Positions 1-64,000 of a stretch of DNA of 64,000 nt are shown here, in pieces. The translations under genes and the position numbers were made by a program. A model generated the notes under the pieces. The model was given only the letters and a program-made list of their open reading frames with translations, was not told the origin of the DNA and did no database searches. How positions within the stretch are numbered: position 1 is the first letter of the stretch; each line of letters starts with the position of its first letter. Source of the DNA: an uncultured Kiloniellales bacterium. Lineage in GTDB: Bacteria; Actinomycetota; Acidimicrobiia; Spongiisociales; UBA5794. The DNA lies in the NCBI GenBank assembly GCA_964195155.1, contig CAXMOP010000021.1, positions 7,007 to 71,006 on the forward strand. The letters are read 5' to 3'.

Positions 1-2
1 CG

Positions 3-170
3 CTCTACTACGCCGTCGGCGAGGAGTGGGTTCGCTACCGGGCGCGAGAGGCGCCGAACGACGGACCCGGGTACGGCGTCTTTGTCGTCGAGCCGCAACA
101 CCTCTCCGTGGAGACGATTGTGTTCCTCAGCAGCATCGCCGATGCGCCGGTGATGCCCCTCTGGCGGTAA
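3..170 (+). CDS. 3' end of an upstream gene (partial, C-terminal ~55 codons: ...GYGVFVVEPQHLSVETIVFLSSIADAPVMPLWR*)
   Basis: Open frame 3 from window edge to TAA at 168-170; strong GC3 bias; followed by GGGTTGC-TGA-GCAACCC hairpin. Confidence 0.35.
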   Translation, partial: LYYAVGEEWVRYRAREAPNDGPGYGVFVVEPQHLSVETIVFLSSIADAPVMPLWR

Positions 171-171
171 G

Positions 172-188
172 GGGTTGCTGAGCAACCC
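172..188 (+). terminator. possible stem-loop terminator (GGGTTGC/GCAACCC)
   Basis: Perfect 7-bp stem 3-nt loop right after stop; no clear T-tract. Confidence 0.2.
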
Positions 189-271
189 TCCGGCGAGCCT
201 CCTCGATTTGCCGGGCGACTGCGTTGTCGCTAGTTCTCGTTCGAGCAGCGATTCGGTGGGGCTGTTCGTGC

Positions 272-433
272 CTAATGCTCGAGCCTTGGGGTGACCATCC
301 AGGCAGCGGTCGCAGCGTACGCCAGGGCGATGGCACCGAGCACGAGCCCAGGGATCATCAGGGTCTCGTCGTAGTCGGTGGCCTCGCCGCCTTCAAGGGC
401 AATGCGGAACAGCGAGACGGTGATGAGGAGCAT
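272..433 (-). CDS. small hypothetical membrane protein (~53 aa, MLLITVSLFRIALEGG...AIALAYAATAAWMV...)
   Basis: ATG at 433, strong GC3 bias in region not covered by another gene, hydrophobic helix; no clear SD. Confidence 0.3.
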   Translation of the reverse strand: MLLITVSLFRIALEGGEATDYDETLMIPGLVLGAIALAYAATAAWMVTPRLEH

Positions 434-502
434 GCCTAGAGGATAGATCCACGCCGCACGCTGCCTGCTCGAAGCCCGGCCCCCGCACCTACCATCGCGG
501 CT

Positions 503-2338
503 ATGACCACCACCGGGAAAAGACGTGACGCGCCACCGATTACCGAGGCCCTCACGCTCGGCGGGGTGTTGTCTGGCGGTTTCCGCCTTATCGGCAGGTT
601 CGTTAGCTGGCACCCCTGGTCGTTCGCGCTCGCCGTGCTCGGTGCGGTGATCTTCGTCTCGGCGATCGTGGCGTCTGCCATCGTTATCGGCCGAATCACC
701 GACCTCGTCATCATCCCCGTCCTCGACGGGGGCGAGGAGATCGGCAACAAGGTGGCGTTGGCAGCCGGCGCCATCATGTTGGTCGCGGTCGTCAAGGCCG
801 CAGGGATCACACTGCGGCGCACGGCGGCCAGCGCGCTCCAATACCGGACGCGGGCGGATGCTCGCGAATGGCTGGTCGACCACCAGTTCCGCCTCGGCCT
901 GTCGTGGCACGATCAGCGATCGACCGGCGACCTGCTTTCCGTCAGCGAGGTCGATACTGAGCTCGGGACCTTTGTGCTGGCGCCGCTGCCCTACGCAACC
1001 GGTGCCTCGCTCCTGCTCGTCGGCACGATCGTGATCGTTTTCGTCACCAACTGGATCCTCGGAGTGATTGCACTCATCGGCCTCGTCATCCTGTTGGTGA
1101 TTGACATCTTCGGAGCATTCTCGCTGTTCACCCAGTTCGAAGCAGCACAGGCAGAGCGCGGGGTCGTAGGCGACATCGCCCACGAGAGCATCGACGGTGC
1201 GCTCACCGTCAAGGCCCTTGGTCGCGAGGTTGAGGAGACGGAGCGATTCCGGGCGGCAGCCGAAATCTTGAAGGATCGACTGACCATCATCGGTGTGCGA
1301 TTCGCCGACTTCCGGGCCGTGGTCGAAGCAATCCCCGTTGCGATCAATGTGCTCATCCTTGTCGTAGGGGCGGTTTTGGTGTCCGACGGGGTAATGACGA
1401 CCGGACAACTCGTCTCGGTCGCCTACCTCATCACGCTGATGGCATTTCCTCTTCAGCTCATCGGCTTCGTGATCTTCGAGATGGCGCAGAGCCAGGCCGC
1501 GTGGAGCCGCGTTCAGGAGGTCCTCGATGCCGACGACCTCGTCGACCATGGTTCGCTGAAGGCGATGGCCGAGAGATCGGGCGCGCCGGTCGATTCGGAT
1601 GAGATCGCCTTTTCCTACTTCGCCGATGAGCCGGTTCTCACCAATCTCCAGCTGGACATCCCGGCCGGCCGCACGGTGGCGGTCGTCGGCCCGACGGGTT
1701 CGGGGAAGTCGACCATGGCAATGCTGCTGGCGCGGCTATGGGATCCGTCGGACGGAGCCATTCGGATCGACGGCAGGGATCTGCGCGAGTTCGCCCGCTC
1801 CGAGCTGCCGCTGGAGGTTGCGTTCGTTTCCCAGGACACCTTCCTCTTCGACGACACGGTGTGGGGCAACATCACCCTCGGGGTCGACATCCCGGAGGAT
1901 GACGTTCGCGAGGCGGCACGCCTTGCCGGCGTCGAGCGCTTCGCCGGCAACCTGCCGGATGGCTACGACACGAATATCGGGGAGCGGGGCACCGCGCTCT
2001 CGGGAGGCGAGCGCCAGCGGGTTGCACTCGCTCGGGCCCTGGTCCGAAAGCCGAGGGTCTTGTTGCTCGACGATGCGACCTCTGCGGTCGATCCTTCTGT
2101 GGAGACGGAGATCCTGCGGGGGCTCCAGGGCGCCGACCTTCCTGCCACGATCGTGGTGGTTGCGTATCGCCGGTCGTCGATCATGCTGACCGATGAGGTG
2201 GTGTTCGTCGACGATGGCCGCATAGTCGCCCACGGGACCCACAAGGACCTGCTTGCCACGGTTCCCGGCTATGAACGGATTCTGCGCGCATACGAAGAAG
2301 ACGCGGCGCGGCGAGAAGACGACCGGTCGGCACCGTGA
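503..2338 (+). CDS. ABC transporter permease/ATP-binding protein (exporter type, half-transporter 1)
   Basis: N-terminal 6-TM region; Walker A GPTGSGKST, ABC signature LSGGERQRVALARAL, Walker B LLLDDATSAVD; overlaps next gene by 4 nt. Confidence 0.9.
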   Translation: MTTTGKRRDAPPITEALTLGGVLSGGFRLIGRFVSWHPWSFALAVLGAVIFVSAIVASAIVIGRITDLVIIPVLDGGEEIGNKVALAAGAIMLVAVVKAAGITLRRTAASALQYRTRADAREWLVDHQFRLGLSWHDQRSTGDLLSVSEVDTELGTFVLAPLPYATGASLLLVGTIVIVFVTNWILGVIALIGLVILLVIDIFGAFSLFTQFEAAQAERGVVGDIAHESIDGALTVKALGREVEETERFRAAAEILKDRLTIIGVRFADFRAVVEAIPVAINVLILVVGAVLVSDGVMTTGQLVSVAYLITLMAFPLQLIGFVIFEMAQSQAAWSRVQEVLDADDLVDHGSLKAMAERSGAPVDSDEIAFSYFADEPVLTNLQLDIPAGRTVAVVGPTGSGKSTMAMLLARLWDPSDGAIRIDGRDLREFARSELPLEVAFVSQDTFLFDDTVWGNITLGVDIPEDDVREAARLAGVERFAGNLPDGYDTNIGERGTALSGGERQRVALARALVRKPRVLLLDDATSAVDPSVETEILRGLQGADLPATIVVVAYRRSSIMLTDEVVFVDDGRIVAHGTHKDLLATVPGYERILRAYEEDAARREDDRSAP

Positions 2339-4155
2339 ACGACTCGACGACCTCGGTGCTCAGAGAGGCTTTCCGGGTCTCACCGAAACTGTCACGGGGT
2401 CTGGTCTTCACCCTCGTTCTGGCGGGCTTCGGCACGGTTCTCGAGCTGGTCGTCCCGATCACGGTGCAGCGGATCATCGACAGCGTGTTGCTCTCCGGGT
2501 CGCCCGCCCCGGGCGGCATCGACCGCGGCCAAGCGGTCCAGGCAGCCGCGGCGGCGTTGGTGGCAATCGTTGCCGCCGCGGTGGCGAGAAGGTTCTCTCT
2601 GGCGCGTCTCGCCCGATCGGCGGCTGCCGGGCTCGCCGATCTCAGGGTTACGACCTTCCGCCAGGTCCACCGGCTGTCGATGCTGCACGTCCAGTCGGAG
2701 CGGAGAGGCGCCCTCGTGGGCCGGGTCACATCGGACGTCGAAACGATCCAGGAGTTCATGGAGTGGGGTGGTGTCGGATTGTTGCTCGGGACGGCCCAGG
2801 TGACGCTGGCATTGATCGTGATGGTCGTGTACGAATGGCGATTGGCGTTGATTATCGCCATCGGCGTGACCATCTACGCGGGCCTGTTTCTCCTCTTCCA
2901 GAGGATCTTGCAGCGGGCCCACGACCGCGTGCGTGACCGGGTCGGTGATTCGCTTGCCGTCATCGGCGAGGCCACGGCGGGGTTATCGACGGTGCGGGCA
3001 TTCGGCATGGAAGACGCCGGCATGGCCAGGGTCAAGAACACCCTCGACCGGCAATACCGCGCCGAGTTCGGGGCCGGAGCGCTCGCCGCCGTCCTGTTCT
3101 CCTCGGCCGAGGTCTTCTCCGGCGTGATCACGGCATCGGCCGTTGCCTTTGGCATCACCTTCGGCGTCGACTGGGGGCTGAGTGCCGGCACCCTCGTGGC
3201 TTTCTTGTTTCTCGTCACGCTGTTGGTAGCGCCCGTCCAGATCCTGGTTGAGACCGTCAACCAGGCGCAGTCCGCCGGAGCCGGGCTGCGCAAGATCCTT
3301 GGTGTGTTGAACAGCGAGGTCGAGGTGCCGGATCCGCCCGACGGCGTCGATCTTCCCGACCAGGCCCTCGATGTTCGTTTCAGCCACGTGTGGTTCCGTT
3401 ACCCGACCGGCGAGCACGTCATGCGCGACGCCACGGTGTCGATCCAGGCAGGCGAGCGGATCGCGGTTGTTGGGGAAACCGGTTCGGGGAAAACGACATT
3501 CGCCAGGCTTGCCACCCGGCTACTCGACCCGGAGAGCGGAAGCGTCGTGGTCGGCGGCGTTCTCCTCGACCGGGTGAGATTTGCTTCGCTGCGAACCCGT
3601 GTCGCATATGTTCCGCAAGAAGGGTTCCTCTTCGACGGCACCGTCGCCGACAACATTCGATACGGAAAGCCGAGCGCAGACGACACGGGGATTCGCGCCG
3701 CCGTTGCAGATCTCGGTCTCCTCGAATGGGTCGAGTCGCTCCCAAACGGGATCGAATCCAGAGTCGGCGAACGAGGTTCGAATCTCTCCGCAGGTGAGCG
3801 GCAGTTGGTTGCCATCGTCAGGGCCTGGATTGCCAACCCGGATCTCCTGGTGCTCGACGAGGCCACGTCGGCCGTGGACCCGGCGTTGGAGGTGCAACTC
3901 AGGAGGGCGATCGAGCGCCTCACCGCAGGCCGCACGTCGATCGCGATTGCCCATCGGCTATCCACAGCCGAGGCGGCCGATACGATCCTGGTGTTCGACG
4001 ACGGGGAAATCGTCGAGCGCGGCCCCCACGCCGATCTCGTTGCCCGGGGAGGGGTCTACGCCAAGCTCCATCGGGACTGGGAAGGGGCGGCAGGCGGGTC
4101 TGGTTCCGGGCACGCAACGACGCTACGCAGCCGGGCTGCGCCGACCGAGGACTAG
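2335..4155 (+). CDS. ABC transporter permease/ATP-binding protein (half-transporter 2, heterodimer partner)
   Basis: TM domain + Walker A GETGSGKTT, signature LSAGERQLVAIVRA, Walker B LVLDEATSAVD. Confidence 0.9.
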   Translation: MNDSTTSVLREAFRVSPKLSRGLVFTLVLAGFGTVLELVVPITVQRIIDSVLLSGSPAPGGIDRGQAVQAAAAALVAIVAAAVARRFSLARLARSAAAGLADLRVTTFRQVHRLSMLHVQSERRGALVGRVTSDVETIQEFMEWGGVGLLLGTAQVTLALIVMVVYEWRLALIIAIGVTIYAGLFLLFQRILQRAHDRVRDRVGDSLAVIGEATAGLSTVRAFGMEDAGMARVKNTLDRQYRAEFGAGALAAVLFSSAEVFSGVITASAVAFGITFGVDWGLSAGTLVAFLFLVTLLVAPVQILVETVNQAQSAGAGLRKILGVLNSEVEVPDPPDGVDLPDQALDVRFSHVWFRYPTGEHVMRDATVSIQAGERIAVVGETGSGKTTFARLATRLLDPESGSVVVGGVLLDRVRFASLRTRVAYVPQEGFLFDGTVADNIRYGKPSADDTGIRAAVADLGLLEWVESLPNGIESRVGERGSNLSAGERQLVAIVRAWIANPDLLVLDEATSAVDPALEVQLRRAIERLTAGRTSIAIAHRLSTAEAADTILVFDDGEIVERGPHADLVARGGVYAKLHRDWEGAAGGSGSGHATTLRSRAAPTED

Positions 4156-4370
4156 TTCCGTCGCATCCGTTGTCAGGAGCCGAAAATCCTTTGATCCAAA
4201 GGGGAAGTGGCGTGTAGGTCGCACGAATCAAAACACTGAGAGTGTTCAAGATCCGGGTGATGATGGTCGATATTCAGCGTTGAACCGGTGGGACGGCCAG
4301 CGGGGTAAGTTATACCCATTATGCAGGGTGATTCACAGACAGACCTGCATCGGTCTTCCAAGGTTCACTT

Positions 4371-4402
4371 CAGGAGCCCCCGTAAGGGGGCTCCTGCTTT
4401 TG
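4371..4402 (+). terminator. rho-independent terminator (CAGGAGCCCCC-GTAA-GGGGGCTCCTG + CTTTTG)
   Basis: Perfect 11-bp GC stem, 4-nt loop, followed by T-run. Confidence 0.6.
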
Positions 4403-4476
4403 AGTCGCGAGTCGCGAGTCGCGAGGCCCGATCCGACCTTTTTTGCTCGTGTCTCGCGTCTCGCGACTCGCGACTC
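4402..4476. repeat. heptad-repeat hairpin element: (GAGTCGC)x3 ... loop with TTTTTT ... (GCGACTC)x3
   Basis: Inverted arms of tandem 7-mers between convergent genes; right arm ends at permease stop. Confidence 0.8.
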
Positions 4477-6673
4477 AGCTGATAAACCACTGCACCGCTC
4501 GGACCGCTGCGTTCGGTTTCTCCAGCAGCGGAGTGTGAACCAACAGGGCCGGGCAGTCGACCGCCTCGGCGATGCGGTCGGCGAGATCGGTCACCACGTG
4601 GAATCGATGGGTCGGCGCGCCAAGCAGGACCAGGTTGGAGCCGCGTGACAGCTCGGTGAGCGTCGACACCAGATCCTCGGTCGGCCGGATGAGATCGTCC
4701 CACCCAACGGTGAGCACGTCGCCGAGCCGCTCGTGGTATTCGTGGATGGCCTCGGTCTGGGCGTCGGGCGCATCCGGCGCGGTCACGTGCACAAACCGGA
4801 TCGTCGCATCTTCGTAGCGGGCGATGTGATCGGCCATCCCGATCTTGACGGGGTCATAGGGCCCGCCGGTGCCGAGCACTGAGATTGAGTCGATCGAATC
4901 TACCGCCCGATTGCGGAGGAAGACCGAGTCGCACACCAGATGCTCGCGCAGCCATTTCAGGTCTCTCGTCACGGTTCTGGTGGCGCGCAGCTCCTGGGGC
5001 AGGTCGGCGATGAACAGGTCGACGCCCTCGTTTTCCACGTACTGGTGGACCGCCCCGCGCCGATCCTCGTCGGTGTAGTGCGTTGCGGTGACCGCGATGC
5101 CGAGACGGTCGGCCTCTGCCTGGTCGGCGGCGGTAGGGACCAGCCTTGCCGTGGAGGTGTCGAAGTTGATCACGTGGATATGCCCGCCCGGTGCGATGCT
5201 GAGCCGCAGCGCCAGACGAAAAAGCGTGTGTTGCCGGGCGAGCCGTGTCGGTCGTCTGATCAGCAGGACAATGTGTTTGCGTCCCCCCGAGGCGACCTCG
5301 GCTGCGGTGAGATCGACGAGGCGATCATCCGCCCTCCCTCTGAGAGCCTCGCGGGCCGCCGATTCCTTGACGGCGCGAGCCTGCCCGAACCCGCGGTACC
5401 AGAGCACCCCGGCGACGATGAACAACAGGGCACCGACCGTGGGAACGATGCCCATCTGGGTCAGGAGAACGATCGGGGCGATGATCCCGAAGACCTGGAG
5501 CCACGGATACCAGGGGGAACGGAACTCGGGCCGATACCACTTGAGGTCGGCTTCACGAAAGGCGATCAGCGCCAGGTTCACAAAGGCGAACACCAGCAGC
5601 TGGAAGGCAGATGCCAGCTTGGCGAGCTCCAACAGCGGAAGTGTCAGGACGAGCAGGATGAGGACACTGCCGGTGACCAGGATGGCCGCGTATGGTGCGT
5701 TGCTTCGCTCTCCCACCTTGGCGAGGAATCCGGGCGCCAGCGAGTTGCGCGCCATGGCGAGGGGGTATCGGGCCGACGAGATGATGCCGGAGTTCGCCAT
5801 CGATATGAGGGCAAGCACCGCGACGGCTGCCACGACGTAGGTTCCGAAGCTCCCCATGAACTGTTCCGCCGCGGTCAACACCGGCGTCTCGGTGGCAGCA
5901 AGCTCCGATGCGGGAGTCACACCGACCATCACGGCAACGACCGACGGATACAGCACCATCGCAATCGCTACCGAGGTCAGCATGCTCAGCGGGAGGTTTC
6001 GTCCCGGCCGCTTGACCTCTTCTGCGACGCTTGCCACCTGGGTCACTCCGATGTAGGAGACGAAGACGAGCCCGGTCGCGGATAGCAGTCCCTTCAGCCC
6101 GTGGGGCAGGAAGGGGTCGTAGCGGAAGCCCTCGGTGTTGGGCACGCCGAGGAACACGAACCCGGCCAGCAGCAGGAGGACGACGGTGACGAGCACGGCC
6201 TGGAACCCTGCTGTTTCCTTGACACCGATGAGGTTGATGGCGATGAGGACGACGGCGATCGCGGCGGCGACGAGCCGCTCATCATGCTCGAAGAAGAATT
6301 CCAGATATGCAGAGAGGCCAACGAGAGCGAATGCAGCTTTGAAGACCAGCGACGACCAGACACCGAACCCGGCAATCGTGCCCATGAGCGGACCCATGGC
6401 CCGGTCGATGTAGACGTAGGTGCCGCCGGATTGGGGCATAGCCGTGGCCATCTCGGACTGTGAAAGGGCAGCGGGAATCACCACGAACCCGGCGAGAAAG
6501 AACGCCAGGATGACCGCCGGTCCTGCGATCGTGAACGCGAGACCAGGGAGCACGAAGATGCCGGAGCCAATCATGGCGCCGACCGAGATGGCCAGCACGC
6601 CATAGAGGCCGAGGCGGCGCTGCAGGACCGCGCTGGTGAATGCGGCTGGTTGCGGCTCGTTCCCGTTGTTCAA
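4475..6673 (-). CDS. APC-family amino acid permease fused to C-terminal tandem universal stress protein (UspA) domains
   Basis: N-terminal 12-TM region typical of APC permeases (GSGIFVLPG), C-terminal ~280 aa with Usp-like blocks. Confidence 0.85.
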   Translation of the reverse strand: MNNGNEPQPAAFTSAVLQRRLGLYGVLAISVGAMIGSGIFVLPGLAFTIAGPAVILAFFLAGFVVIPAALSQSEMATAMPQSGGTYVYIDRAMGPLMGTIAGFGVWSSLVFKAAFALVGLSAYLEFFFEHDERLVAAAIAVVLIAINLIGVKETAGFQAVLVTVVLLLLAGFVFLGVPNTEGFRYDPFLPHGLKGLLSATGLVFVSYIGVTQVASVAEEVKRPGRNLPLSMLTSVAIAMVLYPSVVAVMVGVTPASELAATETPVLTAAEQFMGSFGTYVVAAVAVLALISMANSGIISSARYPLAMARNSLAPGFLAKVGERSNAPYAAILVTGSVLILLVLTLPLLELAKLASAFQLLVFAFVNLALIAFREADLKWYRPEFRSPWYPWLQVFGIIAPIVLLTQMGIVPTVGALLFIVAGVLWYRGFGQARAVKESAAREALRGRADDRLVDLTAAEVASGGRKHIVLLIRRPTRLARQHTLFRLALRLSIAPGGHIHVINFDTSTARLVPTAADQAEADRLGIAVTATHYTDEDRRGAVHQYVENEGVDLFIADLPQELRATRTVTRDLKWLREHLVCDSVFLRNRAVDSIDSISVLGTGGPYDPVKIGMADHIARYEDATIRFVHVTAPDAPDAQTEAIHEYHERLGDVLTVGWDDLIRPTEDLVSTLTELSRGSNLVLLGAPTHRFHVVTDLADRIAEAVDCPALLVHTPLLEKPNAAVRAVQWFIS

Positions 6674-6716
6674 GGTCGCTACAACCTACCGAATCGGTCG
6701 CGAATAGCCGGGATCG

Positions 6717-8054
6717 TTACCGGCTGAGGGTCCGCGGTTGGTTGCGCGCCTCCCGACCGGCTTCGACGTCGACAAAGGACAGGACGACGGCGCCGATAAC
6801 GAAGAAGATCGCCAGGAACAGGATGGCGAGCCGCGAAGAGCCGGTGGCAATGCCCACCGCGGCAAAGATCAGGGGCCCGAAGATCGCCGAGAATTTGGAG
6901 AACACCGAGTAGAACCCGAAGAACTCGGCCGAGGCGTCCTCGGGGATCATCGACGCATAGAGGGAGCGAGAGAGTGCTTGGACACCGCCGAGGACTAACC
7001 CCGCTAGGGCGCCGACGCCCAGGAATCCGAGCGGCTGCTCTGCTGGGAGCAGATATGCCGCGACGGCGACGCCGACCCAGCCGGCAATCGAGACCATGAT
7101 TGCTCGCTTGGTCCCCGTTACGCCTGCCAGCCATCCGAAGACGAGCGCCCCGACGAATGCGACCAGCTGGATGACGACGAAGGCTGCGGCAATGGCCGTC
7201 GCGTCGAGCAGCAGCGTCTCGGTTGCGTAGACCGGGGTGATCCGGATCGCGGTCGACACGCCGTCGTTGTAGAACAGGAAGGCGAGCAAGAACAGCGCGA
7301 GCTGCTTGAACGCCAGCACGCTTCGGGTGGTCTGCACGGTACGGCTGAAGCCGATCCTGACATACGCAGGGATGGGCCGGTCCGGCGTCTCCGGCAGCTC
7401 GGCGCGGTCGCCGGCGCGTGGCAGCCGGGTGAAGGCGAAGGCGCCGAAACCGGCCCACCACAATCCGGCGGAGGCGATGACGACGCGCTCCGCGGTCTCG
7501 CCCACCCAGGCGTTCTGGTCGGCGTAGAGGAGCAGCGCTACCGCCAAGATCAAGTGGAGGCCGCCTCCGGCGTAGCCGAGTGCGAAGCCTCTTGCCGATA
7601 CCCGGTCCACGGTATCTGGTGTCGTGATCTCGGGCAGAAACCCGTCGTACATCACGTTGGCTGCGGCGAATCCGATCTGGGCGACGAGCGCCAGCACCAC
7701 GGCGAACACGAGATCGCCGGCACCGGGCAGTGCGGTGAGGACGGCGAATGCAGCGCCCGTATAGGCAAAGAACCGCAGCAAGGTCAGCTTGCGGTCGGTG
7801 TAATCGGCAATCGCCCCGAGCACCGGCATGGCGATGAACAGCAGCAGCGCCCCGAGGCCGATGACGATGCCGAAGAAGGCCTCGGCGCCGATCGTGGTCC
7901 CGCCGATCGTCAAACCATCGGTCGGGTAGATGACATCGGAGAAGAGGATGGCGAAAACGAGGCTCCCGGCCGTGATGTAGGCCGAGTTGGCCCAGTCGTA
8001 CATCGCCCATCCGAAGATGGTGCGTTTGTCGTTGCGTATGTCGTTGGAAGCCAT
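6717..8054 (-). CDS. MFS transporter (UMF1/Atg22-like family)
   Basis: N-term MYDWANSAY motif, 12 predicted TM helices. Confidence 0.8.
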   Translation of the reverse strand: MASNDIRNDKRTIFGWAMYDWANSAYITAGSLVFAILFSDVIYPTDGLTIGGTTIGAEAFFGIVIGLGALLLFIAMPVLGAIADYTDRKLTLLRFFAYTGAAFAVLTALPGAGDLVFAVVLALVAQIGFAAANVMYDGFLPEITTPDTVDRVSARGFALGYAGGGLHLILAVALLLYADQNAWVGETAERVVIASAGLWWAGFGAFAFTRLPRAGDRAELPETPDRPIPAYVRIGFSRTVQTTRSVLAFKQLALFLLAFLFYNDGVSTAIRITPVYATETLLLDATAIAAAFVVIQLVAFVGALVFGWLAGVTGTKRAIMVSIAGWVGVAVAAYLLPAEQPLGFLGVGALAGLVLGGVQALSRSLYASMIPEDASAEFFGFYSVFSKFSAIFGPLIFAAVGIATGSSRLAILFLAIFFVIGAVVLSFVDVEAGREARNQPRTLSR

Positions 8055-8077
8055 CGATCACGTGTCCCGAGGCGACG

Positions 8078-9262
8078 CTAGCCCGTCGTCGCGGCGGTGG
8101 GTGCGTCGCGGTAGCCCCGCCAAACCCCGACCAGTGCAACAGCGGCCGCCGATGCCACGATCGACATGATCCACATCGCCGCGTAGCTTCCGGTGGCGTC
8201 CACCGTCGCTCCGTACAGCGGGGGGCCAACGCCGAGCCCGGTCAAGAACCCGAGGAGTACCACGCCCGAGGCCCGACCCGTCGCTGCTCCCGCTTCGTTG
8301 ATGACCGTCAGCATCCCGACCGAGTTCCACGCCGAGGTGCTGGCCCCGATGAGCACTGCGCCCACCCACAGCAGCCAGATCCACCGGGTGGAGGCCAGCA
8401 GCAGTATCGAGGCGATGACACCGAGCATCGCCATGACGCCGAGCGACCACAAGTAGCGGTGCCGTCGCTCTGCATACCGGGCCCAGAGGATCCGTGCGGC
8501 AAAGGCGACGCTGCCCACCACCGTGATTGCCAGCCCTCCGATGCGCGGATCGAGGCCGAGCGACTCCTCGGCGAAGAGCGGGATGAAGAACGTGACGGCG
8601 CCGGCAAAGCCCATCACCAGCCCGTAGGCGCCAAGCCACCAGATCGACGGGGGCAGGCGGTGTGCTCCGGCACCGGTCGACTGCGCCGATCGATCGGATG
8701 CCGGGATGACGATGAAGGCGATGACCGCACCAGCCAGGGGCAAGACGGCGAGAGCGAGCATTGCCGCCCTCCAACCAAATGCGATCGCCAAGGTCGGCAG
8801 AACCAGCCCGGCCGCGGTGATCGCGGCTTGCACCCCGGACTGTTTGATCCCGGTGGTGACGCCACGCTCCCCGGGGGGGAGGTCCTCACCGATCAACTTG
8901 TTCGTCGCCGGGTTCGCCCCCGCCTGGCCGACGGCGGCTAGAGCGGCAGCAATGAAGAGCCACGTCAGGGCAGGGGCGATGCCGAACACGACGAAGGCCA
9001 CCACAGAGAGGCTGAAGACAAAGATGAGAGCGGCCTTGCCTCCGATGCGGTCGGTGACCAATCCAATCGCGGGGGACAGCACGGCGGCGAGTACCACGTT
9101 CGTGGCGATGATCCAGCCCAGCGTGGTCCGGGAGATCGAGAGGTCGTCGATGATGAAGGTGGCCAAGATCCCCATCGAGGGTGCGGCGAGCGTGGCGGCA
9201 CCCATCGCGCTGAACAGGAGCGCGACGAACACCACGCGCCGGCTGCTCGTCATCGTCGCCAT
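8078..9262 (-). CDS. MFS transporter
   Basis: 12-TM profile, MFS motif-like GLVTDRIGGK. Confidence 0.8.
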   Translation of the reverse strand: MATMTSSRRVVFVALLFSAMGAATLAAPSMGILATFIIDDLSISRTTLGWIIATNVVLAAVLSPAIGLVTDRIGGKAALIFVFSLSVVAFVVFGIAPALTWLFIAAALAAVGQAGANPATNKLIGEDLPPGERGVTTGIKQSGVQAAITAAGLVLPTLAIAFGWRAAMLALAVLPLAGAVIAFIVIPASDRSAQSTGAGAHRLPPSIWWLGAYGLVMGFAGAVTFFIPLFAEESLGLDPRIGGLAITVVGSVAFAARILWARYAERRHRYLWSLGVMAMLGVIASILLLASTRWIWLLWVGAVLIGASTSAWNSVGMLTVINEAGAATGRASGVVLLGFLTGLGVGPPLYGATVDATGSYAAMWIMSIVASAAAVALVGVWRGYRDAPTAATTG

Positions 9263-9316
9263 GCCGGCAACCTAGCCTCGGGGCTGTTCGGCTCATCAAC
9301 TACCCGGGCTTCACCC

Positions 9317-10381
9317 ATGTCTCTCGCTACCGAGATACCGATCCCCAAAGCGTTGGACGACGCGTTCGCCAAGGAATGGTCGTTCCTGGCTGCACCAGGA
9401 ACCTGGTTCTCGGGCGGGGAACGGGTGGAGATCGCCGCCGAGGCACGAAGGGCAATGACCGAATCCCTCTCCGATGACAGGCGTGGAGCTCAGGCAGTCA
9501 GCGGCGAGCCGAGTGCGAGCCGCCCGGAAAGAATGGCCGGCGAGCCGGCCGGCGAGGGCCTCCCTCCAGCCCTGCGTGACGTGGTTGACATGGTCGCGTC
9601 ATCGTCGCCGTTGATCGACGCCGATTGGGTTGCTGGTCTCGATGAACGGAACGTGACTTTGCCCGCCTATGCCGAGATCATCGGCATCGCCTCCCGAATG
9701 TCGGCGGTTGATTTCTTTCACCGTGCGTTGGGCCTTCCCCTCCCGCCGCTGCCGGAACCACAGGCCGGGGAGCCGACCCTTCTTCCGCCGCCGACGGATC
9801 TCATTGTCGGGAAGTCCTTCCTGCCGATGGTGCCACCGGTGAGCATTCCGCAGACCATCTCGCTGGTCCCGCCCGAGACCCAAGCCTGGCAGGCGTTGTC
9901 CGACGCGACCTACATGACCTTCGACGAGATGGGCGATCCCGATCTTTCTCGATCGCTCCACCGCACGCAGATCGAGCTCGTCGCCGCACGAACGTCGCAG
10001 GTCAACGAGTGCTTCTACTGAGTGTTGGCGCATGCATCGATGCTCAGTTGGAGTGCGCAGAACATGGGAATCGCCTGGGATCCGAGGTCGATCACCGATC
10101 CGAGCGTTGATCCGCTGCTGGCGGGCGGGCGCGAGCTCGTTGGCTTTGTCGATGCCGCCCACGGCTCGGAAGACGATGTGCTGGCCTCGGCGCGGGCTGA
10201 GCTGCGCGCTGCGCTCGGTGATGCGGCCACGGTGGAAGCGGCCGCCGTGCTCGGCAACTTCAACCAGATGAACCGCCTCGCCGACGCCACCGGCATGCCG
10301 GTAGGCCCCGGATCAATGCGCCACTCCGAGCAGCTGCGCGCCGCCACCGGGATCAAGCGCTTCCACGCCCATACGCCCTAA
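9317..10381 (+). CDS. carboxymuconolactone decarboxylase/AhpD-like protein with in-frame UGA (candidate selenocysteine) at 10019-10021; alternatively pseudogene
   Basis: Two ORFs (9317-10021, 10022-10381) are in the same frame separated only by TGA; reading through gives ...SQVNECFY-U-VLAHASML = AhpD core motif xNxCxxCxxxH with U at second Cys. Confidence 0.5.
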
Positions 10382-10385
10382 GGAG

Positions 10386-10540
10386 TCTTCAGTCGTCAGT
10401 CCTGAGTCATCAGCCAGAGTCGGACGGGCGATGACTGATGACTCCAAAGTCCACAGTCTTCCGTCCACAGTCTTCAGCCCGAAGGTGCGCTTGTCCTTCC
10501 CGCCCACCCTCTGGCTGACTGATGACTGATGACTGATGAC
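10386..10540. repeat. long-range inverted repeat built of TGACTGA-type heptads (tcatcagccagag ... ctctggctgactgatgactgatgac) with internal direct repeat ccacagtctt x2
   Basis: Arms 10386-10420 and 10510-10540 are reverse complements (13/13 core). Confidence 0.65.
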
Positions 10541-10546
10541 TTTCTC

Positions 10547-10583
10547 TTGACACCTAGGTTGTCTTAGCCTAGATTGTCTAGGT
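10547..10583 (+). promoter_or_regulatory. padR promoter (-35 TTGACA 10547-10552, 17-nt spacer, -10 TAGATT 10570-10575) with overlapping operator-like repeats; leaderless start
   Basis: Sigma70-like hexamers; ATG of padR ~8 nt after -10; direct/inverted TTGTCTAG / ACCTAG...CTAGGT repeats across the spacer. Confidence 0.4.
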
Positions 10584-10922
10584 ATGAGAGGGCAGGCGCT
10601 GAAAGGGCATCTCGACCTACTGCTGTTGGCGGTCCTTGCCGACGGTGCCAGGCACGGGTACGCCGTGATCGACGACCTCAGGGAGCGCAGCGACGACACG
10701 TTCGATCTCCCCGAGGGAACGGTGTATCCCGCGTTGCATCGATTGGAGAAGGGCGGCTATCTGAGCAGCGAATGGTCGGTGGTGCAGGGAAGAAGAAGGC
10801 GCACGTATCGGCTGACGGATCGGGGCCGGGGTGCGCTTGGTGAGCAGCGCCGTGCTTGGGGCGAGTTCTCGGATGCGGTGGCCAGTGTGTTGAAAGGATC
10901 CCCGTGGCCGACTACGTCTTGA
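10584..10922 (+). CDS. PadR family transcriptional regulator
   Basis: HGYAVIDDL...GTVYPALHRLEKGGYL winged-helix PadR signature. Confidence 0.9.
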   Translation: MRGQALKGHLDLLLLAVLADGARHGYAVIDDLRERSDDTFDLPEGTVYPALHRLEKGGYLSSEWSVVQGRRRRTYRLTDRGRGALGEQRRAWGEFSDAVASVLKGSPWPTTS

Positions 10923-11737
10923 TCGACGGCTATCTCGACACCATGCGCACCCGGGTGCGGTGGCGTCGCGACGTCGAGGACCTGGTCGCAGAGATGGAAG
11001 ACCATCTGTACTCGACGGTGGAGCGGTTCGAAGCACGCGGGACCGACACCAAGCTCGCCCAGCGCAAAACCCTGGATCGCTTCGGCGACCCGGACCTGAT
11101 GGCCGACGCGTTCGCCTCCACACCACGAGGAGGAATCGCCGTGCCAACCAAATTCACTAAAACCGCCGGACTCGCCGCCCTATGGGCGAGCGGGATGTGG
11201 GTCGCCGCAATACTCTTCGCCGGGGTCTACTCGTTACTCGACACCGAGGCGTCGTCCCCGTGGCTGGTCCTGGTTGGCCTCGTCGTCGCTGCGAGCGCGT
11301 TGACCTTGATGGCCACCGCCGGGTTGCGCGAACGCCATGGAGGCTTCGGGGTGCTCGGCATGGCTGGTCTGATCATCCTCGGAATCGGCGTTGCCGCGAC
11401 ACTGATCCTCGCTTGGGCTATTCCGTTCTGGATGACCGTGCAGGGGGTGGGATTGCTGTTCGTAGCCCTGGCTATTCTGCCGCTACGAGTTGCGCCTCGG
11501 CTGCCAACCATCGCGTATGGCTCCGGCATGCTGCTCGGTTCCATCGCCTTTGCCATCGCCAGGGCGTTGGAGGCCGGTTCGCCCGACGAGTGGGGCGACT
11601 ACCCGGTGGCCTACATGATCGGGGGATTGGTCGGGTTCACCATCCTCGCTGCCGGCCTCCTCGGCATCGGCCTCTGGCTCCGCGGCGAGGAGCCCGCACC
11701 GATCGACGCACCGCCCGACCAGGCCATCGCCGCCTAG
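10919..11737 (+). CDS. PadR-associated membrane protein (HAAS/DUF1700-like N-terminal sensor + 6 TM)
   Basis: TTG at 10919 overlaps padR stop (TTGA) or ATG at 10943; N-term motif ...RFGDPDLMADAF then polytopic membrane region; typical padR partner. Confidence 0.65.
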   Translation: MIDGYLDTMRTRVRWRRDVEDLVAEMEDHLYSTVERFEARGTDTKLAQRKTLDRFGDPDLMADAFASTPRGGIAVPTKFTKTAGLAALWASGMWVAAILFAGVYSLLDTEASSPWLVLVGLVVAASALTLMATAGLRERHGGFGVLGMAGLIILGIGVAATLILAWAIPFWMTVQGVGLLFVALAILPLRVAPRLPTIAYGSGMLLGSIAFAIARALEAGSPDEWGDYPVAYMIGGLVGFTILAAGLLGIGLWLRGEEPAPIDAPPDQAIAA

Positions 11738-11775
11738 CTCGACACAGATCAACGCCCCCACTCAGCAGCAACGCC

Positions 11776-11792
11776 GGCCTCACTGTGAGGCC
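11776..11792 (+). terminator. stem-loop GGCCTCA-CTG-TGAGGCC
   Basis: Perfect 7-bp hairpin downstream of 11737 stop; no T-tract. Confidence 0.25.
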
Positions 11793-11809
11793 GGCCGAGC
11801 TGTACCCAT

Positions 11810-11859
11810 CCGTTCTTGCGTAGCACCGCCATATATCGCTCCTGGCTACGCAAAAACGG
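11810..11859. repeat. hairpin element with 15-bp stem CCGTTCTTGCGTAGC / GCTACGCAAAAACGG (family shared with 51050-51101)
   Basis: Same stem sequence found after NAD-GDH gene. Confidence 0.7.
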
Positions 11860-12939
11860 TTATGAGGTCCTCAGCACTCGTTCTGCCTCGAATCGGACCC
11901 GGAACTCGTCGTCGTCCAAGGCCCTCTCCACGACCGTGAGGCTCGACCCAATCCCGAGGTCGCCGAGGGCCTTGACCGCCCGCCATCGGATCCAGGCATC
12001 GGGGTTGCCGATCACAGCCTGCTCGAAGGCGGCGCGAAACGTCTCGTCGCCGGTGTCGCCGGCGGCATCCAGCGCCATCCGTCGCACCCGCAGCGAGCCG
12101 TCGGCAAGCCCTCGTTCGATGGCGCTGTCGCGCACCTCGGTATCAGAAGACTCGGCCAGAATCGCCACCGCGATGCGACGCACCGACGAGGACTGGTCGT
12201 CGAGTGCGACCTCCAGGCGGTGCTGGTGGCCGGCGTCGTCGGGATCGAGCAGGTGAAGCTCATCGGCGGTCGTTGCGGCTTGCCCGGCCTCCGACAAGAG
12301 CTCGGCCCTCGTTCGCTCGGGAGATTCGATCGATCCGTCACGGGCGTACAGCTCGGTGACGAGCGCCAGGATCGGTTCGAGCCGATCCTCCCAGGATCGA
12401 TCGATGCCGACGGTGATGAAGTCCCCAGCCACCATCACATCGGTGACGTCCGGCTCGGCAAAGAGCCGCTTCAGCGCAGGATCGTCGATCGAGTCGCCTC
12501 TCCGATGCCACTCGCCCGGCGAGGGGCTGCCGCCCATCACGAAGCGGACCTTGCGTGGGTGTGGCGTGGCCTCCGGAACCACCGGCCCCTCGAACGCGCG
12601 GTCGAAAATCGAGGATGCACCCCTTGACCCGCCCGAGGCGGTGAGCACGAATCTGCCATGCCGGTTCCCATAGTCGAGGCTGATGCCTCCGCCGAGATCG
12701 TGCTCGCGCCATTGATCGCCGACATGGGGCGTAACCAGCTCCGCCAGAGCAGCGTCGTTCCCTTCGGTCCAAGGTGTGTCGGAGAAGAACCGCTTCAGCA
12801 GATCCTTGAAAGCCGCCAGATCCTCGAACGGCAGGCTGGTCGCCACGTCATCGGTCAGGTACGCCGAGGCGGTCGGCACCAGGCCACGCGCCACGATTGT
12901 CGCCCGGGTGGTGTCGAGATCGGCGGGGTGTGTGAACAT
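11860..12939 (-). CDS. Nfu/NifU-N-like (virulence-factor domain) protein with C-terminal HEAT repeats
   Basis: Block TPHPRKVRFVMG...PALKRLFAEPDVTDVMVAGDFITVG resembles Nfu_N; C-terminal repeated RRIAV/ALG helical HEAT-like units. Confidence 0.55.
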   Translation of the reverse strand: MFTHPADLDTTRATIVARGLVPTASAYLTDDVATSLPFEDLAAFKDLLKRFFSDTPWTEGNDAALAELVTPHVGDQWREHDLGGGISLDYGNRHGRFVLTASGGSRGASSIFDRAFEGPVVPEATPHPRKVRFVMGGSPSPGEWHRRGDSIDDPALKRLFAEPDVTDVMVAGDFITVGIDRSWEDRLEPILALVTELYARDGSIESPERTRAELLSEAGQAATTADELHLLDPDDAGHQHRLEVALDDQSSSVRRIAVAILAESSDTEVRDSAIERGLADGSLRVRRMALDAAGDTGDETFRAAFEQAVIGNPDAWIRWRAVKALGDLGIGSSLTVVERALDDDEFRVRFEAERVLRTS

Positions 12940-13070
12940 TCGCCTCCATGCTCACGGCAAAAGTTCCCGTCAGCAACTGCAGAATCGCACTATCGTCTAG
13001 CTCGCTTAGGGACGTCCCTCGCTCGAGATGGCTTCGGCTGGTTCGATGTAGATTGATGAACCCGGCCGAA

Positions 13071-13087
13071 TAGCGGGCCAACGAGGC
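13071..13087 (+). promoter_or_regulatory. 5'UTR hairpin CCAACG-AGGCT-CGTTGG upstream of RRM gene RBS
   Basis: Perfect inverted repeat 30 nt upstream of ATG 13119. Confidence 0.25.
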
Positions 13088-13118
13088 TCGTTGGAATGCC
13101 ATAGGAGGCATAGCAAGT

Positions 13119-13364
13119 ATGAACATCTTCGTAGGGAACCTTCCGTTCTCAGCGACGGGCGGGGAGCTAGAAACGCTCTTCGGCGAATATGGGGCGATCG
13201 ACTCCGCAGCCGTGATCAACGATCGTGAGACCGGTCGGTCTCGCGGATTCGGCTTCGTCGAGATGACGGATTCAGCGGAGGCGAACAAAGCCATCGAGGA
13301 GCTCAACGGCTACGAACTCGACGGTCGTCCACTCACCGTTAATGAAGCAAGGCCACGGCGGTAG
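13119..13364 (+). CDS. RNA-binding protein, RRM domain (Rbp-like)
   Basis: RNP2 IFVGNL and RNP1 RGFGFVEM motifs. Confidence 0.9.
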   Translation: MNIFVGNLPFSATGGELETLFGEYGAIDSAAVINDRETGRSRGFGFVEMTDSAEANKAIEELNGYELDGRPLTVNEARPRR

Positions 13365-13369
13365 CCAGC

Positions 13370-13594
13370 TTGGCCAGAGGTGACGACACTTTCCGTACCC
13401 AGGGGACCATCGTTGAGACCCTGAGGAACGCGGAATTCCGTGTCGAGCTCGATTCCGGCCTGGAGGTCATCGCCAGAGCATCTGGGAAGATGCGGCGTGG
13501 CCGAGGGATCCGGATCATTGCCGGCGACAAGGTCGAGGTCGAGGTGTCAGCCTACGACCCGACCAAGGGCCGGATTGTCTGGCGGCATCGGTAG
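13370..13594 (+). CDS. infA: translation initiation factor IF-1
   Basis: S1-like fold sequence GTIVE...FRVELDSG.EVIARASGKMRR..IRIIAGDKVEVEVSAYDPTKGRIVWR; TTG start 6 nt after RRM stop. Confidence 0.85.
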   Translation: MARGDDTFRTQGTIVETLRNAEFRVELDSGLEVIARASGKMRRGRGIRIIAGDKVEVEVSAYDPTKGRIVWRHR

Positions 13595-13639
13595 ACAACA
13601 GTCGCGAGTCGCCAGTCGCGAGCCACGAGTCATAAGGAA

Positions 13640-13661
13640 GGGGCGGCCAAGAGGCCGCCCC
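13640..13661 (+). terminator. terminator hairpin GGGGCGGCC-AAGA-GGCCGCCCC followed by TTGACTTGT
   Basis: Perfect 9-bp GC stem after infA. Confidence 0.55.
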
Positions 13662-13681
13662 TTGACTTGTAGCCTTACCGC

Positions 13682-14242
13682 ATGAAGCGGTTCCTCGCAT
13701 TGGTCGCAGTCGTCGTCGTGATCAGCACCGCGGTTGGTGTGGCGTTGGTCGTACGGCAGCGTCGGCGGCTGGGGAGGATGTCCGACGACGAGCTGCGCGC
13801 CGTACTCGAGGACAAGATCGGAGAGCGGGTGTCGCCCGAGCAGCTTGCACTGATCCAGGATGCAGTCGTCGCCAAGGTGCGCGGAAGCCGCTGGTCATCG
13901 TCGGGTGCGGTCACCGGCTCGGTGACGTATTCCGAACAGATCTCAATGCCACCCGACGCGGTCGTGATCGTCGAACTGCTCGATACGTCGCGGCTGGACG
14001 CCCCCTCCCAGCAGATTGGTGCACACGTGATCGATGACCCGCGATCCGTCCCCCTCTCTTACTCGATCGGGTTCGACCCTGCTGAGATCGTCGAGAGCCA
14101 CGGGTACTCGATCAGGGCCACGATCAGCGCCGACGACCGGCTGCTGTGGACTACCGACACCAACTACCCGGTGATCACCCGTGACAACCCGACGACCGTC
14201 GATCTGCTGTTGGTTGCGGTGACTGAGCCGGTATCGGAATAG
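13682..14242 (+). CDS. YbaY-family lipoprotein-like protein
   Basis: N-terminal TM/signal, motif VTGSVTYSEQISMPPDAVVIVELLDTSRLDAP...RATISADDRLLWTTD. Confidence 0.7.
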   Translation: MKRFLALVAVVVVISTAVGVALVVRQRRRLGRMSDDELRAVLEDKIGERVSPEQLALIQDAVVAKVRGSRWSSSGAVTGSVTYSEQISMPPDAVVIVELLDTSRLDAPSQQIGAHVIDDPRSVPLSYSIGFDPAEIVESHGYSIRATISADDRLLWTTDTNYPVITRDNPTTVDLLLVAVTEPVSE

Positions 14243-14352
14243 GAGGGTGTTGAACAATGACGAGTGCGCTGAGCCGCCGCTCGCTTGATTGTTGCGGTGA
14301 CTCGGTTTCTCCAGTCAGCGCCGGCACGCTGGAGGATTGCTCAACACCCTCC
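14241..14352. repeat. ~110-nt TIR element, family A copy 1 (TAGGAGGGTGTTGAACAATGACGAGTG...GGATTGCTCAACACCCTCCTA)
   Basis: Terminal inverted repeats; first 3 nt are the ybaY TAG stop. Confidence 0.85.
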
Positions 14353-14431
14353 TAGCCGCCCCAAATACACGCCACCCCCGACAAAGCCGGGGGCAGCGCG
14401 CCCCGAGTGGGGCCTGAGAGCGTCTTAGTGG

Positions 14432-15182
14432 CTATTCGGCGACGATCGAACCTGCGAAGAGACCGATGTCCCACTCCCGGTCGTAGGTCATTACCAGCTG
14501 GATGTAGGCGCTGTGCTGGCTCATGATGCCCGCCCAGGCGAGGGCCAGCTCGTCGCCGGTCAACGACCTGGCTGCGTCGATGGCGTCGAGCAGAGCCCAG
14601 CCGGCGTCGAGAGCGACGAAGCCCTCCGGCGTACCGATGCCTGCGTCGGGATGCATCGTGTTCTGTATTGCGATCTGGTAATTGTCTACTTCGAGTTCCA
14701 TGGCGTTGAGGGCGATGAGGATGATCGCGGTCTCTTCTGCGCCATCGTCTTCTTCTCCGCCGGTTCCTTCGCTCTCTTCGTCTTTGCCGTCGTCGTCATC
14801 GTCATTGTCCTCTTTGGTATCGGCGTCGGCAGCGGCGGCGAGTTCTTTCGTCTCGGCCCAGACCGCCTTGGCTCTGTCCTTGAGGGCCCAGATTTCCTCG
14901 GTGTTGTCCTCTTCCAGAATTCGAGCCTTGATTCCGCCGAGCTCTTCGATACCTTCGGTGTAGATCGCCCAAGCTTGGTCGGTCTTTGCTCCCTCGCGGT
15001 ACTCCTTGAGTGAGTTGATCTTGTAGTTGACGTGCTCGAGGGCCGTGGCGCGAGCCGACTCGACGCCGTCATCGTCGCCGGCGCGAGCCGGCGCGAGCCG
15101 GCGCGCCGAAAGCGAGCATGAGGGCCGTGATGATCACGATGATCGTGCGTGCCCGGAGTCGGGACGGAGCCGCCAGTTGCAT
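14432..15182 (-). pseudogene. secreted acidic protein gene, reading frame switched inside a 10-bp x3 tandem repeat (phase-variable or disrupted)
   Basis: ATG 15182 + signal peptide MQLAAPSRLRARTIIVIITALMLAFGAPARA in one frame; D/E-rich mature part and conserved-looking C-term (14432-14701) in +1 frame; deletion of one repeat unit restores a single ORF. Confidence 0.5.
15077..15106. repeat. tandem repeat (CCGGCGCGAG)x3 (10-bp unit)
   Basis: Direct reading of 15071-15110. Confidence 0.9.
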
Positions 15183-15322
15183 GTGTACCACACCAAATCT
15201 GCGACGAGCAGTGCGCATCGACCGTTTTCCCCTACCTCATTGGAATCGGCGCCGGAGGCACTAATCCTTAAGTGCGTGCCTGCCAATAGCGCCAATGAAC
15301 TAGCCCTCAGGAACCGCGCGGC

Positions 15323-16228
15323 CTAGTCAAGAATGGCCAAGGCTTCCGCGGCGATCTCGATCGATTCGGTGGTGATGGGGTCGAGGACGAGCTGGACGTG
15401 GTTGGCGCCTGCCTCGGCGAAGGCGAGCAACGTGTCGGCGAGCTGGTCGGCACCGCCCGATAGCGGAGGAGCACTGTCGCGGTCGGGGTTGGATTGGACC
15501 CGGCCGGTACCGCCGGCGAATTGCCAGTACAGCGCCGTCGTCCTTCCCACCTCGGCGGGGTCGCGGCCTACCTCTCGGCACGCGTCGTCGATGGTCGCAT
15601 TCACCTCACCGAACCCGCTCGGTCGGTTTCCGTGCCATGCATGCCAAACGTTCCAGAGGTCGACGTAGGGCAGGGTGATCGCCAGCATCTTTGGTCCGGT
15701 CGATCCGATCATCAGTGGCGGGCCGCCTGGTCGCGGTGGGGGTACGAGCTCGCAGTCCCTCAGGGTGTAGTAGTCGCCTTCGAAGTCGATGCTGCCCTGG
15801 GTGAGCAGCGTGCGAATGATCGTGAATGCCTCGGCAAAGCGTGCGACCCGATGATCGAAGGGAAAGCCGAAGGCGGCGTACTCGGTCTCATTCCACCCCG
15901 CTCCCAAACCGAGGATGAGCCGACCCCCCGAGATCTCGTCAACGGTGGCCGCCTTCTTGGCCAACATCGCCGGATTGTGAAAGCTTGTCGAAGCGACCAG
16001 AGGCCCGAGCTGGACCCGGTCGGTGATTGCGGCCAGGCCCGCCAGCACCGACCAGGCCTCCCAGGGACCGCTGGCCCCGTCACCATCCCGATACAGCAAG
16101 TGGTCGCCAACCCAGATCGAGTCGAACCCCGTGGCCTCAGCGGCAAGTGTCATGTCTCGCAGCTCCTGCCACGAAACCACGCGTTCGACCTCAGGAAGCT
16201 GCACACCGACGGCGAGGGGGCGGGCCAT
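15323..16228 (-). CDS. LLM-class F420-dependent oxidoreductase (luciferase-like monooxygenase family)
   Basis: Typical N-term MARPLAVGVQLP...FDSIWVGDHL, LGLGAGW motif. Confidence 0.85.
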   Translation of the reverse strand: MARPLAVGVQLPEVERVVSWQELRDMTLAAEATGFDSIWVGDHLLYRDGDGASGPWEAWSVLAGLAAITDRVQLGPLVASTSFHNPAMLAKKAATVDEISGGRLILGLGAGWNETEYAAFGFPFDHRVARFAEAFTIIRTLLTQGSIDFEGDYYTLRDCELVPPPRPGGPPLMIGSTGPKMLAITLPYVDLWNVWHAWHGNRPSGFGEVNATIDDACREVGRDPAEVGRTTALYWQFAGGTGRVQSNPDRDSAPPLSGGADQLADTLLAFAEAGANHVQLVLDPITTESIEIAAEALAILD

Positions 16229-16306
16229 GCAGGGAGTCTCAAGGCACAAGGCTCAACGCGCAAATCGCAAGCCTCAAGTTCCGTAGCTCGGATAGGGTGA
16301 CCTGAG

Positions 16307-16789
16307 ATGATCCGAAGTGTTGACTCTCGTTCTGTCCGGACGATCCGATGGTTGGCGCTGCCGCTGGCAATCGTCCTCTCGGGTTGCATCGGCTTTGGCA
16401 GGGACGGTGGCGGCGACTTCTCCGATTCCTGCCGGTGCCCGAATCTCGAAGCCGTTGCCCCAACGATTGATTGGGTAGGGACCGCTGTACGGCCCGAATC
16501 AACCCAGTCGAGCGACGGATTGGACCATCCGCATCGCATCGACCTCCACTACCCGGCGGCGAGTTCGTCGGAGTCTGCGCGGCAGGACCTCCAGGTTGCA
16601 ATCGACCGGCTGGACGACGCAGGGTTCCTGCGGTTGGACGCCTCGCTGCACGCGTACGCCGGCGAGGATTGGCTATTGAAACTGATGTCGAGCGACCTAC
16701 GCCTGATCGTGTTTGTCGAGATCGCGGACGACCACCTCGCCGAGAGCATCCTCCGCCCGCTCGCTGAGGCCCTGGGGACCGTCCCCTGA
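16307..16789 (+). CDS. hypothetical lipoprotein
   Basis: Signal peptide with lipobox LSGC. Confidence 0.5.
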   Translation: MIRSVDSRSVRTIRWLALPLAIVLSGCIGFGRDGGGDFSDSCRCPNLEAVAPTIDWVGTAVRPESTQSSDGLDHPHRIDLHYPAASSSESARQDLQVAIDRLDDAGFLRLDASLHAYAGEDWLLKLMSSDLRLIVFVEIADDHLAESILRPLAEALGTVP

Positions 16790-16919
16790 TCGCGGAACGC
16801 GATAAGCACCGCGCACGGTGGTCGCACGCGCGCTCAGCGCGAATGGCCCTTGTCACCTTCCTCAGACGCGTGTAGAAGTTGCACCAGACATGACACGGGG
16901 CTGAACGTCGGGGGAGTCG

Positions 16920-17150
16920 TTGAGGTCGGTTGGGCGAACCGCAACTGGGGGGCTCGCGCTCTTCTTAACGCTGCCCGCCTTTGCTCTTTTGGCGGCCACG
17001 CCGGCCTCAGCTGAGCCCGAGTCTTCGGAACCACCCAACTCCATCGAGTCGTACGCCATTCTTGCCACTGATTCGTTATGGCTCGGTCGTGGTTCGTCGG
17101 TCGAGTCGGGCCATGTTGGTGTCAACCAAGCCGGGAAGCAGTGGAGAGTA
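16920..17150 (+). pseudogene. N-terminal remnant of a secreted DUF3494/ice-binding-like protein (frame decays after ~75 codons)
   Basis: Signal peptide + SYAILATDSLWLGRGSSVESGHVGVNQAG then Arg-rich nonsense in all frames. Confidence 0.25.
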
Positions 17151-17545
17151 AGACGACGCTCCGGCCGGAGCCATCCACAAATGACGAATGGTGCGTCGGA
17201 CAACGACCGGCGCCACGTCGAGCCGAACGATCCCGATATGTTCGCCGATACCTACAACATCCAACCCACCTTCGTATCCACGCGAGCACGAACCGCTCGG
17301 CCACCAACTCCTCGACGACGGCGGAGCGATCGTCACCGAGTACCCGGCAGGGTCGCCGCCCGATGGATGGCGCTTTCCCCCGCGAATGCGCCTCGCCGCA
17401 TGACAAGGAACGTCCGTCAGTCGTCCGCCACGATGACTCTTCGGATGCCTCCTGGCGCTCCCAATAGCCGGGCGTCACGTTTGGCGCCGTGCCCAGAGCT
17501 CACCGATCTCCCCCTGCGTGGTTGAGGCGAGGAGTGCGTCGCGTC

Positions 17546-18220
17546 TTAGCCGAGGGTCGTCAGGCCCTTGATGACAAACACCACGCCAAAGAAGCCAAAC
17601 ACCCCAATCGCGGTGGCCCTGAGGTGCATCCTGATCCATCCGAACGCGGCGTCGAGTATGCCGCTTACCCGCTCCCTCGCCAGGGCGTACGCCCCGATGA
17701 TCAGGAAGTAGGCGGCCTGGACCAGGAGCGTGAAGACCAGGTAATTGGCCAAACTTCCGAGCGGTGGGAGCTGAGCAGCAAATATCACGGCGACGACGGT
17801 GAGAACGAACACCCACTGCTTCGGGCTCGCAAGCAACCATCCAAAACCGACCTGGTATGCGCCTTTCGGATCGAGGTTCTCGAGGCGCTCGAGCAGCGAC
17901 CGGAGCGTTCCCCCGGCACCCGGCGCAGTCGCGATCTTGAAGGCGCCAGCGAGCAGAATCACCCCACCGAGAAGAAACAGCACACCGATCAGGACCGCAA
18001 GGTCGGCCGAGCGATCTTCCGCGGCACGCCCAACGATGCTCATGGCTGCGCCAAGGGCAGCCCCTTGAAGAAGCATCGACGAGACCATTCCGCCAACGAA
18101 CCCGAGCGCGGTCGTCGCGCCTCGTGGCGTGTGTAGCAGCAAGATCACGGCGAGGGTGCGAGCAGGGGAGATCATCATCGCCAGCAGGAGCGGCACGAGA
18201 TCGATCCACATGTCCGTCAT
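17546..18220 (-). CDS. GAP-family membrane protein
   Basis: Six hydrophobic helices, family-like N-term. Confidence 0.55.
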   Translation of the reverse strand: MTDMWIDLVPLLLAMMISPARTLAVILLLHTPRGATTALGFVGGMVSSMLLQGAALGAAMSIVGRAAEDRSADLAVLIGVLFLLGGVILLAGAFKIATAPGAGGTLRSLLERLENLDPKGAYQVGFGWLLASPKQWVFVLTVVAVIFAAQLPPLGSLANYLVFTLLVQAAYFLIIGAYALARERVSGILDAAFGWIRMHLRATAIGVFGFFGVVFVIKGLTTLG

Positions 18221-18275
18221 TGGTGACGCCTCTCTACCGAGCGGCGATCAGCGCTTCTCGGGGAGCCCGCGCCGA

Positions 18276-19973
18276 CTAGTCGACGCCGTCGGTCCGCAGC
18301 GATGCCCGGAACTGGTCAGGCATGGTGAAGCCGATGAACTCGAGCGGGTCGAACGGGAGCTCCTTGCGGAGCTGCTCGAGGGTGTCACCGATTGCGAGCG
18401 TTTCCGGTCGGGCGTTCTCGATCCCGGTGAAGGGAACGCCCCGCCCCTTCTCGCGGTCGGGATACCGCTCCTTCCACAGCAGGTGGCGGGCCAGCAGTCG
18501 ATCGAACTGGCCGCTCGACCAGATCAAGGGGACGAGCTGTGCCATGGATTCGCGGGGATCGGTGATCAGGTCGAAGAACACCGGAGAGGTTCCCGTATCT
18601 TCACCTTCGGTGATCCAATGGCGCTTGTAGCGACCCTTCACCGTGGCGCCCAGCTGATCGCCGGAGTAGATGAACACGTAGTCCCGTCGGCTGTACCCAT
18701 CGCCGTTGAGGAGCATCGACGTCTGGTCGACGCCATCGATGACTCGGTCGGTCGGGATGTGACCGGTTGCCCCACCGATCCGGGCGAACGTGGTGAACAG
18801 ATCCACTTCGTGGACGATGTCGTTGACGAACTGGCCGGGAGCGATCGTGCCCGGCCACCAGGCGAACCCCGGCACCCGGACGCCGCCCTCGAGGAAGTCG
18901 CCTTTGCCTCCCCGAAAGATCGTGTCGATCATGCCGAGCAGGCTCGGCGGGTTGTGGATCATCGGCCCGTTGTCGGCCATGCACACCAGCAACGTGTTCT
19001 CGGCGATCCCGAGCTCGTTGAGCTTGTCCATCAGCTCGCCGATGAAGCCGTCGAGCCGCTTGAGCGCCTCGGCGAGTCCGCCGGCGTTCAGCGTCGACTT
19101 GGGCTCCTGGCTTGGAACGAAGCCCAAGGCGTTCGGCCAGTACGAGATGAAGAACGGCTTGTCGTCTGCGGCGTTCTGGTCGACGAACGCCATCAGCCGT
19201 TGCTCCGACTCTAGGTCGACCTTCATGTAGGTTTCGACGTCGGGTGCGCCCCACTCCCGGCTAAATTCGTCCTTCTTGCCGTCGATGACCATGACCATGC
19301 CGTCGGGCCGCAACCCGTGCTCGTCGATCTCGTGCACGTTGTCCTTGCGCATATGTGCAGAGCCCGGGGCGATGTTGGCGACGTCGCCCATCGGGTTCCA
19401 GATGCTGCTCACCTGGTTGTACGGGAGGAAGAACGCATCATCGAACCCGTGAAAATGCGGCCAACTCTCCTCGATGTCGCCGAGATGCCACTTGGAGTAG
19501 AACGCGGTGGCGTAGCCTTCCTCGGAAAGCACTTCAGCGGTCGTCACCTCGTCGCCGCGTAGCCCGCCGAAGCCGAGGGGCCAGTCGACAACACCCATGC
19601 CGGTGCGAACCGGGTGCCGGCCGGTGATCACCGCAGCACGGCTCGGCGTGCAGGCGTTCTCCGAGTAGAGGCGGGTGAACATGATGCCCTCGTCGCGCAT
19701 CCGATCCAGGTTGGGTGTGTCGAAACCTCTGATCGCAGCCAGGGCAGGGATGCCGATGTCGCCGAACGCGGTGTCGTCCCACATGATGTGGATGATGTTC
19801 GGCGGCCCGCCGTGCTTGTCCCTCAGCGCTTCCAGACGAGCATCAACGTCCTGATCTTCGGCTGTCCATCGCTCGCGGTTCTGCACCTCCAGGATGTAAT
19901 GCTCGGCGTCATGCATGACCGGATTGGCGTTTGTGTCGGCCACGGCGGCTCCCTCGTTTTGCGGCAGCGGCAA
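18276..19973 (-). CDS. arylsulfatase (sulfatase family)
   Basis: Sulfatase signature CTPSRAAVITGR (FGly site) and metal-binding D/N residues. Confidence 0.9.
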   Translation of the reverse strand: MPLPQNEGAAVADTNANPVMHDAEHYILEVQNRERWTAEDQDVDARLEALRDKHGGPPNIIHIMWDDTAFGDIGIPALAAIRGFDTPNLDRMRDEGIMFTRLYSENACTPSRAAVITGRHPVRTGMGVVDWPLGFGGLRGDEVTTAEVLSEEGYATAFYSKWHLGDIEESWPHFHGFDDAFFLPYNQVSSIWNPMGDVANIAPGSAHMRKDNVHEIDEHGLRPDGMVMVIDGKKDEFSREWGAPDVETYMKVDLESEQRLMAFVDQNAADDKPFFISYWPNALGFVPSQEPKSTLNAGGLAEALKRLDGFIGELMDKLNELGIAENTLLVCMADNGPMIHNPPSLLGMIDTIFRGGKGDFLEGGVRVPGFAWWPGTIAPGQFVNDIVHEVDLFTTFARIGGATGHIPTDRVIDGVDQTSMLLNGDGYSRRDYVFIYSGDQLGATVKGRYKRHWITEGEDTGTSPVFFDLITDPRESMAQLVPLIWSSGQFDRLLARHLLWKERYPDREKGRGVPFTGIENARPETLAIGDTLEQLRKELPFDPLEFIGFTMPDQFRASLRTDGVD

Positions 19974-20044
19974 ACACTAGTGGAAGCCGAACACCCGTCT
20001 GGTCGGCGAGGCCCGGCTAGCATTGGTTCGGGGAATGGTGAAAG

Positions 20045-20326
20045 TTGACGGCAGTAAATCGCGAACAACAGCGGTGTCCGGGATGCGGCATCGGTATCGG
20101 CTTCGACACCGAGGTGTGCTCTCACTGCGGTCACGGCGCTTTCTTCGATCCACCGCGGCTCCACGAGGGGCGTGAGGTGAGCGTCGTCGAGCGGGTGATG
20201 CTCACGATGCTGTACAGCGAGGACCGCGAGCCGAGGTGGTGGCAGCGGCCCGGACGGATCATCTTCCTCGTGTCAACAGCCGCGATCGGCTACCTGATCT
20301 GGCTATCGATGGCGCCCTCGCCCTGA
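20045..20326 (+). CDS. small zinc-ribbon membrane protein
   Basis: CPGCG...CSHCGH + C-terminal TM helix. Confidence 0.45.
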   Translation: MTAVNREQQRCPGCGIGIGFDTEVCSHCGHGAFFDPPRLHEGREVSVVERVMLTMLYSEDREPRWWQRPGRIIFLVSTAAIGYLIWLSMAPSP

Positions 20327-20894
20327 ACTCCGGGCCCCCGGCCCATTACCGGCACATCGGTGCTGGCAGCACGCGTCGCGGTGGGCGATCAGCTCCTCAC
20401 CCAATGAACCAACCAGCCGGCCGTTGGTTATCGCCACCGGCCACTGGTCATCATCTGCACGTGTCCGCACCTGACGCATTGGCGATACGGGGTCTCCCGG
20501 TCCTCAAATAGCCGCCACGAGTGCAGGAATGGGAACCACGTGTGTAGTCGCAAGGGCCAGCCATCATTCATCGAACAACGCTCCTGCTGAGGATTCAAAC
20601 AGGGTGTAGGGGCAGACGGTGGAAATCGGGCTTGGCGGAAGCGAGCCGATCGCCGACAGATCCTCACATCTGCGCTGGTTAGCGAGCATGGGGCGTTCGG
20701 TCTGCGAGAGTGATCACATGAGCAGTGCCACGACCACCGACGAAGTTGCCGCTGAGGTCCGGCATCACGTGGACCGACGGGTGCGGATGCGCGCGACCGT
20801 GTGCTCCCAAACTCCCCAGCCGGAATTGGACAATCATCGATCGGGCGTCTCGGCGTGCGTTACCCCGGGAGGGGGGACCGCTCCCCGGTTGTGG

Positions 20895-21722
20895 TCAACT
20901 TGGCGTGATCACCGCGACTTCGAGGGGCGCTGTCTTGCCTTTCAGGTCCAGCTCCCGATGTTCCAGACCATCAGTGTTTAGTCCGATGATCCGGGTGAGC
21001 TGCAGGCTTGCCAGTATCTCGCCCACTCCGGCGGAATCGGCAAGTCGCGCTCCGACGTTGATGTCGTCGCCGAGAGCGGTCATTTCCCTGGACCCGCCCG
21101 GCTCACCCAACATGCCGACGTAAGCGTTGCCGGCGTGTACTCCCACACCGAGTGGAATCCACGGCCCATCGGGGTCGCCATGCCCGGTAGCCGCCAGGAG
21201 CTCCACCGCGCTGTCCACAGCAGCCTGGGCGTAGTTGGGTCCGGCCAGACCAGGGACGAAGTATCCGATCGCTTCATCACCGGCCAACCGACCGAGCAGC
21301 GCACCGCCTTGGATGAACACTTTCGAAGAGGTCTGAAAGAACCGATCGATCAATTCGCTGAAGGCACGGTCACCAAGGCGTTCAGCAGTTGGCGTAGATC
21401 CTCTCATATCGGCGAACACGGTCGCGATATCGACGTGGGTACCTCCGGGGTGATCGTGACCCCGTTTGATACATGCATTGCAGACACGCGGATCCTCCCG
21501 TGATTGACCCCTCCCCAGCATCGACATCACCCGGCCCCCTGCACCCTCGAAGGGGCCGTGGCACCACATGCAGCGGGGGTCGGACGGGATCATGGCAAAC
21601 AATGCTCTTCCCCTGTCGAGCAGCGCGTTCCCCTCAGAGAACATCTCGTGCCAGATTTCCTCGCTCTCAGCCACTGTCACATCCCAGGTAATGGTCGATT
21701 GCACAGCAACGCAATTGCACAA
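20895..21722 (-). CDS. class III adenylate/guanylate cyclase with N-terminal Cys-rich (zinc-finger-like) region
   Basis: FADMRGST, LAGDEAIGYF, GVHAGNAYVG cyclase motifs. Confidence 0.85.
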   Translation of the reverse strand: MCNCVAVQSTITWDVTVAESEEIWHEMFSEGNALLDRGRALFAMIPSDPRCMWCHGPFEGAGGRVMSMLGRGQSREDPRVCNACIKRGHDHPGGTHVDIATVFADMRGSTPTAERLGDRAFSELIDRFFQTSSKVFIQGGALLGRLAGDEAIGYFVPGLAGPNYAQAAVDSAVELLAATGHGDPDGPWIPLGVGVHAGNAYVGMLGEPGGSREMTALGDDINVGARLADSAGVGEILASLQLTRIIGLNTDGLEHRELDLKGKTAPLEVAVITPS

Positions 21723-21959
21723 CGCAGTGGGGCTATGTGCTCTTCCCGAACCGAACCTGCCCGACCCATATCTGCACTGATGCGTTGGCGACCGGGAAGC
21801 TGTGCGGCTCTATTCTGCCATCATCGGGACCGCGCCATGAGCTGAGCATCCGGCTGGCTGATTGGCGGAGCGCCTCTCGGCGAACCGTCGCCGATCATCC
21901 AGTATGCGCAGTAACGCCCGCTTCACCGAGTGCGCGAGAGCGGCACCTCGGAGCGCTGT

Positions 21960-22964
21960 CTAGCTATGGATCTCCACCACGTCTCCGTCCTCGACCACAT
22001 GGTCCTTTCCGACCTGTTGGCCGTCGTAGGCGTCCGAGCCCCAGATTCTGGCGTGTTGAAACGACGAGGCGAGGTCGCGATGGACGAGCTGGGCAACCTC
22101 CCCGACCGTTGCGCCGTGTCGCACCGTGTACGGGCGGCCCATGTCCGGATCCTTTCCCGGCACCTTCGTGTAAACCCGCACGATCTCGAGGTTCCGAAAC
22201 AGCCAGGGCCCGATCTCGTCAAAGCCGCCCGGCGTGACCGAAGAGACGGCCAGCGTGGGGAGCTGCATGTCGGCAAGCTCCATGCATGCCGCAAGCTCTC
22301 CATCCACGTCGGCGATGAGGTCGCTCTTGTTGGCGACGAGCACCGTGGACAATTGCAGGCCAAACGGGTCGTCGTCTTCGTCTACCCGAGAGCCCCACTG
22401 TGGGCTAAGGGTGACCTGTCGCTCCTCGAGAATCTCGACCATGGTGACGAGTGCCTCGACACAGCCCGGCTGGGTGAGGTCAATGACGAGCAGTGCACCG
22501 TCGGCCGACTGCAGCGTGTTGCCGATCCACGGGATCGGATGTTCGGGAGAGATCGGCGGCAGGTCGACGACCTGGACGTGGGCGTCGTCGATCGTGAGCA
22601 TGCCAGGCTCCGGGTACTGCGTAGTGAACGGGTAGTCCCCGACGTGGGTGTGGGCTCCGGTAAGGGATGCGTGCAGCGTCGATTTGCCGGAGTTGGGAGG
22701 ACCGATGATCGCCACCTGGGCGGCGCCCTCGGGATGGATGAAGGTGGCCGGGCCGGTTTTCGCTCCACCCTTCGACGGGCCGGCGAGCTCGGCCTTGAGC
22801 TCCTTGATCCTGGTCTTGATTTCGGCCCGCAGATGCTCGGTTCCCTTGTGCTTTGGGATGGCGCGGTTCATGTCGCCGAGCAACTCGAGACGGTCCTGGG
22901 GATCCCTCGCTCGCTTGTAGGCAGCCTCGGCCTTCTTGTACTCCGGGGTGAGGTTGGCCGGCAT
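21960..22964 (-). CDS. Obg-superfamily GTPase, DRG/Rbg1-like with C-terminal TGS domain
   Basis: G1 GPPNSGKST, G3 DLPP, G4 NKSD; C-terminal TGS-like. Confidence 0.8.
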   Translation of the reverse strand: MPANLTPEYKKAEAAYKRARDPQDRLELLGDMNRAIPKHKGTEHLRAEIKTRIKELKAELAGPSKGGAKTGPATFIHPEGAAQVAIIGPPNSGKSTLHASLTGAHTHVGDYPFTTQYPEPGMLTIDDAHVQVVDLPPISPEHPIPWIGNTLQSADGALLVIDLTQPGCVEALVTMVEILEERQVTLSPQWGSRVDEDDDPFGLQLSTVLVANKSDLIADVDGELAACMELADMQLPTLAVSSVTPGGFDEIGPWLFRNLEIVRVYTKVPGKDPDMGRPYTVRHGATVGEVAQLVHRDLASSFQHARIWGSDAYDGQQVGKDHVVEDGDVVEIHS

Positions 22965-23087
22965 CTGGCCATGTTACGAAACGGCGGCAGGCCGAGACCG
23001 TTCCGGTGGTCGAGGATGGCCGTTCGGTCGACCCTCCGATGCAGGCGGGTTGCGGTGCTGCCTATCGTGAAGGTCAGGAGGTGTGCA

Positions 23088-23522
23088 ATGACAGACTGGT
23101 CTGCTCCGGTGCCAGAGACCCATCGCAATTGGGTGACCTGGGTTCTCTTCTTCTTGGCGATTTTCGCGGCGATTGCGGCGTTCCTCGATGCGGCGCGCTA
23201 CATGGGTTGGATTTCCGTGGCGAGCGTTGGCGAGCTCGAGTTCTTCCTCGAAGACGTCAACTGGCTCGGCGCGCTCTTCTCCGGGCTCATCGGCCTGATC
23301 TGGATCGCCGTCGCCGGATGGATCTGGAGCCAGGACACGCGGGGCTGGATGTTCGTGGTGATTCTGGCGTCGCTGAACCTGTTCTTCATTCTCCTGTCCC
23401 TGATCGGCACGGCCACGCTGGAGAACATCTGGCCGGCGTTGGTGATCAACGGCGGGGTGCTGATCCTGGCGTTCCTGCCGACCACGAAGCAAGCGTTCGG
23501 CGCCGACACCGAGGCGTACTAG
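23088..23522 (+). CDS. hypothetical 4-TM membrane protein
   Basis: RBS AGGTCAGGAGG then ATG 23088; hydrophobic helices; rest of the 530-aa ORF is antisense to the GTPase. Confidence 0.55.
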   Translation: MTDWSAPVPETHRNWVTWVLFFLAIFAAIAAFLDAARYMGWISVASVGELEFFLEDVNWLGALFSGLIGLIWIAVAGWIWSQDTRGWMFVVILASLNLFFILLSLIGTATLENIWPALVINGGVLILAFLPTTKQAFGADTEAY

Positions 23523-23556
23523 CGGCATGCTTTGTGGCCGCCTTGGACGATGACAC

Positions 23557-24048
23557 CTAGCGGGAGATGACCGGCACCTCGATGACCGCTTGCGCGGCCT
23601 CATAGACCGCCCACGCAGCCGCAAACACGGGTTCCGATCGGTCGAGCTTGACGTCGACCGAAGAGAAGGTCGGGGTTACGACGGGCAACGGGTAGATAGG
23701 GAAGCTCATCGTGGTGTCGATGCCGTCGAAACACCCCCGGCACTCGCCGGGCGGAAGCGATGCGAGGAGCTCGTCCTGGTCGGTCGCCGCCAGCTCGCGG
23801 TCAAGCGCAATCACGAGCTCGCGGTCGATCACCGCGGTATCGACGAGCTCGGATCCGGTCGCGGTGATGCGGAATGCCGTGACCTCTCCGTCGCCATGGA
23901 CGACGATGCTGACACAGTTCGGGCCGAGCTGGGCGCAGCCGCCGCTTGACTCGGCAATGAGCACCGTGGCGTCGGCAACAGGCTCCGAATAGGCGGATGC
24001 ACAGCCGGCGAGCATCACCGCAATGGCCGCGAGCAGTATCGATTGCAT
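23557..24048 (-). CDS. hypothetical lipoprotein
   Basis: MQSILLAAIAVMLAGC lipobox. Confidence 0.55.
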   Translation of the reverse strand: MQSILLAAIAVMLAGCASAYSEPVADATVLIAESSGGCAQLGPNCVSIVVHGDGEVTAFRITATGSELVDTAVIDRELVIALDRELAATDQDELLASLPPGECRGCFDGIDTTMSFPIYPLPVVTPTFSSVDVKLDRSEPVFAAAWAVYEAAQAVIEVPVISR

Positions 24049-24061
24049 ATCGGTTCGGACG

Positions 24062-24499
24062 TTACGGCGCCGTTGGCGGGTTCCGCGGTTCCAGAAACAC
24101 GATCGGGATCTCCCGGTCGGTCCTGGACTGGTAGACGGCGTAGTCCTGATAGGCCTCGACGACCCGTGGCCACCATTCCGCTCGTTCCTCCGCGTCAGCG
24201 GTCCGCGCCGCAACCGGTATTCGATTCTGTAGTACCTGGAGGGTGGCCTCGGGCTCGGTGACCAGGTTTCGGTACCACTCCGGATGATGGACTCGCCCGC
24301 CGTACGAGGCGATCACCACGGTCCGGTCGCCGTCTTCGAGATACAGCAGCGGAACGGTGTGAGGTCTTCCGGTTCGCCGACCGGTGGTGGTGAGGAGGCA
24401 CATGTCGTTGGCTACGAGGCGGCGCCCGATCAGCCCACCGGTCGCCCGGTATGCCGCGGCATGAAGGCGGGACAGGATCTTGACGGTGCCGTCTCTCAT
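24062..24499 (-). CDS. F420H2-dependent nitroreductase-family protein (Ddn/DUF385-like)
   Basis: PHTVPLLYLEDGDRTVVIASYGG...HPEWYRNL signature of deazaflavin-dependent nitroreductases. Confidence 0.8.
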   Translation of the reverse strand: MRDGTVKILSRLHAAAYRATGGLIGRRLVANDMCLLTTTGRRTGRPHTVPLLYLEDGDRTVVIASYGGRVHHPEWYRNLVTEPEATLQVLQNRIPVAARTADAEERAEWWPRVVEAYQDYAVYQSRTDREIPIVFLEPRNPPTAP

Positions 24500-24510
24500 G
24501 GGCGGGTCAG

Positions 24511-24696
24511 CTAACTAACTGCGTTGCCGATCGAAAGCAAGACGAGCGCGAGCACCCCGATGATGACCGAAACCGCGAGCCAAAGGCCGATGCTCAGCAC
24601 GATGATCCGCCACCACACGCCGAGCGCAACCCTCCAACGCTCGGAGTCCTCGAAGTCCGACCATCTCAGCCCCCGGATTCCATCGGGTGCGGTCAT
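24511..24696 (-). CDS. small membrane protein
   Basis: 61 aa, single/double TM. Confidence 0.4.
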   Translation of the reverse strand: MTAPDGIRGLRWSDFEDSERWRVALGVWWRIIVLSIGLWLAVSVIIGVLALVLLSIGNAVS

Positions 24697-24816
24697 GGCT
24701 GATCCCTCCTCGGTTGGTGGCGAGTGACCTTATCGAAGTTGGCGCGACGCCACGATGAGTCACCATCCCGAAGGTTCTCGAGATTAATGTCACGGCAACG
24801 TCCGAAGGGAGTCGCA

Positions 24817-25182
24817 GTGGACAACATCGATTGGAATAGTCTTTTGTTTCAGTTCGACGGCAGGATCAACCGGGGCAAGTTCTGGCTCGGCACGGTGATC
24901 ATCTGGGTGGCTTATATCGTGATCGTGGGCATCGCAGCGGCGGCCGAAGCGGTCCTGGTCTACGTGCTGGCTCTCCTGTTGATATGGCCCGGGCTTGCGG
25001 TGTCGATCAAGCGCTGGCACGACCGCGACAAGTCGGGCTGGTGGGTTTTGATCGGTCTGATCCCACTGATTGGCCCAATCTGGGCGTTCATCGAGACCGG
25101 TTTCCTCGAGGGGACCAGCGGTCCCAACGAGTACGGGCCCGACCCGCTTGGTGGTGGCGTCGCCGACGACATGGCGATGTAG
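24817..25182 (+). CDS. DUF805 inner-membrane protein (paralog 1)
   Basis: RINRGKFWLG ... KRWHDRDKSGWW motif; GTG start after GAAGGGA. Confidence 0.75.
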   Translation: MDNIDWNSLLFQFDGRINRGKFWLGTVIIWVAYIVIVGIAAAAEAVLVYVLALLLIWPGLAVSIKRWHDRDKSGWWVLIGLIPLIGPIWAFIETGFLEGTSGPNEYGPDPLGGGVADDMAM

Positions 25183-25243
25183 AACCACGGTCCGGACGGC
25201 CCATCGGGTACGATCGCTCCGCATTTGAGCGAGGGGAGTCGTC

Positions 25244-25609
25244 GTGGCTGATATTGACTGGATGGACCTGCTCTTTCAATTTGACGGAAGGATCAACCGC
25301 GCCAAGTTCTGGTTGGGGATCGTGGTCGTGGCAGTGATCAATGTCATTGCGTCGGCACTCTTTCGCGGAAACTCGGTCTTCATCGCGTTTCTGATCACCC
25401 TGGCGTTGCTGTGGCCGAGCCTGGCCGTCGCGATCAAACGCTGGCACGACCGCGACAAATCCGGCTGGTGGGTGTTGATCGTGCTGATTCCCCTGATCGG
25501 CTGGATCTGGGCGCTGATCGAAACCGGCTTCCTCGAGGGGACCAAGGGTCCCAACCAGTACGGGCCGGACCCGCTCGGAGGCGGTATCGCCGACGACATG
25601 GCGATGTAG
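25244..25609 (+). CDS. DUF805 inner-membrane protein (paralog 2, tandem duplicate)
   Basis: ~65% identical to previous gene incl. identical C-terminus. Confidence 0.8.
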   Translation: MADIDWMDLLFQFDGRINRAKFWLGIVVVAVINVIASALFRGNSVFIAFLITLALLWPSLAVAIKRWHDRDKSGWWVLIVLIPLIGWIWALIETGFLEGTKGPNQYGPDPLGGGIADDMAM

Positions 25610-25690
25610 TCGCGGTTCGCCGGAGGATCACCGTCGGCCACGCTGATTGGGCAATCCCATGCTCTATGCTCCCGAGCCGAGCGAACCCTC

Positions 25691-26122
25691 ATGACATCGG
25701 CAACTGAGCAGGAGATCCACTTCGTGAGCTACGGACCGGCGCGCTCTGTCGATGCGCACGACGCTGACGCCGGCGGCCACTTTGCTCTGTGGCTGTTCGG
25801 GATCTTCGGCGCATTGTTGATCGTGGCCGGGCTCTGGCTGTCGTTCGCTCCGTCGAGCGGCGAGCTGTCGGTGGGCTTCATCACCTTCGACGTCACCGAG
25901 ATCCCCGAGCTACTCGGACCCGGCCTTCTCATTGCCGGGGGAGCGATCCTCGCCGGATCCATGTTGTCCGGGGCGTGGCGAGACTATTGGTTCGATGAGG
26001 GCTGGCTGATGGTGTCGCTTCAGGGCGTCATCGGCGTCGTCGGACTGGCCGCATTAGTGCTCGGGGTGCTCGGCATCCTCGACCGGCTCGACCTGTACAG
26101 CCTCCCCGGCCTCCCGATCTGA
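25691..26122 (+). CDS. hypothetical membrane protein
   Basis: 4 hydrophobic helices. Confidence 0.5.
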   Translation: MTSATEQEIHFVSYGPARSVDAHDADAGGHFALWLFGIFGALLIVAGLWLSFAPSSGELSVGFITFDVTEIPELLGPGLLIAGGAILAGSMLSGAWRDYWFDEGWLMVSLQGVIGVVGLAALVLGVLGILDRLDLYSLPGLPI

Positions 26123-26127
26123 CTGCG

Positions 26128-26559
26128 ATGAGAACTCGTCCACCCCTCGACGAGCTTCGCCGAATCTACGCGGACAGCAAGACGATCGCGGTGGTGGGCG
26201 CCTCTCCCGATCCCGAAAAGCGCGCCCATGTCGTTCCCGCCTACCTCCAGGAACAGGGGTACCGGATCATCCCGGTGAATCCCAGGCACGAGGAAGTGCT
26301 TGGCGAGAAGGCCTATCCAACCCTGCTCGACATCCCCGAGCCCGTCGATGTCGTCGACGTGTTCCGCCCAGCAGACGAGGCGCCCGGCATCGCAGAAAAC
26401 GCCGCCGCCATCGGTGCCGGCGTACTGTGGCTCCAGGTCGGCATCGTCTCGGAGGAAGCAGGCGAGATTGCCGCTGCGTCCAACATGAGCTTCGTCATGG
26501 ACCACTGCATGGGCATGATGCACGCCAAGCTCGGCCTCGGCCCGGGACCGGACCACTGA
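26128..26559 (+). CDS. CoA-binding domain protein (YccU-like)
   Basis: KTIAVVGASPDPEKRAH...YRIIPVNP. Confidence 0.8.
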   Translation: MRTRPPLDELRRIYADSKTIAVVGASPDPEKRAHVVPAYLQEQGYRIIPVNPRHEEVLGEKAYPTLLDIPEPVDVVDVFRPADEAPGIAENAAAIGAGVLWLQVGIVSEEAGEIAAASNMSFVMDHCMGMMHAKLGLGPGPDH

Positions 26560-26562
26560 GTC

Positions 26563-26640
26563 AAGAGTCGCGAGTCGCGAGCCTGACTTCCGGCTCTGGA
26601 CTCTCGACTCCGGACTCAGGACTTTTCCAGCGCCAGCTCC
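26563..26640. repeat. heptad/hairpin repeat element (GAGTCGC x2; CCTGACTTCCGG...CCGGACTCAGG)
   Basis: Between convergent CoA-binding and lon genes. Confidence 0.6.
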
Positions 26641-28928
26641 AAGACTTGCGTGATGTCGTCCGACGGATGGAACTGCATGGCCTCACGGATCGAGTCCGGC
26701 AACTCGTCGAGATCATCGGCGTTGCGGACGGGGAGGATCACCTCATCGAGGCCGGCCCGGTGCGCGGCAAGCACCTTCTGCTTGACCCCTCCGATCGGCA
26801 GCACCCTTCCCTGCAGGGTCAGCTCCCCGGTCATCCCGACCGTGTCCCTGACCTTCCTGCCCGTGAACAGGCTGACCAGGGCCGTCGTCATCGTGATACC
26901 GGCAGAAGGCCCGTCCTTCGGGATTGCCCCCGCAGGCACATGGAGGTGAATCGCCTGGTCGAGCTGATCGGCATCGATGCCGAGCTCGGCTGCGTTGGAA
27001 CGGACGTACGACAAGGCGATCTCGGCGGATTCCTTCATCACGTCTCCGAGCTGGCCGGTCACGGTGAGCTCGAGATTGCCCGGCATCGCTGATGCCTCGA
27101 CGAACAGCACGTCACCACCGGCACCGGTGACGGCGAGTCCGGTTGCTACGCCTGGCACCCGGGTGCGATCTCCCGCCTCGTCCCGGAACACGGTCGGCTT
27201 GCCGAGCAGGTCGACCAGTTCGGTCTCCGTGACGTCGACGGTGACGGTGTCGTCGGTGGCGATCTTCATCGCGCTCTTCCTCGCCAGCTTCCCCAGGGTG
27301 CGCTCGAGCCCGCGTACTCCGGCTTCCCGGGTGTAGCTCTCGATGATCGTGGCCAGCGCCTCGTCGGACACGGTGACCTCGTCGGATTCGAGCCCGACGC
27401 CGCGTAGCTGCCTCGGGAGCAGGTGGTCGCGGGCAATGTCGACCTTCTCCTGGTCGGTATATCCGTCCAAGCGGATCACCTCGGTACGGTCGAGGAGCGG
27501 TCCGGGGATCGACTCGATCACATTCGCCGTGCCGATGAACAGCACGTCAGAGAGGTCGAGATCGAACTCCAGATAGTGATCGCGGAAGGTGTGGTTCTGT
27601 GCAGGATCGAGCACCTCGAGCAGCGCCGAGGACGGATCTCCCCGCCAGTCGGCCCCAACCTTGTCCATCTCGTCGAGGAGAAACACCGGGTTCATCGAAC
27701 CGGCATCGGCAAGGGCTCGCGCAATTCGGCCCGGCCGCGCCCCGACATAGGTGCGGCGGTGACCGCGTACCTCGGCCTCATCGCGAATGCCGCCGAGGCT
27801 GACCCTGACGAACTCGCGGCCGAGCGCGTGCGCCACCGACTCCCCAAGGGAAGTCTTTCCCACCCCGGGAGGGCCCACCAAGAGCAGGATGGCGCCGCCT
27901 CCGCGCCGGTCGTCGGTGGAGTCTTCAACGCCGCGCTCCTTGCGCAGCTTTCGCACCGCGAGGTGTTCCACGATGCGCTCCTTGACGTCGCTCAACCCCG
28001 TGTGATCGGCGTCGAGGACGTCCCTGGCCTCGCCGAGGTCGAGGTGGTCGGTGGTGTGGACACCCCACGGCAGCTCGAAAACGGTGTCGAGCCAGGTACG
28101 CACCCAGCCCACCTCAGGGCTCTGGTCGTTCATCCGCTCCAGCCGATCGATCTCGCGTTCGACCGCCTCGGCGACGGTCTCGGGGAGGTCGGTTTCGGTG
28201 AGCTTCTGGCGGTATTCACCGACGACGGATTCGGACTCCTCGCCGAGCTCCTTGCGCAGCGACTCCATTTGCTGTCGGATGATGAACTCGCGCTGGGTCT
28301 TGTCGATGCGCTCGGTAGCGTCTTCGCGGACACGGCGGCGCAATTCGATGTCGGCAAGGACGGCGTTCATCATGTCGAGCGCCAGCGTGATCCGTTCGTG
28401 GACGTCGGTCGTCTCCAGGACCTTGACCTTCTCGGCGGTGCTCAGGTCCGGAGAATGGACGAGGAGGTCCGCGAGCTGACCGGGGTCATCGGATGCGAGG
28501 ATTCGGTCGGCAATCCCGGCGATGCCGCGATGGTCGAGGATCTCGCTGACGACGGTGCGGAATTCTTCGGCAAGTGCCAGCGTTTCGTCGCTGTGCTCGA
28601 GGGGCTCGTCGACCGGCATCGCCTCCACCCAGAGCACCTCTCCGCTGCTTGGCTGGCCGGCGCCGATACGGGCGCGTGAGACCCCCGAGATCAGCGCGGT
28701 CGTGCCCTCTCCGGTGGACACCTCTTGGATCTCGGCGATCGTGCCGACGCTGGCATACTCGCCGTTGACCTGGGGGACGAGCAGTAAGCGACCGTTGCTG
28801 TTCTCGGCGGCCGCGATGGCCTGCTTGGCTTCGTCGGATTCGATGGTGACCGTGACCACCATATGTGGGAACACGACCCCGCTGCGGAGGGGAAGGACGG
28901 GCAGTGTTGTTGTTGTGAGGTCCGCCAT
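26616..28928 (-). CDS. lon: ATP-dependent Lon protease
   Basis: LON N-domain, AAA+ Walker [10 protein letters not shown], protease Ser motif [11 protein letters not shown]; ATG 28928 preferred over GTG 28952 that lies in repeat. Confidence 0.92.
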
Positions 28929-28945
28929 GTGGCGTGTCCTTTCTT

Positions 28946-29019
28946 GAGTCACGAGTCACGAGTCGCGAGTCGCGAGCCAATCCCGCAATTCTCGCGACTC
29001 GCGACTGGCGACTCGCGTC
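28946..29019. repeat. heptad-repeat hairpin (GAGTCAC/GAGTCGC x4 ... CTCGCGACTCGCGACTGGCGACTCGCG)
   Basis: Inverted arms upstream of lon. Confidence 0.8.
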
Positions 29020-29177
29020 TTCTCTTTGGGTTGACTTGAACCGTAGGGCGAAATTCGGTATTCCCTGACGGTCCTGGGGCGTCGTCGGGATCGGTCCGAA
29101 ACTCTTGCGGAGCAACGGTTCTGGAATTCTGTCACACCCGGCCGGCACGATGTACCCATGAGGAAAGGAGAGCAGCG

Positions 29178-30152
29178 ATGATGGTGGTGTTGCTGACGAC
29201 GATTGTGTTGTTGACGGGGGCGGTGGCCGCGCTCGGCGTGGTGGTGCTCCGACAGCGGGAGGCCGAGGTTGCGTTGCCCGATGGGCTCAACGCCGATGTG
29301 CTGGAGCGTATCGCTCGGATGGAGGGTTCTCTCGATGGCCGGCTTCGGTCGCTCGACGGACGAGTCGATGGTGTGACCTCGATGTTCGCCAGCGCCCAGG
29401 GAAGGGGCGGCTGGGGTGAATTGTCGTTGCGTCAGGCCCTCGAGCATGCGGGATTGGTTGAGGACCGTGACTTCGCGTTGAACAAGGCGGCGGGCCATGA
29501 TGCGAATCGACCGGACGCAGTGATCAAGCTCCCCGATGGCCGTTTCCTGATCATCGATGCCAAGTTCCCCGTTGCCCGTTTCGCCGCTGCGTGTCGCACC
29601 GACGACGCGACGGAGCGGGCCCGGCTGATGGCTGAGCACGCTCGGGCGTTGACCGCAATGGCCAAGGATCTGAAGGCTCGCGGCTATCACGCCGCGGCGG
29701 CCGGCGGGTATGTCGTAATGTACCTGCCCGACGAGGGGCTGTATGTCGAAGCAATGCGAGCCCGACCCCAGCTTTGGGACGAGGTTCTCGGCGAACAGGT
29801 GCTGCTCGCCGGCCCCGCGACGTTGCTGGCGCTGCTCGGCGTCACCGCGCAGGTCATCAACGAGTACCGCGCCGTGGAAGCGGCACGCCAGATCGTTGCC
29901 GACACCAAGGAGCTCCAAACGCGTCTCGCCCGGTTCGCCAAACATCTCGGCGACGTTGGCAAGAAGCTCAACACCGCGGTCAACGGCTACAACTCGGCGG
30001 TCGGGTCGTGGGAGAGCCGGTTGGTACCGCAAGTCAGCAAGGTCGCCGGATACGGCACCGGCGGACCCGAGGTGCCCTCGGCGGCTGCCGTGGAAACACC
30101 GGTCCGTGAGATGACGAATGACGAAGAATCCCATCTCACCGTGGTGGGCTGA
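29178..30152 (+). CDS. rmuC: DNA recombination protein RmuC
   Basis: N-terminal TM, coiled coil, RmuC core (LPDGRFLIIDAKFP). Confidence 0.85.
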   Translation: MMVVLLTTIVLLTGAVAALGVVVLRQREAEVALPDGLNADVLERIARMEGSLDGRLRSLDGRVDGVTSMFASAQGRGGWGELSLRQALEHAGLVEDRDFALNKAAGHDANRPDAVIKLPDGRFLIIDAKFPVARFAAACRTDDATERARLMAEHARALTAMAKDLKARGYHAAAAGGYVVMYLPDEGLYVEAMRARPQLWDEVLGEQVLLAGPATLLALLGVTAQVINEYRAVEAARQIVADTKELQTRLARFAKHLGDVGKKLNTAVNGYNSAVGSWESRLVPQVSKVAGYGTGGPEVPSAAAVETPVREMTNDEESHLTVVG

Positions 30153-30295
30153 CCGAATCTCTGCGGTTACATGTCATGTCTTTGCGACGGTGCGACACCG
30201 CGTCTCGTCGAGGGTGGGGTATTCGTTTTTCCCCCCTGTTTCCCCCCTGAGGTGAACGGTCGCGCTGGGGTGCGACACTTGCCTCGGCGGCGCGG

Positions 30296-30548
30296 TTTCT
30301 TTGCCTCCCCCTCAGGGGGAGGTGCCGAGCGCCAGCGAGGCTGAGGGGGTCAAGGCGTTGTCGCGACCACGGTTTGACCCCCCTCCCCGCCTGCGGCGGG
30401 ACTCCCCCCTGGGGGGGAGCAACGAGAACGCCGCGGCGGTGAGCCCAACGATCGTCGTACTGTCGCGAAACACGACACCCTTAGGGGAGGCAAAGAAGTC
30501 GCCTCACAAGCGACGGGAGGAAACGGGCGGGGAGGGGGCTTAGCGCTG
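30296..30548. repeat. GC-rich multi-hairpin repeat, family C locus 1 (CCTCCCCCTCAGGGGGAGG...GGGGGTCAAGGCG...TTTGACCCCCC...GGGACTCCCCCCTGGGGGGGAG...)
   Basis: Shared with 39285-39605 and 59040-59400. Confidence 0.85.
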
Positions 30549-30599
30549 TCACCACAAGGCGTGGTAGCGCCCTACGGCTGCGTGATCGTTGGGCCGGAT

Positions 30600-31451
30600 T
30601 TACGCGATCCGGTCCTCGAGATCGTGCGGTGTCCAGCACTTCGTGCCGCCCGAAGCGACGGCGGCCGGCTTCTCGGCTTTGACGATCGCCGAGTGCATGC
30701 CTTCGGCCACCCGATGAGTCGGGGTGATGCTCACGTCGGCGAAGCCCGCCGCAGCCAGACCTTTCTCATACTCGGAGAAGGAAAGCGCACCAGCGATGCA
30801 GCCGACCCAGCTCCCCCGCTCCAAGCGCTGATCTGTTGTGAGGTGGTCCTCGGCAACGACGTCGCTGATCCCGATTCGGCCGCCCGGCCGCAACACGCGG
30901 AAGATCTCGGCGAACACCGCGGGCTTGTTCGCGGACAAGTTGATCACGCAGTTCGAGATGACCACGTCGACGGCGTCGGGTCCGAGTGGAATATCCTCGA
31001 TGTACCCCCTGAGAAACTCAACGTTCCTAGCGCCGGCCTCGTCGGCGTGGCTGCGGGCAAGATCGAGCATCTCGTCGGTCATGTCCAGGCCGTATGCAAA
31101 GCCGGTCGGGCCCACTCGCCGTGCCGATAGCAGGACATCAATGCCGGCACCCGAGCCAAGGTCGAGCACCGTCTCGCCCTCGACCAGAGCGGCAACCGCG
31201 GTCGGGTCGCCGCAGCCAAGGCTTGCCGCCCTGGCACCTTCCGGCACGGCGACGATGTCCCCGGATCGATACAGCGCCGAGCCGAAGTCGGCGTCGGTCG
31301 CTGGTGAACAGCAGCCGGGCTCGCAGCAAGACGCCGCGATTGCTGCTGCGGCGTAGCGCTCTCGGACGCGTTCGCGCACACGGTCGGTTATCGGTGGGTT
31401 CTCCGGCATCGACGTATTCATCGCCATCAATACGATACTACCAATACCCAT
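30600..31451 (-). CDS. arsM: arsenite S-adenosylmethionine methyltransferase
   Basis: SAM motif VLDLGSGAGID, ArsM Cys pairs (CCEPGCC, C in N-term). Confidence 0.8.
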   Translation of the reverse strand: MGIGSIVLMAMNTSMPENPPITDRVRERVRERYAAAAIAASCCEPGCCSPATDADFGSALYRSGDIVAVPEGARAASLGCGDPTAVAALVEGETVLDLGSGAGIDVLLSARRVGPTGFAYGLDMTDEMLDLARSHADEAGARNVEFLRGYIEDIPLGPDAVDVVISNCVINLSANKPAVFAEIFRVLRPGGRIGISDVVAEDHLTTDQRLERGSWVGCIAGALSFSEYEKGLAAAGFADVSITPTHRVAEGMHSAIVKAEKPAAVASGGTKCWTPHDLEDRIA

Positions 31452-31498
31452 CGATGACTGTCAATACGTTGCCCAGAATCACTGGTAGCCTGCGGTAT

Positions 31499-31828
31499 AT
31501 GGAGATCAAGGTCATTGAAGCCTGTTGCGATCCGGTGCTGATCGAGCCGCTGGCTGAGGGAGAGGCCAGCGAGCTCGCTTCCGGATTCAAGGTACTGGCG
31601 GACCCGGTCCGGCTCAGGCTGCTCAGCCTGGTCGCCAATGCCCCCGACGGCGAGCTGTGTGCCTGCGATGTGGTCGACACGATCGGACGCAGCCAGCCAA
31701 CGGTGAGTCATCACCTGTCGATCCTGGCCGGGGCAGGATTGCTGATCCGCGAACAGCGGGGGAAGTGGGCGTACTTCCGCGTCGACCCCGATCGGGTCGC
31801 CGTGTTACGGGACGCGCTCGCGATCTGA
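31499..31828 (+). CDS. arsR: ArsR/SmtB family metalloregulator
   Basis: HTH ...LVANAPDGELCACDVVDTIGRSQPTVSHHL with ELCxC metal site; divergent from arsM. Confidence 0.85.
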   Translation: MEIKVIEACCDPVLIEPLAEGEASELASGFKVLADPVRLRLLSLVANAPDGELCACDVVDTIGRSQPTVSHHLSILAGAGLLIREQRGKWAYFRVDPDRVAVLRDALAI

Positions 31829-31841
31829 GCGCGGCCGCCCT

Positions 31842-31954
31842 TAGGACGGTGATGAACAATGACGAGTGCTAGGGGCCGCCGCTTGCTCGGATGATCCGGT
31901 GACTTGGTTTCTCCCGACAGCAGCGGCCCGCTGGTGGATTGCTCACCACCCTCC
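31842..31954. repeat. family A TIR element copy 2
   Basis: TAGGACGGTGATGAACAATGACGAGTGC...GGATTGCTCACCACCCTCCTA. Confidence 0.8.
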
Positions 31955-32014
31955 TACGCGATTCTCATCGGCGTCGCAGCCGTTTCCGCTGCCGCCGCCA
32001 TATGCTCGGCCGCC

Positions 32015-32941
32015 ATGACACGCGCAGGAACGATCATTGCGGTCGGAGCACTGGTGCTCGCCGCCTGCGGGGGCGACAGCATCGCGGCGACCGTCAACGA
32101 CACCGAAATCACCACCGCCGACGTCGAAGGCTTACTCATCGAGATCTCCGACTTCGACCGTACGCCGCAACAGTTCGCCACCTTCCTCGGGCTGACCATT
32201 CAGTGGGAGGCCATTGACCAACGCGTCACCGATGAACTCGGGTTCGAACCCTCGGAGGAAGAGATCGACGCCGAGATCCGCAGGCTGGTCATCGACGCAG
32301 GCTTCCTCGACATACCGTCGTTTCTCGCCCAGCAGAACATCTCGGAGGCTGCGCTGCATCGCCTGGCGAGTCAGATCGCCATCGAGCAGCACCTCCACGA
32401 GTTGTTGGGTCCTGACGTAGAGGCACCGGGCGACCAAGAAGTTCAACAGGAGCTCGACGAGAGCCCCGAGCGCTGGGTCGAGGAAGTATGTGCGTCCCAC
32501 ATCCTGGTGGCCACCCTTGAAGAAGCCGAGGCCGCGCTGGTTCGCCTCGACGCCGGAGAGGATTTTGGCGACCTCGCTTCAGAGCTGTCGATCGACACCT
32601 CGAATGCGGAAAGTGGCGGCTCGCTCGGCTGCGCGGACCCAATCGGTTACGTGCCGGAGTTCGCCCTGGTGACGGCGACGGAACCGATCGGCGAAGTGGC
32701 CGGTCCGGTGGAGACCCAGTTCGGAGCTCACCTCATCCTGATTGAGTCGCGCCAGTCCACGCCATTCGAAGAGATCCGCGACGCCCTCAAAGAGCTGCGC
32801 ACGGTCGATGCGGTTTCCGATTGGCTGACCGAAGCCGTGAAGATGGCAGCGGTGACGGTCGACGAGTCCCGCGGCACCTGGGTCATCGAGCCCGAGCCCC
32901 ATGTGCAGCCTCCGCCTGAGCTCCGCGAGGACGAACAGTGA
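32015..32941 (+). CDS. parvulin-type peptidyl-prolyl isomerase lipoprotein (PrsA/SurA-like)
   Basis: Lipobox LAAC; PpiC block CASHILV...GGSLGC; last codons and TGA lie inside family A repeat. Confidence 0.75.
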   Translation: MTRAGTIIAVGALVLAACGGDSIAATVNDTEITTADVEGLLIEISDFDRTPQQFATFLGLTIQWEAIDQRVTDELGFEPSEEEIDAEIRRLVIDAGFLDIPSFLAQQNISEAALHRLASQIAIEQHLHELLGPDVEAPGDQEVQQELDESPERWVEEVCASHILVATLEEAEAALVRLDAGEDFGDLASELSIDTSNAESGGSLGCADPIGYVPEFALVTATEPIGEVAGPVETQFGAHLILIESRQSTPFEEIRDALKELRTVDAVSDWLTEAVKMAAVTVDESRGTWVIEPEPHVQPPPELREDEQ

Positions 32942-33032
32942 CGAGTGCCACGTCCGCCGCTTGCTCGGATGATCCGGTGCCTCGGTTTCTCCCGACCGCA
33001 GCCCCCGCTGCAGGATTGCTCACCCACCCTCC
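32927..33032. repeat. family A TIR element copy 3 (5' arm partly coding)
   Basis: GAGGACGAACAGTGACGAGTGCC...GGATTGCTCACCCACCCTCC. Confidence 0.75.
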
Positions 33033-33072
33033 GAGCAAGTACTACCCGGGGGCGATCGAATAGCCTGGCCGC

Positions 33073-33855
33073 ATGATCGAGGCCTATTTCGATAGGGACG
33101 AAGGCGATTGGTTTGTCCCGACCGATTATTCGCGGGGACCCTGGGTTGATGATGCATGCCATGCAGGACCGCCGACCGGCTTGCTGGCCCGTGCCATGGA
33201 GCAGATCGTCACCGACCAGCGAATGACGCGCATCACGGTGGAGCTCATGCGCCCGATCCCGATGCGGGGCTTCCGGGTGCTGGCATCGATGGTCAAGCTC
33301 GGCCGCTCGGCGAGCGTCACCGAGGCCGAATTGTCCGATGACGACGGCATCTACGCCCGGGCCCACGGCCTCCATATGCGCGAGCTCGACCATCTTGCGG
33401 TGTCGATCGCCGACGACCTTGCACCGGATTTCGAAGCGTCCGAGCCGGGACCATTCCCGATTCAGCCACCACATGGCCTTGCGGCGTTCAACGACTCGGT
33501 GGAGTGTCGCTACGACCCGTCCACCAGGCCGGGGGGCGGGCCGTCGACGATGTGGATGAGGACCAAGGTCCCTTTGCTGCAGGGTGAGAAACCAAGCCCG
33601 TTTCAGGCCATCTGCCCGCTGGCCGATTGTCTGAACGGCATTTCCTACAACGATCCGATCGAAGAGGTGTGGTTCGTCAACGCCGATCTCACGTTGTCGC
33701 TGCACCGCGATCCAACGGGTGAATGGTTCTGCGCACAAGCCGTGTCGCTGTGGGAGCCCTCCGGAATCGGCCTCGCCCACGCCGCGCTCTTCGACACCGA
33801 GGGTTCGGTTGGCAGGGCGACTCAGAATCTTCTCTTGAGCGCGATCGACGGCTAG
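33073..33855 (+). CDS. acyl-CoA thioesterase-family protein (4HBT_3/TesB-like)
   Basis: Double hot-dog organisation. Confidence 0.6.
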   Translation: MIEAYFDRDEGDWFVPTDYSRGPWVDDACHAGPPTGLLARAMEQIVTDQRMTRITVELMRPIPMRGFRVLASMVKLGRSASVTEAELSDDDGIYARAHGLHMRELDHLAVSIADDLAPDFEASEPGPFPIQPPHGLAAFNDSVECRYDPSTRPGGGPSTMWMRTKVPLLQGEKPSPFQAICPLADCLNGISYNDPIEEVWFVNADLTLSLHRDPTGEWFCAQAVSLWEPSGIGLAHAALFDTEGSVGRATQNLLLSAIDG

Positions 33856-34059
33856 GACTGCCCGCGGCAAACCGTCGGCGTCGACAGACATGACGACGAG
33901 ACTCGAACCGATCCGAGCGGATGGCAAGTGGCCGGGGTAGTCGACCATAGGATCACCGAGTGGCCGGTCGTCGTCGACCAGACCTTCTCAGAGGGAGCGC
34001 GGGAGGCAATGGGTCTTCCGTCGGACTAGATCGACTCACACGGTGCATCGCAGCGCGAG

Positions 34060-34872
34060 TTACAGCGGGATCTTCATTCCCTCGGTGCCGCCGGTCACGT
34101 GCGGGAAATGCTCGGCTGCGGCAGCGACGATGACGTCGATGTCGTCGTCGGTGTGGTCCGGGTCGTGGCTGGTGAGCACCAGTTCCGCAACTTCGGCGTT
34201 CTTGGCGGCTTGGACCGCGTGCTCCCAGGTGCTGTGGCCCCAGCCCACGCGGACCGGGTATTCGGCGGGCAGATACTGGGCGTCGTGGATGAGTACGTCG
34301 GCCCCCCTGGCGAATTCGGCGAGTCTCTGATCGGCCTCAGGCTCGCTCTCGTGATCGGTCGCGACCACGATGCTCCGCGTCGGGCCGTCAATCCGAAAAC
34401 CGGTGATCCCCTGGGGATGGTTGAGTGCCACAGAAGTGATCGACACTTGGCCGAATTCGATTGGTTCCGAAAAGTCGCGGAACGAGATGGTTGCAGGCGA
34501 ATCGACGAGCGCCGCTGGGAACCATGGCTGGGTCAAGACGCCAGCCAGGGTGGACCGTACATCGCCGACCGGCGTGTCGTGGCCGTGAAGGGTGAAGTTG
34601 TTTCCCGGCATCCAGACCGGGGAGAAGACGGGGATGCCTTGGATGTGGTCCCAGTGGTAGTGGGTCAGGAGCATGGTGAACTGGTGATCGTGATCCCGGC
34701 TCAGGCTGTGCTCGACATCGCGCAATCCGGTGCCGGCATCGATCAGCACACGGTGCCGAGGGTCTTGTGCGATCTCGAAGCACGTCGTGTTGCCACCGTA
34801 CTTTGCGTACTCGACGCCCGATACGGCCATCGATCCGCGCCCACCGTGGATGATGAATTGAGGTTCGGTCAC
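34060..34872 (-). CDS. MBL-fold metallo-hydrolase
   Basis: HYHWDH metal-binding motif. Confidence 0.8.
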   Translation of the reverse strand: MTEPQFIIHGGRGSMAVSGVEYAKYGGNTTCFEIAQDPRHRVLIDAGTGLRDVEHSLSRDHDHQFTMLLTHYHWDHIQGIPVFSPVWMPGNNFTLHGHDTPVGDVRSTLAGVLTQPWFPAALVDSPATISFRDFSEPIEFGQVSITSVALNHPQGITGFRIDGPTRSIVVATDHESEPEADQRLAEFARGADVLIHDAQYLPAEYPVRVGWGHSTWEHAVQAAKNAEVAELVLTSHDPDHTDDDIDVIVAAAAEHFPHVTGGTEGMKIPL

Positions 34873-34878
34873 TGGCTC

Positions 34879-35301
34879 TTACTCGCTGGTTGACTGGGTC
34901 TCCGTCAGACGGCGAGCAAGCTCGGCCATCACCTGGACGGCGATGTCCGGCTTGGAGTTGAGGAGTGCTCGAAAGTCCCACTTGGTGAGGCCGAGCACCT
35001 CGGTGTCGCTGGTCGCGGTGACGGTCGCGGTGCGAGCGGTGTCGTCGCTGAGGAGCGCAATCTCGCCGAAATAGTCACCGGGGCCGTAGGTGGCGACGAC
35101 GCTGCCGTCTCTGCTCACTTCTGCGGTGCCGGAGCCGAGCACGTAGAAGCCGACAGACCGATGGTCACCTTCCGCGATGATCGTGTCGCCGGTTTCGAAG
35201 GTGAGATCGCGTGCGGTGTCTGCGATTGCATTCAGCTGTTTCTTATTGAGGCCACTGAACAGCGGGGCGACCTTCAGCATCTCGACTTTGTCCATCGTCA
35301 C
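34879..35301 (-). CDS. cyclic nucleotide-binding domain protein
   Basis: cNMP phosphate-binding cassette GDYFGEIALL...RTATVTA. Confidence 0.85.
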   Translation of the reverse strand: MTMDKVEMLKVAPLFSGLNKKQLNAIADTARDLTFETGDTIIAEGDHRSVGFYVLGSGTAEVSRDGSVVATYGPGDYFGEIALLSDDTARTATVTATSDTEVLGLTKWDFRALLNSKPDIAVQVMAELARRLTETQSTSE

Positions 35302-35352
35302 TCCTTCGTTCGCGGGAACAATACCTGATGGCTCCTGCTCATGACTCCCCGC

Positions 35353-36210
35353 TCAGTCGTTGAGGGCGGCGGCAATGGCTGCGTATTTGTCGAGCTTGTC
35401 GATCACGACCTCGCGATCGACCGATGGCAATCCGAACACCACCCTGGTCACACCAAGGTCTCGCATCATCTCGAGTTGCTCGAGATCGCGCGGCGCCTGC
35501 CAGGCCGTCAGCTCCAACGAATTGGGATCGCGGCCGGCGGTTTCCATGGCGGCCCGAACTTCCCCGATCTTGCCGGCCATCTCGTGTCTGACGACGATCG
35601 GCATCCACCCGTCACAGAACTCGGCGATGTCGCGCATCGTCCTCGGGCCGGCGCCACCGCCGAGGATGATCGGCGGGTGCGGCTTCTGCGTTGGCTTCGG
35701 CCATTGCCAGGATGGCGTGATATCGACGTGGTCGCCGTGGTACTCGGCCTCGTCCTTCGTCCACAGCTCGATCATGGCCAGCACCTTCTCGCGCAGGATC
35801 GCCCGCCGGTCGGTGTAGGCGACGTGGTGATTGGCCAGCTCTTCTTTGTTCCACCCATATCCGATCCCGAACAGCACCCGCCCATTCGAGATCACGTCGA
35901 GTGAGGCCACCTGTTTGGCCAGCCACAACGGGTCGTGTTGGGCCACCAGGGTGATGCCCGTGCCCAGTTTGACCGTGTCGGTGACCGCGGCGCAGGCCGC
36001 CAGGGCGATGAGCTGGTCGTGCGTTCTCCAGTACATCTCGGGTAGCTCGGCGGCACCGTCGATGCCTCCCCATGGGGTCTTCCGTGAGATCGGGATGTGG
36101 CTGTGCTCGGGAAACCACAGAGACTCGAAACGGCGCGCCTCGACCTCCCTGGCCAGATCCACCGGCTGGATGGTCTTGTCGGTGGGAAAGATCGAGACGC
36201 CGATGTGCAT
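35353..36210 (-). CDS. LLM-class F420-dependent oxidoreductase
   Basis: MHIGVSIFPTDK...FESLWFPEH; ATG 36210 preferred (TTG 36246 lies in repeat). Confidence 0.8.
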   Translation of the reverse strand: MHIGVSIFPTDKTIQPVDLAREVEARRFESLWFPEHSHIPISRKTPWGGIDGAAELPEMYWRTHDQLIALAACAAVTDTVKLGTGITLVAQHDPLWLAKQVASLDVISNGRVLFGIGYGWNKEELANHHVAYTDRRAILREKVLAMIELWTKDEAEYHGDHVDITPSWQWPKPTQKPHPPIILGGGAGPRTMRDIAEFCDGWMPIVVRHEMAGKIGEVRAAMETAGRDPNSLELTAWQAPRDLEQLEMMRDLGVTRVVFGLPSVDREVVIDKLDKYAAIAAALND

Positions 36211-36300
36211 GCCAGTAGCTAAGTAGCTGAGTAGCCAAGTAGCCAAGTCCTGGTCAACGGCTTTCCTCTTTTCTTCGCTACTTCGCTACTTGGCTACTGC
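36211..36300. repeat. heptad-repeat hairpin (AGTAGCY x5 ... CTACTTSG x4)
   Basis: Inverted arms in divergent promoter region. Confidence 0.75.
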
Positions 36301-36309
36301 CTACTATCG

Positions 36310-36325
36310 TCGAACGTATGTTCGA
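36310..36325. promoter_or_regulatory. LexA/SOS box TCGAAC-GTAT-GTTCGA (inside 15-bp perfect IR 36301-36334), overlapping helicase start codon
   Basis: Exact match to actinobacterial LexA consensus TCGAAC-N4-GTTCGA. Confidence 0.65.
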
Positions 36326-38354
36326 CGATAGTAGGCCATGGCTCAACGATCTCAACGACGCCCAGCGGGCGGCCGTGCTCCACGATGGCGGCCCGCTGCT
36401 CGTCGTCGCCGGGGCCGGGAGCGGCAAAACGCGCACGCTGGCAAGCAGGGTGGCGCGGCTCATCGACGAGGGGACGCCGGCGGACCGCATCCTGCTCCTC
36501 ACCTTCACCAGGCGGGCGTCCGCTGAGATGCTGCGCCGCGTCGGCGCCCTGGTTGTGGATCGATCGACCGGTGGCGTGTGGGGCGGGACCTTCCATGGGA
36601 CTGCCAACCGACTGCTGCGACGCCATGGCGTCGCGGTTGGGCTCGGCGCCGGGTTCACCGTCATCGATCAGACGGATTCCGCCACGTTGTTCGGGCGCCT
36701 GCGCGCCGAGCGCGGGCTTGGCTCGACCGGGCGCCGTTTTCCGAAGAAGGAGACCATTGCCGCGATCTACTCGCGCACGGTCAACACGCGCTCGCCCCTC
36801 GAGGACACGTTGAAAGACTGGTACCCGTGGGTCGCAGAACATCACGAAGATCTCGGCGGCCTGTTCCGCGCCTATACCAGTCGCAAGCGCGAGACCAACG
36901 TCGTCGACTACGACGACCTGCTCCTGTACTGGCACGCACTGCTCGAATCACCGGCCGCAGGGGCCATCCGAGGACTCTTCGATCACGTGCTTGTCGACGA
37001 ATACCAGGACACCAATCGCAGCCAGGCGCAGATCCTGTCGGCACTTGGTAGTCGGAATGTGACGGTGGTCGGCGACGACGCCCAATCGATTTACTCGTTC
37101 CGCGGAGCGAACGTGGAAAACATCATCGGCTTTTGTGACGACTTTCCCGGCACCACCGTGGTCAAACTCGAGCAGAATTACCGATCGACGCCGCAGATCC
37201 TCGAGGCCGCCAATGCCGTCATCGGCGCCTCGAACGCCGTGTTCCCGAAGCAGCTGTGGTCGGCGCGGCGGGCCGGTCCCAAGCCGGCACTCGTCACCTG
37301 TTACGACGAAGCGGCCCAGGCCGACTTCGTGGCGGATCGCGTGCTCGAACTGCGCGAGCAGGGGATCGAGTTGCGCGATCAAGCCGTGCTGTTCAGGACC
37401 GGGCATCACTCGGCCGGCCTGGAGATCGAGTTATCACGACGCAACATTCCCTTTGTGAAGTTCGGCGGGCTTCGGTTCCTCGAGGCCGCCCACATCAAGG
37501 ACATGATGTCTTTGCTGCGGATTCTGGACAATCCGTACGACGAGCTTGCGTGGGATCGCGTGCTCCAGGCGATGCCGGGGGTCGGTGCTGCGACGGCGCT
37601 GTCGCTGACCGAGCGGCTCGACGATCTGGCGGTTGACGGATCGGGCGATCGGGTGGCCGCCTTCATCTCGGTAGACCTGCCGATGCCGGCAGAGAGCGCC
37701 GAGGCCTATGCCCTGCTTCGTGCCACCCTGGGAGACTGCCGCGGGACGCCGGCGTCACAGCCGTCCCCTGCCGAGCAGATCGAGCGGCTCGCCGAGTTCT
37801 GCGAGGTCGTGTTCGAGGCCAACTACGACGATGCTGCCGCGAGGCTCGCCGACCTCGGTCAGCTGGCAGCCCTGGCTACCGAGCATGCCGACCGCAGCAG
37901 CTTCCTCACCGAGCTCACCCTCGATCCCCCGCTCTCGACCAGCGACCTCGCCGGTCCGCCGCATCTTGACGAGGACTATCTGATCCTGTCCACGATTCAC
38001 TCGGCGAAGGGAGGAGAATGGTCGGCCGTGTTCGTCATCCACGCTGCCGACGGCAACATTCCGTCCGACATGGCGCTCACCGACCCCGGGGGACTCGAGG
38101 AGGAGCGTCGGCTCCTGTACGTCGCGCTGACGAGGGCAAAGAACCATCTGGTGGTGAGCGTGCCCCAGCGCTTTTATCACCACCGCTTCTCGAGCAGTGC
38201 TAACCATTCCTATGCCCTGCCGAGCCGCTTCCTCGAGCCCGCGGCTGGTGCATTTGAGACGAGCGCTACCGGTGGGTCGGGCATCGACGAAGCAGCGGAA
38301 GGCACGGCTGCGGGCACCGACCCGGTTGACGCCATGCTCGAAGAGCTCTGGTAG
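36318..38354 (+). CDS. ATP-dependent DNA helicase, UvrD/PcrA family
   Basis: Motif I AGAGSGKTRTL, Q-motif, helicase motifs through C-term. Confidence 0.9.
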   Translation: MFDDSRPWLNDLNDAQRAAVLHDGGPLLVVAGAGSGKTRTLASRVARLIDEGTPADRILLLTFTRRASAEMLRRVGALVVDRSTGGVWGGTFHGTANRLLRRHGVAVGLGAGFTVIDQTDSATLFGRLRAERGLGSTGRRFPKKETIAAIYSRTVNTRSPLEDTLKDWYPWVAEHHEDLGGLFRAYTSRKRETNVVDYDDLLLYWHALLESPAAGAIRGLFDHVLVDEYQDTNRSQAQILSALGSRNVTVVGDDAQSIYSFRGANVENIIGFCDDFPGTTVVKLEQNYRSTPQILEAANAVIGASNAVFPKQLWSARRAGPKPALVTCYDEAAQADFVADRVLELREQGIELRDQAVLFRTGHHSAGLEIELSRRNIPFVKFGGLRFLEAAHIKDMMSLLRILDNPYDELAWDRVLQAMPGVGAATALSLTERLDDLAVDGSGDRVAAFISVDLPMPAESAEAYALLRATLGDCRGTPASQPSPAEQIERLAEFCEVVFEANYDDAAARLADLGQLAALATEHADRSSFLTELTLDPPLSTSDLAGPPHLDEDYLILSTIHSAKGGEWSAVFVIHAADGNIPSDMALTDPGGLEEERRLLYVALTRAKNHLVVSVPQRFYHHRFSSSANHSYALPSRFLEPAAGAFETSATGGSGIDEAAEGTAAGTDPVDAMLEELW

Positions 38355-38359
38355 GCGGC

Positions 38360-39232
38360 TCAGCGGTTCAGTGGTTCCGCCGCCATCAAACTGCTGCGCA
38401 AGAACTCATCTACCTGCGGGAAGTACGGCTCGTAGGCATCCAGATCGGAGTGGTTGCCATTGGGCACCACGATGAGCGTGCAGCTCGGCTGATGTTCGCG
38501 AAGGCTCAACGCATCCTCGACCGGGACGACCTCGTCGGCATCACCGTGGATGAGCAGCAGCGGAACCTCAACATCTCCGATCCTGTTGCGCGGCGCGATG
38601 TCGTCGTAAGAGACGCCGATCATCTGTCGGATCACCCGAAGCAATGTCCACTTGATCGGCGCCGGGTATGGGATCGCACGCCACATCAACTCCTCGGGGT
38701 GGGCAAACGACGCCACCGCCACCACGGCGTCGACGTCGGCGTTGCGGGATGCCACCAGGATCGACGCAGCCGCGCCCACCGAGTGCCCGATGACCCCGAT
38801 CGTCGTGACGTCTTCGCGTGCCCGGAGCCAGGCCACTGCGGTCTCGAGGTCCTCGGCGAACCTCGGCATGGACATGAAGTCTTCCTCGTCGGAAAGCCCG
38901 TGCGTCCGAGCGTCGAGGAACAAGGCATGCAGCCCGATGCCGTTGAGACCGGGCGCGATGGGAAGCATGTCGGCGGCCGTCCCTCCCCAACCGTGGAGCA
39001 CCACGACGGCCGGCGCCGTCTCCGCCCCAGGGATGAACCAACCATGGAGTCGCTTCTCGTTCGGGCCCTCGATCCACACCTCCTCGCCGTCGAGTCCCAT
39101 GTCTCGAGGCGTGGTGTCGGGCATGGCGCGCTGAGGAACCGCGAACATTCGCCTCAATAGCGACGGGGCGGCCAACGCGGCCCCCACCACCAGCCCAAGC
39201 GGGATCGCGATCGGGATCAGTGCCTTTCTCAT
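38360..39232 (-). CDS. alpha/beta hydrolase
   Basis: Nucleophile elbow GHSVG, signal/TM N-term. Confidence 0.8.
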   Translation of the reverse strand: MRKALIPIAIPLGLVVGAALAAPSLLRRMFAVPQRAMPDTTPRDMGLDGEEVWIEGPNEKRLHGWFIPGAETAPAVVVLHGWGGTAADMLPIAPGLNGIGLHALFLDARTHGLSDEEDFMSMPRFAEDLETAVAWLRAREDVTTIGVIGHSVGAAASILVASRNADVDAVVAVASFAHPEELMWRAIPYPAPIKWTLLRVIRQMIGVSYDDIAPRNRIGDVEVPLLLIHGDADEVVPVEDALSLREHQPSCTLIVVPNGNHSDLDAYEPYFPQVDEFLRSSLMAAEPLNR

Positions 39233-39284
39233 CTTCAGATGCTAGAAGGGCGATGTTGTTGTCTCTTCGGACCGCCGCCGGCCG

Positions 39285-39605
39285 GGCATCAGGGGGAGGT
39301 GCCGAGCGCCAGCGAGGCGGAGGGGGTCAAGGCGTGGTCGCGGCCACGCCTTGCGGCGGGACTCCCCCCTGAGGGGGGAGCAAAGAAAGGGCCGCGGCGC
39401 CACGGCTTTACCCCCCTCCCTTCTCGGGAAGGTGGCGACAACAGCGAGGTGGCTTCTTTGCCTCCCCCTCAGCTCAGGGGGAGGTGCCGAGCGCCAGCGA
39501 GGCGGAGGGGGTCAAGGCGTGGTCGCGGCAACGGTTTGACCCCCCTCCCCGCCTTGCGGCGGGACTCCCCCCTTGAGTTGAGGGGGGATCAAAGAAAGGG
39601 CCGCG
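39285..39605. repeat. family C GC-rich multi-hairpin repeat, two tandem units
   Basis: CATCAGGGGGAGGTGCCGAGCGCCAGCGAGGCGGAGGGGGTCAAGGCGTGGTCGCGG... x2. Confidence 0.85.
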
Positions 39606-39608
39606 GCG

Positions 39609-40781
39609 CTAGTCCGGCAGCGAAAACGCCACCAGCCCGCCGGGGCCTGGCTCTGCCCAGATGTGTCCGCCAAGCTCCTCGACCAGTTCCCTGGCGACTG
39701 CCAGCCCGAGGCCCGCACCTCCGGTCGATCGGGAGCGAGCCGGATCGGCTCTGGCGAACTCGTCGAAGGCCGCCTCGGTAAAGGAGGGCGGAAAGCCCGG
39801 CCCCTCGTCGGCGACCGTGACGGTTGCCGGCATCTCGACGGTGACCGTGATCTCCGAGCCGGACGGGGCGTGCCTGATCGCGTTGTCCAACAGATTCCGG
39901 ATCACCCGACCGATCGGCGCTGGTCCGGTATTGATCACAGAGGTTCCGTCAGTGTCGAGGCGGACGTTGACACCGGCTTGCCGCGACACCGGCGCCAGCA
40001 CCTCGATCGCCTCGTCGACGATCTCGGCGAGATCCACCGGCATCCGCTCGTACTCGAACCCTCCTGACTCGATGCGAGCGAGCAGAAACAGGTCGTCCAC
40101 GAGCTGGTTCAGCACCCGGGTGTCGCCCTCAATCGAAGCCAGGTATCGATCCGGGTCGGATGCCACACCGTCCCGCAACGCCTCAGCAGCGGCCTGGAGT
40201 GCGGCGAGCGGGGAGCGGAGGTCGTGGCTTACCGATGCGAAGAATCGCCGGCGAGCCTCATCGTCACGAGCTCGCTCGATGTCGAGGGCGGCAAGCTCCC
40301 GTGCCATTTCATCGACCGCATGCGCAGTGGACCCGACCTCGTCGGCGCGGTCGACCCCGGTTCTTGCGGTGAGGTCCCCGCCGGCAATTCGGGATGCTGT
40401 TTCCGCAACGCTGCGGAGATCCTCGGTCCAAGGTTTGGCGACCGATACAGCAAAGCTCAGGCCGGCGACCAGGCCGAGTCCGAGAACGACGATGAGCAGC
40501 TGGGCGTCGTGCGTCGACAGGAACATCCGCTGCGCAGAGACCACCGCGCCGACGATGACGATCAGCAGAGCGGTGGCGATGAGCGCGATCAGCGTTCCAC
40601 GCAGCGAGGTCGCCCGGCGTGCCCACCGGGGCAATGCCCAGGCGGCGACGGCTGCGGCGACGACCATGCCGAGAAGGATGGCGAGCAGCTCGACCCGTTC
40701 AGCCCCCGACGGCTGCATGCCGATCTCGAAAAGGGCGACGCCCACGAGGACAGCAGCGACGGCGAGTCCCAGGATCCTCAT
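39609..40781 (-). CDS. sensor histidine kinase
   Basis: 2 TM, HAMP, H-box SVSHDLRSPLAAL, HATPase_c; ATG 40781 overlaps RR stop (ATGA). Confidence 0.85.
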   Translation of the reverse strand: MRILGLAVAAVLVGVALFEIGMQPSGAERVELLAILLGMVVAAAVAAWALPRWARRATSLRGTLIALIATALLIVIVGAVVSAQRMFLSTHDAQLLIVVLGLGLVAGLSFAVSVAKPWTEDLRSVAETASRIAGGDLTARTGVDRADEVGSTAHAVDEMARELAALDIERARDDEARRRFFASVSHDLRSPLAALQAAAEALRDGVASDPDRYLASIEGDTRVLNQLVDDLFLLARIESGGFEYERMPVDLAEIVDEAIEVLAPVSRQAGVNVRLDTDGTSVINTGPAPIGRVIRNLLDNAIRHAPSGSEITVTVEMPATVTVADEGPGFPPSFTEAAFDEFARADPARSRSTGGAGLGLAVARELVEELGGHIWAEPGPGGLVAFSLPD

Positions 40782-41527
40782 GGCTCGAAGCGGTATCCCA
40801 TGCCGCGCACGGTCGTGATCCACTTTGGCCGTTCGGGGTCGGCCTCGATCTTCTGGCGCAGGCGGGCGACGTGCACGGTGACGGTGGACGGGTCCTGGTA
40901 ATCGGGAGACGAGTCCCACACCTGTTCGAGAAGCTCGGATCGAGACATCGCGGTGCGTGGCGCCGATGCGAGGTGTGCGAGGAGATCGAACTCCATCGGC
41001 GTCAGCTTGACCAGCGCGCCGTGGAGCTCGACCTCCCTGCTCGAGCCGTCGATGACGAGACCGTCGAACTCCAACCGCTCGGCCAGCCTCGGCGCCTGGG
41101 TCCTGCGGAGCACCGAACGGACCCTGGCAACGACTTCTCGCGGAGAGAACGGCTTGACGACGTAGTCGTCTGCGCCAAGCTCGAGGCCAACGATGCGGTC
41201 GGGCTCTTCCGCACGGGCCGTGAGCAGGATCACCGGCACCGAGCTGTTCTTGCGAAGGCTGGTCAGTACGGCAAACCCATCCAGCTCGGGCAGCATGACG
41301 TCGAGCACGATCAGATCGGGCTTGGTCGAGGCGGCCAGATCGAGGGCGTCCTGTCCGTTCGCTGCCTCGTCGACGGCGTACCCGTCTCGTTTGAGGTAGC
41401 CAACGAGTACCTCGCGCACCATCGGCTCGTCGTCGACGACGAGGATCCGCCTAACCGCGCCGTTTCCCTGCGAGGACACGCCCATATCGTAAGGGCGCGT
41501 CCTCGCAAGGTTGGTGGTCGATGTCAA
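40778..41527 (-). CDS. OmpR-family response regulator
   Basis: REC VVDDEP...D, winged-helix C-term TVRGMGYRF. Confidence 0.88.
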   Translation of the reverse strand: MTSTTNLARTRPYDMGVSSQGNGAVRRILVVDDEPMVREVLVGYLKRDGYAVDEAANGQDALDLAASTKPDLIVLDVMLPELDGFAVLTSLRKNSSVPVILLTARAEEPDRIVGLELGADDYVVKPFSPREVVARVRSVLRRTQAPRLAERLEFDGLVIDGSSREVELHGALVKLTPMEFDLLAHLASAPRTAMSRSELLEQVWDSSPDYQDPSTVTVHVARLRQKIEADPERPKWITTVRGMGYRFEP

Positions 41528-42495
41528 CCGAGTGTCGCAATTCCGCCGGGCAGGTCGCCGGCGTTGTTGCTGAGTTCATAGCTGACGTGGTCGGAAGCCG
41601 GGTCATCGGCCTGGCCGACCAGGGGCTTCAGGACAAACGGCTCCGGGCTGTCATCCGGGTCGGGCTCAACAGACACCACGATCGTGGCGCCGCTCAGGTC
41701 CGTCGGGAACGTCACATTCTCCGGCGCATTGACCAGGAAGTCCTCGCCGGGGAAGGGAGGTCCGTCCTCGGGCCCCGAGAATGGTGCTGCGTCATCAGGG
41801 GCCGTCGCGTCGAGGAACGTCCCGGTTGTCACGGGGACACCGTCGATTACCGCCCAGCCCTCGTAGTTCCAACCCGCCGGGAGCACCGGCAGCTGCAAGC
41901 TTGCGGTAGGACCGGGAAGCTCGATGAACCAGATCCCGCTCAGCTCGTCGTTGTCGTCGCCATTGGTCGGTGTCGCGAGCAGCACCGTGCCGAGGGCGTC
42001 GGCGAAGTCGGTACCGAGTGCAGCCGGGTGGGCGATCGAGAGCTCAGCGCTGCCATCGACGACGTCACCTGCGACGAATTTGGTATCGGACGGAACGGCG
42101 TCGGTGTCGCCGGCCGGTTCGATCGTGACGATAATCGTTGATGCGGTGTCAAGGTCTGGCACCGGGAAGCTCTCGATGGCTCCGCCGTCGATATCGACGA
42201 TCGCTCCGTCCTCGATGTTGAACTTGCCGGCAGAGATCGGGGTGCCGTCAATGAGCGCCCAGTTCTCATAGTGGACTCCGTTAGCCAGCGTAGGAAACCC
42301 GGTGACGTCGAGGGTCAGCCCCGGCTCCATTTCTTCCATGGCCTCGGTTGTCGTTGTTGCGGCTTCAGTGGTGGTCGTCACGTCGGCCGCAGTGGTTGTC
42401 GTGGCGTCATCTGCGACGTCGTCGTTGGTACCGCACGCAGCGGCGACGAGTCCAAACGCCGCCACCAGCACGATGATTCGTAATGCCTTGTTCAT
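41524..42495 (-). CDS. secreted lipoprotein with two tandem anti-sigma-K (RskA) C-terminal-like domains
   Basis: Lipobox VAAAC; repeated ...YENWALIDG..ISAGKF...TIIVTIEPAGD / EGWAVIDG..VTTGTF..TIVVSVEPDPD; co-oriented directly upstream of RR-HK. Confidence 0.55.
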   Translation of the reverse strand: MNKALRIIVLVAAFGLVAAACGTNDDVADDATTTTAADVTTTTEAATTTTEAMEEMEPGLTLDVTGFPTLANGVHYENWALIDGTPISAGKFNIEDGAIVDIDGGAIESFPVPDLDTASTIIVTIEPAGDTDAVPSDTKFVAGDVVDGSAELSIAHPAALGTDFADALGTVLLATPTNGDDNDELSGIWFIELPGPTASLQLPVLPAGWNYEGWAVIDGVPVTTGTFLDATAPDDAAPFSGPEDGPPFPGEDFLVNAPENVTFPTDLSGATIVVSVEPDPDDSPEPFVLKPLVGQADDPASDHVSYELSNNAGDLPGGIATLG

Positions 42496-42658
42496 GGGTT
42501 GCTTTCTCTGATCTGTGGGCGCGATTCGACGCCCGGTCGAGGTGGGCAACGGGCCGGATGATGGTCTCGTTCCGGATCCCAGTGGTGTTCACACGAGGTT
42601 CCTCGTTTGTTGACGGAGCTGTAAGAAACCCAGTCTCCCCCCGAAGGCGACGAGAGAC

Positions 42659-42773
42659 TAGGAGGGTGTTGAGCAATCCTCTAGCGTGCGGGGGCTGACT
42701 GGAGAAACCGAGTCACCGCAACACTCAAGCGAGCGGCGGCTCAGGGCACTCGTCATCGTTCAATACCGTCCTA
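42659..42773. repeat. family A TIR element copy 4 (reverse orientation); terminal CTA is methyltransferase stop on minus strand
   Basis: TAGGAGGGTGTTGAGCAATCC...CGTTCAATACCGTCCTAG. Confidence 0.85.
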
Positions 42774-43535
42774 GGTCTTGCGGGCCCGCCAGATCTCTTC
42801 AGAGGGCCATCGGTGTGCCCACGCTGCGTCGACATGGTCCCAATCGGTAACGGCTTCCTTCGGCGCTTGGAGCTCGATCAGATCGAGGATCTCAAATCCG
42901 CTGTCTCTCAGAAGCCGGATCCGGTCGCCGTGACTGAGATGGAACTCCACCCCATCGTCCTCGATCTCCGGCCAGTCGTAGCGGTGCATTCCGAACTGGC
43001 TGCGGAGGAGTCGAGGCCCCGCCGCCTCGCCTTCGCGGTCGGGCACGCACAGGATGAACAGCGTGGAGTTGCCCAGGAATATGAGCTCGCCGCCCGTCCG
43101 AAGCACCCTGGCAGCCTCCGGGATCCAGAGATACTGGTCGGACCAGATCGCCGAGCCGTACTCGGAGATGACCACATCAAATGACTCATCGCGAAAGGGG
43201 AGCCGCTCGGCGATGCCGTGGATGAGCGGAAATGCCAGGTTGTGTTGTTCCTGCATGCGCTTGGCCGTAGCGAGCTGGCCTTGGGAGTTGTCGAGGCCGA
43301 TCGGCATACCGCCAAGCTTGGCGATCCAGGCAGACACATAACCGGTGCCGCAGCCGTCCTCGAGCACTGCCTTGCCCGCGATGTCGACGAGCAGGCCGAC
43401 CTCGGCCTCAGGGACGCCCCAGATGCCCCAGCTGGGATCGCTCGTCCAGTTGCGATCCGCCCACTCGGCGAACTGTGGCGCCTGGTCATTCCAGAAGCTG
43501 CGGTTGCCCTCGACGTAGTCCGGCGTCTCGGTTAC
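42771..43535 (-). CDS. class I SAM-dependent methyltransferase; conserved N-terminus has no ATG/GTG/TTG, possible GTA start at 43535 overlapping upstream TAA
   Basis: Motif I VLEDGCGTG; in-frame upstream NRSFWNDQAPQFAEW...WGIWGVPEAEVGLLVDIAGK resembles family N-term; first canonical start (GTG 43367) is inside motif I. Confidence 0.55.
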   Translation of the reverse strand, partial: VTETPDYVEGNRSFWNDQAPQFAEWADRNWTSDPSWGIWGVPEAEVGLLVDIAGKAVLEDGCGTGYVSAWIAKLGGMPIGLDNSQGQLATAKRMQEQHNLAFPLIHGIAERLPFRDESFDVVISEYGSAIWSDQYLWIPEAARVLRTGGELIFLGNSTLFILCVPDREGEAAGPRLLRSQFGMHRYDWPEIEDDGVEFHLSHGDRIRLLRDSGFEILDLIELQAPKEAVTDWDHVDAAWAHRWPSEEIWRARKT

Positions 43536-44407
43536 GGCGCACCCCCGCCGAGCCAGCGCACGAACCGCTTCAGGACCTCACCGCTCGAGCCGGCTGTTGG
43601 GTCGCCGGCCTTGTCGAGCACGGCCTTGTACTGGTCTGCGGCGGCGGCGAGCTCTTCCCGCGACCAGGGCCCGTGGTCCTTGCTGGCTCCGCGGAGGACG
43701 GCGAGCGCTTCCTCGACCGAGAACCTCCCCGCCGTCACCTCCCTGCCCACCACGACACCGGTCAATCCCTCGATCTTCAGCAGCTCCCTGAAGTCGTCGA
43801 GATCGCGCACACCGCCCGCGGCAATGACCTCCTCGTCGACGATGTTGGTGGCGGTGCGCAGTGCCTCGAAGTTCGGCGGGTCTTCGAGGGCGTCGCGGCC
43901 CACTTCGGTGATCATGAAGGCCGCGGCCCCGGCCGACGACAGTTCGATCAGCGTCTCCTCTAGGTACTTGCCCGTCCCTTCAGTCCAGCCCTGAGTGACC
44001 AACTCCTGGTCGGCGGTGATGTCAAGGCTGACCACGATCTGGCCGGGATGCTCCCTGTTGATCTCCCAGAACAGCACCTGGTCGTCGAGTGCCAGCGTGC
44101 CGACGACGACCCGCCATGCTCCGTCGTCGAGAAGCCGATCGATCTCGAGGCGGGAGCGAGCGCCTCCCCCGACCTGTACCGGGACGTCGAGCTCGGCGAT
44201 GATCTCGCGAATCACCGGTCGGTTGCGGTAGTCGCCGTGAATGGCAGCGTCCAGGTCGACGACGTGGAGGCGGTCGGCTCCTTTCTCCACCCAACCCTTG
44301 GCGCGCCCTACGCAATCTGCGTCGAGGTGGATCACCTCATCCAGCGTCCCGTGCGGCAGTCGAACCGCCGCACCGTCCAGAATGTTCACTCGTGCATAGA
44401 GCTGCAT
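43532..44407 (-). CDS. HisA/PriA-like (beta/alpha)8 isomerase with ~60-aa C-terminal extension (orphan, not in a his operon)
   Basis: MQLYARVNILDGAAVRLPHG..., GGGARS phosphate-binding. Confidence 0.65.
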   Translation of the reverse strand: MQLYARVNILDGAAVRLPHGTLDEVIHLDADCVGRAKGWVEKGADRLHVVDLDAAIHGDYRNRPVIREIIAELDVPVQVGGGARSRLEIDRLLDDGAWRVVVGTLALDDQVLFWEINREHPGQIVVSLDITADQELVTQGWTEGTGKYLEETLIELSSAGAAAFMITEVGRDALEDPPNFEALRTATNIVDEEVIAAGGVRDLDDFRELLKIEGLTGVVVGREVTAGRFSVEEALAVLRGASKDHGPWSREELAAAADQYKAVLDKAGDPTAGSSGEVLKRFVRWLGGGAP

Positions 44408-44449
44408 GAGCTCCACCCTACAAAGCGTCGTAGTCATATCTCCCGGGGG

Positions 44450-44632
44450 GAGTCGCGAGTCGCGAGTCGCGAGCTATGACCGAATCGCTTCTCGATACAG
44501 AACTCGCGATCAGGCAGTCGGGCGGCGAGCCCCTGCGAGCCGCCCAACAAACATGACCGAATCGCTTCTCGATACAGAACCCGCGATCAGGCAGTCGGGC
44601 GGCGAGCCCCTGCGAGTCGCCCATGGGAATGG
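44450..44632. repeat. (GAGTCGC)x3 heptads followed by two tandem copies of ~72-nt family D unit (ATGACCGAATCGCTTCTCGATACAGAACYCGCGATCAGGCAGTCGGGCGGCGAGCCCCTGCGAGYCGCCCA)
   Basis: Direct comparison 44474-44552 vs 44553-44632. Confidence 0.85.
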
Positions 44633-44670
44633 CGAGCCTTAACCGCGGAAGCAGTTAGTTTCCCGCTCAC

Positions 44671-45654
44671 ATGCGCTATGGAGCTTTCATCCCGCAGGGC
44701 TGGCGTCTCGACCTCATGGGCATCGACCGCCACGAGCAATGGCCGACAATGCTTGCCGTCGCAAGAGACATCGAGGCCGCCGGTTACGAATCGCTGTGGG
44801 TGTTCGATCACTTCCACACGGTCCCGATCGGCACACAGGAGTCCAGCTACGAAGCATGGACGCTGATGGCGGCCCTTGCCGCCACCACCGACACGGTGAG
44901 AATCGGTCAGATGTGCACATCGATCGCGTACCGCAACCCGGCCTACCTGGCGAAGATCGCGGCGGACATCGACGTGATCTCCAACGGCCGTCTCGAGATG
45001 GGAATCGGCGCCGGCTGGTACCAGGAGGAGTACGACGGCTACGGCTACGACTTCCCCAAGCCATCGGTACGCATCGGGGAGCTCCAGGAGGGCGTCGAGA
45101 TCATGCGCCGGATGTGGACCGAGGACGAGGTCGAGTACGACGGGAAGTACTTCACGCTCCACGGTGCGATCGCGAATCCGAAACCGATCCAGGGATTGCT
45201 GCCGATGTGGATTGCCGGCGGCGGCGAGCAACTCACCCTCCGTGTCGCTGCCAGATACGCCGACTACACAAACTTCGGGCTCGAGCTCGACGCCTTCGCG
45301 CATAAGAGCGAAGTGCTTGCAGATCACTGTCGGGCGGTCGGACGAGATTTCGACGAGATCGTGCGTTCGGTGAACTTCACCGTGCTCATCGACGAGGATC
45401 AGCAGGTCGTCACCGACAAGCTCGACGAGATCGAGACACGGATGACGAAGCTGGTCGGCGCCGAAAAAGCGGAGCGAACGCGAGCCACGTACGAGAAGCA
45501 CGGGCTCATTGGCACACCGGACCAGATCATCGAGCAGCTCGGCCCCTGGCAAGACGCCGGGATGCGCTACATCATCGGTTACTTCCCCGACGCCGCCTAC
45601 GACCGCACCAGCCTCGATCTGTTCGCGAAGATCAGTAGATCAGTAGCTGAGTAG
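44671..45654 (+). CDS. LLM-class F420-dependent oxidoreductase
   Basis: MRYGAFIPQGWR...ESLWVFDHF. Confidence 0.85.
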   Translation: MRYGAFIPQGWRLDLMGIDRHEQWPTMLAVARDIEAAGYESLWVFDHFHTVPIGTQESSYEAWTLMAALAATTDTVRIGQMCTSIAYRNPAYLAKIAADIDVISNGRLEMGIGAGWYQEEYDGYGYDFPKPSVRIGELQEGVEIMRRMWTEDEVEYDGKYFTLHGAIANPKPIQGLLPMWIAGGGEQLTLRVAARYADYTNFGLELDAFAHKSEVLADHCRAVGRDFDEIVRSVNFTVLIDEDQQVVTDKLDEIETRMTKLVGAEKAERTRATYEKHGLIGTPDQIIEQLGPWQDAGMRYIIGYFPDAAYDRTSLDLFAKISRSVAE

Positions 45655-45750
45655 ATCAGTAGCTGGGTAGATCAGTGTCTGCCTTAGCTACTTGGTCTGC
45701 CTTAGCTACTTGGCTACTTCGCTACTTCGCTACTGCTTCGCTACTTCGGT
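45630..45750. repeat. heptad/octad-repeat hairpin (GATCAGTAGM x5 ... CTACTTSGC x6)
   Basis: Inverted arms of tandem units; left arm encodes last codons of LLM. Confidence 0.75.
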
Positions 45751-45800
45751 AGGTCGCTCGGCCTCTTCTCGCTAGCTCGAGTTGTCGGTACGCTGACCCC

Positions 45801-46244
45801 ATGGAGGGATGGGACCCGAAGAGAATCATCGTCGGTGTCGACGGCTCGGAGCAATCGATCAATGCCGCCAGAGTCGCCGCCAGCCTCGCTCGCGCCCGGG
45901 ATGCGACGCTCCTCATCGTCGCGGTCGTGCGACCGCCCGAAGGTTGGTGGGGCATCGTCGGCTCGCCGCCCACCGCGGAGGCGCTTGGCGACGCCCTCTC
46001 CAATGCCCAGCGCGACGTGCTCGACCGCACCCTCGACCAGGTAGATCTGGCGGGAATCGACTACGACACGGCGGAGGAGATCGGTGACCCCTCCCAACAG
46101 CTGATCGAGGCGTGCCAGCGCCTCGAGGCAGATCTGCTCGTGGTCGGCCGCCGTGGGGCCGGCCCGCTGCGGAGGATGGTCGTCGGATCGGTGGCAGGCC
46201 ACGTCGTCAACGAGGCGCCATGTCCGGTACTCATCGTCCCCTGA
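45801..46244 (+). CDS. universal stress protein (UspA family)
   Basis: IIVGVDGS...LLVVGRRG..GSVA..V. Confidence 0.85.
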   Translation: MEGWDPKRIIVGVDGSEQSINAARVAASLARARDATLLIVAVVRPPEGWWGIVGSPPTAEALGDALSNAQRDVLDRTLDQVDLAGIDYDTAEEIGDPSQQLIEACQRLEADLLVVGRRGAGPLRRMVVGSVAGHVVNEAPCPVLIVP

Positions 46245-46268
46245 GGGGCCCGTTATGCTCCACTGCTT

Positions 46269-49200
46269 GTGAATGACGGCGCCTCTCCGGAGCGGACGTC
46301 AGACCCGGTAGCGGCCTCACAGGTCGATGTGGTGGCCGAATTGCCCGGGGCATTCTCTGCATTCACGAAGGCCTATACCGCCCGCGTTCCCGACGACGAG
46401 TTCCCGTTGGTCAGCCCTGACGAGCTTCAGGCCGAGCTCGCCAACGCTTTCCGGTTCCTGGCTGAGCGCGGCGACGAGCCGCACGCGATCCGGGTGTTCA
46501 ACCCACAACACGAGGGCCATGGTTACCACGCTCCCGGCTCGGTCGTCGAGATCGTCACCGACGATCGCCCATTCCTGATCGACTCGATTCTGGCGCTACT
46601 CACCCGGCGCGAGCATGCCGTCGCCCGGAGCTTCCACCCCGTCGTTGGCACACTCCGCGACGACGCCGGCAATCTGCTCGACGTCGTCAGGGGCCGCGAT
46701 GCTGACAATCGCGAATCGTTCCAGCACTACGAGCTCCTAGAGATGCTCGATGAGGCCGCAGCTACCGGGCTGGTAGAAGCGATCGACTGGGTGCTCACCG
46801 GCGTGAAACTGGTCGTCAGCGACTTCGTCCCGATGCAAGAAGCGGTTCGGACCATGATCGGCCTTGCCCGCGATGACGCCGCCTCGTTCCCGGAAGAAGA
46901 CGTCGACGAGACCGTTGCGTTCCTCGAATGGCTGCTCGATGACAACTTCGTCTTCCTCGGCTACCGGCGATACGACATCGTCGACGCTAACGGGCAGCCT
47001 GCGCTGGTCATCACCCCCGGCACCGGACTCGGGTTGCTCCACACTGAATGGCGGAGCAAATATGTCGAGCCGGTACCGCTTGAGGATCTGCCGACCGGCG
47101 TCCGCGAGCGGTACGAGTCGAGCGACCATCTGGTGATCTCGAAGACGAACGCCTACTCGACGGTGCACCGCGACGCTCGGATGGACTACATCGGTTTGCG
47201 ACTCGTCGGCGACGATGCCAGCCCCCAGGGGGAGGCCCGCCTTCTCGGGCTCTTCACGTCGAAGGCGTACATGGCGAATGCGGGGTCGATTCCGATCCTG
47301 CGCAACAAGCTGGAGCGAATCCTGGCGGAAGAGGACCTGATCGAGGGATCCCATGACTACAAGGTGATCGTCCAGATCTTCGACTCCTTCCCGATGGATG
47401 AGTTGTTCACGATCTCGCACGACGATCTGCGCCGCAGCCTGATCGGTCTGCTCGAGTCCGAGGAGCACCAGCGCGTGCGCCTTTTCGTCCGACGCGATGC
47501 GCTGAGCCGCAATGTGTCGGTGCTGGTCGTCGCGCCGAGGGAGCGATTCAACGCCGAGCTCCGGCAGCAGCTCCAGCAACTGTTCCTCGAGCGGTTCGAG
47601 GGCGAGTCAATCGACTACCGGCTGTCGCTTGGTGAGAGCGGCGACGCACGCATCCATTTCACCGTATGGCCGGAAGGTGACATCCCGAATGTGCCGACCG
47701 AGGAACTGGAGAGTGAGGTATATCGCCTCACGCGCACCTGGGAGGATCGGGTGGGTCGTGTGCTCTCCGACCGCGTCGGCCAGGCCGAGGCCAAACGGCT
47801 GGTCGAAGCCCACAATGCTCGATTCCCGACCTACTACCGCTCGTCGACCCCTCTCCCCGAGGCGGCGACCGCGGTGGCCAACATCGATCGGCTCAAGGCC
47901 GGCGACGACGAAATTGCTGTTGATGTGTACAACGAGATCGACAGCGAAGAAGGCCTTACCCGGATCGCCGTGTACAGCAGAGAGGGCAAACGCGACCTCT
48001 CCGCAATGCTGCCACTCCTGGAGGATCTTGGCCTCACCGTCATCGAGGAGGTTCCGACGCGGATCGAAGATGACCAAGAAGAGCTCTTCCTGCACGACTT
48101 TGGTGTGCTGGGCGCGGACGGCGCCGCCCTGGACATCGCCGCGAGTGCGGCACGGGTTGCACAGACCTTGACTGCCGCGCTCACCGGTTCTGCGGAGACC
48201 GACAGCCTGCACCGCCTGGTTGTGGGCAGCGGTCTGAACTATCAGCAGATCAACGTGCTTCGCGCCTATCGGTCGTACTGGCACCTGGTGACGCCGACGT
48301 TCACCAAGGAGTACATCGCCGACACGCTCGCGGCCTATCCCGAGATCACCCAGGACCTCGTGCAGCTCTTCGAGGCCCGCTTCGGACCCGATGGCGACGA
48401 AGGCACAGAAGCCGAGCTGCGGCTGCGCATCATCGACCACCTCGACGATGTCGAGTCGCTCGATGAGGATCGGATTCTGCGCGGTTTCCTCGGGCTGATC
48501 GATGCCACGCTGCGTACGAGCGCCTTCATCGATACCGAGTCGCTTGCCTTCAAGTTCCTCTCAGAAGCGGTCCCGGATATGCCCCAGCCCTTCCCGATGT
48601 TCGAGATCTTCGTCTTTGCCCGCGCCGCCGCCGGCGTGCACCTGCGCGCAGGCAGGGTGGCGCGGGGAGGGATCCGCTGGTCAACCCGGCAAGAGGACTA
48701 CCGCACTGAGGTGCTTGGCCTGATGAAGGCCCAGAAGACCAAGAACGTGGTCATTGTGCCCACCGGCGCCAAGGGTGGCTTCGTTGTGCGGGAGCCCGCC
48801 GACCAGGCCGGCGCTTCCCGGGATGAGATTCACGACGCATACGAGATCTTCATTCGAGGTCTGCTCGACATCACCGACAACCTCGTGGACGGAATCGCGG
48901 TTCACCCTCGCGGCGTGCGCTGCCATGACAGCGGAGACCCATACCTCGTCGTCGCCGCCGATCGAGGAACCGCCACGTTTTCCGATGCCGCCAATGCTAT
49001 CAGCGCCGAGTACGGGTTCTGGCTCGACGACGCCTTCGCCTCCGGTGGCTCGACGGGTTACGACCACAAGGCCCTCGGGATCACCGCCCGCGGGGCCTGG
49101 GAGTCCGTTCGCCGCCACTTCGTCGAGCTCGGCGTCGATATCAATGCCGACGCGGTCACGGTCGTCGGGATCGGCGACATGTCCGGCGATGTCTTTGGGA

Positions 49201-51044
49201 ACGGAATGCTGCTGTCGCGATCGATCCGCCTCATTGCCGCCTTCGACCACCGCCACATCTTCATCGACCCGGAGCCGGATGCGGGGGCCGCGTACGAGCA
49301 GCGGGAGCGGCTCGCGGCGTTGGGTCGTTCCTCTTGGGCCGATTACGACAAGGCGTTGATATCGGTGGGAGGCGGCGTATTTCCGAGGACCGCAAAGCGA
49401 ATCGATATCAGCGAGGAGATGAGCGAGCGATTCGGGATCCGCTCCGGTGTCCTCACGCCAAACGAGCTGATCGGTGCAGTGCTCAAGGCGCCGACCGATC
49501 TTCTCTGGAATGGCGGCCTCGGCACCTTCGTCAAGGCCAGTGGCCAGTCGAATCTCGATGCCCAGGATCGTGCCAACGACGCGATCAGGATCAATGGCAA
49601 CGAGTTGCGAGCCAAAGTGGTGGGTGAGGGGGGCAACCTCGGCTTCACCCAGGCCGGGCGCATCGAGTACTCCCGCTTCGAAGGTCTGATATTCACCGAT
49701 TTCGTCGACAACGTCGGGGGCGTCCACTGCTCGGACAAAGAAGTGAACATCAAAGTGTTGCTTCGCCTTGCGGAGATGGACGGAGCCCTCGAGCGCGAGG
49801 AGCGCAATGCGCTCATCGAATCGGTCTCGAGCGACGTGGTCGAGGCAATCGTCTACGACAACTTCCTGCAGGCGCAGATCCTCGCCCAGGAGGCCGACCT
49901 GTCGGCGGCCAGCATCGATGCGTATGAGGACCTGATGATGGATCTCGAAGAGAATGCGGGTCTCAACCGGGAGATCGAGGGGCTGCCTTCATCCGAGATC
50001 ATGATGGAGCGGTCGCGGGACGGCCTCGCCATGCAACGCCCCGAGCTGGCCGTGATCATGTCGTACGCCAAGCAACAACTCACCAACAACCTGGTGGCCT
50101 CCGACTTGCCGGATTCACCGGAGTTGGACGACGACCTGCGCCGGTACTTTCCGACGAGGATCGTCGACCAGTTCGGCCAGTACATCGATCAGCATCCGCT
50201 GCGTCGCGAGTTGATCTCGACCATCATTGCCAACCAGGTGCTCAACTCGCAGGGATCGACGTTTGTCTCGCGGCTGGAGGCGGAGATGGGGGCGAGCCCT
50301 GCCCAGATCGTGTGGGCGTATCGCGTCGCCAGGGATGTCACCCTCGCCGGACAGCGCTGGTCCGCGATCGAGGAGATCACGGGAATGCTCGATCCCGCCT
50401 TGCAGCGCGACATGCTCCAGGGTGTGGACGATCTGGTCGAGACGGTGGCTCGGGTATTCATCGCCCAGCCACGGGATGCCTCAATGGCCGAGATTATCGA
50501 GCTCTATGGGGGAGGCTTCAACGAGCTCGCCGGCGAGATACAGTCGATCGGCCCCAAGCGCTGGCAGGACCAGAACAATGAGGAGGCGCAGCGCCTGATC
50601 GACCACGGAGTGCCGTCGGAGCTGGCGTACCGCCACGCCTATCAGGATCAGTTGGTGCACGGGACCGACATCGTCGACGTCGCCGAGGCCACCGCCAGAC
50701 CGGTCCTCGACGTAGCCAAGGCGTTTTTCCGCGCCGGCCAGTCCTTCCACATCGACTGGCTTGAGCGCCAGTTGGACAATCTGCCGGCCGACACCCGGTG
50801 GCAGCGATGGGCGCGCCTCAGCCTCGCGTACGACCTCATGGCGCTTCGGAGGCGAATCGTCGAACGCATCTTCGAAGAGTCACCCGATGACACCGCAGAC
50901 CAAGCGATCGACGCCTTCATCTCGAGTCACCTCGAGCAGGAGGGGCGCCTGACCAGACTGATGCGGCTGCTACGCCGCGATGGGGTATCCGATACCGCGG
51001 CGGTGACCGTTGCCATCCGCCAGATCCAGGCCCTGGCCAGCTAA
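46269..51044 (+). CDS. NAD-specific glutamate dehydrogenase, large (~1590 aa) Bac_GDH family
   Basis: Size and blocks GGIRWSTRQEDYRTEVLGLMKAQKTKNVVIVPTGAKGGFV. Confidence 0.9.
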   Translation: MNDGASPERTSDPVAASQVDVVAELPGAFSAFTKAYTARVPDDEFPLVSPDELQAELANAFRFLAERGDEPHAIRVFNPQHEGHGYHAPGSVVEIVTDDRPFLIDSILALLTRREHAVARSFHPVVGTLRDDAGNLLDVVRGRDADNRESFQHYELLEMLDEAAATGLVEAIDWVLTGVKLVVSDFVPMQEAVRTMIGLARDDAASFPEEDVDETVAFLEWLLDDNFVFLGYRRYDIVDANGQPALVITPGTGLGLLHTEWRSKYVEPVPLEDLPTGVRERYESSDHLVISKTNAYSTVHRDARMDYIGLRLVGDDASPQGEARLLGLFTSKAYMANAGSIPILRNKLERILAEEDLIEGSHDYKVIVQIFDSFPMDELFTISHDDLRRSLIGLLESEEHQRVRLFVRRDALSRNVSVLVVAPRERFNAELRQQLQQLFLERFEGESIDYRLSLGESGDARIHFTVWPEGDIPNVPTEELESEVYRLTRTWEDRVGRVLSDRVGQAEAKRLVEAHNARFPTYYRSSTPLPEAATAVANIDRLKAGDDEIAVDVYNEIDSEEGLTRIAVYSREGKRDLSAMLPLLEDLGLTVIEEVPTRIEDDQEELFLHDFGVLGADGAALDIAASAARVAQTLTAALTGSAETDSLHRLVVGSGLNYQQINVLRAYRSYWHLVTPTFTKEYIADTLAAYPEITQDLVQLFEARFGPDGDEGTEAELRLRIIDHLDDVESLDEDRILRGFLGLIDATLRTSAFIDTESLAFKFLSEAVPDMPQPFPMFEIFVFARAAAGVHLRAGRVARGGIRWSTRQEDYRTEVLGLMKAQKTKNVVIVPTGAKGGFVVREPADQAGASRDEIHDAYEIFIRGLLDITDNLVDGIAVHPRGVRCHDSGDPYLVVAADRGTATFSDAANAISAEYGFWLDDAFASGGSTGYDHKALGITARGAWESVRRHFVELGVDINADAVTVVGIGDMSGDVFGNGMLLSRSIRLIAAFDHRHIFIDPEPDAGAAYEQRERLAALGRSSWADYDKALISVGGGVFPRTAKRIDISEEMSERFGIRSGVLTPNELIGAVLKAPTDLLWNGGLGTFVKASGQSNLDAQDRANDAIRINGNELRAKVVGEGGNLGFTQAGRIEYSRFEGLIFTDFVDNVGGVHCSDKEVNIKVLLRLAEMDGALEREERNALIESVSSDVVEAIVYDNFLQAQILAQEADLSAASIDAYEDLMMDLEENAGLNREIEGLPSSEIMMERSRDGLAMQRPELAVIMSYAKQQLTNNLVASDLPDSPELDDDLRRYFPTRIVDQFGQYIDQHPLRRELISTIIANQVLNSQGSTFVSRLEAEMGASPAQIVWAYRVARDVTLAGQRWSAIEEITGMLDPALQRDMLQGVDDLVETVARVFIAQPRDASMAEIIELYGGGFNELAGEIQSIGPKRWQDQNNEEAQRLIDHGVPSELAYRHAYQDQLVHGTDIVDVAEATARPVLDVAKAFFRAGQSFHIDWLERQLDNLPADTRWQRWARLSLAYDLMALRRRIVERIFEESPDDTADQAIDAFISSHLEQEGRLTRLMRLLRRDGVSDTAAVTVAIRQIQALAS

Positions 51045-51049
51045 CAAAC

Positions 51050-51101
51050 CCGTTCTTGCGTAGCGTGATCCGGTATACCGGATGTGGCTACGCAAGAACG
51101 G
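51050..51101. repeat. hairpin with stem CCGTTCTTGCGTAGC/GCTACGCAAGAACGG enclosing palindrome ATCCGGTATACCGGAT
   Basis: Same stem as 11810-11859. Confidence 0.75.
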
Positions 51102-51116
51102 TCGTGTCGCCTCTTC

Positions 51117-51141
51117 ACAAACGAACGTTCGTTTGTATAAT
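51117..51141 (+). promoter_or_regulatory. paa operon operator candidate: 20-bp perfect palindrome ACAAACGAACGTTCGTTTGT overlapping -10 TATAAT (51136-51141)
   Basis: Perfect dyad immediately upstream of RBS GAGGAG and paaA GTG start. Confidence 0.5.
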
Positions 51142-51171
51142 GGTGAGACCGACCGAGGCTGAGGAGATCCG

Positions 51172-52101
51172 GTGAGCGGCGAAGCGCAATTCCAGGCGAC
51201 GATCGATGCCGACGAGAAGGTTGAGCCCCGCGACTGGATGCCAGACGGGTATCGCAGCACCCTGATTCGCCAGATTGCCCAGCACGCCCATTCAGAGATC
51301 ATCGGGATGCAGCCCGAGGGCAACTGGATCACCAGGGCTCCAACCCTCATGCGCAAGGCCATCCTCATCGCCAAAGTGCAGGACGAGGCCGGCCACGGCC
51401 TCTACCTCTACTCGGCGGCCGAGACCCTTGGCGTCTCCCGCGACGAGCTCCAACACCTGCTCCACACCGGGAGGCAAAAGTACTCGTCGATCTTCAACTA
51501 CCCGACGCTCAGCTGGGCCGACATGGGTGTGATCGGGTGGTTGGTAGACGGCGCAGCCATCGCCAACCAGATCATGTTGCAAGGCACCTCGTATGGGCCA
51601 TACGCACGCGCCATGGTTCGGATCTGCAAGGAAGAGAGCTTTCATCAACGTCAGGGCTACGCCATCTGCCTTGCGCTGGCCAACGGCAGCGACGAACAGC
51701 GGGCGATGCTCCAAGACGCCGTCGACCGGTACTGGTGGCCATCGCTGATGATGTTTGGCCCCCACGACAGCGAGTCGACCCACACCGAGGAGTCGATGCA
51801 ATGGAAGATCAAGCGGGTCACGAACGACGAGCTGCGGAGACAGTTCATCGATACCACGGTTCCCCAAGGTCAGTACCTGGGCGTGACCTTCCCCGATCCG
51901 GAGCTTCGCTTCGACAAGGAGACCGGCCACTGGCACATCGGGGACATCGACTGGGACGAGTTCTGGGCAGTGGTGAAGGGCAACGGCCCACTCAACCGCG
52001 AGCGCCTGGCCCACAAGGTGCGGGCATGGGACGAGGGTGCCTGGGTCCGCGAGGCCGCGGCGGCATATGCGGCCAAACACGCACTCGCCGAGTCGGCGTG
52101 A
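51172..52101 (+). CDS. paaA: 1,2-phenylacetyl-CoA epoxidase subunit A
   Basis: Ferritin-like di-iron motifs; gene order paaABCDE. Confidence 0.88.
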
Positions 52102-52111
52102 GGAGCAGATC

Positions 52112-52450
52112 ATGAGCTACGACGTTCCACAGATCCCCGGCGAGCAACTGGATGACATCACCGCGAAGCACCAAGACCACGGTTGGCCGTTGTGGGAGGT
52201 CTTTGTCCGTCCCAAGCGCGGGCTCAGCCATACTCACGCCGGCTCCCTGCACGCTGCCGATCCCGAGACCGCAGTACAGAACGCCCGCGACGTATATACC
52301 CGCCGCGCCGAGGGTGTGAGCATCTGGGTGGTGGCGTCGACCGAGGTGCACGCATCGGACGACTCCGAATCGATGTTCGAGCCATTTGAGGATCGGCCGT
52401 ACCGGCACCCCACCTTCTATGAGATTCCGGACGAAGTGGGGCAGATGTGA
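52112..52450 (+). CDS. paaB: 1,2-phenylacetyl-CoA epoxidase subunit B
   Basis: ~110 aa, MSYDVP...WEVFVRP.RG. Confidence 0.85.
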   Translation: MSYDVPQIPGEQLDDITAKHQDHGWPLWEVFVRPKRGLSHTHAGSLHAADPETAVQNARDVYTRRAEGVSIWVVASTEVHASDDSESMFEPFEDRPYRHPTFYEIPDEVGQM

Positions 52451-53241
52451 CCATCCAGCCGAGCTCCCAAACGGGGAACACGACGACCACCGCAACGTTG
52501 CTTGGCACCTATCTGCTGCGCCTCGGCGACGACAACCTCATTCTCGCCCAGCGCCTTGGCGAGTACATCTCGCGCGCTCCGGACCTCGAGGAGGACCTCG
52601 CGGTGGCCAACATCGCCCTCGACCACATCGGCGTGGCTCAGCATTTGTACACCTACACCGGCGAGGTCGAGGATGACGGACGCAGCGAGGACGACTTCGC
52701 CTTTCTCCGCTCCGAGCGCGAGTTCACCAATGCACTGCTGGTCGAGCAGCCACATGACGGATTCGGTGACTTGATTACCCGCCAGTTCTTCTTCGACGCA
52801 TACCAGCTCGAGTTGTGGACGGCCCTTGCACAATCCGCCGACGAGCGTCTCGCCGGGATCGCCTCCAAGGCAGTCAAAGAGGCGCGCTATCACCTCAGAC
52901 ACAGCTCGAGCTGGATGATCCGGCTCGGTGACGGCACAGAAGAGTCGCACCAACGCATCCAGCGTTCGGTCAACGATCTGTGGCGGTTCACCGGTGAGCT
53001 CTTCGATGGCGACTCGGTTGACCGCGACCTGTCGAACGCGGGCGTAGGCGTCGACCCGGGAACGTTGCGCCCCGCCTGGGAACGAACGGTCACCGAGGTG
53101 CTGGCCGAAGCGACGCTCGAGCGTCCAGACGATCCGTATCAGGCAAGCGGCGGTAGGCACGGGGTTCACGGCGAGCATCTCGGCCACCTGCTCGCCGAGA
53201 TGCAATGGATGCAGCGGACTTTCCCGGATCTCACCTGGTGA
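52447..53241 (+). CDS. paaC: 1,2-phenylacetyl-CoA epoxidase subunit C
   Basis: Ferritin-like, GTG overlapping paaB stop. Confidence 0.85.
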   Translation: MTIQPSSQTGNTTTTATLLGTYLLRLGDDNLILAQRLGEYISRAPDLEEDLAVANIALDHIGVAQHLYTYTGEVEDDGRSEDDFAFLRSEREFTNALLVEQPHDGFGDLITRQFFFDAYQLELWTALAQSADERLAGIASKAVKEARYHLRHSSSWMIRLGDGTEESHQRIQRSVNDLWRFTGELFDGDSVDRDLSNAGVGVDPGTLRPAWERTVTEVLAEATLERPDDPYQASGGRHGVHGEHLGHLLAEMQWMQRTFPDLTW

Positions 53242-53702
53242 TGGCCAGCGCCATCGACGAGCTGCTCGCTGCGGTCGTCGACCCGGAGATCCCGGTGCTC
53301 ACGATTGCCGACCTCGGCGTCCTGCGAGGGGCTTCGGTCGACGAACACGGCGTGGTCACGGTGACGATCACCCCCACCTATTCGGGGTGCCCGGCAATGG
53401 GCGTCATCGAGGAGGACATCGTGTCGACCCTCGAAGCCGGCGGATACGACCAGATCGTGGTGCGCACGACCTTCAGCCCGGCCTGGACCTCGGACTGGAT
53501 GAGCGAAGAAGCCAAGCGGCGACTGAACGAATACGGCATCGCCCCGCCACAGCAAGTCGGGAGCACACCCGAGCCCGTGTTGTGTCCGCAGTGCGCAGCG
53601 CCGGAAACCAGGCTCGTTGCCGAGTTCGGCTCCACGGCCTGCAAGGCGCTGATGGTGTGCAGCTCGTGCGCCGAGCCCTTCGACCACTTCAAAGCAATAT
53701 GA
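53241..53702 (+). CDS. paaD: phenylacetate-CoA oxygenase subunit PaaD (Fe-S assembly SufT-like)
   Basis: DUF59 N-term + CxxC...CxxC C-term. Confidence 0.8.
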   Translation: MASAIDELLAAVVDPEIPVLTIADLGVLRGASVDEHGVVTVTITPTYSGCPAMGVIEEDIVSTLEAGGYDQIVVRTTFSPAWTSDWMSEEAKRRLNEYGIAPPQQVGSTPEPVLCPQCAAPETRLVAEFGSTACKALMVCSSCAEPFDHFKAI

Positions 53703-53798
53703 GTCGCGAGTCGCGAGTCGCGAGTCGCGAGTTACGAGTCGCGAACGACTCGTCGCTTGTCATGCTCGCGTCTCGCGTCTCGCGACTCGCGACTTCTC
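53703..53798. repeat. heptad-repeat hairpin (GAGTCGC x5 ... GCGACTC-type x4) inserted between paaD and paaE
   Basis: Direct reading; both arms intragenic-operonic. Confidence 0.85.
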
Positions 53799-54860
53799 AT
53801 GGCTGCTGAGTTTCACTCGCTCGCCATCGCCTCCATCGACCGGCTCACCGACGCCTCGGTGACGATCCGCTTTGCCGTGCCACCAGAGCTGGTGGCCGAT
53901 TACCGGTTCACCCCGGGCCAGCACGTGATCGTTCGCGGGGACGTCGATGGTGAAGACGTGCGTCGGAGCTATTCCATCTGCACGAGCGCCAACTCCGGTG
54001 AGCTCCGGGTCGCGGTCAAACAGCTCGACGGCGGAGCCTTCTCGACCTATGTCAACAAGGAGCTGACCGCGGGCGACCGGCTCGAGGTCACGCTTCCGGT
54101 TGGTGAGTTCATCATCGAGACGGATGCTGCCAACGCGAGTCACTATCTGGCGATCGCCGCGGGCAGCGGCATCACCCCGATCATGTCGATGATTGCCACG
54201 GTTCTCGAAGACGAGCCGAACAGCCGCTTCACCCTCGTTTACGGCAACCGCAACTCGATGTCGGTGATGTTCCTCGAGGAGCTCAGTGACCTCAAGGATC
54301 GGTATCCGAGCCGGCTCGTGCTCATCCACGTGCTGAGCCGGGAGTCCAACATCATTCCCCTCTACGACGGTCGCATCGACGGTGCCAAGCTCGATGAGTT
54401 GTTCGCAACGGTCGTCGACGCTCACACCGTCGACGGCTGGTATCTGTGCGGGCCGTCCGGCGTCGTAGAGGCTGCGCGCAAGACCCTGGCCACGCTCGGA
54501 GTGGATGAGGAGTCGATCCACGACGAGCTGTTCTATGCCGGTGATGAGGTGCGCCCCCAAATCCCCGCCGACGACCCGGACGGTTCGACCGTGCGGTTCA
54601 CGCTCAACGGCCGCACCTCGACGATGGTGATCGACCCGGCCGGTCTCAGCATCCTCGACCATGCCCTTGTGGTGCGGCCCGACGCCCCGTTCTCGTGCCA
54701 GAGCGGTGCCTGTGCCTCGTGCCGGGCGGTGGTGACCGCGGGTGAAGTGCGCATGGACCGGAACTGGGCACTCAGCGACGCCGAAGTTGAACGGGGCGAT
54801 GTCCTCACCTGCCAGTCCCATCCCGTCTCCGAGTTCGTCGAGCTGACGTACGACCGATGA
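53799..54860 (+). CDS. paaE: phenylacetate-CoA oxygenase reductase subunit (FNR-like + 2Fe-2S ferredoxin)
   Basis: FAD RxYS, NAD GSGITP, C-terminal CxxxxCxxC...C. Confidence 0.88.
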   Translation: MAAEFHSLAIASIDRLTDASVTIRFAVPPELVADYRFTPGQHVIVRGDVDGEDVRRSYSICTSANSGELRVAVKQLDGGAFSTYVNKELTAGDRLEVTLPVGEFIIETDAANASHYLAIAAGSGITPIMSMIATVLEDEPNSRFTLVYGNRNSMSVMFLEELSDLKDRYPSRLVLIHVLSRESNIIPLYDGRIDGAKLDELFATVVDAHTVDGWYLCGPSGVVEAARKTLATLGVDEESIHDELFYAGDEVRPQIPADDPDGSTVRFTLNGRTSTMVIDPAGLSILDHALVVRPDAPFSCQSGACASCRAVVTAGEVRMDRNWALSDAEVERGDVLTCQSHPVSEFVELTYDR

Positions 54861-55444
54861 GCAGAACCACCAGAGACGACGTCGTCGCTGCCGCCGGGCG
54901 CCTGTTCGCTGAACGCGGCTATCACGGAACTTCAATGCGGGATCTTGGCCGCGAACTTGGACTCCTCGGCTCGTCGCTGTACTCACACGTCGAAGGCAAA
55001 CAGCAGTTGCTCGTCGAGGTGGTCGACCGCGGCGCCGGCTTCTTTCAGGATGCCGCCGAGGCGGCGCTGGCGAGCGAGGGGTTGGCCGCTGCTCGGCTCC
55101 GTGCACTCATTGCCGGGCACATCGGCGTGGTGCTGGACCATCGACCGGAGGTGCGGACCTACCTCAACGAGGCATCGGTGCTCGACGGCGACCTGCGCGA
55201 CGGCGTGATCGCCGCCCGCGACCGGTACGAGGAAGCGTTTCGGACCGTGCTCAAGGAGGGCTCTGCCGATGGCTCCTTCCGTGGCGACATCGACATTGCG
55301 ATGGCCGCGATCTTCATCCTCTCGATCCTGAACGCCGTAGATCGCTGGTATCGCGAGGACGGCCGGATGAACCGCGGTGAACTGGTCGATCACCTGTTTC
55401 TGTTCGTGATCAAGGGGCTCACCGAGGAGGGTGCTCAACAATGA
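54857..55444 (+). CDS. TetR/AcrR family transcriptional regulator (likely paa regulator)
   Basis: N-terminal HTH ...FAERGYHGTSMRDL; last 7 codons + TGA supplied by family A repeat. Confidence 0.85.
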   Translation: MSRTTRDDVVAAAGRLFAERGYHGTSMRDLGRELGLLGSSLYSHVEGKQQLLVEVVDRGAGFFQDAAEAALASEGLAAARLRALIAGHIGVVLDHRPEVRTYLNEASVLDGDLRDGVIAARDRYEEAFRTVLKEGSADGSFRGDIDIAMAAIFILSILNAVDRWYREDGRMNRGELVDHLFLFVIKGLTEEGAQQ

Positions 55445-55494
55445 CGGGTGCGATGAGCCGGCGCGTGCGCGAGAGTTGGGCGGCTTATCCCATC
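55425..55494. repeat. family A element copy 5 (truncated/diverged 5' half)
   Basis: GAGGAGGGTGCTCAACAATGACGGGTGC... Confidence 0.6.
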
Positions 55495-55495
55495 C

Positions 55496-55530
55496 ACGCC
55501 GGCCCGCGACTCTGGACTCTCGACTCTCTC
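55496..55530. repeat. short tandem GACTCTN heptads (CGACTCTGGACTCTCGACTCTCTCT)
   Basis: Direct reading. Confidence 0.6.
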
Positions 55531-55610
55531 TAGCCGGGAATCAGCTCCACTTGGTCCTGGTTGCTCGAATGCCGGATCACAACCACACCACCAATCCGAG
55601 GAGCTGGACG

Positions 55611-56363
55611 ATGGCCGAGACGCGAGGCAGGGTCAGGGTCGAAGACGGCCACAAACGAGTACGGGTCTACCTCGGTGGCGAGGTCGTCGCAGACTCGGTG
55701 AGCCCGAAATACGTGTGGGAACGGCCGTACTACCCGACCTACTACTTCCCGGCGGCAGACGTTCGCACGGATCTGTTGGTCGACACCGGCGACACCTACC
55801 GATCGCCGAGCCGGGGCACCGCATCCGTGCACACCGTCAAGGCGGGTGGTCGGGAGGCATCGGCTGCGGTACGGGTTTGGGACCAGGCCGAGATCGATGA
55901 GATCAAGGGCTACGTCTCGTTCAACTGGAACGCCATGTCGCGTTGGTTCGAGGAGGAAGAAGAGGTGTACGTCCATGCCCGCGACCCGTACAAGCGCGTC
56001 GATATTCTCCAGTCGTCCCGTCACATCGAGGTGGTGATCGACGGCGCGACCGTCGCCGACTCGCACCAGCCGAAGCTCCTCTTCGAAACTGGTCTGCCGG
56101 TGCGCTACTACTTGCCGAAGACCGACGTTCGCCTGGATCTGCTCGTTTCCTCCGACACCGCGACCAGCTGTCCCTACAAGGGAGATGCGGAGTACTGGCA
56201 TGTGCGTACCGCCGACGGACTGGTCGAGGACATCGTCTGGTCGTATCCGACTCCGGTCGCTGAGTCGGCGCCGATAGCCGGCTATGTCTCGTTCTACAAC
56301 GAGAAAGTCGACATCATCGTCGACGGCGAGCTCGAGGCCCGGCCGGAAACGGTATTCAGCTAG
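55611..56363 (+). CDS. DUF427 domain protein (two tandem DUF427 domains)
   Basis: Repeated blocks ...VRVYLGGEVVADS / IEVVIDGATVADS and GYVSFxxxxxD. Confidence 0.7.
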   Translation: MAETRGRVRVEDGHKRVRVYLGGEVVADSVSPKYVWERPYYPTYYFPAADVRTDLLVDTGDTYRSPSRGTASVHTVKAGGREASAAVRVWDQAEIDEIKGYVSFNWNAMSRWFEEEEEVYVHARDPYKRVDILQSSRHIEVVIDGATVADSHQPKLLFETGLPVRYYLPKTDVRLDLLVSSDTATSCPYKGDAEYWHVRTADGLVEDIVWSYPTPVAESAPIAGYVSFYNEKVDIIVDGELEARPETVFS

Positions 56364-56475
56364 GAGGGTGTTGAGCAATCCTCCAGCGTGCCGACGCTGA
56401 CTGGAGAAACCGAGTCACCGCAACACGCAAGCGAGCGGCGGCTCAGGGCATTCGTCATTGTTCAACACCGTCCTA
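56361..56475. repeat. family A TIR element copy 6 (reverse orientation, ~93% identical to copy 1); supplies TAG stop
   Basis: TAGGAGGGTGTTGAGCAATCC...CATTGTTCAACACCGTCCTA. Confidence 0.85.
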
Positions 56476-56486
56476 ACGTCAGCCGG

Positions 56487-57326
56487 TCATTGCGGTTTGT
56501 CGCGCAACGACTCGACCTCTTCGATCGCCGAGGCTGCTTTCTCGTCGCCCATCCGAGGCAGCTTTGCCGACCTGGCCTCATAGCGTGAGGGCCGTTGTGA
56601 TCTGGGGGACCACCCGACGTCTCCGATGTCGTCGACCGGCTCGGGCACCGGCTCGCGAAGATCGATGGTGACCTTCTCTTCGGGCTCGATCGAGAGGTTT
56701 TGGCTCCCTGCGGTCTCGAGAATGGCCGCCGCCATTGTCTTGGCGTAGCTGACCAACTCAATAGTCTCCGCTGCGGTGAGCTCGCGTAATTGCTCAGCAA
56801 ACCGCTGCGCACCGGCGCGGGTGGCGGCGGCTTCCGTCTTGGCCTCGGAGACGATATCGGCTGCTTCTTCATGGGCTTCGGTGAGCAGGAGGTCGCGGTT
56901 GGTCTTCGCCGCGGCAAGCAGGCGGGCCTGGTTCGATTCGATTTGTTCGGTGGTGGATAGGGCGTCCTCGACGATGATCACGGCGCGTTCCTTCAGCCGC
57001 ACCGCCTGAGCTATTGCTGCGGCGAGGACGCGCTGTGCCTCCTCGGCAGACAGATGGGCTGCGGATTCGGCCGGCCCAGTCCCGGATTCTCGCGCCATCG
57101 CACTGCTGGCGACGGCCTGATGGAATCCGTTCTCCGAACTTCCGTGGAGGTCGTGGACGTCCCGGCGCAGTTCGACATTTCTCAGCTCGGCGGCCCTGGC
57201 CGCATTCTCGAGCTCGGCCATCGCCATGGCGACGCGATGGAGATACCGGCTCACGTCGCTGCGGTCAAACCCCTTGCGTTTGAGGGGGAAACTCCGCCGT
57301 TCGATTTCCTCGGGTCCGAGGTCCAT
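56487..57326 (-). CDS. DivIVA domain-containing protein
   Basis: N-term ...EEIERRSFPLKRKGFDRSDVSRYLHRVA + coiled coil. Confidence 0.7.
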   Translation of the reverse strand: MDLGPEEIERRSFPLKRKGFDRSDVSRYLHRVAMAMAELENAARAAELRNVELRRDVHDLHGSSENGFHQAVASSAMARESGTGPAESAAHLSAEEAQRVLAAAIAQAVRLKERAVIIVEDALSTTEQIESNQARLLAAAKTNRDLLLTEAHEEAADIVSEAKTEAAATRAGAQRFAEQLRELTAAETIELVSYAKTMAAAILETAGSQNLSIEPEEKVTIDLREPVPEPVDDIGDVGWSPRSQRPSRYEARSAKLPRMGDEKAASAIEEVESLRDKPQ

Positions 57327-57439
57327 GGCGCCTTCCGGAAGGCAGGTACGATCCCTTCAGGATAACGAGCCGGGATGTGGGCGCCGTGCACCTGCAATAA
57401 ACATCGCCGGCGCCGCGTTTCCAAAACGGGAGGTGCTCG

Positions 57440-57991
57440 ATGCCGACAGACATCGCATTGCTCATTATCAGGGTCGCCGTAGGTCTGGTTCTCTTAGCCC
57501 ACGGGATCAAGCACGCACGCGGACAGAAGAAGACCACTGCATGGTTCGGGAGCATCGGGTTCCGTCAGCCCGGGATGCAATGGATGGCTTCTTCGGCATC
57601 CGAGATCGGCATCGGCGTACTGCTAGTGGTCGGGGCGCTGACCTCGTTCGCGGCGGCAGGGTTGATCGCGATCATGGTGGTCGCGTTCATCTCGGTGCAC
57701 CGCTACGCGGGATTCTGGGTCACCGCTCGGCCCGATGAAGGCTGGGAGTATGTATTCGTGATCGCATCGGTCGGATTCGCGGTGGCCATCGGGGGACCGG
57801 GCTCGGTGTCCGTTGATTCAGCGATCGGGATTGCAGACAGCGTTGACGGCTGGGTGGGCTTTGGCATAGCAGTGCTCGGTGTGTTGGCTGCTTTTGGCCA
57901 GGTGGCGATGTTCTATCGCCCGAGCGAAGCGGAGCCAGCGGTCGAGGAAGGCACGGAAACAGCGGCCCCGGGTGGACTCGCTGACTCCTAG
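57440..57991 (+). CDS. DoxX family membrane protein
   Basis: MPTDIALLIIRVAVGLVLLAHG. Confidence 0.75.
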   Translation: MPTDIALLIIRVAVGLVLLAHGIKHARGQKKTTAWFGSIGFRQPGMQWMASSASEIGIGVLLVVGALTSFAAAGLIAIMVVAFISVHRYAGFWVTARPDEGWEYVFVIASVGFAVAIGGPGSVSVDSAIGIADSVDGWVGFGIAVLGVLAAFGQVAMFYRPSEAEPAVEEGTETAAPGGLADS

Positions 57992-58000
57992 ACGAACTCG

Positions 58001-58180
58001 CTATTTCTTGTTCGTCCCGTAGAACATGTTCCGGATCCGCGCCTCGACCTCTTTTGGGTCCTCATTCTCGACGCCGTTGCTTCGAGCAAACACTTGGCTC
58101 AGACGGGATTGAGTGACCTCGGCATGCCGAGCCCGTTTCTTTTTGGAGTCACGCTCTCCGCGTTTTCTTAGCCAAGCCAT
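58001..58180 (-). CDS. small basic hypothetical protein (59 aa, MAWLRKRGERDSKKKRARHAEV...)
   Basis: ATG 58180 to TAG 58001, GC3-biased. Confidence 0.35.
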   Translation of the reverse strand: MAWLRKRGERDSKKKRARHAEVTQSRLSQVFARSNGVENEDPKEVEARIRNMFYGTNKK

Positions 58181-58245
58181 AGGCTTCTATCGGCAGGCGT
58201 TCGCAGTGACATGAGACTTTCGATTCGCGCTCTCGCAGAGAGTAG

Positions 58246-58932
58246 CTATTGCCTGCTCAGTGTCACTAGGCCGTTCGAATCATTGACGCGTAAGGCAAAA
58301 TCGAACGCATCGACCATCAGGCATAGCTCGATGTCGCCGTCATCGATCCATGAGGCCGCTCGCAGCCGCTTCGTGCCGGCACCGGCGAGTACTGAAGCGA
58401 TGACGGCTTCGGCCTCGAGTTCGCGTTCCAACAGCGTTCCCGCAATCACATTTCCGGTCAGTTCGTCTTCGTCGTGCGGAACTGAGGGCGACCCGCCCGA
58501 CGACACGAGGGCGACGGTCCGCTCTTTTCCGAGTGATTCGGCGGTGGCGCGTGCGACGAGCAGGCTCGCCGCGTAGATCGGGCCAGCACCCGCTTCAACC
58601 GCCGCCACGACGCAGCGGGTCCCTGCGGTGGTGCGCATCACAACCGTTGCCCCGGCCAGGCCGCCATGGGCGATCACTTCCGTCGGGGAATTCCCGAGAT
58701 CGAAGTCATCCGGGCGCCGGCCTTGATCCTCACCGCACAGCAGGGCGCGATCATGATGTGCGGCGATGCGCCGGGCTTCATCGACACCGTCGGTGAGGAT
58801 GAGCCGGCTCACCCCGGCGTCGAGGAGATAGGCGGCGGTCGAGAAGGCGCGGTAGGTGTCGATCACAACAGTCGGCCCCGATGCTGTTGCGGCTCCGTCG
58901 AGGCCGACAGTGCGGGTGATGGTCGGCGGCAC
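58246..58932 (-). CDS. 2-phosphosulfolactate phosphatase (ComB)-family protein
   Basis: TVVIDTYRAFSTAAY... family blocks; GTG 58932 start assumed, upstream ORF extension runs into repeats. Confidence 0.6.
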   Translation of the reverse strand: MPPTITRTVGLDGAATASGPTVVIDTYRAFSTAAYLLDAGVSRLILTDGVDEARRIAAHHDRALLCGEDQGRRPDDFDLGNSPTEVIAHGGLAGATVVMRTTAGTRCVVAAVEAGAGPIYAASLLVARATAESLGKERTVALVSSGGSPSVPHDEDELTGNVIAGTLLERELEAEAVIASVLAGAGTKRLRAASWIDDGDIELCLMVDAFDFALRVNDSNGLVTLSRQ

Positions 58933-58960
58933 GCGGGGAGGGTAACCATCCTTGCTGGGC

Positions 58961-59480
58961 GGCTCGCGGGGGCTCGCCGCCTGACTGCCTGATCTTGCGT
59001 TCTCTGCTGCGAAGCAATTCGGTGTGCGTACACCGAGGCCGTCGCCCTCTCCTTTTGCTCCCCACTCAGGGGGGAGTCCCGCCGCCAGGCGGGGAGGGGG
59101 GTCAAACCGTGGTCGCGAGAAGCGCTTTGACCCCCCTTCGCCTCGCTGCGCTCGGCACCTCCCCCTGAGGGGGAGGCAAAGAAGCCGCCTCGACGGGGGG
59201 AATACCGCCGGAGAGTGGAGGGGGGTCGAGGCGTGGCGCCAGGGGCCCCTCTCCTTTTGCTCCCCCCTCAGGGGGGAGTCCCGCCGCCAGGCGGGGAGGG
59301 GGGTCAAGGCGTGGTCGCGAACAACGCCTTGACCCCCTCCGCCTCGCTGCGCTCGGCACCTCCCCCTGAGGGGGAGGCAAAGGAGTCGCCTGGCGTCCTC
59401 GGTATCGCCGCCACTGAATTGCTTCTCGCTCGAGAGCTCGCGATCAGGCAGTCGCCGCCGAGCGGACTGCGAGGCGGCCA
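58961..59480. repeat. composite repeat island: inverted family D copies (58961-59028 and 59412-59480) flanking two family C units in reverse orientation (59040-59400)
   Basis: Direct sequence comparison. Confidence 0.8.
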
Positions 59481-59509
59481 ACAAGCATGGCGCGCGGTTC
59501 AGCTTTATC

Positions 59510-60091
59510 GTGACCGGACTCATGCTCCAAAACATGATCCGCGCCGGCGCGCTCGATTCCGACTTCTACAACCTCGTCGAACGCGACCCGTCTTTGAACG
59601 GGCAGGCGTTCTTCGTCGTCGTGATCGCCAATGGGCTTGCCGGTGTTGGAGCATGGATCGGCCTGGGTGAGGTGGTTGGATCGGAGATCTGGGAGGGTGT
59701 CCGCGCCTGGTTTGCTTTCGGCACATGGATCGGTCTAGACGACGGAGGCCTGCCTTTCGCTGTGGTGGCCAACATCGCATTGGCGCTGACCGGGTGGGTC
59801 GTATGGGCATGGACGACGGGCTTCATCGGCGCACGTGTTTTCGGCGGCACGACCGACTTCGCCGAGATGGCCCGCGTTCTCGGGTTTGCCCAGGCGCCCC
59901 GCGTGATCGCAGTGATTCCACTGCTCGGACCCGTCGCCGCCGTCTGGACGCTGGTCGCTTCCGTGATTGCGATCCGGCAAGGACTCGACTTGGACACCCC
60001 GCGCGCCATCGGGACTGCGATTGGAGGATGGCTTGTGTGGGTCGTCCTGCAGCTCGGAGCGCTGCTGATCGCGGGGACGCTCTTCGGTTAG
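59510..60091 (+). CDS. Yip1-domain membrane protein
   Basis: 5 TM; start GTG 59510 or ATG 59522. Confidence 0.65.
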   Translation: MTGLMLQNMIRAGALDSDFYNLVERDPSLNGQAFFVVVIANGLAGVGAWIGLGEVVGSEIWEGVRAWFAFGTWIGLDDGGLPFAVVANIALALTGWVVWAWTTGFIGARVFGGTTDFAEMARVLGFAQAPRVIAVIPLLGPVAAVWTLVASVIAIRQGLDLDTPRAIGTAIGGWLVWVVLQLGALLIAGTLFG

Positions 60092-60096
60092 CAGGC

Positions 60097-61197
60097 CTAC
60101 CCGACCGACCGATGAACCTCGCCGCGGCGCAAAACCTTCCAGTCGCCTCGCCACGAGCGGTTCGCCCGCCAAAACACCCACGAGGCGAGCCCTACGGCAA
60201 TCGGGGGCAGGAAGGTAAGCGCCCGGTACAGGAGCACGCCCGCAGCGAGCAGCGCCTGGTCCGCCCCTGCCCCCCAGCCGAGGGTCAGCAGCCCAATGAA
60301 TCCAAGGTCGACCAGCCCGAGTCCCCCGGGACTGATGGGGATCGCCACCAGGAGGCGGCCGAGTGAGACCGCGAGGATGACCCAGGCAGTCGACACATCA
60401 TCTTCGGACACCCCGACCGCCCGGAGCGACGCCAAGAAGAGCAGGACCATCGCCGCGTGGTTCAGCAGCGATGCCAGCGTGATGACCTTCCACCGCTCCC
60501 CCGCAACCGAGGTGACGTTGACCCGAAACTGGAGGGTTGCAGCAACCACGTCGACCGGGCCCCGATTGATCCAGCCGAGTGCGGTGTTGGTGACCGAGTC
60601 GAGGCGGCCACCAAACCGGCGAGCGGTCGTCTCGGAGCGCAGCACGACGATGAGGACCCACACCGTGGCTCCGACAATGGCTATGCCAACCAGCGACACC
60701 GCCCACATCCACCAGGCGGCGTCACCGCTGAGGGCGATCAGCGCCACCGCAAGTACCGGAACGGCCATGCGGGTGAGCTGATCCCAGACCCCGGCCGTCA
60801 CCAGACCGCTCGTGACTGCCGAAGGAGTGAATCCCCACGACATGAACATGACGTACTGCAACGGAAGTGCGATGGCGCCGCCGGCGGGGATCGAGTTGTT
60901 GATGGCGGTGCCGGTCGTCTGCACCACGAATCCTTCAACAAAGCGCAGCGTCGGAAGTGTTGTCATGAGGACGAAGACATAGGCGACGAGGAACCAGACG
61001 GCCAGTGCGCCGAGCAGGATCCAGTGGCCCGCTGCGATACCCGCGATGTGGTCGAGGACCTGGTCGTAGTCGGCGATCTGGGGTATGACGAAACCGAACA
61101 CGACCACCACGACCGCAGCCGTGATCGCGAAGCTTGCCAGCCGCTGCCACCATGGCCTGTTTGGAGACTCGGGCACCGCGCCGGCATGGTTGGTCAT
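60097..61197 (-). CDS. lysylphosphatidylglycerol synthase TM-region-like (MprF flippase-like/UPF0104) membrane protein
   Basis: 8 TM profile; ATG 61197. Confidence 0.6.
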   Translation of the reverse strand: MTNHAGAVPESPNRPWWQRLASFAITAAVVVVVFGFVIPQIADYDQVLDHIAGIAAGHWILLGALAVWFLVAYVFVLMTTLPTLRFVEGFVVQTTGTAINNSIPAGGAIALPLQYVMFMSWGFTPSAVTSGLVTAGVWDQLTRMAVPVLAVALIALSGDAAWWMWAVSLVGIAIVGATVWVLIVVLRSETTARRFGGRLDSVTNTALGWINRGPVDVVAATLQFRVNVTSVAGERWKVITLASLLNHAAMVLLFLASLRAVGVSEDDVSTAWVILAVSLGRLLVAIPISPGGLGLVDLGFIGLLTLGWGAGADQALLAAGVLLYRALTFLPPIAVGLASWVFWRANRSWRGDWKVLRRGEVHRSVG

Positions 61198-61219
61198 TGC
61201 GGGGAACGCAAGCCAGGCA

Positions 61220-62071
61220 TCAGAATCTGCAGCCGACGGCTGCCTCGCTGAGAGTCCACAACCGCGCAGCCAGCTCCTCGTCCCTAGCGAGCGCACTGGG
61301 GTCGGTGACCTGCGAGCTGGACAGGTAGGAGCCGTCGTGCTGCTCGAGTCGCGGATCGGTTGCCGCGTACACGGTGGTCGCCGCCCCTTGCACCGGGGTC
61401 AGCATTCGATGGCTCATCAGCTTCCAGGCAAGGCCGGCAAGCATCGTGTCGCCGTCCTGAGCGATCCGAGTGGCCACGACGCCGGGATGGAGCGAGAACG
61501 AGGTTACGCCGGTTCCCGCCAAGCGCCGTGCAAGCTCGGCGCCGAAGAGCACGTTGGCGAGCTTGGAACGGGCGTAGGTCCGAAATCCCCGGTACAGGCC
61601 ACCCGCCGGCTCGAGTTCGACGCGGTCGGCGGAATAGTGAGCGGCAGATGCCACGGTGATCACGCGTGCCGGTTCGGATTTCACGAGGTGGTTGCGCAAC
61701 AAGCAGGTGAGGTGGAAGTGGCCAAGATGGTTGACCCGAATGGTCATCTCGAACCCGTCGGTGGATATCGCCTTCCTGCCAAGCATGACGCCTGCGTTGT
61801 TGATCAGCACTCCGAGGTCAGCCGTGGTCGCCAGGAATTGCTCGGCGAAGGCCTGCGTCGATGATGGGTCCGAGAGGTCGAGGGTCATCGCCCGCACCGT
61901 TCTACCAGCGCGTGCGGTGAGCTCTTGGGCGACCTTGGCGCCAACCGCCGGATCCCGGGCGGTAATCACCACATCCGCGCCCCGCTCTGCCAAGGCAGCT
62001 GCGCTCGCCCTGCCGATTCCCGATGTGGCACCGGTGACGAGGACGGAGCGATCCTCAATGTTCCATGGCAT
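61220..62071 (-). CDS. short-chain dehydrogenase/reductase (SDR)
   Basis: TGATSGIGR, NNAG, YxxxK. Confidence 0.88.
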   Translation of the reverse strand: MPWNIEDRSVLVTGATSGIGRASAAALAERGADVVITARDPAVGAKVAQELTARAGRTVRAMTLDLSDPSSTQAFAEQFLATTADLGVLINNAGVMLGRKAISTDGFEMTIRVNHLGHFHLTCLLRNHLVKSEPARVITVASAAHYSADRVELEPAGGLYRGFRTYARSKLANVLFGAELARRLAGTGVTSFSLHPGVVATRIAQDGDTMLAGLAWKLMSHRMLTPVQGAATTVYAATDPRLEQHDGSYLSSSQVTDPSALARDEELAARLWTLSEAAVGCRF

Positions 62072-62153
62072 TCCGACGACGCTACCGGAACGATTCTCAT
62101 ACGGTCCTCACGCGCTGTAGGGGTTCGGCGTCGTATCGTTTCAGGAGATCGCC

Positions 62154-62831
62154 ATGGACAGAGTGCTCATCGTCGAAGACGACCCGGATGTTCGCGCCGC
62201 GCTGACGCGCGCCCTCTCCTTCGAGGGCTATGAGGTCGATACCGCCACCGACGGTGGGAAGGCCTTGGCGATGGTCGACGAAGAGGAGCCGGACGCCATC
62301 ATCCTCGACGTCATGATGCCGTTCGTCGATGGGCTGGAGACGGCCCGCATGTTGCGGTCCCACGGCTACACGACACCGATCCTCATGCTCACGGCGCGGG
62401 GCGAGGTAGGCGATCGGGTCGATGGGCTCGACGCCGGAGCCGACGACTACCTGACCAAGCCGTTCGCACTCGAGGAGCTGCTGGCACGGCTGCGGGCGCT
62501 CCTGCGCAGGGCGCACCATGAGGTGAGCGAGGTCATGACCGATGCAGGCATCGAGATGAACCTCGGCACGCGCGAGGTGGCAAGAGATGGCGAGCCGCTC
62601 ACGCTCACCAAGACCGAATTCGACCTGCTGGAGGCGCTGATGCGCGACGCAGGCAAGGTGGTGTCGCGGAGCCAGTTGTACAACGAGGTGTGGGGCATCG
62701 ATTTCGAGACGTCGTCGAACTCCCTCGACGTCTACATCGGCTACTTGCGCCGCAAGACCGAGGAGGACGGGAAGCCCCGGGTGGTCCATACGGTCAGAGG
62801 CGTTGGCTACGTCTTTCGAGAAGACCGATGA
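62154..62831 (+). CDS. OmpR-family response regulator
   Basis: REC + winged helix (RGVGYVF). Confidence 0.9.
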   Translation: MDRVLIVEDDPDVRAALTRALSFEGYEVDTATDGGKALAMVDEEEPDAIILDVMMPFVDGLETARMLRSHGYTTPILMLTARGEVGDRVDGLDAGADDYLTKPFALEELLARLRALLRRAHHEVSEVMTDAGIEMNLGTREVARDGEPLTLTKTEFDLLEALMRDAGKVVSRSQLYNEVWGIDFETSSNSLDVYIGYLRRKTEEDGKPRVVHTVRGVGYVFREDR

Positions 62832-64000
62832 GCCTACGGGCCAGAATCGCCACGGTGGCCGCCGCCGCGGTGGCTCTTGCCGTTATCGCCGTATCGGTCA
62901 GCGCGTTCCTGGCGGCACGAATCGAGCTCCGGGCAGAGGTCGACTCGGGCCTGCTGGAACGGACCATGATCGTGGAGGAGGCGGTCGAGGAATTCGAACA
63001 GATCACCGGCGATCGACCGTTCCGTCTCCCTCCGGGAATTCTCGGCAACGTCCGCAGCGATTTCGACGTCGTCTACTACCAGCTGAACCTGCCCAACGGG
63101 AGAGTGATCGTTCCGCAGGGCCAGCCGGCACTTCCCGCCGTTGATGCCCGGTCCATGCTGGATGGAGCGGTGCTGAGCGATGAGACCGTTGACGGAGTCC
63201 ACGTGCGCATGGCCTCGGTCGATGCCGGGCGCCTCGGCGTCGTACAGATCGCCAGACCGCTCACCGAGGTCGACGCAACGCTGTCCGGGCTCGCCGTGAT
63301 TCTCCTTGCGATTGGAGTGATCGGCACCCTGCTCGCCGGCGTCATCGGCCTGCTCATCGCCAGAAGCGCGCTGAAGCCGATCGGCCATCTGACCGCCGCC
63401 GCCGAGCACGTTGCCGAAACGCGAGATCTCGGCTCACGAATCGAGATCGCGTCCAAAGACGAGGTCGGCAGCCTGGCCGGAAGCTTCAACGCCATGCTGG
63501 CAGCGCTCGACGAGTCGCGGTCCCAGCAGCGCCGCCTGGTTCGCGATGCCGGCCACGAACTGCGCACACCCCTCACGGCGCTGCGCACCAACATCGAGCT
63601 ACTGGCAAAGTCGGACCAGCTCGGCGACGAAGTGAGAAACGAGCTGGTTGCTGCCGCCAATGCCGAGGTCATCGATCTGTCCGCCCTGGTGACCGAGATC
63701 GTCGACCTGGCGTCCGACCGGTACGCCGAGCTCCCCATCGAGCGTGTCGCACTAGAAGACGTCGTTGAGGTGTCGGTGACGAAGGCTCGCCGGCGCGGCG
63801 AATCCGACATCACCCTGACAAGGACAACCTCGCCCGTCATGGGTAGACCGGCGGCACTGGAGCGGGCCGTAGACAACCTCCTCGACAATGCCCACAAGTG
63901 GAACGATCCCTCCAAGCCGATAGAGGTCGAGGTCAGCGACGGTCGCGTCAGCGTGCGCGACCACGGCCCCGGGATTCCCACCGAGGAGCGCGAACTGGTC
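62828..64000 (+). CDS. sensor histidine kinase (partial, runs off window)
   Basis: ATG overlaps RR stop; 2 TM, HAMP, H-box DAGHELRTPLTAL, N-box start. Confidence 0.85.
   Translation, partial: MSLRARIATVAAAAVALAVIAVSVSAFLAARIELRAEVDSGLLERTMIVEEAVEEFEQITGDRPFRLPPGILGNVRSDFDVVYYQLNLPNGRVIVPQGQPALPAVDARSMLDGAVLSDETVDGVHVRMASVDAGRLGVVQIARPLTEVDATLSGLAVILLAIGVIGTLLAGVIGLLIARSALKPIGHLTAAAEHVAETRDLGSRIEIASKDEVGSLAGSFNAMLAALDESRSQQRRLVRDAGHELRTPLTALRTNIELLAKSDQLGDEVRNELVAAANAEVIDLSALVTEIVDLASDRYAELPIERVALEDVVEVSVTKARRRGESDITLTRTTSPVMGRPAALERAVDNLLDNAHKWNDPSKPIEVEVSDGRVSVRDHGPGIPTEERELV

Follow-up and report, generated by a model that had tools for sequence, protein, structure and literature searches.

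The window, that is, the whole stretch of DNA analysed here, is 64,000 nt long and comes from a genome whose nearest named Lon homologues (~70% identity) belong to Acidimicrobiia; a preliminary description of the sequence had rightly called it actinobacterium-like. Among its genes, including lon, uvrD, and a paaABCDE cluster, lie ten loci of heptad or octad arrays within 56 kb (Table 1). At all ten of the sites picked out in that description, TRF recovers tandem arrays of 7- or 8-nt units. The units are GAGTCGC, GAGTCAC, AGTCATC, GACTCTN, and AGTAGCYA; unit sequence does vary between loci, as had been proposed, and each 3' arm matches its own 5' arm. Every 5' arm of the window's pairs contains AGT and every 3' arm contains ACT.

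Table 1. Heptad and octad arrays of the window, with gene context and RNA folding (energies in kcal/mol)
Feature	Position	Strand	Units	Context	Fold
Heptad hairpin	4402..4476		5' arm (GAGTCGC)x3.4 at 4402-4425; 3' arm CTCGTGT/CTCGCGT/CTCGCGA units at 4446-4476	Convergent genes, ABC transporter (stop 4155) and amino-acid permease (stop codon 4475-4477, overlapped by the last unit); directly after classical terminator 4371-4396	-55.1 (+ strand), -49.2 (- strand); z -7.8, -6.6; arms 90% complementary (inverted repeat)
Composite heptad hairpin	10384..10541		AGTC-NNN units at 10384-10422; inner GATGACT, AGTCYNC; 3' arm (TGACTGA)x3.7 at 10516-10541	Begins 3 nt past the stop (10381) of a 113-aa gene; ends 6 nt before promoter-like TTGACA-17-TAGATT (10547-10575), followed by PadR ATG 10584	-70.4; z -6.3 (10391-10540)
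Single AGT-form array	13600..13631	+	AGTCGCG x4.6, 80% matches, no inverted partner (TRF)	Starts 6 nt past the stop (13594) of an infA-like ORF; GC-rich hairpin follows at ~13639-13665	
Heptad hairpin	26557..26623		5' arm GAGTCAA/GAGTCGC; 3' arm GGACTCT/CGACTCC/GGACTCA units	Convergent CoA-binding gene (stop 26559) and lon (stop 26616-26618, within the last unit)	-42.6 and -42.8; z -6.1 and -6.6
Heptad hairpin	28946..29019		5' arm GAGTCAC x2 + GAGTCGC x2; 3' arm CTCGCGA units	Divergent; 18 nt upstream of lon ATG (28928, - strand, preceded by AAGAAAGGAC) and 162 nt upstream of rmuC (29181)	-46.6 and -51.4; z -6.6 and -7.3
Octad hairpin	36214..36298		5' arm (AGTAGCYR)x4.4; 3' arm (CTTCGCTA)x3.2	Fills the divergent gap from LLM ATG (36211, - strand) to uvrD ATG (36318)	-39.1 and -40.0; z -5.8 and -5.5
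Single perfect array	44450..44473	+	(GAGTCGC)x3.4, no partner (TRF)	On the - strand, (GCGACTC)n 13 nt upstream of a hisA-like ATG 44437 (GGGAG Shine-Dalgarno); on the + strand, ends 3 nt before the first ATG of a 77-bp tandem unit	
Octad/16-mer hairpin	45629..45748		5' arm AGTAGATC/AGTAGCTG at 45629-45676; 3' arm CTTAGCTA/CTTCGCTA at 45683-45748	Covers the last 26 nt of an LLM gene (stop 45654); ends 53 nt before usp (45801)	-53.4; z -4.9
Heptad hairpin	53701..53794		5' arm (GAGTCGC)x6.3; 3' arm CTCGCGT x2 + CTCGCGA x2	In the paaABCDE cluster; fills the 96-nt gap from paaD stop (53700-53702, overlapped by the first unit) to paaE ATG (53799)	-72.7; z -7.7; arms 93% complementary
Single ACT-form array	55507..55528	+	CGACTCT/GGACTCT x3.1, no partner (TRF)	Between tetR stop (55444) and DUF427 start (55611)	

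The arrays are real and non-random. With cut-offs of at least 2.8 copies and a score of at least 40, TRF reports 14 period-7/8 arrays in the window and none in any of 30 dinucleotide-preserving shuffles. All of them lie in the non-coding 13.9% of the window, apart from terminal overlaps of 2-26 nt with the ends of ORFs, and we therefore rejected a reading as coding repeats; the tandem arrays found inside ORFs have periods of 6, 9, 12, and 15. Because the arrays contain no stop codons, ORF finders are misled and run both starts and C-termini into them. This had been noticed for lon and the LLM genes and can now be given in coordinates: the lon ORF reaches 28952 (called start 28928), one LLM ORF extends to 36246 (called start 36211), and the LLM gene ending at 45654 overlaps the array at 45629-45676.

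CRISPR arrays, with repeats of 24-48 nt and unique spacers, were rejected as well, the units here being 7-8 nt long, contiguous, and without spacers. Rfam gave no match at gathering thresholds over the whole window, and around 4402 only sub-threshold miRNA-precursor models, which match any long hairpin. A full-text literature search for GAGTCGC brought up nothing but primers and unrelated sequences. The window also holds a separate family that is truly REP/MITE-like and looks quite unlike the heptads.

The same arrays are carried by contigs from at least eight independent assemblies (ENA, JGI, NCBI, and Logan), whose identity to the window is 99.6-100%, with 0.93 mismatches per kb. Among these near-identical contigs 14 distinct indel events were found; four fall in the arrays, which cover ~1.4% of the sequence, and all four are exact multiples of 7: +14 nt, or two units, in the 5' arm of the 4402 site (strain L008), +7 nt at 28946 (L019), +7 nt at 44450 (L024), and -7 nt at 53701 (L025). 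The strain comparison that the preliminary description had suggested thus shows whole-unit copy-number variation, and assembly artefact can be rejected, since at least eight independent assemblies share the arrays, four of which differ in length by whole units. Units are gained and lost whole and in place, the pattern expected of replication or repair slippage.

Further away, turnover is fast. A relative whose Lon is 85% identical (L138) has different units (CAAGTAG, GTCGCAA x12, ATCAGTAG x10, and CTTGCGA x10) and has two of seven array sites in common with the window, which speaks for selection on individual sites being weak or absent. Another relative, L137, carries degenerate array remnants, and relatives at 72-75% have no heptad arrays. 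At the 26557 site after lon, L137 and L138 have heptad arrays, and L139 and L140 a non-heptad hairpin. Some stem-loop follows lon in all five relatives; three of these are built of heptads, and that of L140 is a plain GC stem (z -6.7).

An inverted-repeat scan finds paired arrays at the seven sites called hairpins in Table 1. RNA folds there have energies between -39 and -73 kcal/mol and z between -4.9 and -7.8, for either strand wherever both were tested, and none of 200 shuffles folds as well. Since both arms use matching units, a transcript from either strand, or extruded DNA, is predicted to be able to fold at these sites into an imperfect stem-loop of 25-40 bp. The architecture first described, n heptads, a short loop, and n reverse-complement heptads, therefore stands at seven of the ten sites and fails at 13600-13631, 44450-44473, and 55507-55528, which are single arrays. 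Nor is the loop always short: the arms at 10384 and 10516 lie ~100 nt apart and enclose further heptads. The unpaired arrays at 44450 and 55496 gave no significant fold (z -1.0 and +1.6), and the significant fold at 13601 belongs to a separate GC hairpin adjoining the array.

G-quadruplex formation was rejected, as no unit in the window has a G-run of 3. The units may also be viewed as quasi-palindromes. GAGTCGC is TCGCGA plus one base, 6/7 self-complementary, and in the top 10% of heptamers; AGTAGCTA is 6/8 self-complementary, and most other units are merely average. This idea accounts for only part of the picture.

With respect to the genes, two sites are convergent (4402 and 26557), three divergent (28946, 36214, and 44450), and five co-directional, one of the latter being the paaD-paaE gap inside an operon. 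Arrays start 0-7 nt past the stops at 10381, 13594, 26559, 45654, and 53702, and end 3-20 nt before the starts at 36211, 36318, 28928, and 53799; predicted hairpins stand immediately ahead of the start codons of lon, LLM, uvrD, and paaE, and the hairpin at 10384-10541 sits between a stop codon and the promoter-like -35/-10. Upstream of lon we looked for an HspR/HAIR operator and rejected it: CTTGAGT is present at the array edge, but ACTCAAG is absent 7 nt downstream.

The preliminary description had taken the hairpins for bidirectional terminators between convergent genes, often beside a classical terminator, with others in divergent promoters. This is supported in part. Divergent placement holds at three of the ten sites and convergent placement at two, and the company of a classical terminator is limited to the 4402 site: the one convincing example in the window, 4371-4396 plus CTTTT, is a separate element beside that hairpin. 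None of the ten sites has a U-tract or T-run after the array, so that the short GC stem, 3-8-nt loop, and T/U-run of an intrinsic (L-shaped) terminator are not what is found here. Terminator-like sites are not enriched in the window over shuffles (11, 12, and 13 versus 10.5, 10.0, and 8.7 expected), and the scan catches just fragments of two arrays, at chance level. A terminator function is possible at some sites. Termination cannot be the general explanation of the arrays, because one of the strongest hairpins is located within the paa operon and three others occupy divergent promoter or leader regions, for which a single terminator role is insufficient.

The orientation of the arrays follows a rule. 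In all seven pairs of the window the AGT/G-rich arm is 5' and the ACT/C-rich arm 3'. An exact (GAGTCGC)3 run occurs at at least 104 loci in at least 11 phyla, and in 104 loci from other phyla the same polarity holds 43:1 (p 5e-12), or 19:1 once pairs that include the searched array are left out. Single arrays behave likewise, the G/AGT form leading 44 to 10 just after stops and the C/ACT form 30 to 11 just before starts, in counts made with a crude ORF filter rather than proper gene annotation. The AGT and ACT forms of GAGTCGC differ at one base in seven, which makes composition-based arguments on polarity weak. So strict a polarity points to a constraint that reads one strand, and this fits an effect at the RNA level or one coupled to transcription.

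In pattern scans, viral contigs had no matches to strict AGT-first and ACT-first hairpin patterns alike, which is uninformative. In a metagenome scan the strict ACT-first pattern found one locus, L141, a zero-loop perfect palindrome, a count that is not interpretable alone since the strict AGT-first pattern misses even the window's own hairpins. On the fetched loci, relaxed AGT-first patterns matched five independent, cross-phylum loci (L039, L052, L074, L112, and L118) and the window's strain contigs; relaxed ACT-first patterns matched only L141, itself selected for the ACT-first pattern. Elsewhere, period 7 is dominant in many unrelated genomes, and heptad units in other phyla often lack AGT (GAGGGGA, GAAGGAGG, and AAACGGT).

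Our main reading, to which we give a probability of roughly one half, is that the arrays are slippage-prone repeats whose transcripts form gene-boundary stem-loops. The arrays change by whole units, as expected of replication or repair slippage, are tolerated outside coding sequence only, and extend right up to stop and start codons. The transcribed stem-loops would act at the RNA level as gene-boundary elements, and may contribute to termination, processing, and stabilisation. After a stop codon, a 3'-end hairpin lacking a U-tract could make RNA polymerase pause or terminate; alternatively, it could block 3' exonucleases or insulate the next promoter. Within operons and 5' leaders, by analogy with hmw1A, the hairpins might offer long double-stranded targets for RNase III-type processing whose strength is set by copy number. 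Several observations run against a role as boundary elements: three arrays are unpaired and unstructured, few sites are shared with L138, Rehm et al. reported a null result in Xanthomonas, and there is no U-tract. The polarity is also left unexplained.

Should the hairpins be useless, the arrays would be a mutational by-product, with heptads arising and expanding by slippage in non-coding DNA, where selection allows it, and partner arms supplied by template switching. We consider this possible though rather doubtful. It would sit well with the fast turnover of sites among close relatives, with array lengths that are polymorphic among near-identical strains, with neighbouring genes that have no functional theme, and with arrays that fill any available gap up to codon boundaries. 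The absence of a regulatory effect in Xanthomonas (Rehm et al. 2015, PMC4692102) points the same way, and period-7 dominance in unrelated genomes fits a general property of polymerases. Random slippage does not, however, predict a shared core with AGT in each 5' arm and ACT in each 3' arm, an identical 24-mer that recurs in at least 11 phyla, or partner arms that always match. A polarity of 43:1 needs either strong, uniform selection or a directional mechanism; on this account it would come solely from purifying selection that removes harmful orientations, such as purine-rich, Shine-Dalgarno-like repeats near starts. The stem-loop after lon, kept in all relatives even without heptads, is also hard to reconcile with useless hairpins.

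Two other explanations were weighed. In one, which we find improbable, a sequence-specific factor would bind the arrays at periodic sites, and arm pairing would compete with binding. The factor might be an oligomeric RNA-binding protein that reads (N)AGU every 7-8 nt, by analogy with HutP, which reads UAG-N4, and TRAP, which reads GAG/UAG triplets; in a DNA version, an oriented DNA-binding protein would read GAGTC-type sites. AGT with a 4-5-nt variable spacer in all 5' arms of the window and in L138 (CAAGTAG and ATCAGTAG) would suit such a factor, as would a polarity that is strict even where the forms differ by a single base, and MacGregor's proposal of S1, Csp, or CsrA for TAACTGA repeats (PMC4679880) is a precedent. 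Against it, the analysis turned up no candidate protein, copy number and unit sequence change fast, most arrays have a partner with which their RNA would be double-stranded, and the units without AGT in other phyla mean that no single factor fits all.

In the other, a transposase would have spread the hairpins as copies of a mobile palindrome of the REP/BIME or MITE kind. The hairpins are indeed palindromes present in many copies at scattered intergenic sites; GTAG is found in the octads and CGTC in some heptads, both being tags of REP super-families (PMC3733652), and the 30-mers that form the 3' arms at 4446-4476 and 53765-53794 are nearly identical. Yet neither loops nor flanks are related from one locus to another, the unit changes with the locus, length changes are whole 7-nt units at fixed sites, and there are no terminal inverted repeats, target-site duplications, or fixed element length. 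REPs are, moreover, single 20-40-bp palindromes and not tandem heptads (PMC3733652), and the window's true REP/MITE-like family looks quite different. On the differences in units and loops, the whole-unit length steps, and the lack of element ends we rejected a REP/MITE origin of the heptads, which is very improbable.

The gene-boundary reading can be widened, in a form that we regard as unlikely, to one cross-phylum system, in place of scattered slippage products, in which a conserved strand-reading process builds or selects the arrays. It would start from the GAGTCGC unit and from a polarity that points away from the flanking ORF, from Patescibacteria to Actinomycetota and in G-quadruplex-capable units or not. 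The process might be a U-tract-independent bidirectional termination or processing signal, or perhaps transcription- and RNase III-dependent generation of repeats of the kind suggested for hmw. If this is true, convergent heptad hairpins would be a general, length-tunable gene-boundary signal in bacteria lacking canonical terminators.

Heptanucleotide repeats have been recognised since 2007 as the commonest long simple repeats in bacterial genomes, and STRRs since 1990. What is new here is a natural population, well replicated, whose near-identical strains carry arrays that differ by whole units, and an unrelated high-GC lineage with a non-G4 unit family. There is also evidence that the orientation rule of the G-rich Xanthomonas and Nostoc repeats is general (43:1 across at least 11 phyla) and so independent of G-quadruplexes, which narrows the explanations to ones that read a single strand. 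For those who assemble genomes, such arrays also break short-read assemblies.

Comparison with known systems places the repeats more exactly. REP/BIME elements and I-shaped terminators, which are hairpin terminators without a U-tract, resemble the stem-loops of the window in their intergenic or intercistronic position, often with convergent genes on either side or inside an operon. A REP is one conserved palindrome of 20-40 bp with a GTAG or CGTC tag, mobilised by RAYTs, and REP/BIMEs have been proposed to stop transcription or protect upstream mRNA (PMC3733652). They are not built of tandem heptads and lack 7-nt length steps; instead of one conserved palindrome with the same sequence at all copies, the window has units and loops that differ per locus, and there is no RAYT (Y1 transposase) gene among the called genes of the 64 kb and its flanks.

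To our knowledge, the heptamer of hmw is the only such element whose mechanism has been dissected experimentally. In H. influenzae hmw1A/hmw2A, (ATCTTTC)n in the 5'-UTR forms one arm of a long imperfect hairpin, the stem is cleaved by RNase III, and copy number tunes expression, inversely (Rapun-Araiz et al. 2025, PMC12721329). The likeness to the window arrays lies in the long imperfect hairpin, predicted for the window, and in the pyrimidine-rich form on the sense strand, upstream of a start. Unlike them, hmw is a single virulence-gene locus with phase variation, at least 11 units, and a second arm that is a G-rich non-repeat.

TAACTGA repeats of marine Beggiatoaceae, cyanobacteria, and Bacteroidetes form intergenic arrays of 2-6 units, mostly a few nt upstream of start codons in regions without a canonical ribosome-binding site, where S1, Csp, or CsrA was proposed to bind them (MacGregor 2015, PMC4679880). 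A single unit sequence is used per genome, and 169 sets are direct and one inverted (PMC4679880). They too are cross-phylum, and their unit reads ACT on the sense strand, as does the form found ahead of start codons here. The TAACTGA repeats are, however, almost all direct and form no hairpins, whereas those of the window are mostly inverted pairs.

The resemblance to heptameric STRRs that had been pointed out holds at the level of the class, intergenic heptanucleotide simple-sequence repeats. The units of STRR1-3 are CCCCAGT, TTGGTCA, and CAACAGT. Mazel et al. (1990), as reported in PMC4692102, described STRRs as tandem heptanucleotides in heterocystous cyanobacterial species. As with STRRs, the window's tandem heptamers are dispersed over many non-coding loci with several unit families per genome; unit sequences and phylum differ, no STRR1-3 unit or heterocystous cyanobacterium is involved, and the inverted-pair hairpin is not part of the STRR definition.

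The closest counterparts are GGGAATC in Xanthomonas and GGGGAYT in Nostoc PCC 7120, tandem heptamers, ~90% intergenic, usually of 3-6 units, with hundreds per genome (Rehm et al. 2015, PMC4692102). Each genome has 70-75 cases of two convergent arrays that are able to form stem-loops; these pairs have the same polarity relative to genes, most are transcribed, the repeats differ in length and sequence between close relatives, and no regulatory role was found for those of Xanthomonas (PMC4692102). The window repeats share the intergenic heptamers, the convergent inverted pairs of the same polarity, and the anchoring of arrays to the ORF 5' of the G-rich strand. They differ in their units (GAGTCGC, AGTCATC, and AGTAGCYA), which have no G-tracts and cannot form the G-quadruplexes stressed by Rehm et al., a property that goes with a GGG(G) tract per unit and at least four units; octamer units are also present, and the host is an Acidimicrobiia-like actinobacterium.

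The window repeats also belong to the long simple-sequence repeats (LSSRs) of Mrazek (2007), head-to-tail copies of a 5-11-nt unit exceeding the chance length for the genome, of which heptanucleotides are the commonest and are ascribed to polymerase slippage, as summarised in PMC4679880. The window arrays exceed chance against shuffles, their units, which are not multiples of three, are confined to non-coding DNA, and copy number changes by whole units between close genomes at four arrays. The window repeats are a new instance of this known class of intergenic heptanucleotide repeats, in an Acidimicrobiia-like lineage and with an AGTC/AGTA core.

Tandem heptads are excluded from coding sequence in this window. 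With TRF cut-offs of period 7 or 8 (heptads or octads), at least 2.8 copies and a score of at least 40, there are 14 arrays, against none in each of 30 dinucleotide-preserving shuffles under the same cut-offs. By a gene map that combines gene calls from near-identical public contigs with two translations, 86.1% of positions 1-56363 is coding; the array bases are essentially all intergenic and overlap ORF ends by 2-26 terminal bases only. TRF also lists repeats of periods 6, 9, 12 and 15, and these fall within ORFs.

A preliminary description had listed ten sites here as hairpins of n heptads, a short loop and n reverse-complement heptads. Every coordinate in it does carry a period-7 or period-8 array, and an inverted-repeat scan finds the paired design at seven loci; the other three (13600, 44450 and 55507) are single arrays without a partner, and the loop is not always short, since at 10384/10516 it spans about 100 nt with further heptads inside. 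The arrays are thus mostly paired, and a transcript of either strand is predicted to be able to form an imperfect stem of 25-40 bp. Predicted RNA folds of the seven pairs range from -39 to -73 kcal/mol (z-scores -4.9 to -7.8), and 0 of 200 shuffles folded equally well, on both strands where tested. Judged against shuffles, two of the three single arrays lack significant RNA structure.

Heptad arrays of the window, with neighbouring genes, orientation of single arrays, and length changes in near-identical strain contigs (L-numbers)
Type	Positions	Gene context	Orientation and placement	Length change
Inverted pair	4402-4476	convergent, ABC transporter / permease		+14 nt in L008
Inverted pair	10384-10541			
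Inverted pair	26557-26623	convergent, CoA-binding gene / lon		
Inverted pair	28946-29019	divergent, lon / rmuC		+7 nt in L019
Inverted pair	36214-36298	divergent, LLM / uvrD		
Inverted pair	45629-45748			
Inverted pair	53701-53794	co-directional, within paa cluster	occupies whole 96-nt paaD-paaE gap	-7 nt in L025
Single array	13600-13631		AGT form, 6 nt past infA stop	
Single array	44450-44473	divergent, hisA-like / LLM	ACT form on sense strand, 13 nt upstream of hisA-like start	+7 nt in L024
Single array	55507-55528		ACT form, upstream of DUF427	

The orientation of the arrays follows a strict rule with respect to the flanking ORF. In the window, every 5' arm holds AGT and never ACT, and every 3' arm ACT and never AGT; as the pairs are inverted, the rule applies to both strands. 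For a wider view, an exact search for (GAGTCGC)3+GAG, with one genome per species, gave at least 104 loci, where by our own estimate about 0.004 matches are expected in random sequence of that size. The matches listed come from Gemmatimonadota (most), Acidobacteriota, Planctomycetota, Actinomycetota, Chloroflexota, Bacteroidota, Patescibacteria, Armatimonadota, Myxococcota, Pseudomonadota and WS1, include cultured strains and closed chromosomes, and have a locus GC of 0.34 to 0.74; picked by a single unit sequence, they cannot count as an unbiased cross-section of heptad arrays. Across these loci the AGT/G-rich arm comes first in 43 of 44 classifiable pairs (binomial p 5e-12), and among the matches listed the ratio is 19:1 once pairs holding the searched array are left out. 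The two forms of GAGTCGC differ by one base in seven (TCGCGA+G vs TCGCGA+C).

Single arrays among the matches listed, placed relative to crude GC3-filtered ORFs, follow suit: just past a stop the sense strand carries the G/AGT form in 44 cases and the opposite form in 10 (p 3e-6), and just ahead of a start codon the C/ACT form prevails by 30 to 11 (p 0.004). All three single arrays of the window obey this rule. In the first 80 of the at least 104 listed loci, with the searched array excluded, period 7 clearly dominates (133 arrays, against 81 of period 9, 57 of period 12, 48 of period 8 and 36 of period 6), and many of those with period 7 form inverted pairs of quite different units, such as GAGGGGA/TCCCTTC, GAAGGAGG/CCTTCCCT and AAACGGT/CCGTTCA.

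Exact-protein look-ups matched the window to at least eight independent assemblies (ENA, JGI, Logan and the NCBI MAG GCA_964194755.1), whose contigs are 99.6-100% identical to it (0.93 mismatches per kb over 324 kb aligned). The arrays are present in all of these contigs and are not an assembly artefact, a possibility raised at the outset. They also expand and contract in place: as the comparison of strains proposed in the preliminary description brought out, four arrays vary in length, and every difference is an exact multiple of seven. Arrays hold four of the 14 distinct indel events yet about 1.4% of the sequence, although the strains are phylogenetically non-independent and rate estimates are therefore rough. 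The changes hit perfect GAGTCGC runs, in one arm only each time, and such unit-wise change is how a slippage-prone simple-sequence repeat behaves.

Among the near-identical contigs, L006 has a 14-nt deletion at 9742 and L017 a 10-nt insertion at 25840, both outside heptads, and alignment of L005 to the window ends beyond about 11.2 kb. In the public assemblies L033, L054, L062, L072, L075 and L103, contigs stop exactly at heptad arrays, so that these repeats are a common point of breakage in short-read assembly; we advise caution with heptad copy numbers in MAGs. Two unrelated hairpins share near-identical 30-mers as their 3' arms (4446-4476 and 53765-53794), with matching variant-unit order (two inner GCGTCTC, two outer GCGACTC), perhaps through convergence or by gene conversion from one array to another. 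The centre-flipped variant GAGACGC also occurs in a Gemmatimonadales genome (L051).

Gene context bears on the proposal that the arrays are bidirectional terminators between convergent genes. That placement holds at two sites (4402 and 26557); of the other eight, three are divergent and five co-directional. Arrays start 0-7 nt past the stops at 10381, 13594, 26559, 45654 and 53702, extend over the stop codons of permease (4475) and lon (26616), and end 3-20 nt ahead of the starts at 36211, 36318, 28928 and 53799. Mechanical ORFs do run into them, as had been noticed (lon to 28952, LLM to 36246), because GAGTCGC arrays have no stop codon in any frame. The adjoining classical terminator said to be frequent is found at 4402 only, where 4371-4396 followed by CTTTT, the sole convincing one in the window, forms a separate element. 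Classical terminator-like sites are not enriched in the window (11, 12 and 13, against 10.5, 10.0 and 8.7 expected from shuffles), and the terminator scan found no T-run after any heptad hairpin there. The 10384-10541 hairpin stands between a stop codon and a promoter-like TTGACA-17-TAGATT (10547-10575) ending 9 nt upstream of the PadR ATG, the location expected of an insulating 3' hairpin.

We put at about even odds a reading in which transcripts of the arrays would fold into stem-loops at gene boundaries. These would act as U-tract-less 3' hairpins (pausing, termination, exonuclease block, promoter insulation) and, in operons and leaders, as RNase III-type processing sites whose strength copy number would set. 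The main rival holds that the arrays are tolerated slippage by-products, their polarity coming only from selection against harmful orientations. Among named Lon homologues the nearest, at about 70% identity, belong to Acidimicrobiia MAGs, so that calling the genome actinobacterium-like was reasonable, if inferred from one protein. A syntenic relative, L138 (Lon 85% identical), abounds in heptad and octad arrays built of other units (CAAGTAG/TTACTTG, CAAGTCG/TACTTGC, GTCGCAA x12, ACCAGTAG/CTTCGCTA, CTTGCGA x10, ATCAGTAG x10), and its sites coincide with those of the window in two of seven cases, both flanking lon. There L137 (Lon 86%) keeps short degenerate remnants, and L139 and L140 (72-75%) have no heptads. 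Every genome compared nonetheless has a stem-loop of some kind 3' of lon, in L140 an ordinary GC stem (z -6.7); the arrays thus turn over fast while a hairpin at the lon end persists. That the arrays are periodic binding sites, or a mobile element, we consider less likely.

Several other elements deserve mention. In the region 4280-4401, the terminator 4371-4396 marks the end of 215 nt of non-coding DNA downstream of the ABC transporter gene; a possible TTGAAC...TAAGTT promoter in this DNA means that a small RNA of about 80 nt may be encoded, with a weak sub-threshold Rfam match only (sX12, E 0.055). Promoter-like -10 elements end as little as 7-10 nt upstream of the starts of PadR and uvrD (10547-10584, 36302-36318), a spacing that suggests leaderless mRNAs in this organism. 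An infA-like ORF (IF-1) without an ATG start (about 13373-13594), uncalled in the near-identical assemblies L006 and L007, directly follows the gene of an 81-aa RRM-type RNA-binding protein (13119-13364), a pairing also kept in L137. At 44476-44623, beginning 3 nt past the (GAGTCGC)3 array, is a 77-bp tandem unit (1.9 copies, 97% identical) whose copies open with ATG and hold a 25-30-aa uORF, its stop overlapping the next ATG (ACATGACC); contigs L023, L025 and L026 appear to have one extra copy (hisA-like/LLM gap 340 nt vs 263 nt), and several short assemblies break here. A second dispersed family, non-heptadic and all intergenic (30304-30322, 39290-39600, 59050-59390), looks REP/MITE-like, with composite elements of 100-300 bp and palindromic modules (CCTCCCCCTGAGGGGGAGG; GGGGGGTCAAGGCGTGGTCGCG...CGCCTTGACCCCC); its pattern gives 6 matches vs 0.07 expected, and it sits at two window sites where L138 carries heptad arrays. 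The gdh stop is immediately followed by a near-perfect palindrome (51050-51101) whose 26-nt arms adjoin without a spacer, and which we regard as a candidate operator of the paa cluster regulator; the best promoter-like site of the window, TTCACA-16-TATAAT (51114-51141), follows it upstream of paaA.

Heptanucleotide repeats have a considerable history. As relayed in later work (PMC4679880, PMC4692102), Mrazek et al. (2007) reported that in most prokaryotic genomes they outnumber long simple-sequence repeats of any other unit length, and suggested polymerase slippage as their origin. MacGregor (2015) described TAACTGA arrays directly 5' of start codons, in regions without a ribosome-binding site (PMC4679880). 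The only dissected case is H. influenzae hmw1A, whose (ATCTTTC)n is transcribed in the 5'-UTR as one arm of a long hairpin cleaved by RNase III, and changes copy number only when transcribed and folded (PMC12721329). According to Rehm et al. (2015), Xanthomonas genomes each carry about 185 arrays of the GGGAATC type, and Nostoc has GGGGAYT arrays; about 90% lie between genes, two arrays converge in 70-75 cases per genome, most are transcribed, and they vary among close relatives, with no function found (PMC4692102). In architecture and polarity these G-rich repeats are identical to the arrays of our window, which therefore belong to a known class and are no new kind of element. What distinguishes the window arrays is a unit family with an AGTC/AGTA core, octamers included, a new host lineage, and a polarity that extends to units unable to form G-quadruplexes, and to GAGTCGC.

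Follow-up and report, generated by a model that had tools for sequence, protein, structure and literature searches.

The in-frame TGA at positions 10019-10021 is very probably a genuine selenocysteine codon, and the gene that carries it a selenocysteine (Sec)-decoding member of the family NF041238, described as 'AhpD_rel_CFYUT, alkylhydroperoxidase-related (seleno)protein'. Positions are those of the window, by which we mean the whole 64-kb stretch of DNA that was analysed and which has a G+C content of 64%. The annotation is corrected accordingly: what public gene calls show as hypothetical ORFs, of 234 aa and 113 aa, is one 354-residue selenoprotein from a catalogued family. The features on which this reading is built are as follows.

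9317..10381, + strand: selenoprotein gene of 354 codons plus a TAA stop, from the read-through translation and the match to NF041238
10019..10021, + strand: probable UGA selenocysteine codon (U235), with TGA in 86/86 motif occurrences and in 3 CFF-variant loci, and a Cys column in homologues
9974..10033, + strand: active-site segment E220-x11-C232-F-Y234-U235-V-L-A-H239, an AhpD-type proton relay with putative Sec at the second Cys position
10041..10055, + strand: candidate bacterial SECIS hairpin, from the RNAalifold consensus (80 ungapped homologues), covariation counts and synonymous-codon constraint
10379..10381, + strand: true stop TAA, which ends the 119-codon read-through ORF

Gene structure and family membership

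The frame opened by the ATG at 9317 runs to the TGA at 10019-10021, and the same frame continues from a GTG at 10022 to the TAA at 10379-10381. A reading made earlier from the sequence only had described ORFs 9317-10021 and 10022-10381 as lying in one frame with TGA alone between them, and had given their junction as TSQVNECFY, stop, VLAHASML; the letters and their translation confirm both. Read through, the junction is ...VAARTSQVNECFY-[UGA]-VLAHASMLSWS..., and positions 9317-10381 are a single gene. Its start, MSLATEIPIP, agrees with the N-termini of homologues (for example MSLDTELPIP), and its 119-codon read-through ORF has the length found in L006 and L007, the closest genomic relatives among the loci kept for comparison. 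An identical TGA is present in five assemblies of the gene, comprising three ENA metagenomes, one JGI metagenome and the NCBI MAG GCA_964194755.1; hence it is not a sequencing error. Gene callers nonetheless predicted two ORFs in 5/5 assemblies, one of 234 aa and, where complete, a downstream one of 113 aa, and neither has a Pfam match on record. The neighbours in the window are two divergent MFS transporters and a PadR regulator. No conserved gene neighbour that would hint at a partner was found across 81 loci, and no ahpC was found adjoining the selenoprotein gene.

When U was replaced by C in the query, the read-through product scored 276.7 bits against NF041238 (cutoff 175, E = 3.1e-82) and aligned with it end to end, residues 10-350 corresponding to profile positions 2-356 of 357, so that the equivalog cutoff is exceeded over the full length of the model. 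The window protein shares with this family a length of approximately 350 aa, the CxxU motif, the position of the UGA behind CFY and, immediately 3' of it, a SECIS-like hairpin. The family signature is C-F-Y-U-T with an in-frame UGA, whereas the window has C-F-Y-UGA-V, that is, Val rather than Thr after the Sec position. This CFYU-V variant occurs in 7/80 relatives, which are mostly Acidimicrobiia and Actinomycetota MAGs together with one labelled Acidobacteria. A further difference is an insert of low complexity at approximately residues 47-80 of the window protein, which some relatives do not have.

The more general models fell short of their thresholds, marginally in the case of PF02627 (Pfam CMD; 22.8 bits, cutoff 23) and TIGR00778 (26.6 bits, cutoff 27.8). 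TIGR01926 gave 37.6 bits, well short of its cutoff of 81.8, and aligned with residues 211-330 only, and on these scores it is a sister family of which the window protein is not a member. Because the PF02627 and TIGR00778 scores lie below cutoff, the link to AhpD and CMD proteins rests on NF041238, on alignments with PDB entries and on the fold. The sequence-only reading had proposed a candidate selenoprotein of AhpD type. The first half of that proposal is supported by the NF041238 match and by a family-wide TGA; the second holds in so far as the protein is AhpD-related, but it belongs to a specific curated family and not to AhpD/CMD proteins in general.

Selenoproteins of this kind have already been catalogued: the family entered the literature in 2005, when four of its sequences were reported from the Sargasso Sea selenoproteome under the name 'hypothetical protein 1', along with a conserved CxxU and the prediction of a bacterial SECIS (Zhang, Fomenko and Gladyshev 2005, PMC1088965). 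The NF041238-equivalent 'hypothetical protein 1' is listed again in PMC13188914. That first report thus already covered the family together with its CxxU motif and SECIS; a curated NCBI model exists as well, and the locus opens no new question. Marine metagenomes have yielded further AhpD-like selenoproteins, namely AhpD-like 1 (COG2128), AhpD-like protein (TIGR01926), and the AhpD-like 2 and CMD-like selenoproteins (both PF02627) (PMC2398784, PMC13188914). These are abundant in such metagenomes and likewise have CxxU in an AhpD/CMD core, but they are single-domain proteins of approximately 180 aa, whereas the window protein has 354 residues.

Conservation of the UGA and selection downstream

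Comparison with homologues demonstrates that the UGA, the hairpin that follows it and the catalytic residues are conserved, and that the sequence 3' of the UGA is under purifying selection. Protein homologues were collected from 5.8 billion proteins by a word-indexed search, which returned 50 sequences with 100% to 31% identity to the query. All 50 stop at ...N[E/Q/D]CFY, with lengths of 202-253 aa and 61-66% of the query covered. Genomic loci were collected by scanning one genome of each GTDB species for a pattern, which gave at least 599 stretches, at least 532 of them encoding a relative; 80 loci were kept. Their MAG labels include Acidimicrobiia/Actinomycetota, Acidobacteria, Myxococcota, Gamma-, Alpha- and Deltaproteobacteria, as well as Binatia, Spirochaetales, Thermodesulfobacteriota, Limisphaerales and Dehalococcoidia.

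In a regex scan of the 80 loci, the window and the five assemblies, TGA directly follows CFY in 86/86 occurrences, and three further loci with a CFF variant have TGA too, giving 89/89 copies overall, far more than chance would produce. The TGA is followed in frame by an ORF of 107-163 codons starting [T/V]-x-x-H, the exceptions being one frameshifted copy (L022) and copies cut at contig ends. The terminal stops of these read-through ORFs are mixed (TGA 42, TAG 31, TAA 9). A true stop at the internal position should drift as these terminators do. Measured against L006 and L007, dN/dS is 0.21-0.22 over the 119 codons downstream of the TGA and 0.16-0.17 upstream; since the two values are similar, the part 3' of the TGA is translated. 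Conservation specific to the UGA (89/89) is thus combined with purifying selection behind it (dN/dS approximately 0.21).

These results bear directly on the alternative named in the sequence-only reading, in which the gene would be a pseudogene produced by a recent TGC to TGA nonsense mutation in a Cys-type AhpD-like gene. Full-length homologues of the Cys form do exist and Sec machinery is absent from the 64-kb window, both of which would suit such an origin. Against it, TGA is found in every one of the 89 copies, in many phyla and down to 31% protein identity; the 119 codons downstream are intact and evolve with a dN/dS of approximately 0.2; the hairpin is kept by synonymous-codon choice; and the sequence is identical in five assemblies. 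A TGA present throughout the family refutes this alternative and, taken with the purifying selection downstream, excludes it, so that we attach practically no probability to it.

It is also highly improbable that the UGA is a real stop and that polypeptides of 234 aa and approximately 113-119 aa are made separately and then assemble. The gene callers' two ORFs would fit such an arrangement, as would the GTG directly after the TGA and an ATG at 10040 in the window, but the homologues offer no comparable starts: the codon after the TGA is ACN, which is not a start, in 73/80 of them, and the later AUG is missing in 19/80. The sequence-only reading had remarked that there is no space for a ribosome-binding site between the ORFs, and we agree. 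A real stop would moreover have drifted among TGA, TAG and TAA like the terminators (42/31/9), and the break would separate the third from the fourth residue of a CxxC-type motif, which runs uninterrupted in Cys homologues and PDB relatives. Decoding of the UGA within a single gene is hence the reading retained below.

The hairpin and probable selenocysteine decoding

The hairpin in the window consists of a 5' stem UGCUC (10041-10045), a loop AGUUG (10046-10050) and a 3' stem GAGUG (10051-10055). The helix starts 19 nt and the loop 24 nt from the UGA, and 2/5 pairs are G-U wobbles. An alignment of the first 20 post-UGA codons of 80 distinct homologues, which is free of gaps (A2), was folded with RNAalifold and gave one consensus hairpin, at columns 29-33 / 39-43. 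In a 7-bp version of the helix 83.9% of cells are paired, compared with 24-46% once the 3' partners are displaced by 1-3 columns; this version contains 26 double-change cells, and 0/500 shuffles reach the observed values. In one locus (L078) a C-G pair of the hairpin is fully compensated as U-A, and the sixth, next outer pair is variously AU (17), CG (14) or GC (5).

Because the hairpin sits within the conserved codons M-L-[R/S]-x-S, the choice of synonymous codons is the more telling evidence. Leu codon 8 is CUC in 79/80 homologues, against a background of 30% of Leu codons elsewhere in these genes. Ser codon 11 is AGC in 74 and AGU in 6, with UCN in none, although AGY makes up just 38% of Ser codons in the background. 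At codon 9, which lies in the loop, Arg is encoded by CGU (48) or CGG (16) and never by CGC, the background frequency of which is 40% of Arg codons; loops with Ser at this codon use AGU (15) and never AGC. These loop-codon choices (CGU, CGG and AGU) define the loop as N-G-U/G-N-N with an essentially invariant G. The family therefore has, immediately 3' of the UGA, a hairpin with a small apical loop containing G, and the locus illustrates, cleanly and with good controls, how a minimal bacterial SECIS is kept by synonymous-codon choice.

Taken in isolation, the 62-nt stretch 10019-10080 has no advantage in folding over its shuffles (z = +0.76), and its MFE structure differs from the consensus hairpin; the comparative analysis was relied on instead. 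No conserved lower helix was found when constrained folds were compared with shuffled flanks (mean z = -0.25; enclosing pairs 7.7 vs 7.2). The element differs in this respect from the E. coli fdhF-type SECIS, as here just a 5-7-bp helix is supported; in addition, no bulged U was identified, and the spacing here from UGA to helix is 19 nt. Searches against Rfam, of the whole window at gathering thresholds and of 9950-10150 at E <= 10, gave chance-level matches only; bacterial SECIS elements are reportedly poorly represented in Rfam.

The sequence-only reading had itself proposed a SECIS, built on two nested inverted repeats. Both are present as letters, GCGCA at 10028-10032 with TGCGC at 10054-10058, and CTC at 10043-10045 with GAG at 10051-10053. 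The inner CUC/GAG pairs and their loop stand as part of the conserved hairpin, but the outer GCGCA/UGCGC helix was rejected as a family feature, being paired in 37.5% of cells across the 80 homologues. It also competes for 10054-10055, that is, for two of the conserved hairpin pairs.

Neither selA, selB, selD nor a tRNA-Sec gene was found within the 64-kb window. The window contains no tRNA genes at all, and tRNA-Sec was found neither there nor in 60 related loci. SelA, SelB and SelD domains are absent from the gene calls of the first ~14 kb and, by Pfam scans, from 30 further ORFs, and a heuristic tblastn search of the window and all loci, with an approximate E. coli SelD query, gave no match. 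SelB-like tblastn matches, obtained with a similarly approximate E. coli query beside four homologues of Acidimicrobiia type, proved to be TypA/BipA by NCBIfam. It is from the selenoprotein gene itself that we infer the use of Sec, and its insertion at this codon, by the organism. Within the Acidimicrobiia, selA, selC and selD together with a divergent selB have been described in 84/84 complete genomes of Actinomarina, of the order Actinomarinales (bioRxiv 10.64898/2026.04.03.716425).

Pfam-verified genes of the window, Lon, RmuC and PaaA among them, use UGA as an ordinary terminator, and a global reassignment of the codon is thereby excluded. Other in-frame TGA junctions, at 35353, 46242 and 53700, are merely adjacent genes in a shared frame, and a local two-sided GC3 scan of the window picked out only 10019 and one antisense shadow frame.

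The gene might nevertheless be intact and its UGA decoded in some other way, by insertion of Cys or Trp or by low-level read-through, or the gene might be a relic that has yet to decay after a recent loss of the Sec machinery. The window hairpin, with two wobble pairs, is indeed weaker than that of many homologues. We consider this unlikely, however: the termination of verified genes by UGA speaks against reassignment, the hairpin core and the loop G-U are retained in the window, close relatives (with N-termini 61-58% identical) retain the same architecture under selection, and an Acidimicrobiia order, the Actinomarinales, is reported to have selA, selB, selC and selD (bioRxiv 10.64898/2026.04.03.716425). 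Insertion of Sec thus remains the preferred reading of the codon.

Redox centre and fold

The C-terminal 119 residues served as query in an exhaustive HMMER search. Most matches are short fragments of the C-terminal part and represent the downstream halves of Sec forms, but a few are full-length (246-336 aa). The junctions of the latter are CFYC (P0054 and P0162), CRFC (P0122), CAYC (P0108) and CAYS (P0083), while a 163-aa fragment (P0163) has CYYC. One sequence of the P0162 cluster bears the annotation 'carboxymuconolactone decarboxylase family protein [Acidimicrobiia bacterium]'. In PDB 2pfx the segment NKCFYCLVAH matches NECFY[U]VLAH column for column. These Cys-form junctions and the alignment with AhpD-core PDB entries place the UGA at the second Cys of CxxC. 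The sequence-only reading had placed it at the second Cys of the AhpD core CxxCxxxH, and the 2pfx alignment bears this out; at this column rare full-length forms have Cys and the family members TGA, so that the UGA is aligned with a Cys in homologues.

The surrounding residues correspond to a described catalytic site. The proton relay comprises Glu118/Cys130/His132/Cys133/His137 in M. tuberculosis (Mtb) AhpD and Glu36/Cys48/Tyr50/Cys51/His55 in PA0269 (PMC3141380), and E220, C232, Y234, U235 and H239 of the window protein are spaced exactly as in both. Across 46 homologues the invariant residues are Q218, E220, A223, R225, S227, N230 and C232. In Mtb AhpD it is the second Cys, Cys133, that cross-links to Cys61 of AhpC, Cys130 being partly buried (PMC6626918). 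As Cys133 attacks AhpC Cys61, Sec235 most likely occupies, by analogy, the attacking and not the resolving position, and the term 'resolving', which the sequence-only reading had applied to the UGA position, does not stand (PMC6626918).

The proteins compared were those with an AhpD core or CMD fold (Mtb AhpD, PF02627, TIGR00778, PDB 1knc/1gu9, 2pfx, 2prr, 6k40 and PA0269). Mtb AhpD and the AhpD-core proteins have the second Cys where the window protein would have Sec, and the window protein is approximately twice their length, its additional N-terminal lobe being devoid of the motif. On analogy with these enzymes it is most likely a CxxU oxidoreductase, reducing a peroxiredoxin-type partner, a peroxide or another oxidised substrate.

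A mechanism may be proposed on this basis. The mRNA hairpin at 10041-10055, with its loop AGUUG and its position 19 nt 3' of the UGA, would recruit SelB carrying Sec-tRNA(Sec); that SelB binds the hairpin we infer from the mechanism established in bacteria. Selenocysteine would then be inserted at the UGA 10019-10021 in place of termination. The product would adopt an all-helical, two-lobed AhpD fold whose C-terminal lobe carries the thiol/selenol centre E220...C232-F-Y-U235...H239. Within this centre Sec235 would take the place of the attacking Cys133 of Mtb AhpD, and C232 would form a selenenylsulfide with it.

The fold was approached through an AF2 model, made from a 46-sequence alignment, of P0054, a full-length homologue of the Cys form with 42% identity to the window protein. 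The model has a pLDDT of 94.0 and a pTM of 0.93 and is all-helical, as the AhpD fold is, and the CxxC opens a helix at residues 210-227. Comparison with AhpD-fold structures gave scores of 14.4 for Bmp8, 14.2 for 2pfx, 13.8 for 2gmy and 12.3 for Mtb AhpD, and Foldseek concurs on the C-terminal half of the model. From this prediction the family appears to have a single-chain, two-lobed AhpD fold in which the redox centre is kept in the C-terminal lobe only.

The predicted model of the homologue also resembles in structure human Sestrin2 (PDB 5cuf), a eukaryotic protein that contains no Sec, at a sequence identity of only 10%, and it suggests that the family consists of two-lobed, Sestrin-like AhpD-fold proteins. 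We raise tentatively, as a possibility we regard as rather doubtful, a wider interpretation in which the family would be a prokaryotic structural counterpart of the sestrins, and in which the minimal 5-bp SECIS, found across the sampled phyla, would be the mark of a gene spreading in company with its own recoding signal.

Additional and variant copies of the selenoprotein gene

In three genomes the selenoprotein gene is present as two paralogous copies, spaced 1.2-4.8 kb apart, and every copy at these loci has its own TGA, the counterpart of the Sec codon in the window, and its own hairpin, the counterpart of the putative SECIS element.

Paralogue pairs (locus, positions of the two copies)
L025: 10712 and 15542
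L042: 10724 and 11960
L052: 10709 and 12018

The homologue at a further locus, L022 (10709-10780), in the Gammaproteobacteria MAG CM1_200m.P40, is shifted in frame by a 1-nt deletion soon after the TGA, owing to which its reading frame continues for only 12 codons past that codon; this copy is a pseudogene, or else the deletion arose in assembly. Within the C-terminal half of the homologue at L043, ARAGORN called an 89-nt 'tRNA-Trp (cca)' (L043:10711-10799), which is probably a false positive.

Variation in the N-terminal lobe

A further motif, C-x-[F/L]-C-x-x-R-K, is present in the N-terminal lobe of a distant subgroup of the protein homologues (P0041-P0049; protein alignment A4, columns ~68-80), at a place where the window protein has a low-complexity insert devoid of Cys (residues ~47-80). 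This motif may mark an additional site, for redox chemistry or metal binding, which the clade of the window protein has lost. In the database protein P0086 (204 aa), the N-terminal lobe breaks off after its first ~50 residues and the post-Sec segment follows at once (…RRATSHAMMLRAS…); either this family member lacks an internal stretch or its sequence is a chimera produced in assembly.

Same-frame neighbours elsewhere in the window

Several neighbouring genes in the window share a frame by chance, with one stop between them.

34060-36285 (-): luciferase-like monooxygenase, cNMP-binding protein and metallo-beta-lactamase-fold protein
45753-51044 (+): universal-stress-like protein and 1600-aa glutamate dehydrogenase-like ORF
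53157-54860 (+): PaaD and PaaE

Read-through was rejected at all of these places, which might be taken for it but contain ordinary adjacent genes.

Flanking genes and the 3' intergenic region

In three Acidimicrobiia-type relatives the selenoprotein gene has, a few hundred bases downstream, a pair of genes that encode first the GTPase TypA/BipA and then a threonine/hydroxyaspartate dehydratase-like protein.

TypA/BipA-dehydratase neighbourhood in relatives
L009:4663-6486
L011:11205-13136
L018:11280-13103

At L043 the same pair is found ~7 kb upstream of the selenoprotein gene; the arrangement seen at these four loci is not conserved in the window.

10384-10575: intergenic region separating the selenoprotein gene from padR
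10584-10922: padR gene

This intergenic region contains three copies of a 12-nt motif, TGACTGATGACT (at 10432, 10516 and 10530), together with inverted copies (AGTCATCAG, 10405-10416), and a promoter-like TTGACA-17-TAGATT (10547-10575). Together these elements may form a PadR operator array.

What the first reader, a model, noticed from the sequence alone, without database searches (positions are those of the whole stretch)
14241..14352. Family of ~110-nt TIR elements that sit at gene ends or supply stop codons (six copies)
Copies lie at 14241-14352, 31842-31954, 32927-33032, 42659-42773, 55425-55494 (truncated) and 56361-56475. All share ~17-nt imperfect terminal inverted repeats, TAGGAGGGTGTTGA(A/G)CAAT ... 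ATTGCTCAACACCCTCCTA, and a conserved interior (CAATGACGAGTGC ... CCGCCGCT(C/T)GCT ... CGGTTTCTCC ...). They are bounded by TA(G). In four cases the terminal TAG or the internal caaTGAcgag provides the host gene's stop codon and last codons (ybaY, DUF427, TetR, PPIase, and the methyltransferase on the minus strand). This looks like a MITE or structured-RNA family that targets or creates 3' ends.
Basis: seen in the sequence. Interest (0 to 1): 0.6.

Follow-up and report, generated by a model that had tools for sequence, protein, structure and literature searches.

The report
New small transposon inserting at TAG stops
The six repeats are copies of a 115-base non-coding "jumping" DNA element (a MITE) in an uncultured Acidimicrobiia-like bacterium; it inserts at the TA of TAG, usually CTAG, so it mostly lands on stop codons without damaging the gene, which makes it a tidy but ordinary kind of mobile element.

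Summary
Six copies of a ~115-nt element with 19-nt terminal inverted repeats lie at the stated coordinates (nhmmer E 1e-37 to 3e-8). A seventh lies in a distant Acidimicrobiia MAG.

It is a MITE. At four of the six sites (c2, c3, c5, c6) syntenic contigs from related organisms carry clean empty sites. Each empty site has one TA where the window has TA-element-TA, so the target-site duplication is TA. All seven targets read TAG. Four of the six fully determined targets are CTAG, and five of the seven targets are the stop codon of a gene.

The element starts with G, so insertion into TA|G rebuilds TAG and the gene keeps its stop. In two older copies the T mutated (TAG to GAG). PPIase and TetR then read 5-6 codons into the element, to an in-frame TGA.

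CTAG is 5.5-fold depleted in this genome and 29% of the CTAG sites are stop codons. That explains the link with gene ends without any recognition of 3' ends.

There is no covariation and no Rfam match, so a selected RNA structure is not supported.

The termini resemble IS5-family ends, while the TA duplication fits IS630 or the IS427/ISL2 groups. No transposase partner was found.

This is a new family of a known kind, of modest interest.

The parts
14240..14354 (+). Copy c1 (young subfamily A), intact. TA at both ends. Its first three bases, TAG (14240-14242), are the stop codon of the YscW/YbaY-like lipoprotein gene 13682-14242. Target reconstructed as ATAG.
   Evidence: nhmmer E 3.5e-37; perfect TIRs; Pfam PF09619 for the upstream gene; flanks. 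No empty site was available for this copy.
31842..31956 (+). Copy c2 (subfamily B), intact. It lies in the spacer between the ArsR-type gene (stop 31826-31828) and the PPIase gene (likely start 32015). The target TTAG is not a stop codon.
   Evidence: nhmmer E 1.2e-35. The empty site with a single TA reads ...CACTTAGACGATTCTCATCGG in L096 and ...CATTAGCCGATTCTCATCG in L094; the window reads ...CCCTTA[element]TACGCGATTCTCATCGG.
32927..33034 (+). Copy c3 (subfamily B), old. Both flanking TA dinucleotides are now GA, and the left TIR has a 3-nt deletion. It was inserted in the TAG stop of the PPIase gene. The gene now reads REDEQ into the element and stops at the element's TGA (32939-32941).
   Evidence: nhmmer E 4.9e-26. 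In relatives L094 and L096 the gene ends ...GAGCTCGGCTAG with no element. Translation.
42659..42773 (-). Copy c4 (subfamily A), intact. On the minus strand its first TAG (42773-42771) is the stop of the methyltransferase gene 42771-43367. Target CTAG. It lies upstream of the RskA anti-sigma gene.
   Evidence: nhmmer E 4.6e-36; Pfam. The copy is identical in five independent assemblies, and two short contigs end inside it. The syntenic relative L094 lacks the methyltransferase gene, so no empty site is available.
55424..55532 (+). Copy c5, old and divergent. Family homology runs 55424-55507, followed by a (GACTCTN)3 array and then TA. It was inserted in the TAG stop of the TetR gene. The left TA is now GA, so TetR gains EEGAQQ and stops at the element's TGA (55442-55444).
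   Evidence: nhmmer E 2.7e-8. The empty site in L084 reads ...GGGGCTCACCTAGCCGGGAATCAGC, and the spacer is also short in L087 and L088. A 17-nt exact match of the 3' part to the heptamer array at 26594-26610 is.
56361..56475 (-). Copy c6 (subfamily A), intact. It lies between the convergent DUF427 (+) and DivIVA-like (-) genes. The plus-strand TAG at 56361-56363 is the DUF427 stop. Target CTAG.
   Evidence: nhmmer E 3.6e-37. The empty site in L084 reads ...GTGTTCAGCTAGCCC; in L085 the gene ends ...AGTTAG; the DUF427-DivIVA gaps in L084, L085 and L088 are only 7-18 nt and the two genes overlap in L087. NCBI contig CAXMNS010000032.1 begins inside this copy.

Best explanation
[quoted passage not shown] They are moved in trans by a DDE-type transposase encoded elsewhere. 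The presumed transposase would recognise the 17-nt ends GGAGGGTGTTGA(A/G)CAAT, insert the element at a TA, and duplicate that TA; only the end sequences and the TA duplication are observed here. It strongly prefers TA inside TAG, usually CTAG. The element's own first base is G and its last base is C. Insertion into C-TA-G therefore gives C-TA-[G...C]-TA-G, and a TAG stop codon that was hit is rebuilt in frame in either orientation, leaving the gene unharmed. CTAG is very rare in this 64% G+C genome and a large share of the sites are stop codons. Target preference plus selection against hits inside genes therefore puts most surviving copies exactly on gene ends. In the forward orientation an in-frame TGA follows six codons later (TAG GAG GGT GTT GAA CAA TGA). 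If the TAG decays, the protein gains only 5-6 residues, which is what happened to the PPIase and the TetR regulator. Shown here: insertion polymorphism with exact boundaries, the TA duplication, the target sequence, the rebuilt stops and the two C-terminal extensions. Inferred: which transposase moves it, and that copies are transcribed in 3' UTRs or spacers, where they could fold into a long hairpin. Any effect on expression is untested.
For: There are six copies in 64 kb, in both orientations, with E-values of 1e-37 to 3e-8, and the end motif is found 9 times against 0.01 expected. Empty sites with a single TA exist for c2, c3, c5 and c6 in syntenic contigs of relatives with 78-93% protein identity: L084, L085, L087, L088, L094 and L096. 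The base before the left TA varies (A, T, C, T in the four intact copies), while the element-side bases are constant. The duplication is therefore TA and not a 4-bp CTAG. All seven targets read TAG on the gene strand. Four of the six fully determined targets are CTAG, although only 38 of the 865 TA sites (4.4%) in the window lie in CTAG. Five of the seven targets are stop codons. These include the copy in the Acidimicrobiia MAG BMS9Abin07 (L026), which sits on the TAG of a full-length Cys/Met PLP enzyme gene. CTAG is 5.5-fold depleted (38 seen, 211 expected) and 11 of the 38 sites are stop codons; TAG is the stop of 23 of 53 genes in a crude GC3-based gene call made for this analysis. The age structure is that of a mobile family: c1, c4 and c6 are 93-95% identical, c2 is 80-83% identical to them, and c3 and c5 are 49-75% identical to other copies. 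About 40 kb of the syntenic relative scaffold (L085 plus L094) holds none of the five copies c2-c6. The L026 copy is 77-82% identical to c1, c2, c4 and c6, although the two hosts' PPIase proteins are only 54% identical. Three independent assemblies break contigs inside a copy, as expected for a repeat. The family meets the published definition of bacterial MITEs: under 200 bp, TIRs, TA at the termini, a TSD and a stable stem-loop (PMC2229807; fold of -41 to -61 kcal/mol for the four intact copies, z -2.2 to -5.6).
Against: No autonomous partner was found. There is no transposase with these ends in the window, and none was seen in the roughly 60 kb of non-window sequence fetched from the same organism, syntenic relatives and the BMS9Abin07 MAG (nhmmer found only the known copies; Pfam on the ORFs lying in seven of the larger intergenic gaps found none). 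Mobilisation in trans is therefore inferred. The pattern scans of the representative-genome and metagenome collections gave only one real extra copy. The genome-wide copy number is unknown, and the host genome itself was not in those two collections. No empty site could be obtained for c1 or c4. All insertions that could be checked are fixed in the sampled strains, so there is no direct sign of ongoing movement. The 3' end of c5 is a heptamer array rather than a recognisable TIR, which the simple model does not explain.
Confidence: 0.85

Rival explanations
1. It is a conserved, structured cis-acting RNA (a 3'-UTR or terminator module, or a small RNA) kept at gene ends by selection, rather than a mobile element.
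For: Intact copies fold into a long terminal stem with two interior hairpins, well below shuffled controls (z down to -5.6). The interior hairpins use G-U pairs that exist only on the forward strand. Six of seven copies point the same way as the gene whose end they touch.
Against: Relatives have clean empty sites with a TA duplication. The reverse strand folds almost as well (-58.4 against -61 kcal/mol), as expected for DNA inverted repeats. Rfam gives no match at gathering thresholds and only a 15.7-bit chance hit at E 0.29. The RNAalifold covariation term is unfavourable (+2.08), and the two interior helices have no compensatory changes and lose pairs when they vary. There is no T-run after the stem, and the terminator scan finds none at the element ends. 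With only seven sequences the covariation test has little power.
Confidence: 0.05
2. The element is a MITE, but derived specifically from an IS630/Tc1-mariner-type insertion sequence, like RUP of pneumococcus.
For: It has a TA duplication at TA targets, as reported for RUP and IS630-Spn1 (PMC2229807). It prefers CTAG, which from my own recollection is the classical IS630 target. Its size, about 110 bp, is the same as RUP and the short Correia element.
Against: No IS630-family transposase or matching ends were found. The ends look like IS5-family ends rather than what I recall of IS630 ends.
Confidence: 0.35
3. The element is a MITE derived from an IS5-family insertion sequence, from a subgroup that duplicates 2-3 bp (such as IS427 or ISL2).
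For: The ends GGAGGGTGTTGAACAAT resemble the IS5 ends GGAAGGTGCGAA(T/C)AAG read here from E. coli (7 of the first 8 bases plus GAACAA, with one gap). They also resemble the IS5-family ISPsy19 end GAGGGTGTAGACAAAAT (PMC3189936). MITEPsy1 (assigned 'IS5?' in that paper) inserts at CTAG or YTAA, and an IS5-group element in Mycobacterium, an actinobacterium, duplicates CTAG (PMC9241763).
Against: The 4-bp duplication typical of the IS5 group proper is not seen. In c1, c2 and c6 the flanking 4-mers differ and only TA is shared. The end similarity covers only about 17 nt and could be chance. That some IS5 subgroups duplicate 2-3 bp rests on my recollection of ISfinder, not on a test made here.
Confidence: 0.45
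4. The repeats are REP/BIME-type palindromes spread by a RAYT enzyme, integron attC sites, or an artefact of local duplication or assembly.
For: They are palindromic, sit just after genes and are clustered (six in 64 kb). The ends contain GTTGAAC / GCTCAAC, which superficially fit the attC core motifs.
Against: REPs are 20-40 nt and make no target duplication; here there are 115 nt, 19-nt TIRs and a TA duplication. The insertions add only the element, not a gene cassette, and the flanking genes are ancestral and syntenic in relatives. The same copies appear in independent ENA, JGI, NCBI and Logan assemblies and in a different MAG, so this is not an assembly or local-duplication artefact.
Confidence: 0.02

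Closest known systems
RUP (repeat unit of pneumococcus, 107 bp), thought to be moved by IS630-Spn1
   Same: Non-coding element of about 110 bp with terminal inverted repeats and a TA target and duplication. It occurs as many dispersed, mostly intergenic copies and is presumed to be mobilised in trans (PMC2229807).
   Different: Different phylum (Firmicutes against Acidimicrobiia-like Actinomycetota) and unrelated sequence. RUP has 9-bp TIRs (19 nt here) and a known candidate partner IS. RUP tends to land in IS elements rather than on stop codons.
Correia / NEMIS elements of Neisseria (107 and 155 bp)
   Same: TIRs of about 24 bp, TA at the termini, and filled and empty sites between strains. 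Transcripts form long hairpins. The short form is often fused to neighbouring reading frames (PMC2229807).
   Different: Correia RNA hairpins are documented RNase III substrates, and some copies carry IHF sites or promoters. None of that is shown here. There is no sequence similarity, and no rule of rebuilding TAG stops has been reported for Correia in what I read.
MITEPsy1 (listed as 'IS5?'; possibly derived from ISPsy2) of Pseudomonas syringae, and IS5-group elements of Mycobacterium
   Same: MITEPsy1 is a 100-nt MITE with 18-nt TIRs beginning GGAAGGT, and it inserts at CTAG or YTAA (PMC3189936). The IS5-group element ISMysh01 of Mycobacterium shottsii duplicates CTAG (PMC9241763). The ends here resemble IS5-family ends.
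   Different: Those elements duplicate 4 bp. Here only TA is duplicated, and the C and G next to it belong to the element.
ERIC/IRU and related enterobacterial small mobile sequences
   Same: Elements of about 100-170 bp with TA termini, transcribed with neighbouring genes, and sometimes contributing codons to reading frames (PMC2229807, PMC2759123).
   Different: ERIC TIRs are short (7 bp). The host group differs. No CTAG or stop-codon preference is described in the text I read.

Membership tests
Bacterial MITE (as defined in PMC2229807) | Small (under about 200-300 bp) and without a conserved coding capacity | tested here: met
   The element is 115 nt. No frame is open in all copies: the ATG frame is open in c1, c4 and c6 but stopped in c2. 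A six-frame peptide profile found no protein in 5.8 billion sequences.
Bacterial MITE (as defined in PMC2229807) | Terminal inverted repeats | tested here: met
   The ends are 19 nt including TA. There are 9 matches to the end motif against 0.01 expected, all at copy ends.
Bacterial MITE (as defined in PMC2229807) | Target-site duplication shown by filled versus empty sites | tested here: met
   Relatives carry a single TA where the window has TA-element-TA at c2, c3, c5 and c6. c1 and c4 could not be tested.
Bacterial MITE (as defined in PMC2229807) | Multiple dispersed copies in both orientations, in more than one genome | tested here: met
   There are six copies in the window (4 plus, 2 minus), one in the MAG BMS9Abin07, and contig breaks inside copies. 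The genome-wide count is not known.
Bacterial MITE (as defined in PMC2229807) | An autonomous IS with the same ends that supplies the transposase | not testable with these tools
   None is present in the window or in the fetched loci.
IS630/Tc1-mariner-derived MITE | TA duplication at a TA target, classically within CTAG | tested here: met
   The duplication is TA. Four of the six fully determined targets are CTAG, against 4.4% of TA sites. This feature is not exclusive to IS630.
IS630/Tc1-mariner-derived MITE | Ends matching those of an IS630-family element | not tested
   No IS630-family element from these organisms was available for comparison.
IS5-family-derived MITE | Ends resembling IS5-family ends (GGAAGGTG... 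or GAGGGTG...) | tested here: inconclusive
   About 13-14 of 17 bases match the IS5 ends read from E. coli, with one gap. There is also similarity to the ISPsy19 end. The match is short and could be chance.
IS5-family-derived MITE | 4-bp duplication (YTAR or CTAG) of the IS5 group proper | tested here: not met
   The flanking 4-mers differ in c1 (ATAG/CTAG), c2 (TTAG/CTAC) and c6 (TTAG/CTAG). Only TA is shared. Subgroups that duplicate 2-3 bp are not excluded.
Known structured RNA family (Rfam 15) | Match to a covariance model at or near the gathering score | tested here: not met
   There were 0 matches over the whole window at gathering thresholds. The best hit on c1 was 15.7 bits against a gathering score of 55.
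REP/BIME (RAYT-dependent) repeats | Palindromes of 20-40 nt without a target duplication, associated with a RAYT gene | tested here: not met
   The element is 115 nt with 19-nt TIRs and a TA duplication. No Y1-transposase hit appeared among the 28 window ORFs scanned against Pfam; this was not a full gene-by-gene scan of the window.

The most novel reading that the evidence does not exclude
The family may be more than a passive parasite. Its ends (TA|G...C|TA), its in-frame backup TGA and its apparent co-orientation with the upstream gene (6 of 7 copies, or 7 of 7 if c6 is counted relative to the DivIVA-like gene ending 11 nt upstream) could have been shaped by selection, letting it colonise stop codons harmlessly. 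Copies could also act as a transcribed 3'-UTR or spacer hairpin module that changes mRNA stability, insulates neighbouring genes, or donates short C-terminal tails. That would amount to a 'stop-codon-homing' MITE with a host-level role in an uncultured actinobacterial lineage.
Probability: 0.12. Interest if true: 0.5.

Novelty: new member of a known kind. Interest (0 to 1): 0.3.

Why it matters
This gives a clean, sequence-level example of how a transposon's target preference can look like gene-end targeting. The preference is for TA inside the rare tetranucleotide CTAG. Because the element begins with G, hitting a TAG stop costs the gene nothing. When the stop later decays, the element donates a new stop and a 5-6-residue tail, as seen in the PPIase and the TetR regulator.

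There are practical consequences for annotation and assembly of these uncultured Acidimicrobiia-like genomes. The repeat breaks contigs. It has caused a start codon to be called inside a copy (a 335-aa PPIase in the NCBI record) and a spurious 30-aa ORF.

An 82%-identical copy sits in a host whose orthologous PPIase is only 54% identical. This suggests either horizontal spread of the element or an active partner in both lineages. It does not open a new class of biology.

Tried and rejected
1. A pattern scan of 185,579 representative genomes gave 61 hits, of which only one (L026) was a real copy by nhmmer. The host genome is not in that collection.
2. A pattern scan of JGI metagenome contigs gave 22 hits, none real.
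3. Two scans of viral contigs gave nothing. A blastn search of plasmids also gave nothing.
4. A profile of the six-frame translations of four copies, searched against 5.8 billion proteins to find gene calls running through other copies, gave nothing at E up to 1.
5. Extending 9 kb to the right of the window, and fetching a syntenic 12-kb locus of the BMS9Abin07 MAG, yielded no further copies.
6. A look-up of the c1 flanking protein found no exact match, probably because a different start was called. c1 therefore has no empty-site or strain test.
7. A weak nhmmer hit at 169-201 (E 0.029) is an unrelated small palindrome.
8. A literature search for the end sequence found only unrelated primer matches.
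9. The attC/integron and REP readings were considered and rejected on anatomy and on the empty sites.
10. The idea that the PPIase gene starts inside c2 was rejected. The lipoprotein signal peptide begins at 32015, and relatives have the same N-terminus without the element.
11. A 4-bp CTAG duplication was considered and rejected, because the outer bases differ between the two sides in three of the four intact copies.
Full report

Yes. Aligning the six stated segments showed that two of them (42659-42773 and 56361-56475) are in reverse orientation. Once these were flipped, all six align along their whole length with 45 invariant columns. A profile built from five copies and run over the whole window with nhmmer recovers exactly six significant matches:

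| Copy | Coordinates | Strand | E-value |
|---|---|---|---|
| c1 | 14240-14354 | + | 3.5e-37 |
| c2 | 31842-31956 | + | 1.2e-35 |
| c3 | about 32927-33034 | + | 4.9e-26 |
| c4 | 42659-42773 | - | 4.6e-36 |
| c5 | 55424-55507 (homologous part) | + | 2.7e-8 |
| c6 | 56361-56475 | - | 3.6e-37 |

The next hit has E 0.029 and is an unrelated small palindrome at 169-201. The 19-nt end motif TAGGAGGGTGTTGARCAAT occurs nine times at up to three mismatches, against 0.01 expected, and always at a copy end.

**2. Gene context**

Pfam scans of the flanking ORFs give the following picture.
- The YscW/YbaY-like lipoprotein gene 13682-14242 ends in the first TAG of c1.
- An ArsR-type gene ends 13 nt before c2.
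- A PPIC-type PPIase ends at 32941, on a TGA inside c3.
- An acyl-CoA thioesterase gene follows c3.
- A methyltransferase gene (42771-43367, minus strand) ends in the first TAG of c4.
- A TetR gene ends at 55444, on a TGA inside c5.
- A double-DUF427 gene ends at 56363, on the plus-strand TAG of c6.
- A DivIVA-like gene converges on c6 from the other side.

One detail is wrong: the long ORF that appears to start inside c2 is not the PPIase start. The protein's lipoprotein signal peptide (MTRAGTIIAVGALVLAACGG) begins at 32015.

**3. Where the window comes from**

The gene content is actinobacterial: RskA anti-sigma factor, DivIVA, F420-type luciferase-like enzymes and others.

Exact-protein look-ups place the same organism in several assemblies: NCBI MAG GCA_964194755.1, ENA assemblies ERZ27250394 and ERZ27250328, and JGI metagenomes 3300027872 and 3300024521. 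Homologues of the flanking proteins that carry a source name are labelled Acidimicrobiia, Nitriliruptorales or Actinomycetota MAGs.

The only other genome in which I found the element is the MAG 'Acidimicrobiia bacterium BMS9Abin07' (L026, nhmmer E 4e-28).

**4. Empty sites: the decisive test**

I fetched syntenic contigs from relatives through orthologues of the DUF427 protein and the PPIase.

- **c6.** The window reads ...TTCAGC TA [GGAGGG...CCGTCC] TA ACG... The 93%-identical relative L084 reads ...TTCAGC TAG CCC... with an 18-nt spacer. L085 and L088 have 7- and 14-nt spacers and in L087 the two genes overlap; none carries the element.
- **c5.** L084 reads ...GGGGCTCACC TAG CCGGGAATCAGC... 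The window reads ...GGGGCTCACC GA[GGAGGG...109 nt...] TAG CCGGGAATCAGC....
- **c2.** L096 reads ...CCCACT TA GACGATTCTCATCGG and L094 reads ...CGCAT TA GCCGATTCTCATCG. The window reads ...CGCCCT TA [element] TA CGCGATTCTCATCGG.
- **c3.** In L094 and L096 the PPIase gene ends ...GAGCTCGGC TAG. The window reads ...GAGCTCCGC GA GGAC...[element]...CCCTCC GA GCAAG.

Four of four testable sites are therefore precise insertions at a TA, with TA on both sides afterwards.

About 40 kb of one relative scaffold (L085 plus L094), syntenic with the part of the window that holds c2-c6, contains no copy at all. c1 and c4 could not be tested. The c1 flanking protein was not found by exact look-up. The methyltransferase gene next to c4 is absent from the relative.

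**5. Size of the duplication and the target**

In the four intact copies the base before the left TA is A, T, C or T. The base after the left TA is always G, and the base before the right TA is always C. That G and C therefore belong to the element, and the duplication is 2 bp (TA). A 4-bp CTAG duplication would need mismatches in c1, c2 and c6.

Targets reconstructed from empty sites or flanks:

| Copy | Target | Stop codon hit |
|---|---|---|
| c1 | ATAG | YbaY-like gene |
| c2 | TTAG | none (intergenic) |
| c3 | CTAG | PPIase |
| c4 | CTAG | methyltransferase |
| c5 | CTAG | TetR |
| c6 | CTAG | DUF427 |
| L026 | CTA(N) | full-length Cys/Met PLP enzyme gene |

Every target reads TAG on the gene strand, four of the six fully determined targets are CTAG, and five of seven are stop codons.

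After masking the elements, the window holds 865 TA sites, of which only 38 (4.4%) lie in CTAG. Base composition alone would predict 211 CTAG sites, so the tetranucleotide is 5.5-fold depleted. Eleven of the 38 are stop codons, 10 are inside genes and 17 are intergenic. TAG is the stop of 23 of 53 genes in a crude GC3-based gene call made for this analysis.

- If the element took any TA outside genes, stop codons would be about 11% of the available sites, and four of six window copies on stop codons would be unlikely (about 2e-3 by my arithmetic on the counts).
- If it prefers CTAG, stop codons are about 39% of the tolerated sites and the observed share is expected (about 0.17).

The link with gene ends therefore follows from target sequence plus purifying selection. 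Recognition of 3' ends need not be invoked.

**6. What happens to the genes that are hit**

The element begins with G, so TA|G becomes TA-G(GAGGG...) and the stop codon is rebuilt. This holds in either orientation, since both ends read TAGGAGG. c1, c4, c6 and the L026 copy show this state.

In the forward orientation the frame that continues from the stop reads TAG GAG GGT GTT GAA CAA TGA, giving a second in-frame stop six codons on. In c3 and c5 the T of the TAG has mutated to G. The PPIase now ends ...REDEQ and the TetR protein ...EEGAQQ, at the element's TGA. Their orthologues in relatives end at the original TAG.

The element therefore did not create the TAG stops. It did donate the present stop and short tails of these two proteins.

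**7. Age structure and spread**

c1, c4 and c6 are 93-95% identical to each other and form a young subfamily. c2 is 80-83% identical to them. c3 is closest to c2 (75%). c5 is at most 66% identical to any other copy.

The DUF427 gene of the closest relative that lacks c5 and c6 is 88.7% identical in nucleotides and 75.7% identical at third codon positions. There has therefore been ample time for the decay seen in c3 and c5 after insertion.

The L026 copy is 77-82% identical to c1, c2, c4 and c6, although the PPIase of that MAG is only 54% identical to the window's. Its syntenic ArsR-PPIase-thioesterase locus has no copy. This points to horizontal spread of the element or its partner, or to an active master copy in both lineages, rather than vertical inheritance of one old insertion.

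c4, c5 and c6 are present in every strain-level contig long enough to tell. The c4 copy is identical across five independent assemblies. One NCBI contig starts inside c6, and two short contigs end inside c4, one of them switching to a c6-like variant. This is the usual signature of a dispersed repeat in short-read assemblies.

**8. Is it a structured RNA?**

The four intact copies fold into a 19-bp terminal stem with two inner hairpins (-41 to -61 kcal/mol, z -2.2 to -5.6). The reverse strand of c1 folds almost as well (-58.4 kcal/mol), as expected for DNA inverted repeats. The decayed c3 does not fold better than shuffled sequence.

Other tests:
- Rfam gives nothing at gathering thresholds over the whole window, and only a 15.7-bit chance hit on c1.
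- On the seven-copy alignment, RNAalifold's covariation term is unfavourable (+2.08).
- For the c1 structure, the counts of double-sided changes and the covariation score are within the shuffled range (47/500 and 88/500).
- The two inner helices have no compensatory change, and most variation breaks pairs.
- The simple terminator scan finds no terminator at the element's ends, and no T-run follows the stem.

Nothing here supports a selected RNA structure, although seven sequences give little power. Copies sit between a stop codon and the next gene or a downstream hairpin, so they are probably transcribed. Effects like those described for Correia or ERIC elements are possible but untested (PMC2229807).

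**9. Which transposase?**

None is in the window or in the fetched flanks. Only copy ends match the end motif. Pfam found nothing on the ORFs lying in seven of the larger intergenic gaps. The only IS seen nearby is an IS3-type (rve) insertion in one strain variant.

The TA duplication and CTAG preference fit IS630/Tc1-type elements, the presumed source of RUP. The CTAG preference of IS630 itself is from my own knowledge.

The ends, however, resemble IS5-family ends.
- IS5, read here from an E. coli genome, ends in GGAAGGTGCGAATAAG and GGAAGGTGCGAACAAG. The element's ends are GGAGGGTGTTGAACAAT and GGAGGGTGTTGAGCAAT.
- ISPsy19 (IS5 family) ends in GAGGGTGTAGACAAAAT, and MITEPsy1 (assigned 'IS5?' in that paper) inserts at CTAG or YTAA (PMC3189936).
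- An IS5-group element in Mycobacterium duplicates CTAG (PMC9241763).

The 4-bp duplication of the IS5 group proper is not met here. From my recollection of ISfinder, subgroups that duplicate 2-3 bp (IS427, ISL2) remain possible. I leave the parent family open, leaning slightly towards IS5-like.

**10. Comparison with known elements, and novelty**

The family meets every testable criterion of a bacterial MITE as summarised by Delihas (PMC2229807): small size, TIRs, TA termini, a target duplication shown by filled and empty sites, dispersed copies, and a stable stem-loop. It works like RUP, Correia, ERIC and MITEPsy1.

It shares no sequence with anything I could find: Rfam, plasmids, viral contigs, representative genomes apart from one MAG, the metagenome collection, a protein-space search, and a literature search for the end sequence. 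It is therefore a new family of a well-known kind.

The stop-codon behaviour is neat: the TAG is rebuilt, a backup TGA follows, and two proteins gained short tails. It is nevertheless a predictable result of a (C)TAG target in a high-G+C genome where CTAG is rare.

One hint is left open. Six of seven copies point the same way as the gene whose end they hit, or seven of seven if c6 is counted against the DivIVA-like gene that ends 11 nt before its left end. With n = 7 this is not significant (about 0.06 one-sided).

**Verdict.** The MITE interpretation is supported, and the structured-RNA alternative is not. The confidence scores are 0.85 for the MITE reading and 0.3 for interest.

Noticed in passing
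window 30311-30440, 39288-39400, 39473-39610, 59045-59196, 59247-59391: A second, unrelated intergenic repeat family. It is G/C-rich and palindromic, about 130-200 nt long (CTCAGGGGGAGGTGCCGAGCGCCAGCGAGGCGGAGGGGGTCAAGGCG...CCTTGACCCCCCTCCCCGCC...GGGACTCCCCCCTGAGGGGGGAG), and often occurs as tandem pairs about 200 nt apart. G-rich sequence of a similar kind fills the RskA-HisF spacer of the relative L094.
   Followed up: no
window 4395-4475, 13591-13636, 26550-26623, 28945-29020, 44442-44473, 53700-53794: Arrays of the heptamer GAGTCGC begin at or right after stop codons (TGAGTCGCGAGTCGCGAG...). An inverted array (GCGACTC)n lies 30-60 nt further on, so each pair would form a long hairpin at a gene end. 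The 3' end of MITE copy c5 (55508-55530) is such an array and shares 17 exact bases with 26594-26610. How it came to replace the right TIR is unexplained.
   Followed up: partly
window 36205-36251 and 45625-45679: Tandem octamers (CAGTAGCT / AAGTAGCT variants) full of TAG, TAA and TGA in several frames, located at gene ends.
   Followed up: no
window 44476-44546, 44553-44623, 59410-59480: A 71-nt repeat: two adjacent copies at 97% identity and a third at 68% identity about 15 kb away.
   Followed up: no
L085 9787-9960 (relative scaffold ZHEN22-1 scaffold_287): At the same TetR stop-codon site where the window carries c5, this relative has a different insertion of about 150 nt between ...GGGCTCACC and TAGAAGGGAATCAGC. 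Its TetR protein now ends at a nearby TGA. The insert shows no similarity to the MITE by nhmmer. The same TAG may have been hit independently by another element.
   Followed up: partly
window 33073-33855 and 42771-43367, compared with L094: The thioesterase gene after c3 and the methyltransferase gene before c4 are both missing from the syntenic relative L094. The thioesterase is present at the same place in the distant MAG (L100), so it looks ancestral and lost in L094.
   Followed up: partly
L093 10001-11008; L089 9831-9923: Public gene calls are disturbed by the element. The NCBI record starts the PPIase inside c2 (335 aa instead of about 308), and a 30-aa ORF is called inside c5.
   Followed up: yes
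L098 2417-3225 (ENA ERZ27250139 k141_2984289): One strain variant of the same organism carries an IS3-type (rve / rve_3) insertion and a rearranged left flank next to the Yip1 gene. It is unrelated to the MITE.
   Followed up: no
whole window: CTAG is 5.5-fold under-represented (38 seen, 211 expected), and TAG is the commonest stop codon (23 of 53 genes in a crude GC3-based call), ahead of TGA (21). There are no tRNA genes in the 64 kb.
   Followed up: partly
window 24724-25182 and 25244-25609: Two adjacent DUF805 genes are tandem paralogues, with 83% identity over 205 nt.
   Followed up: no
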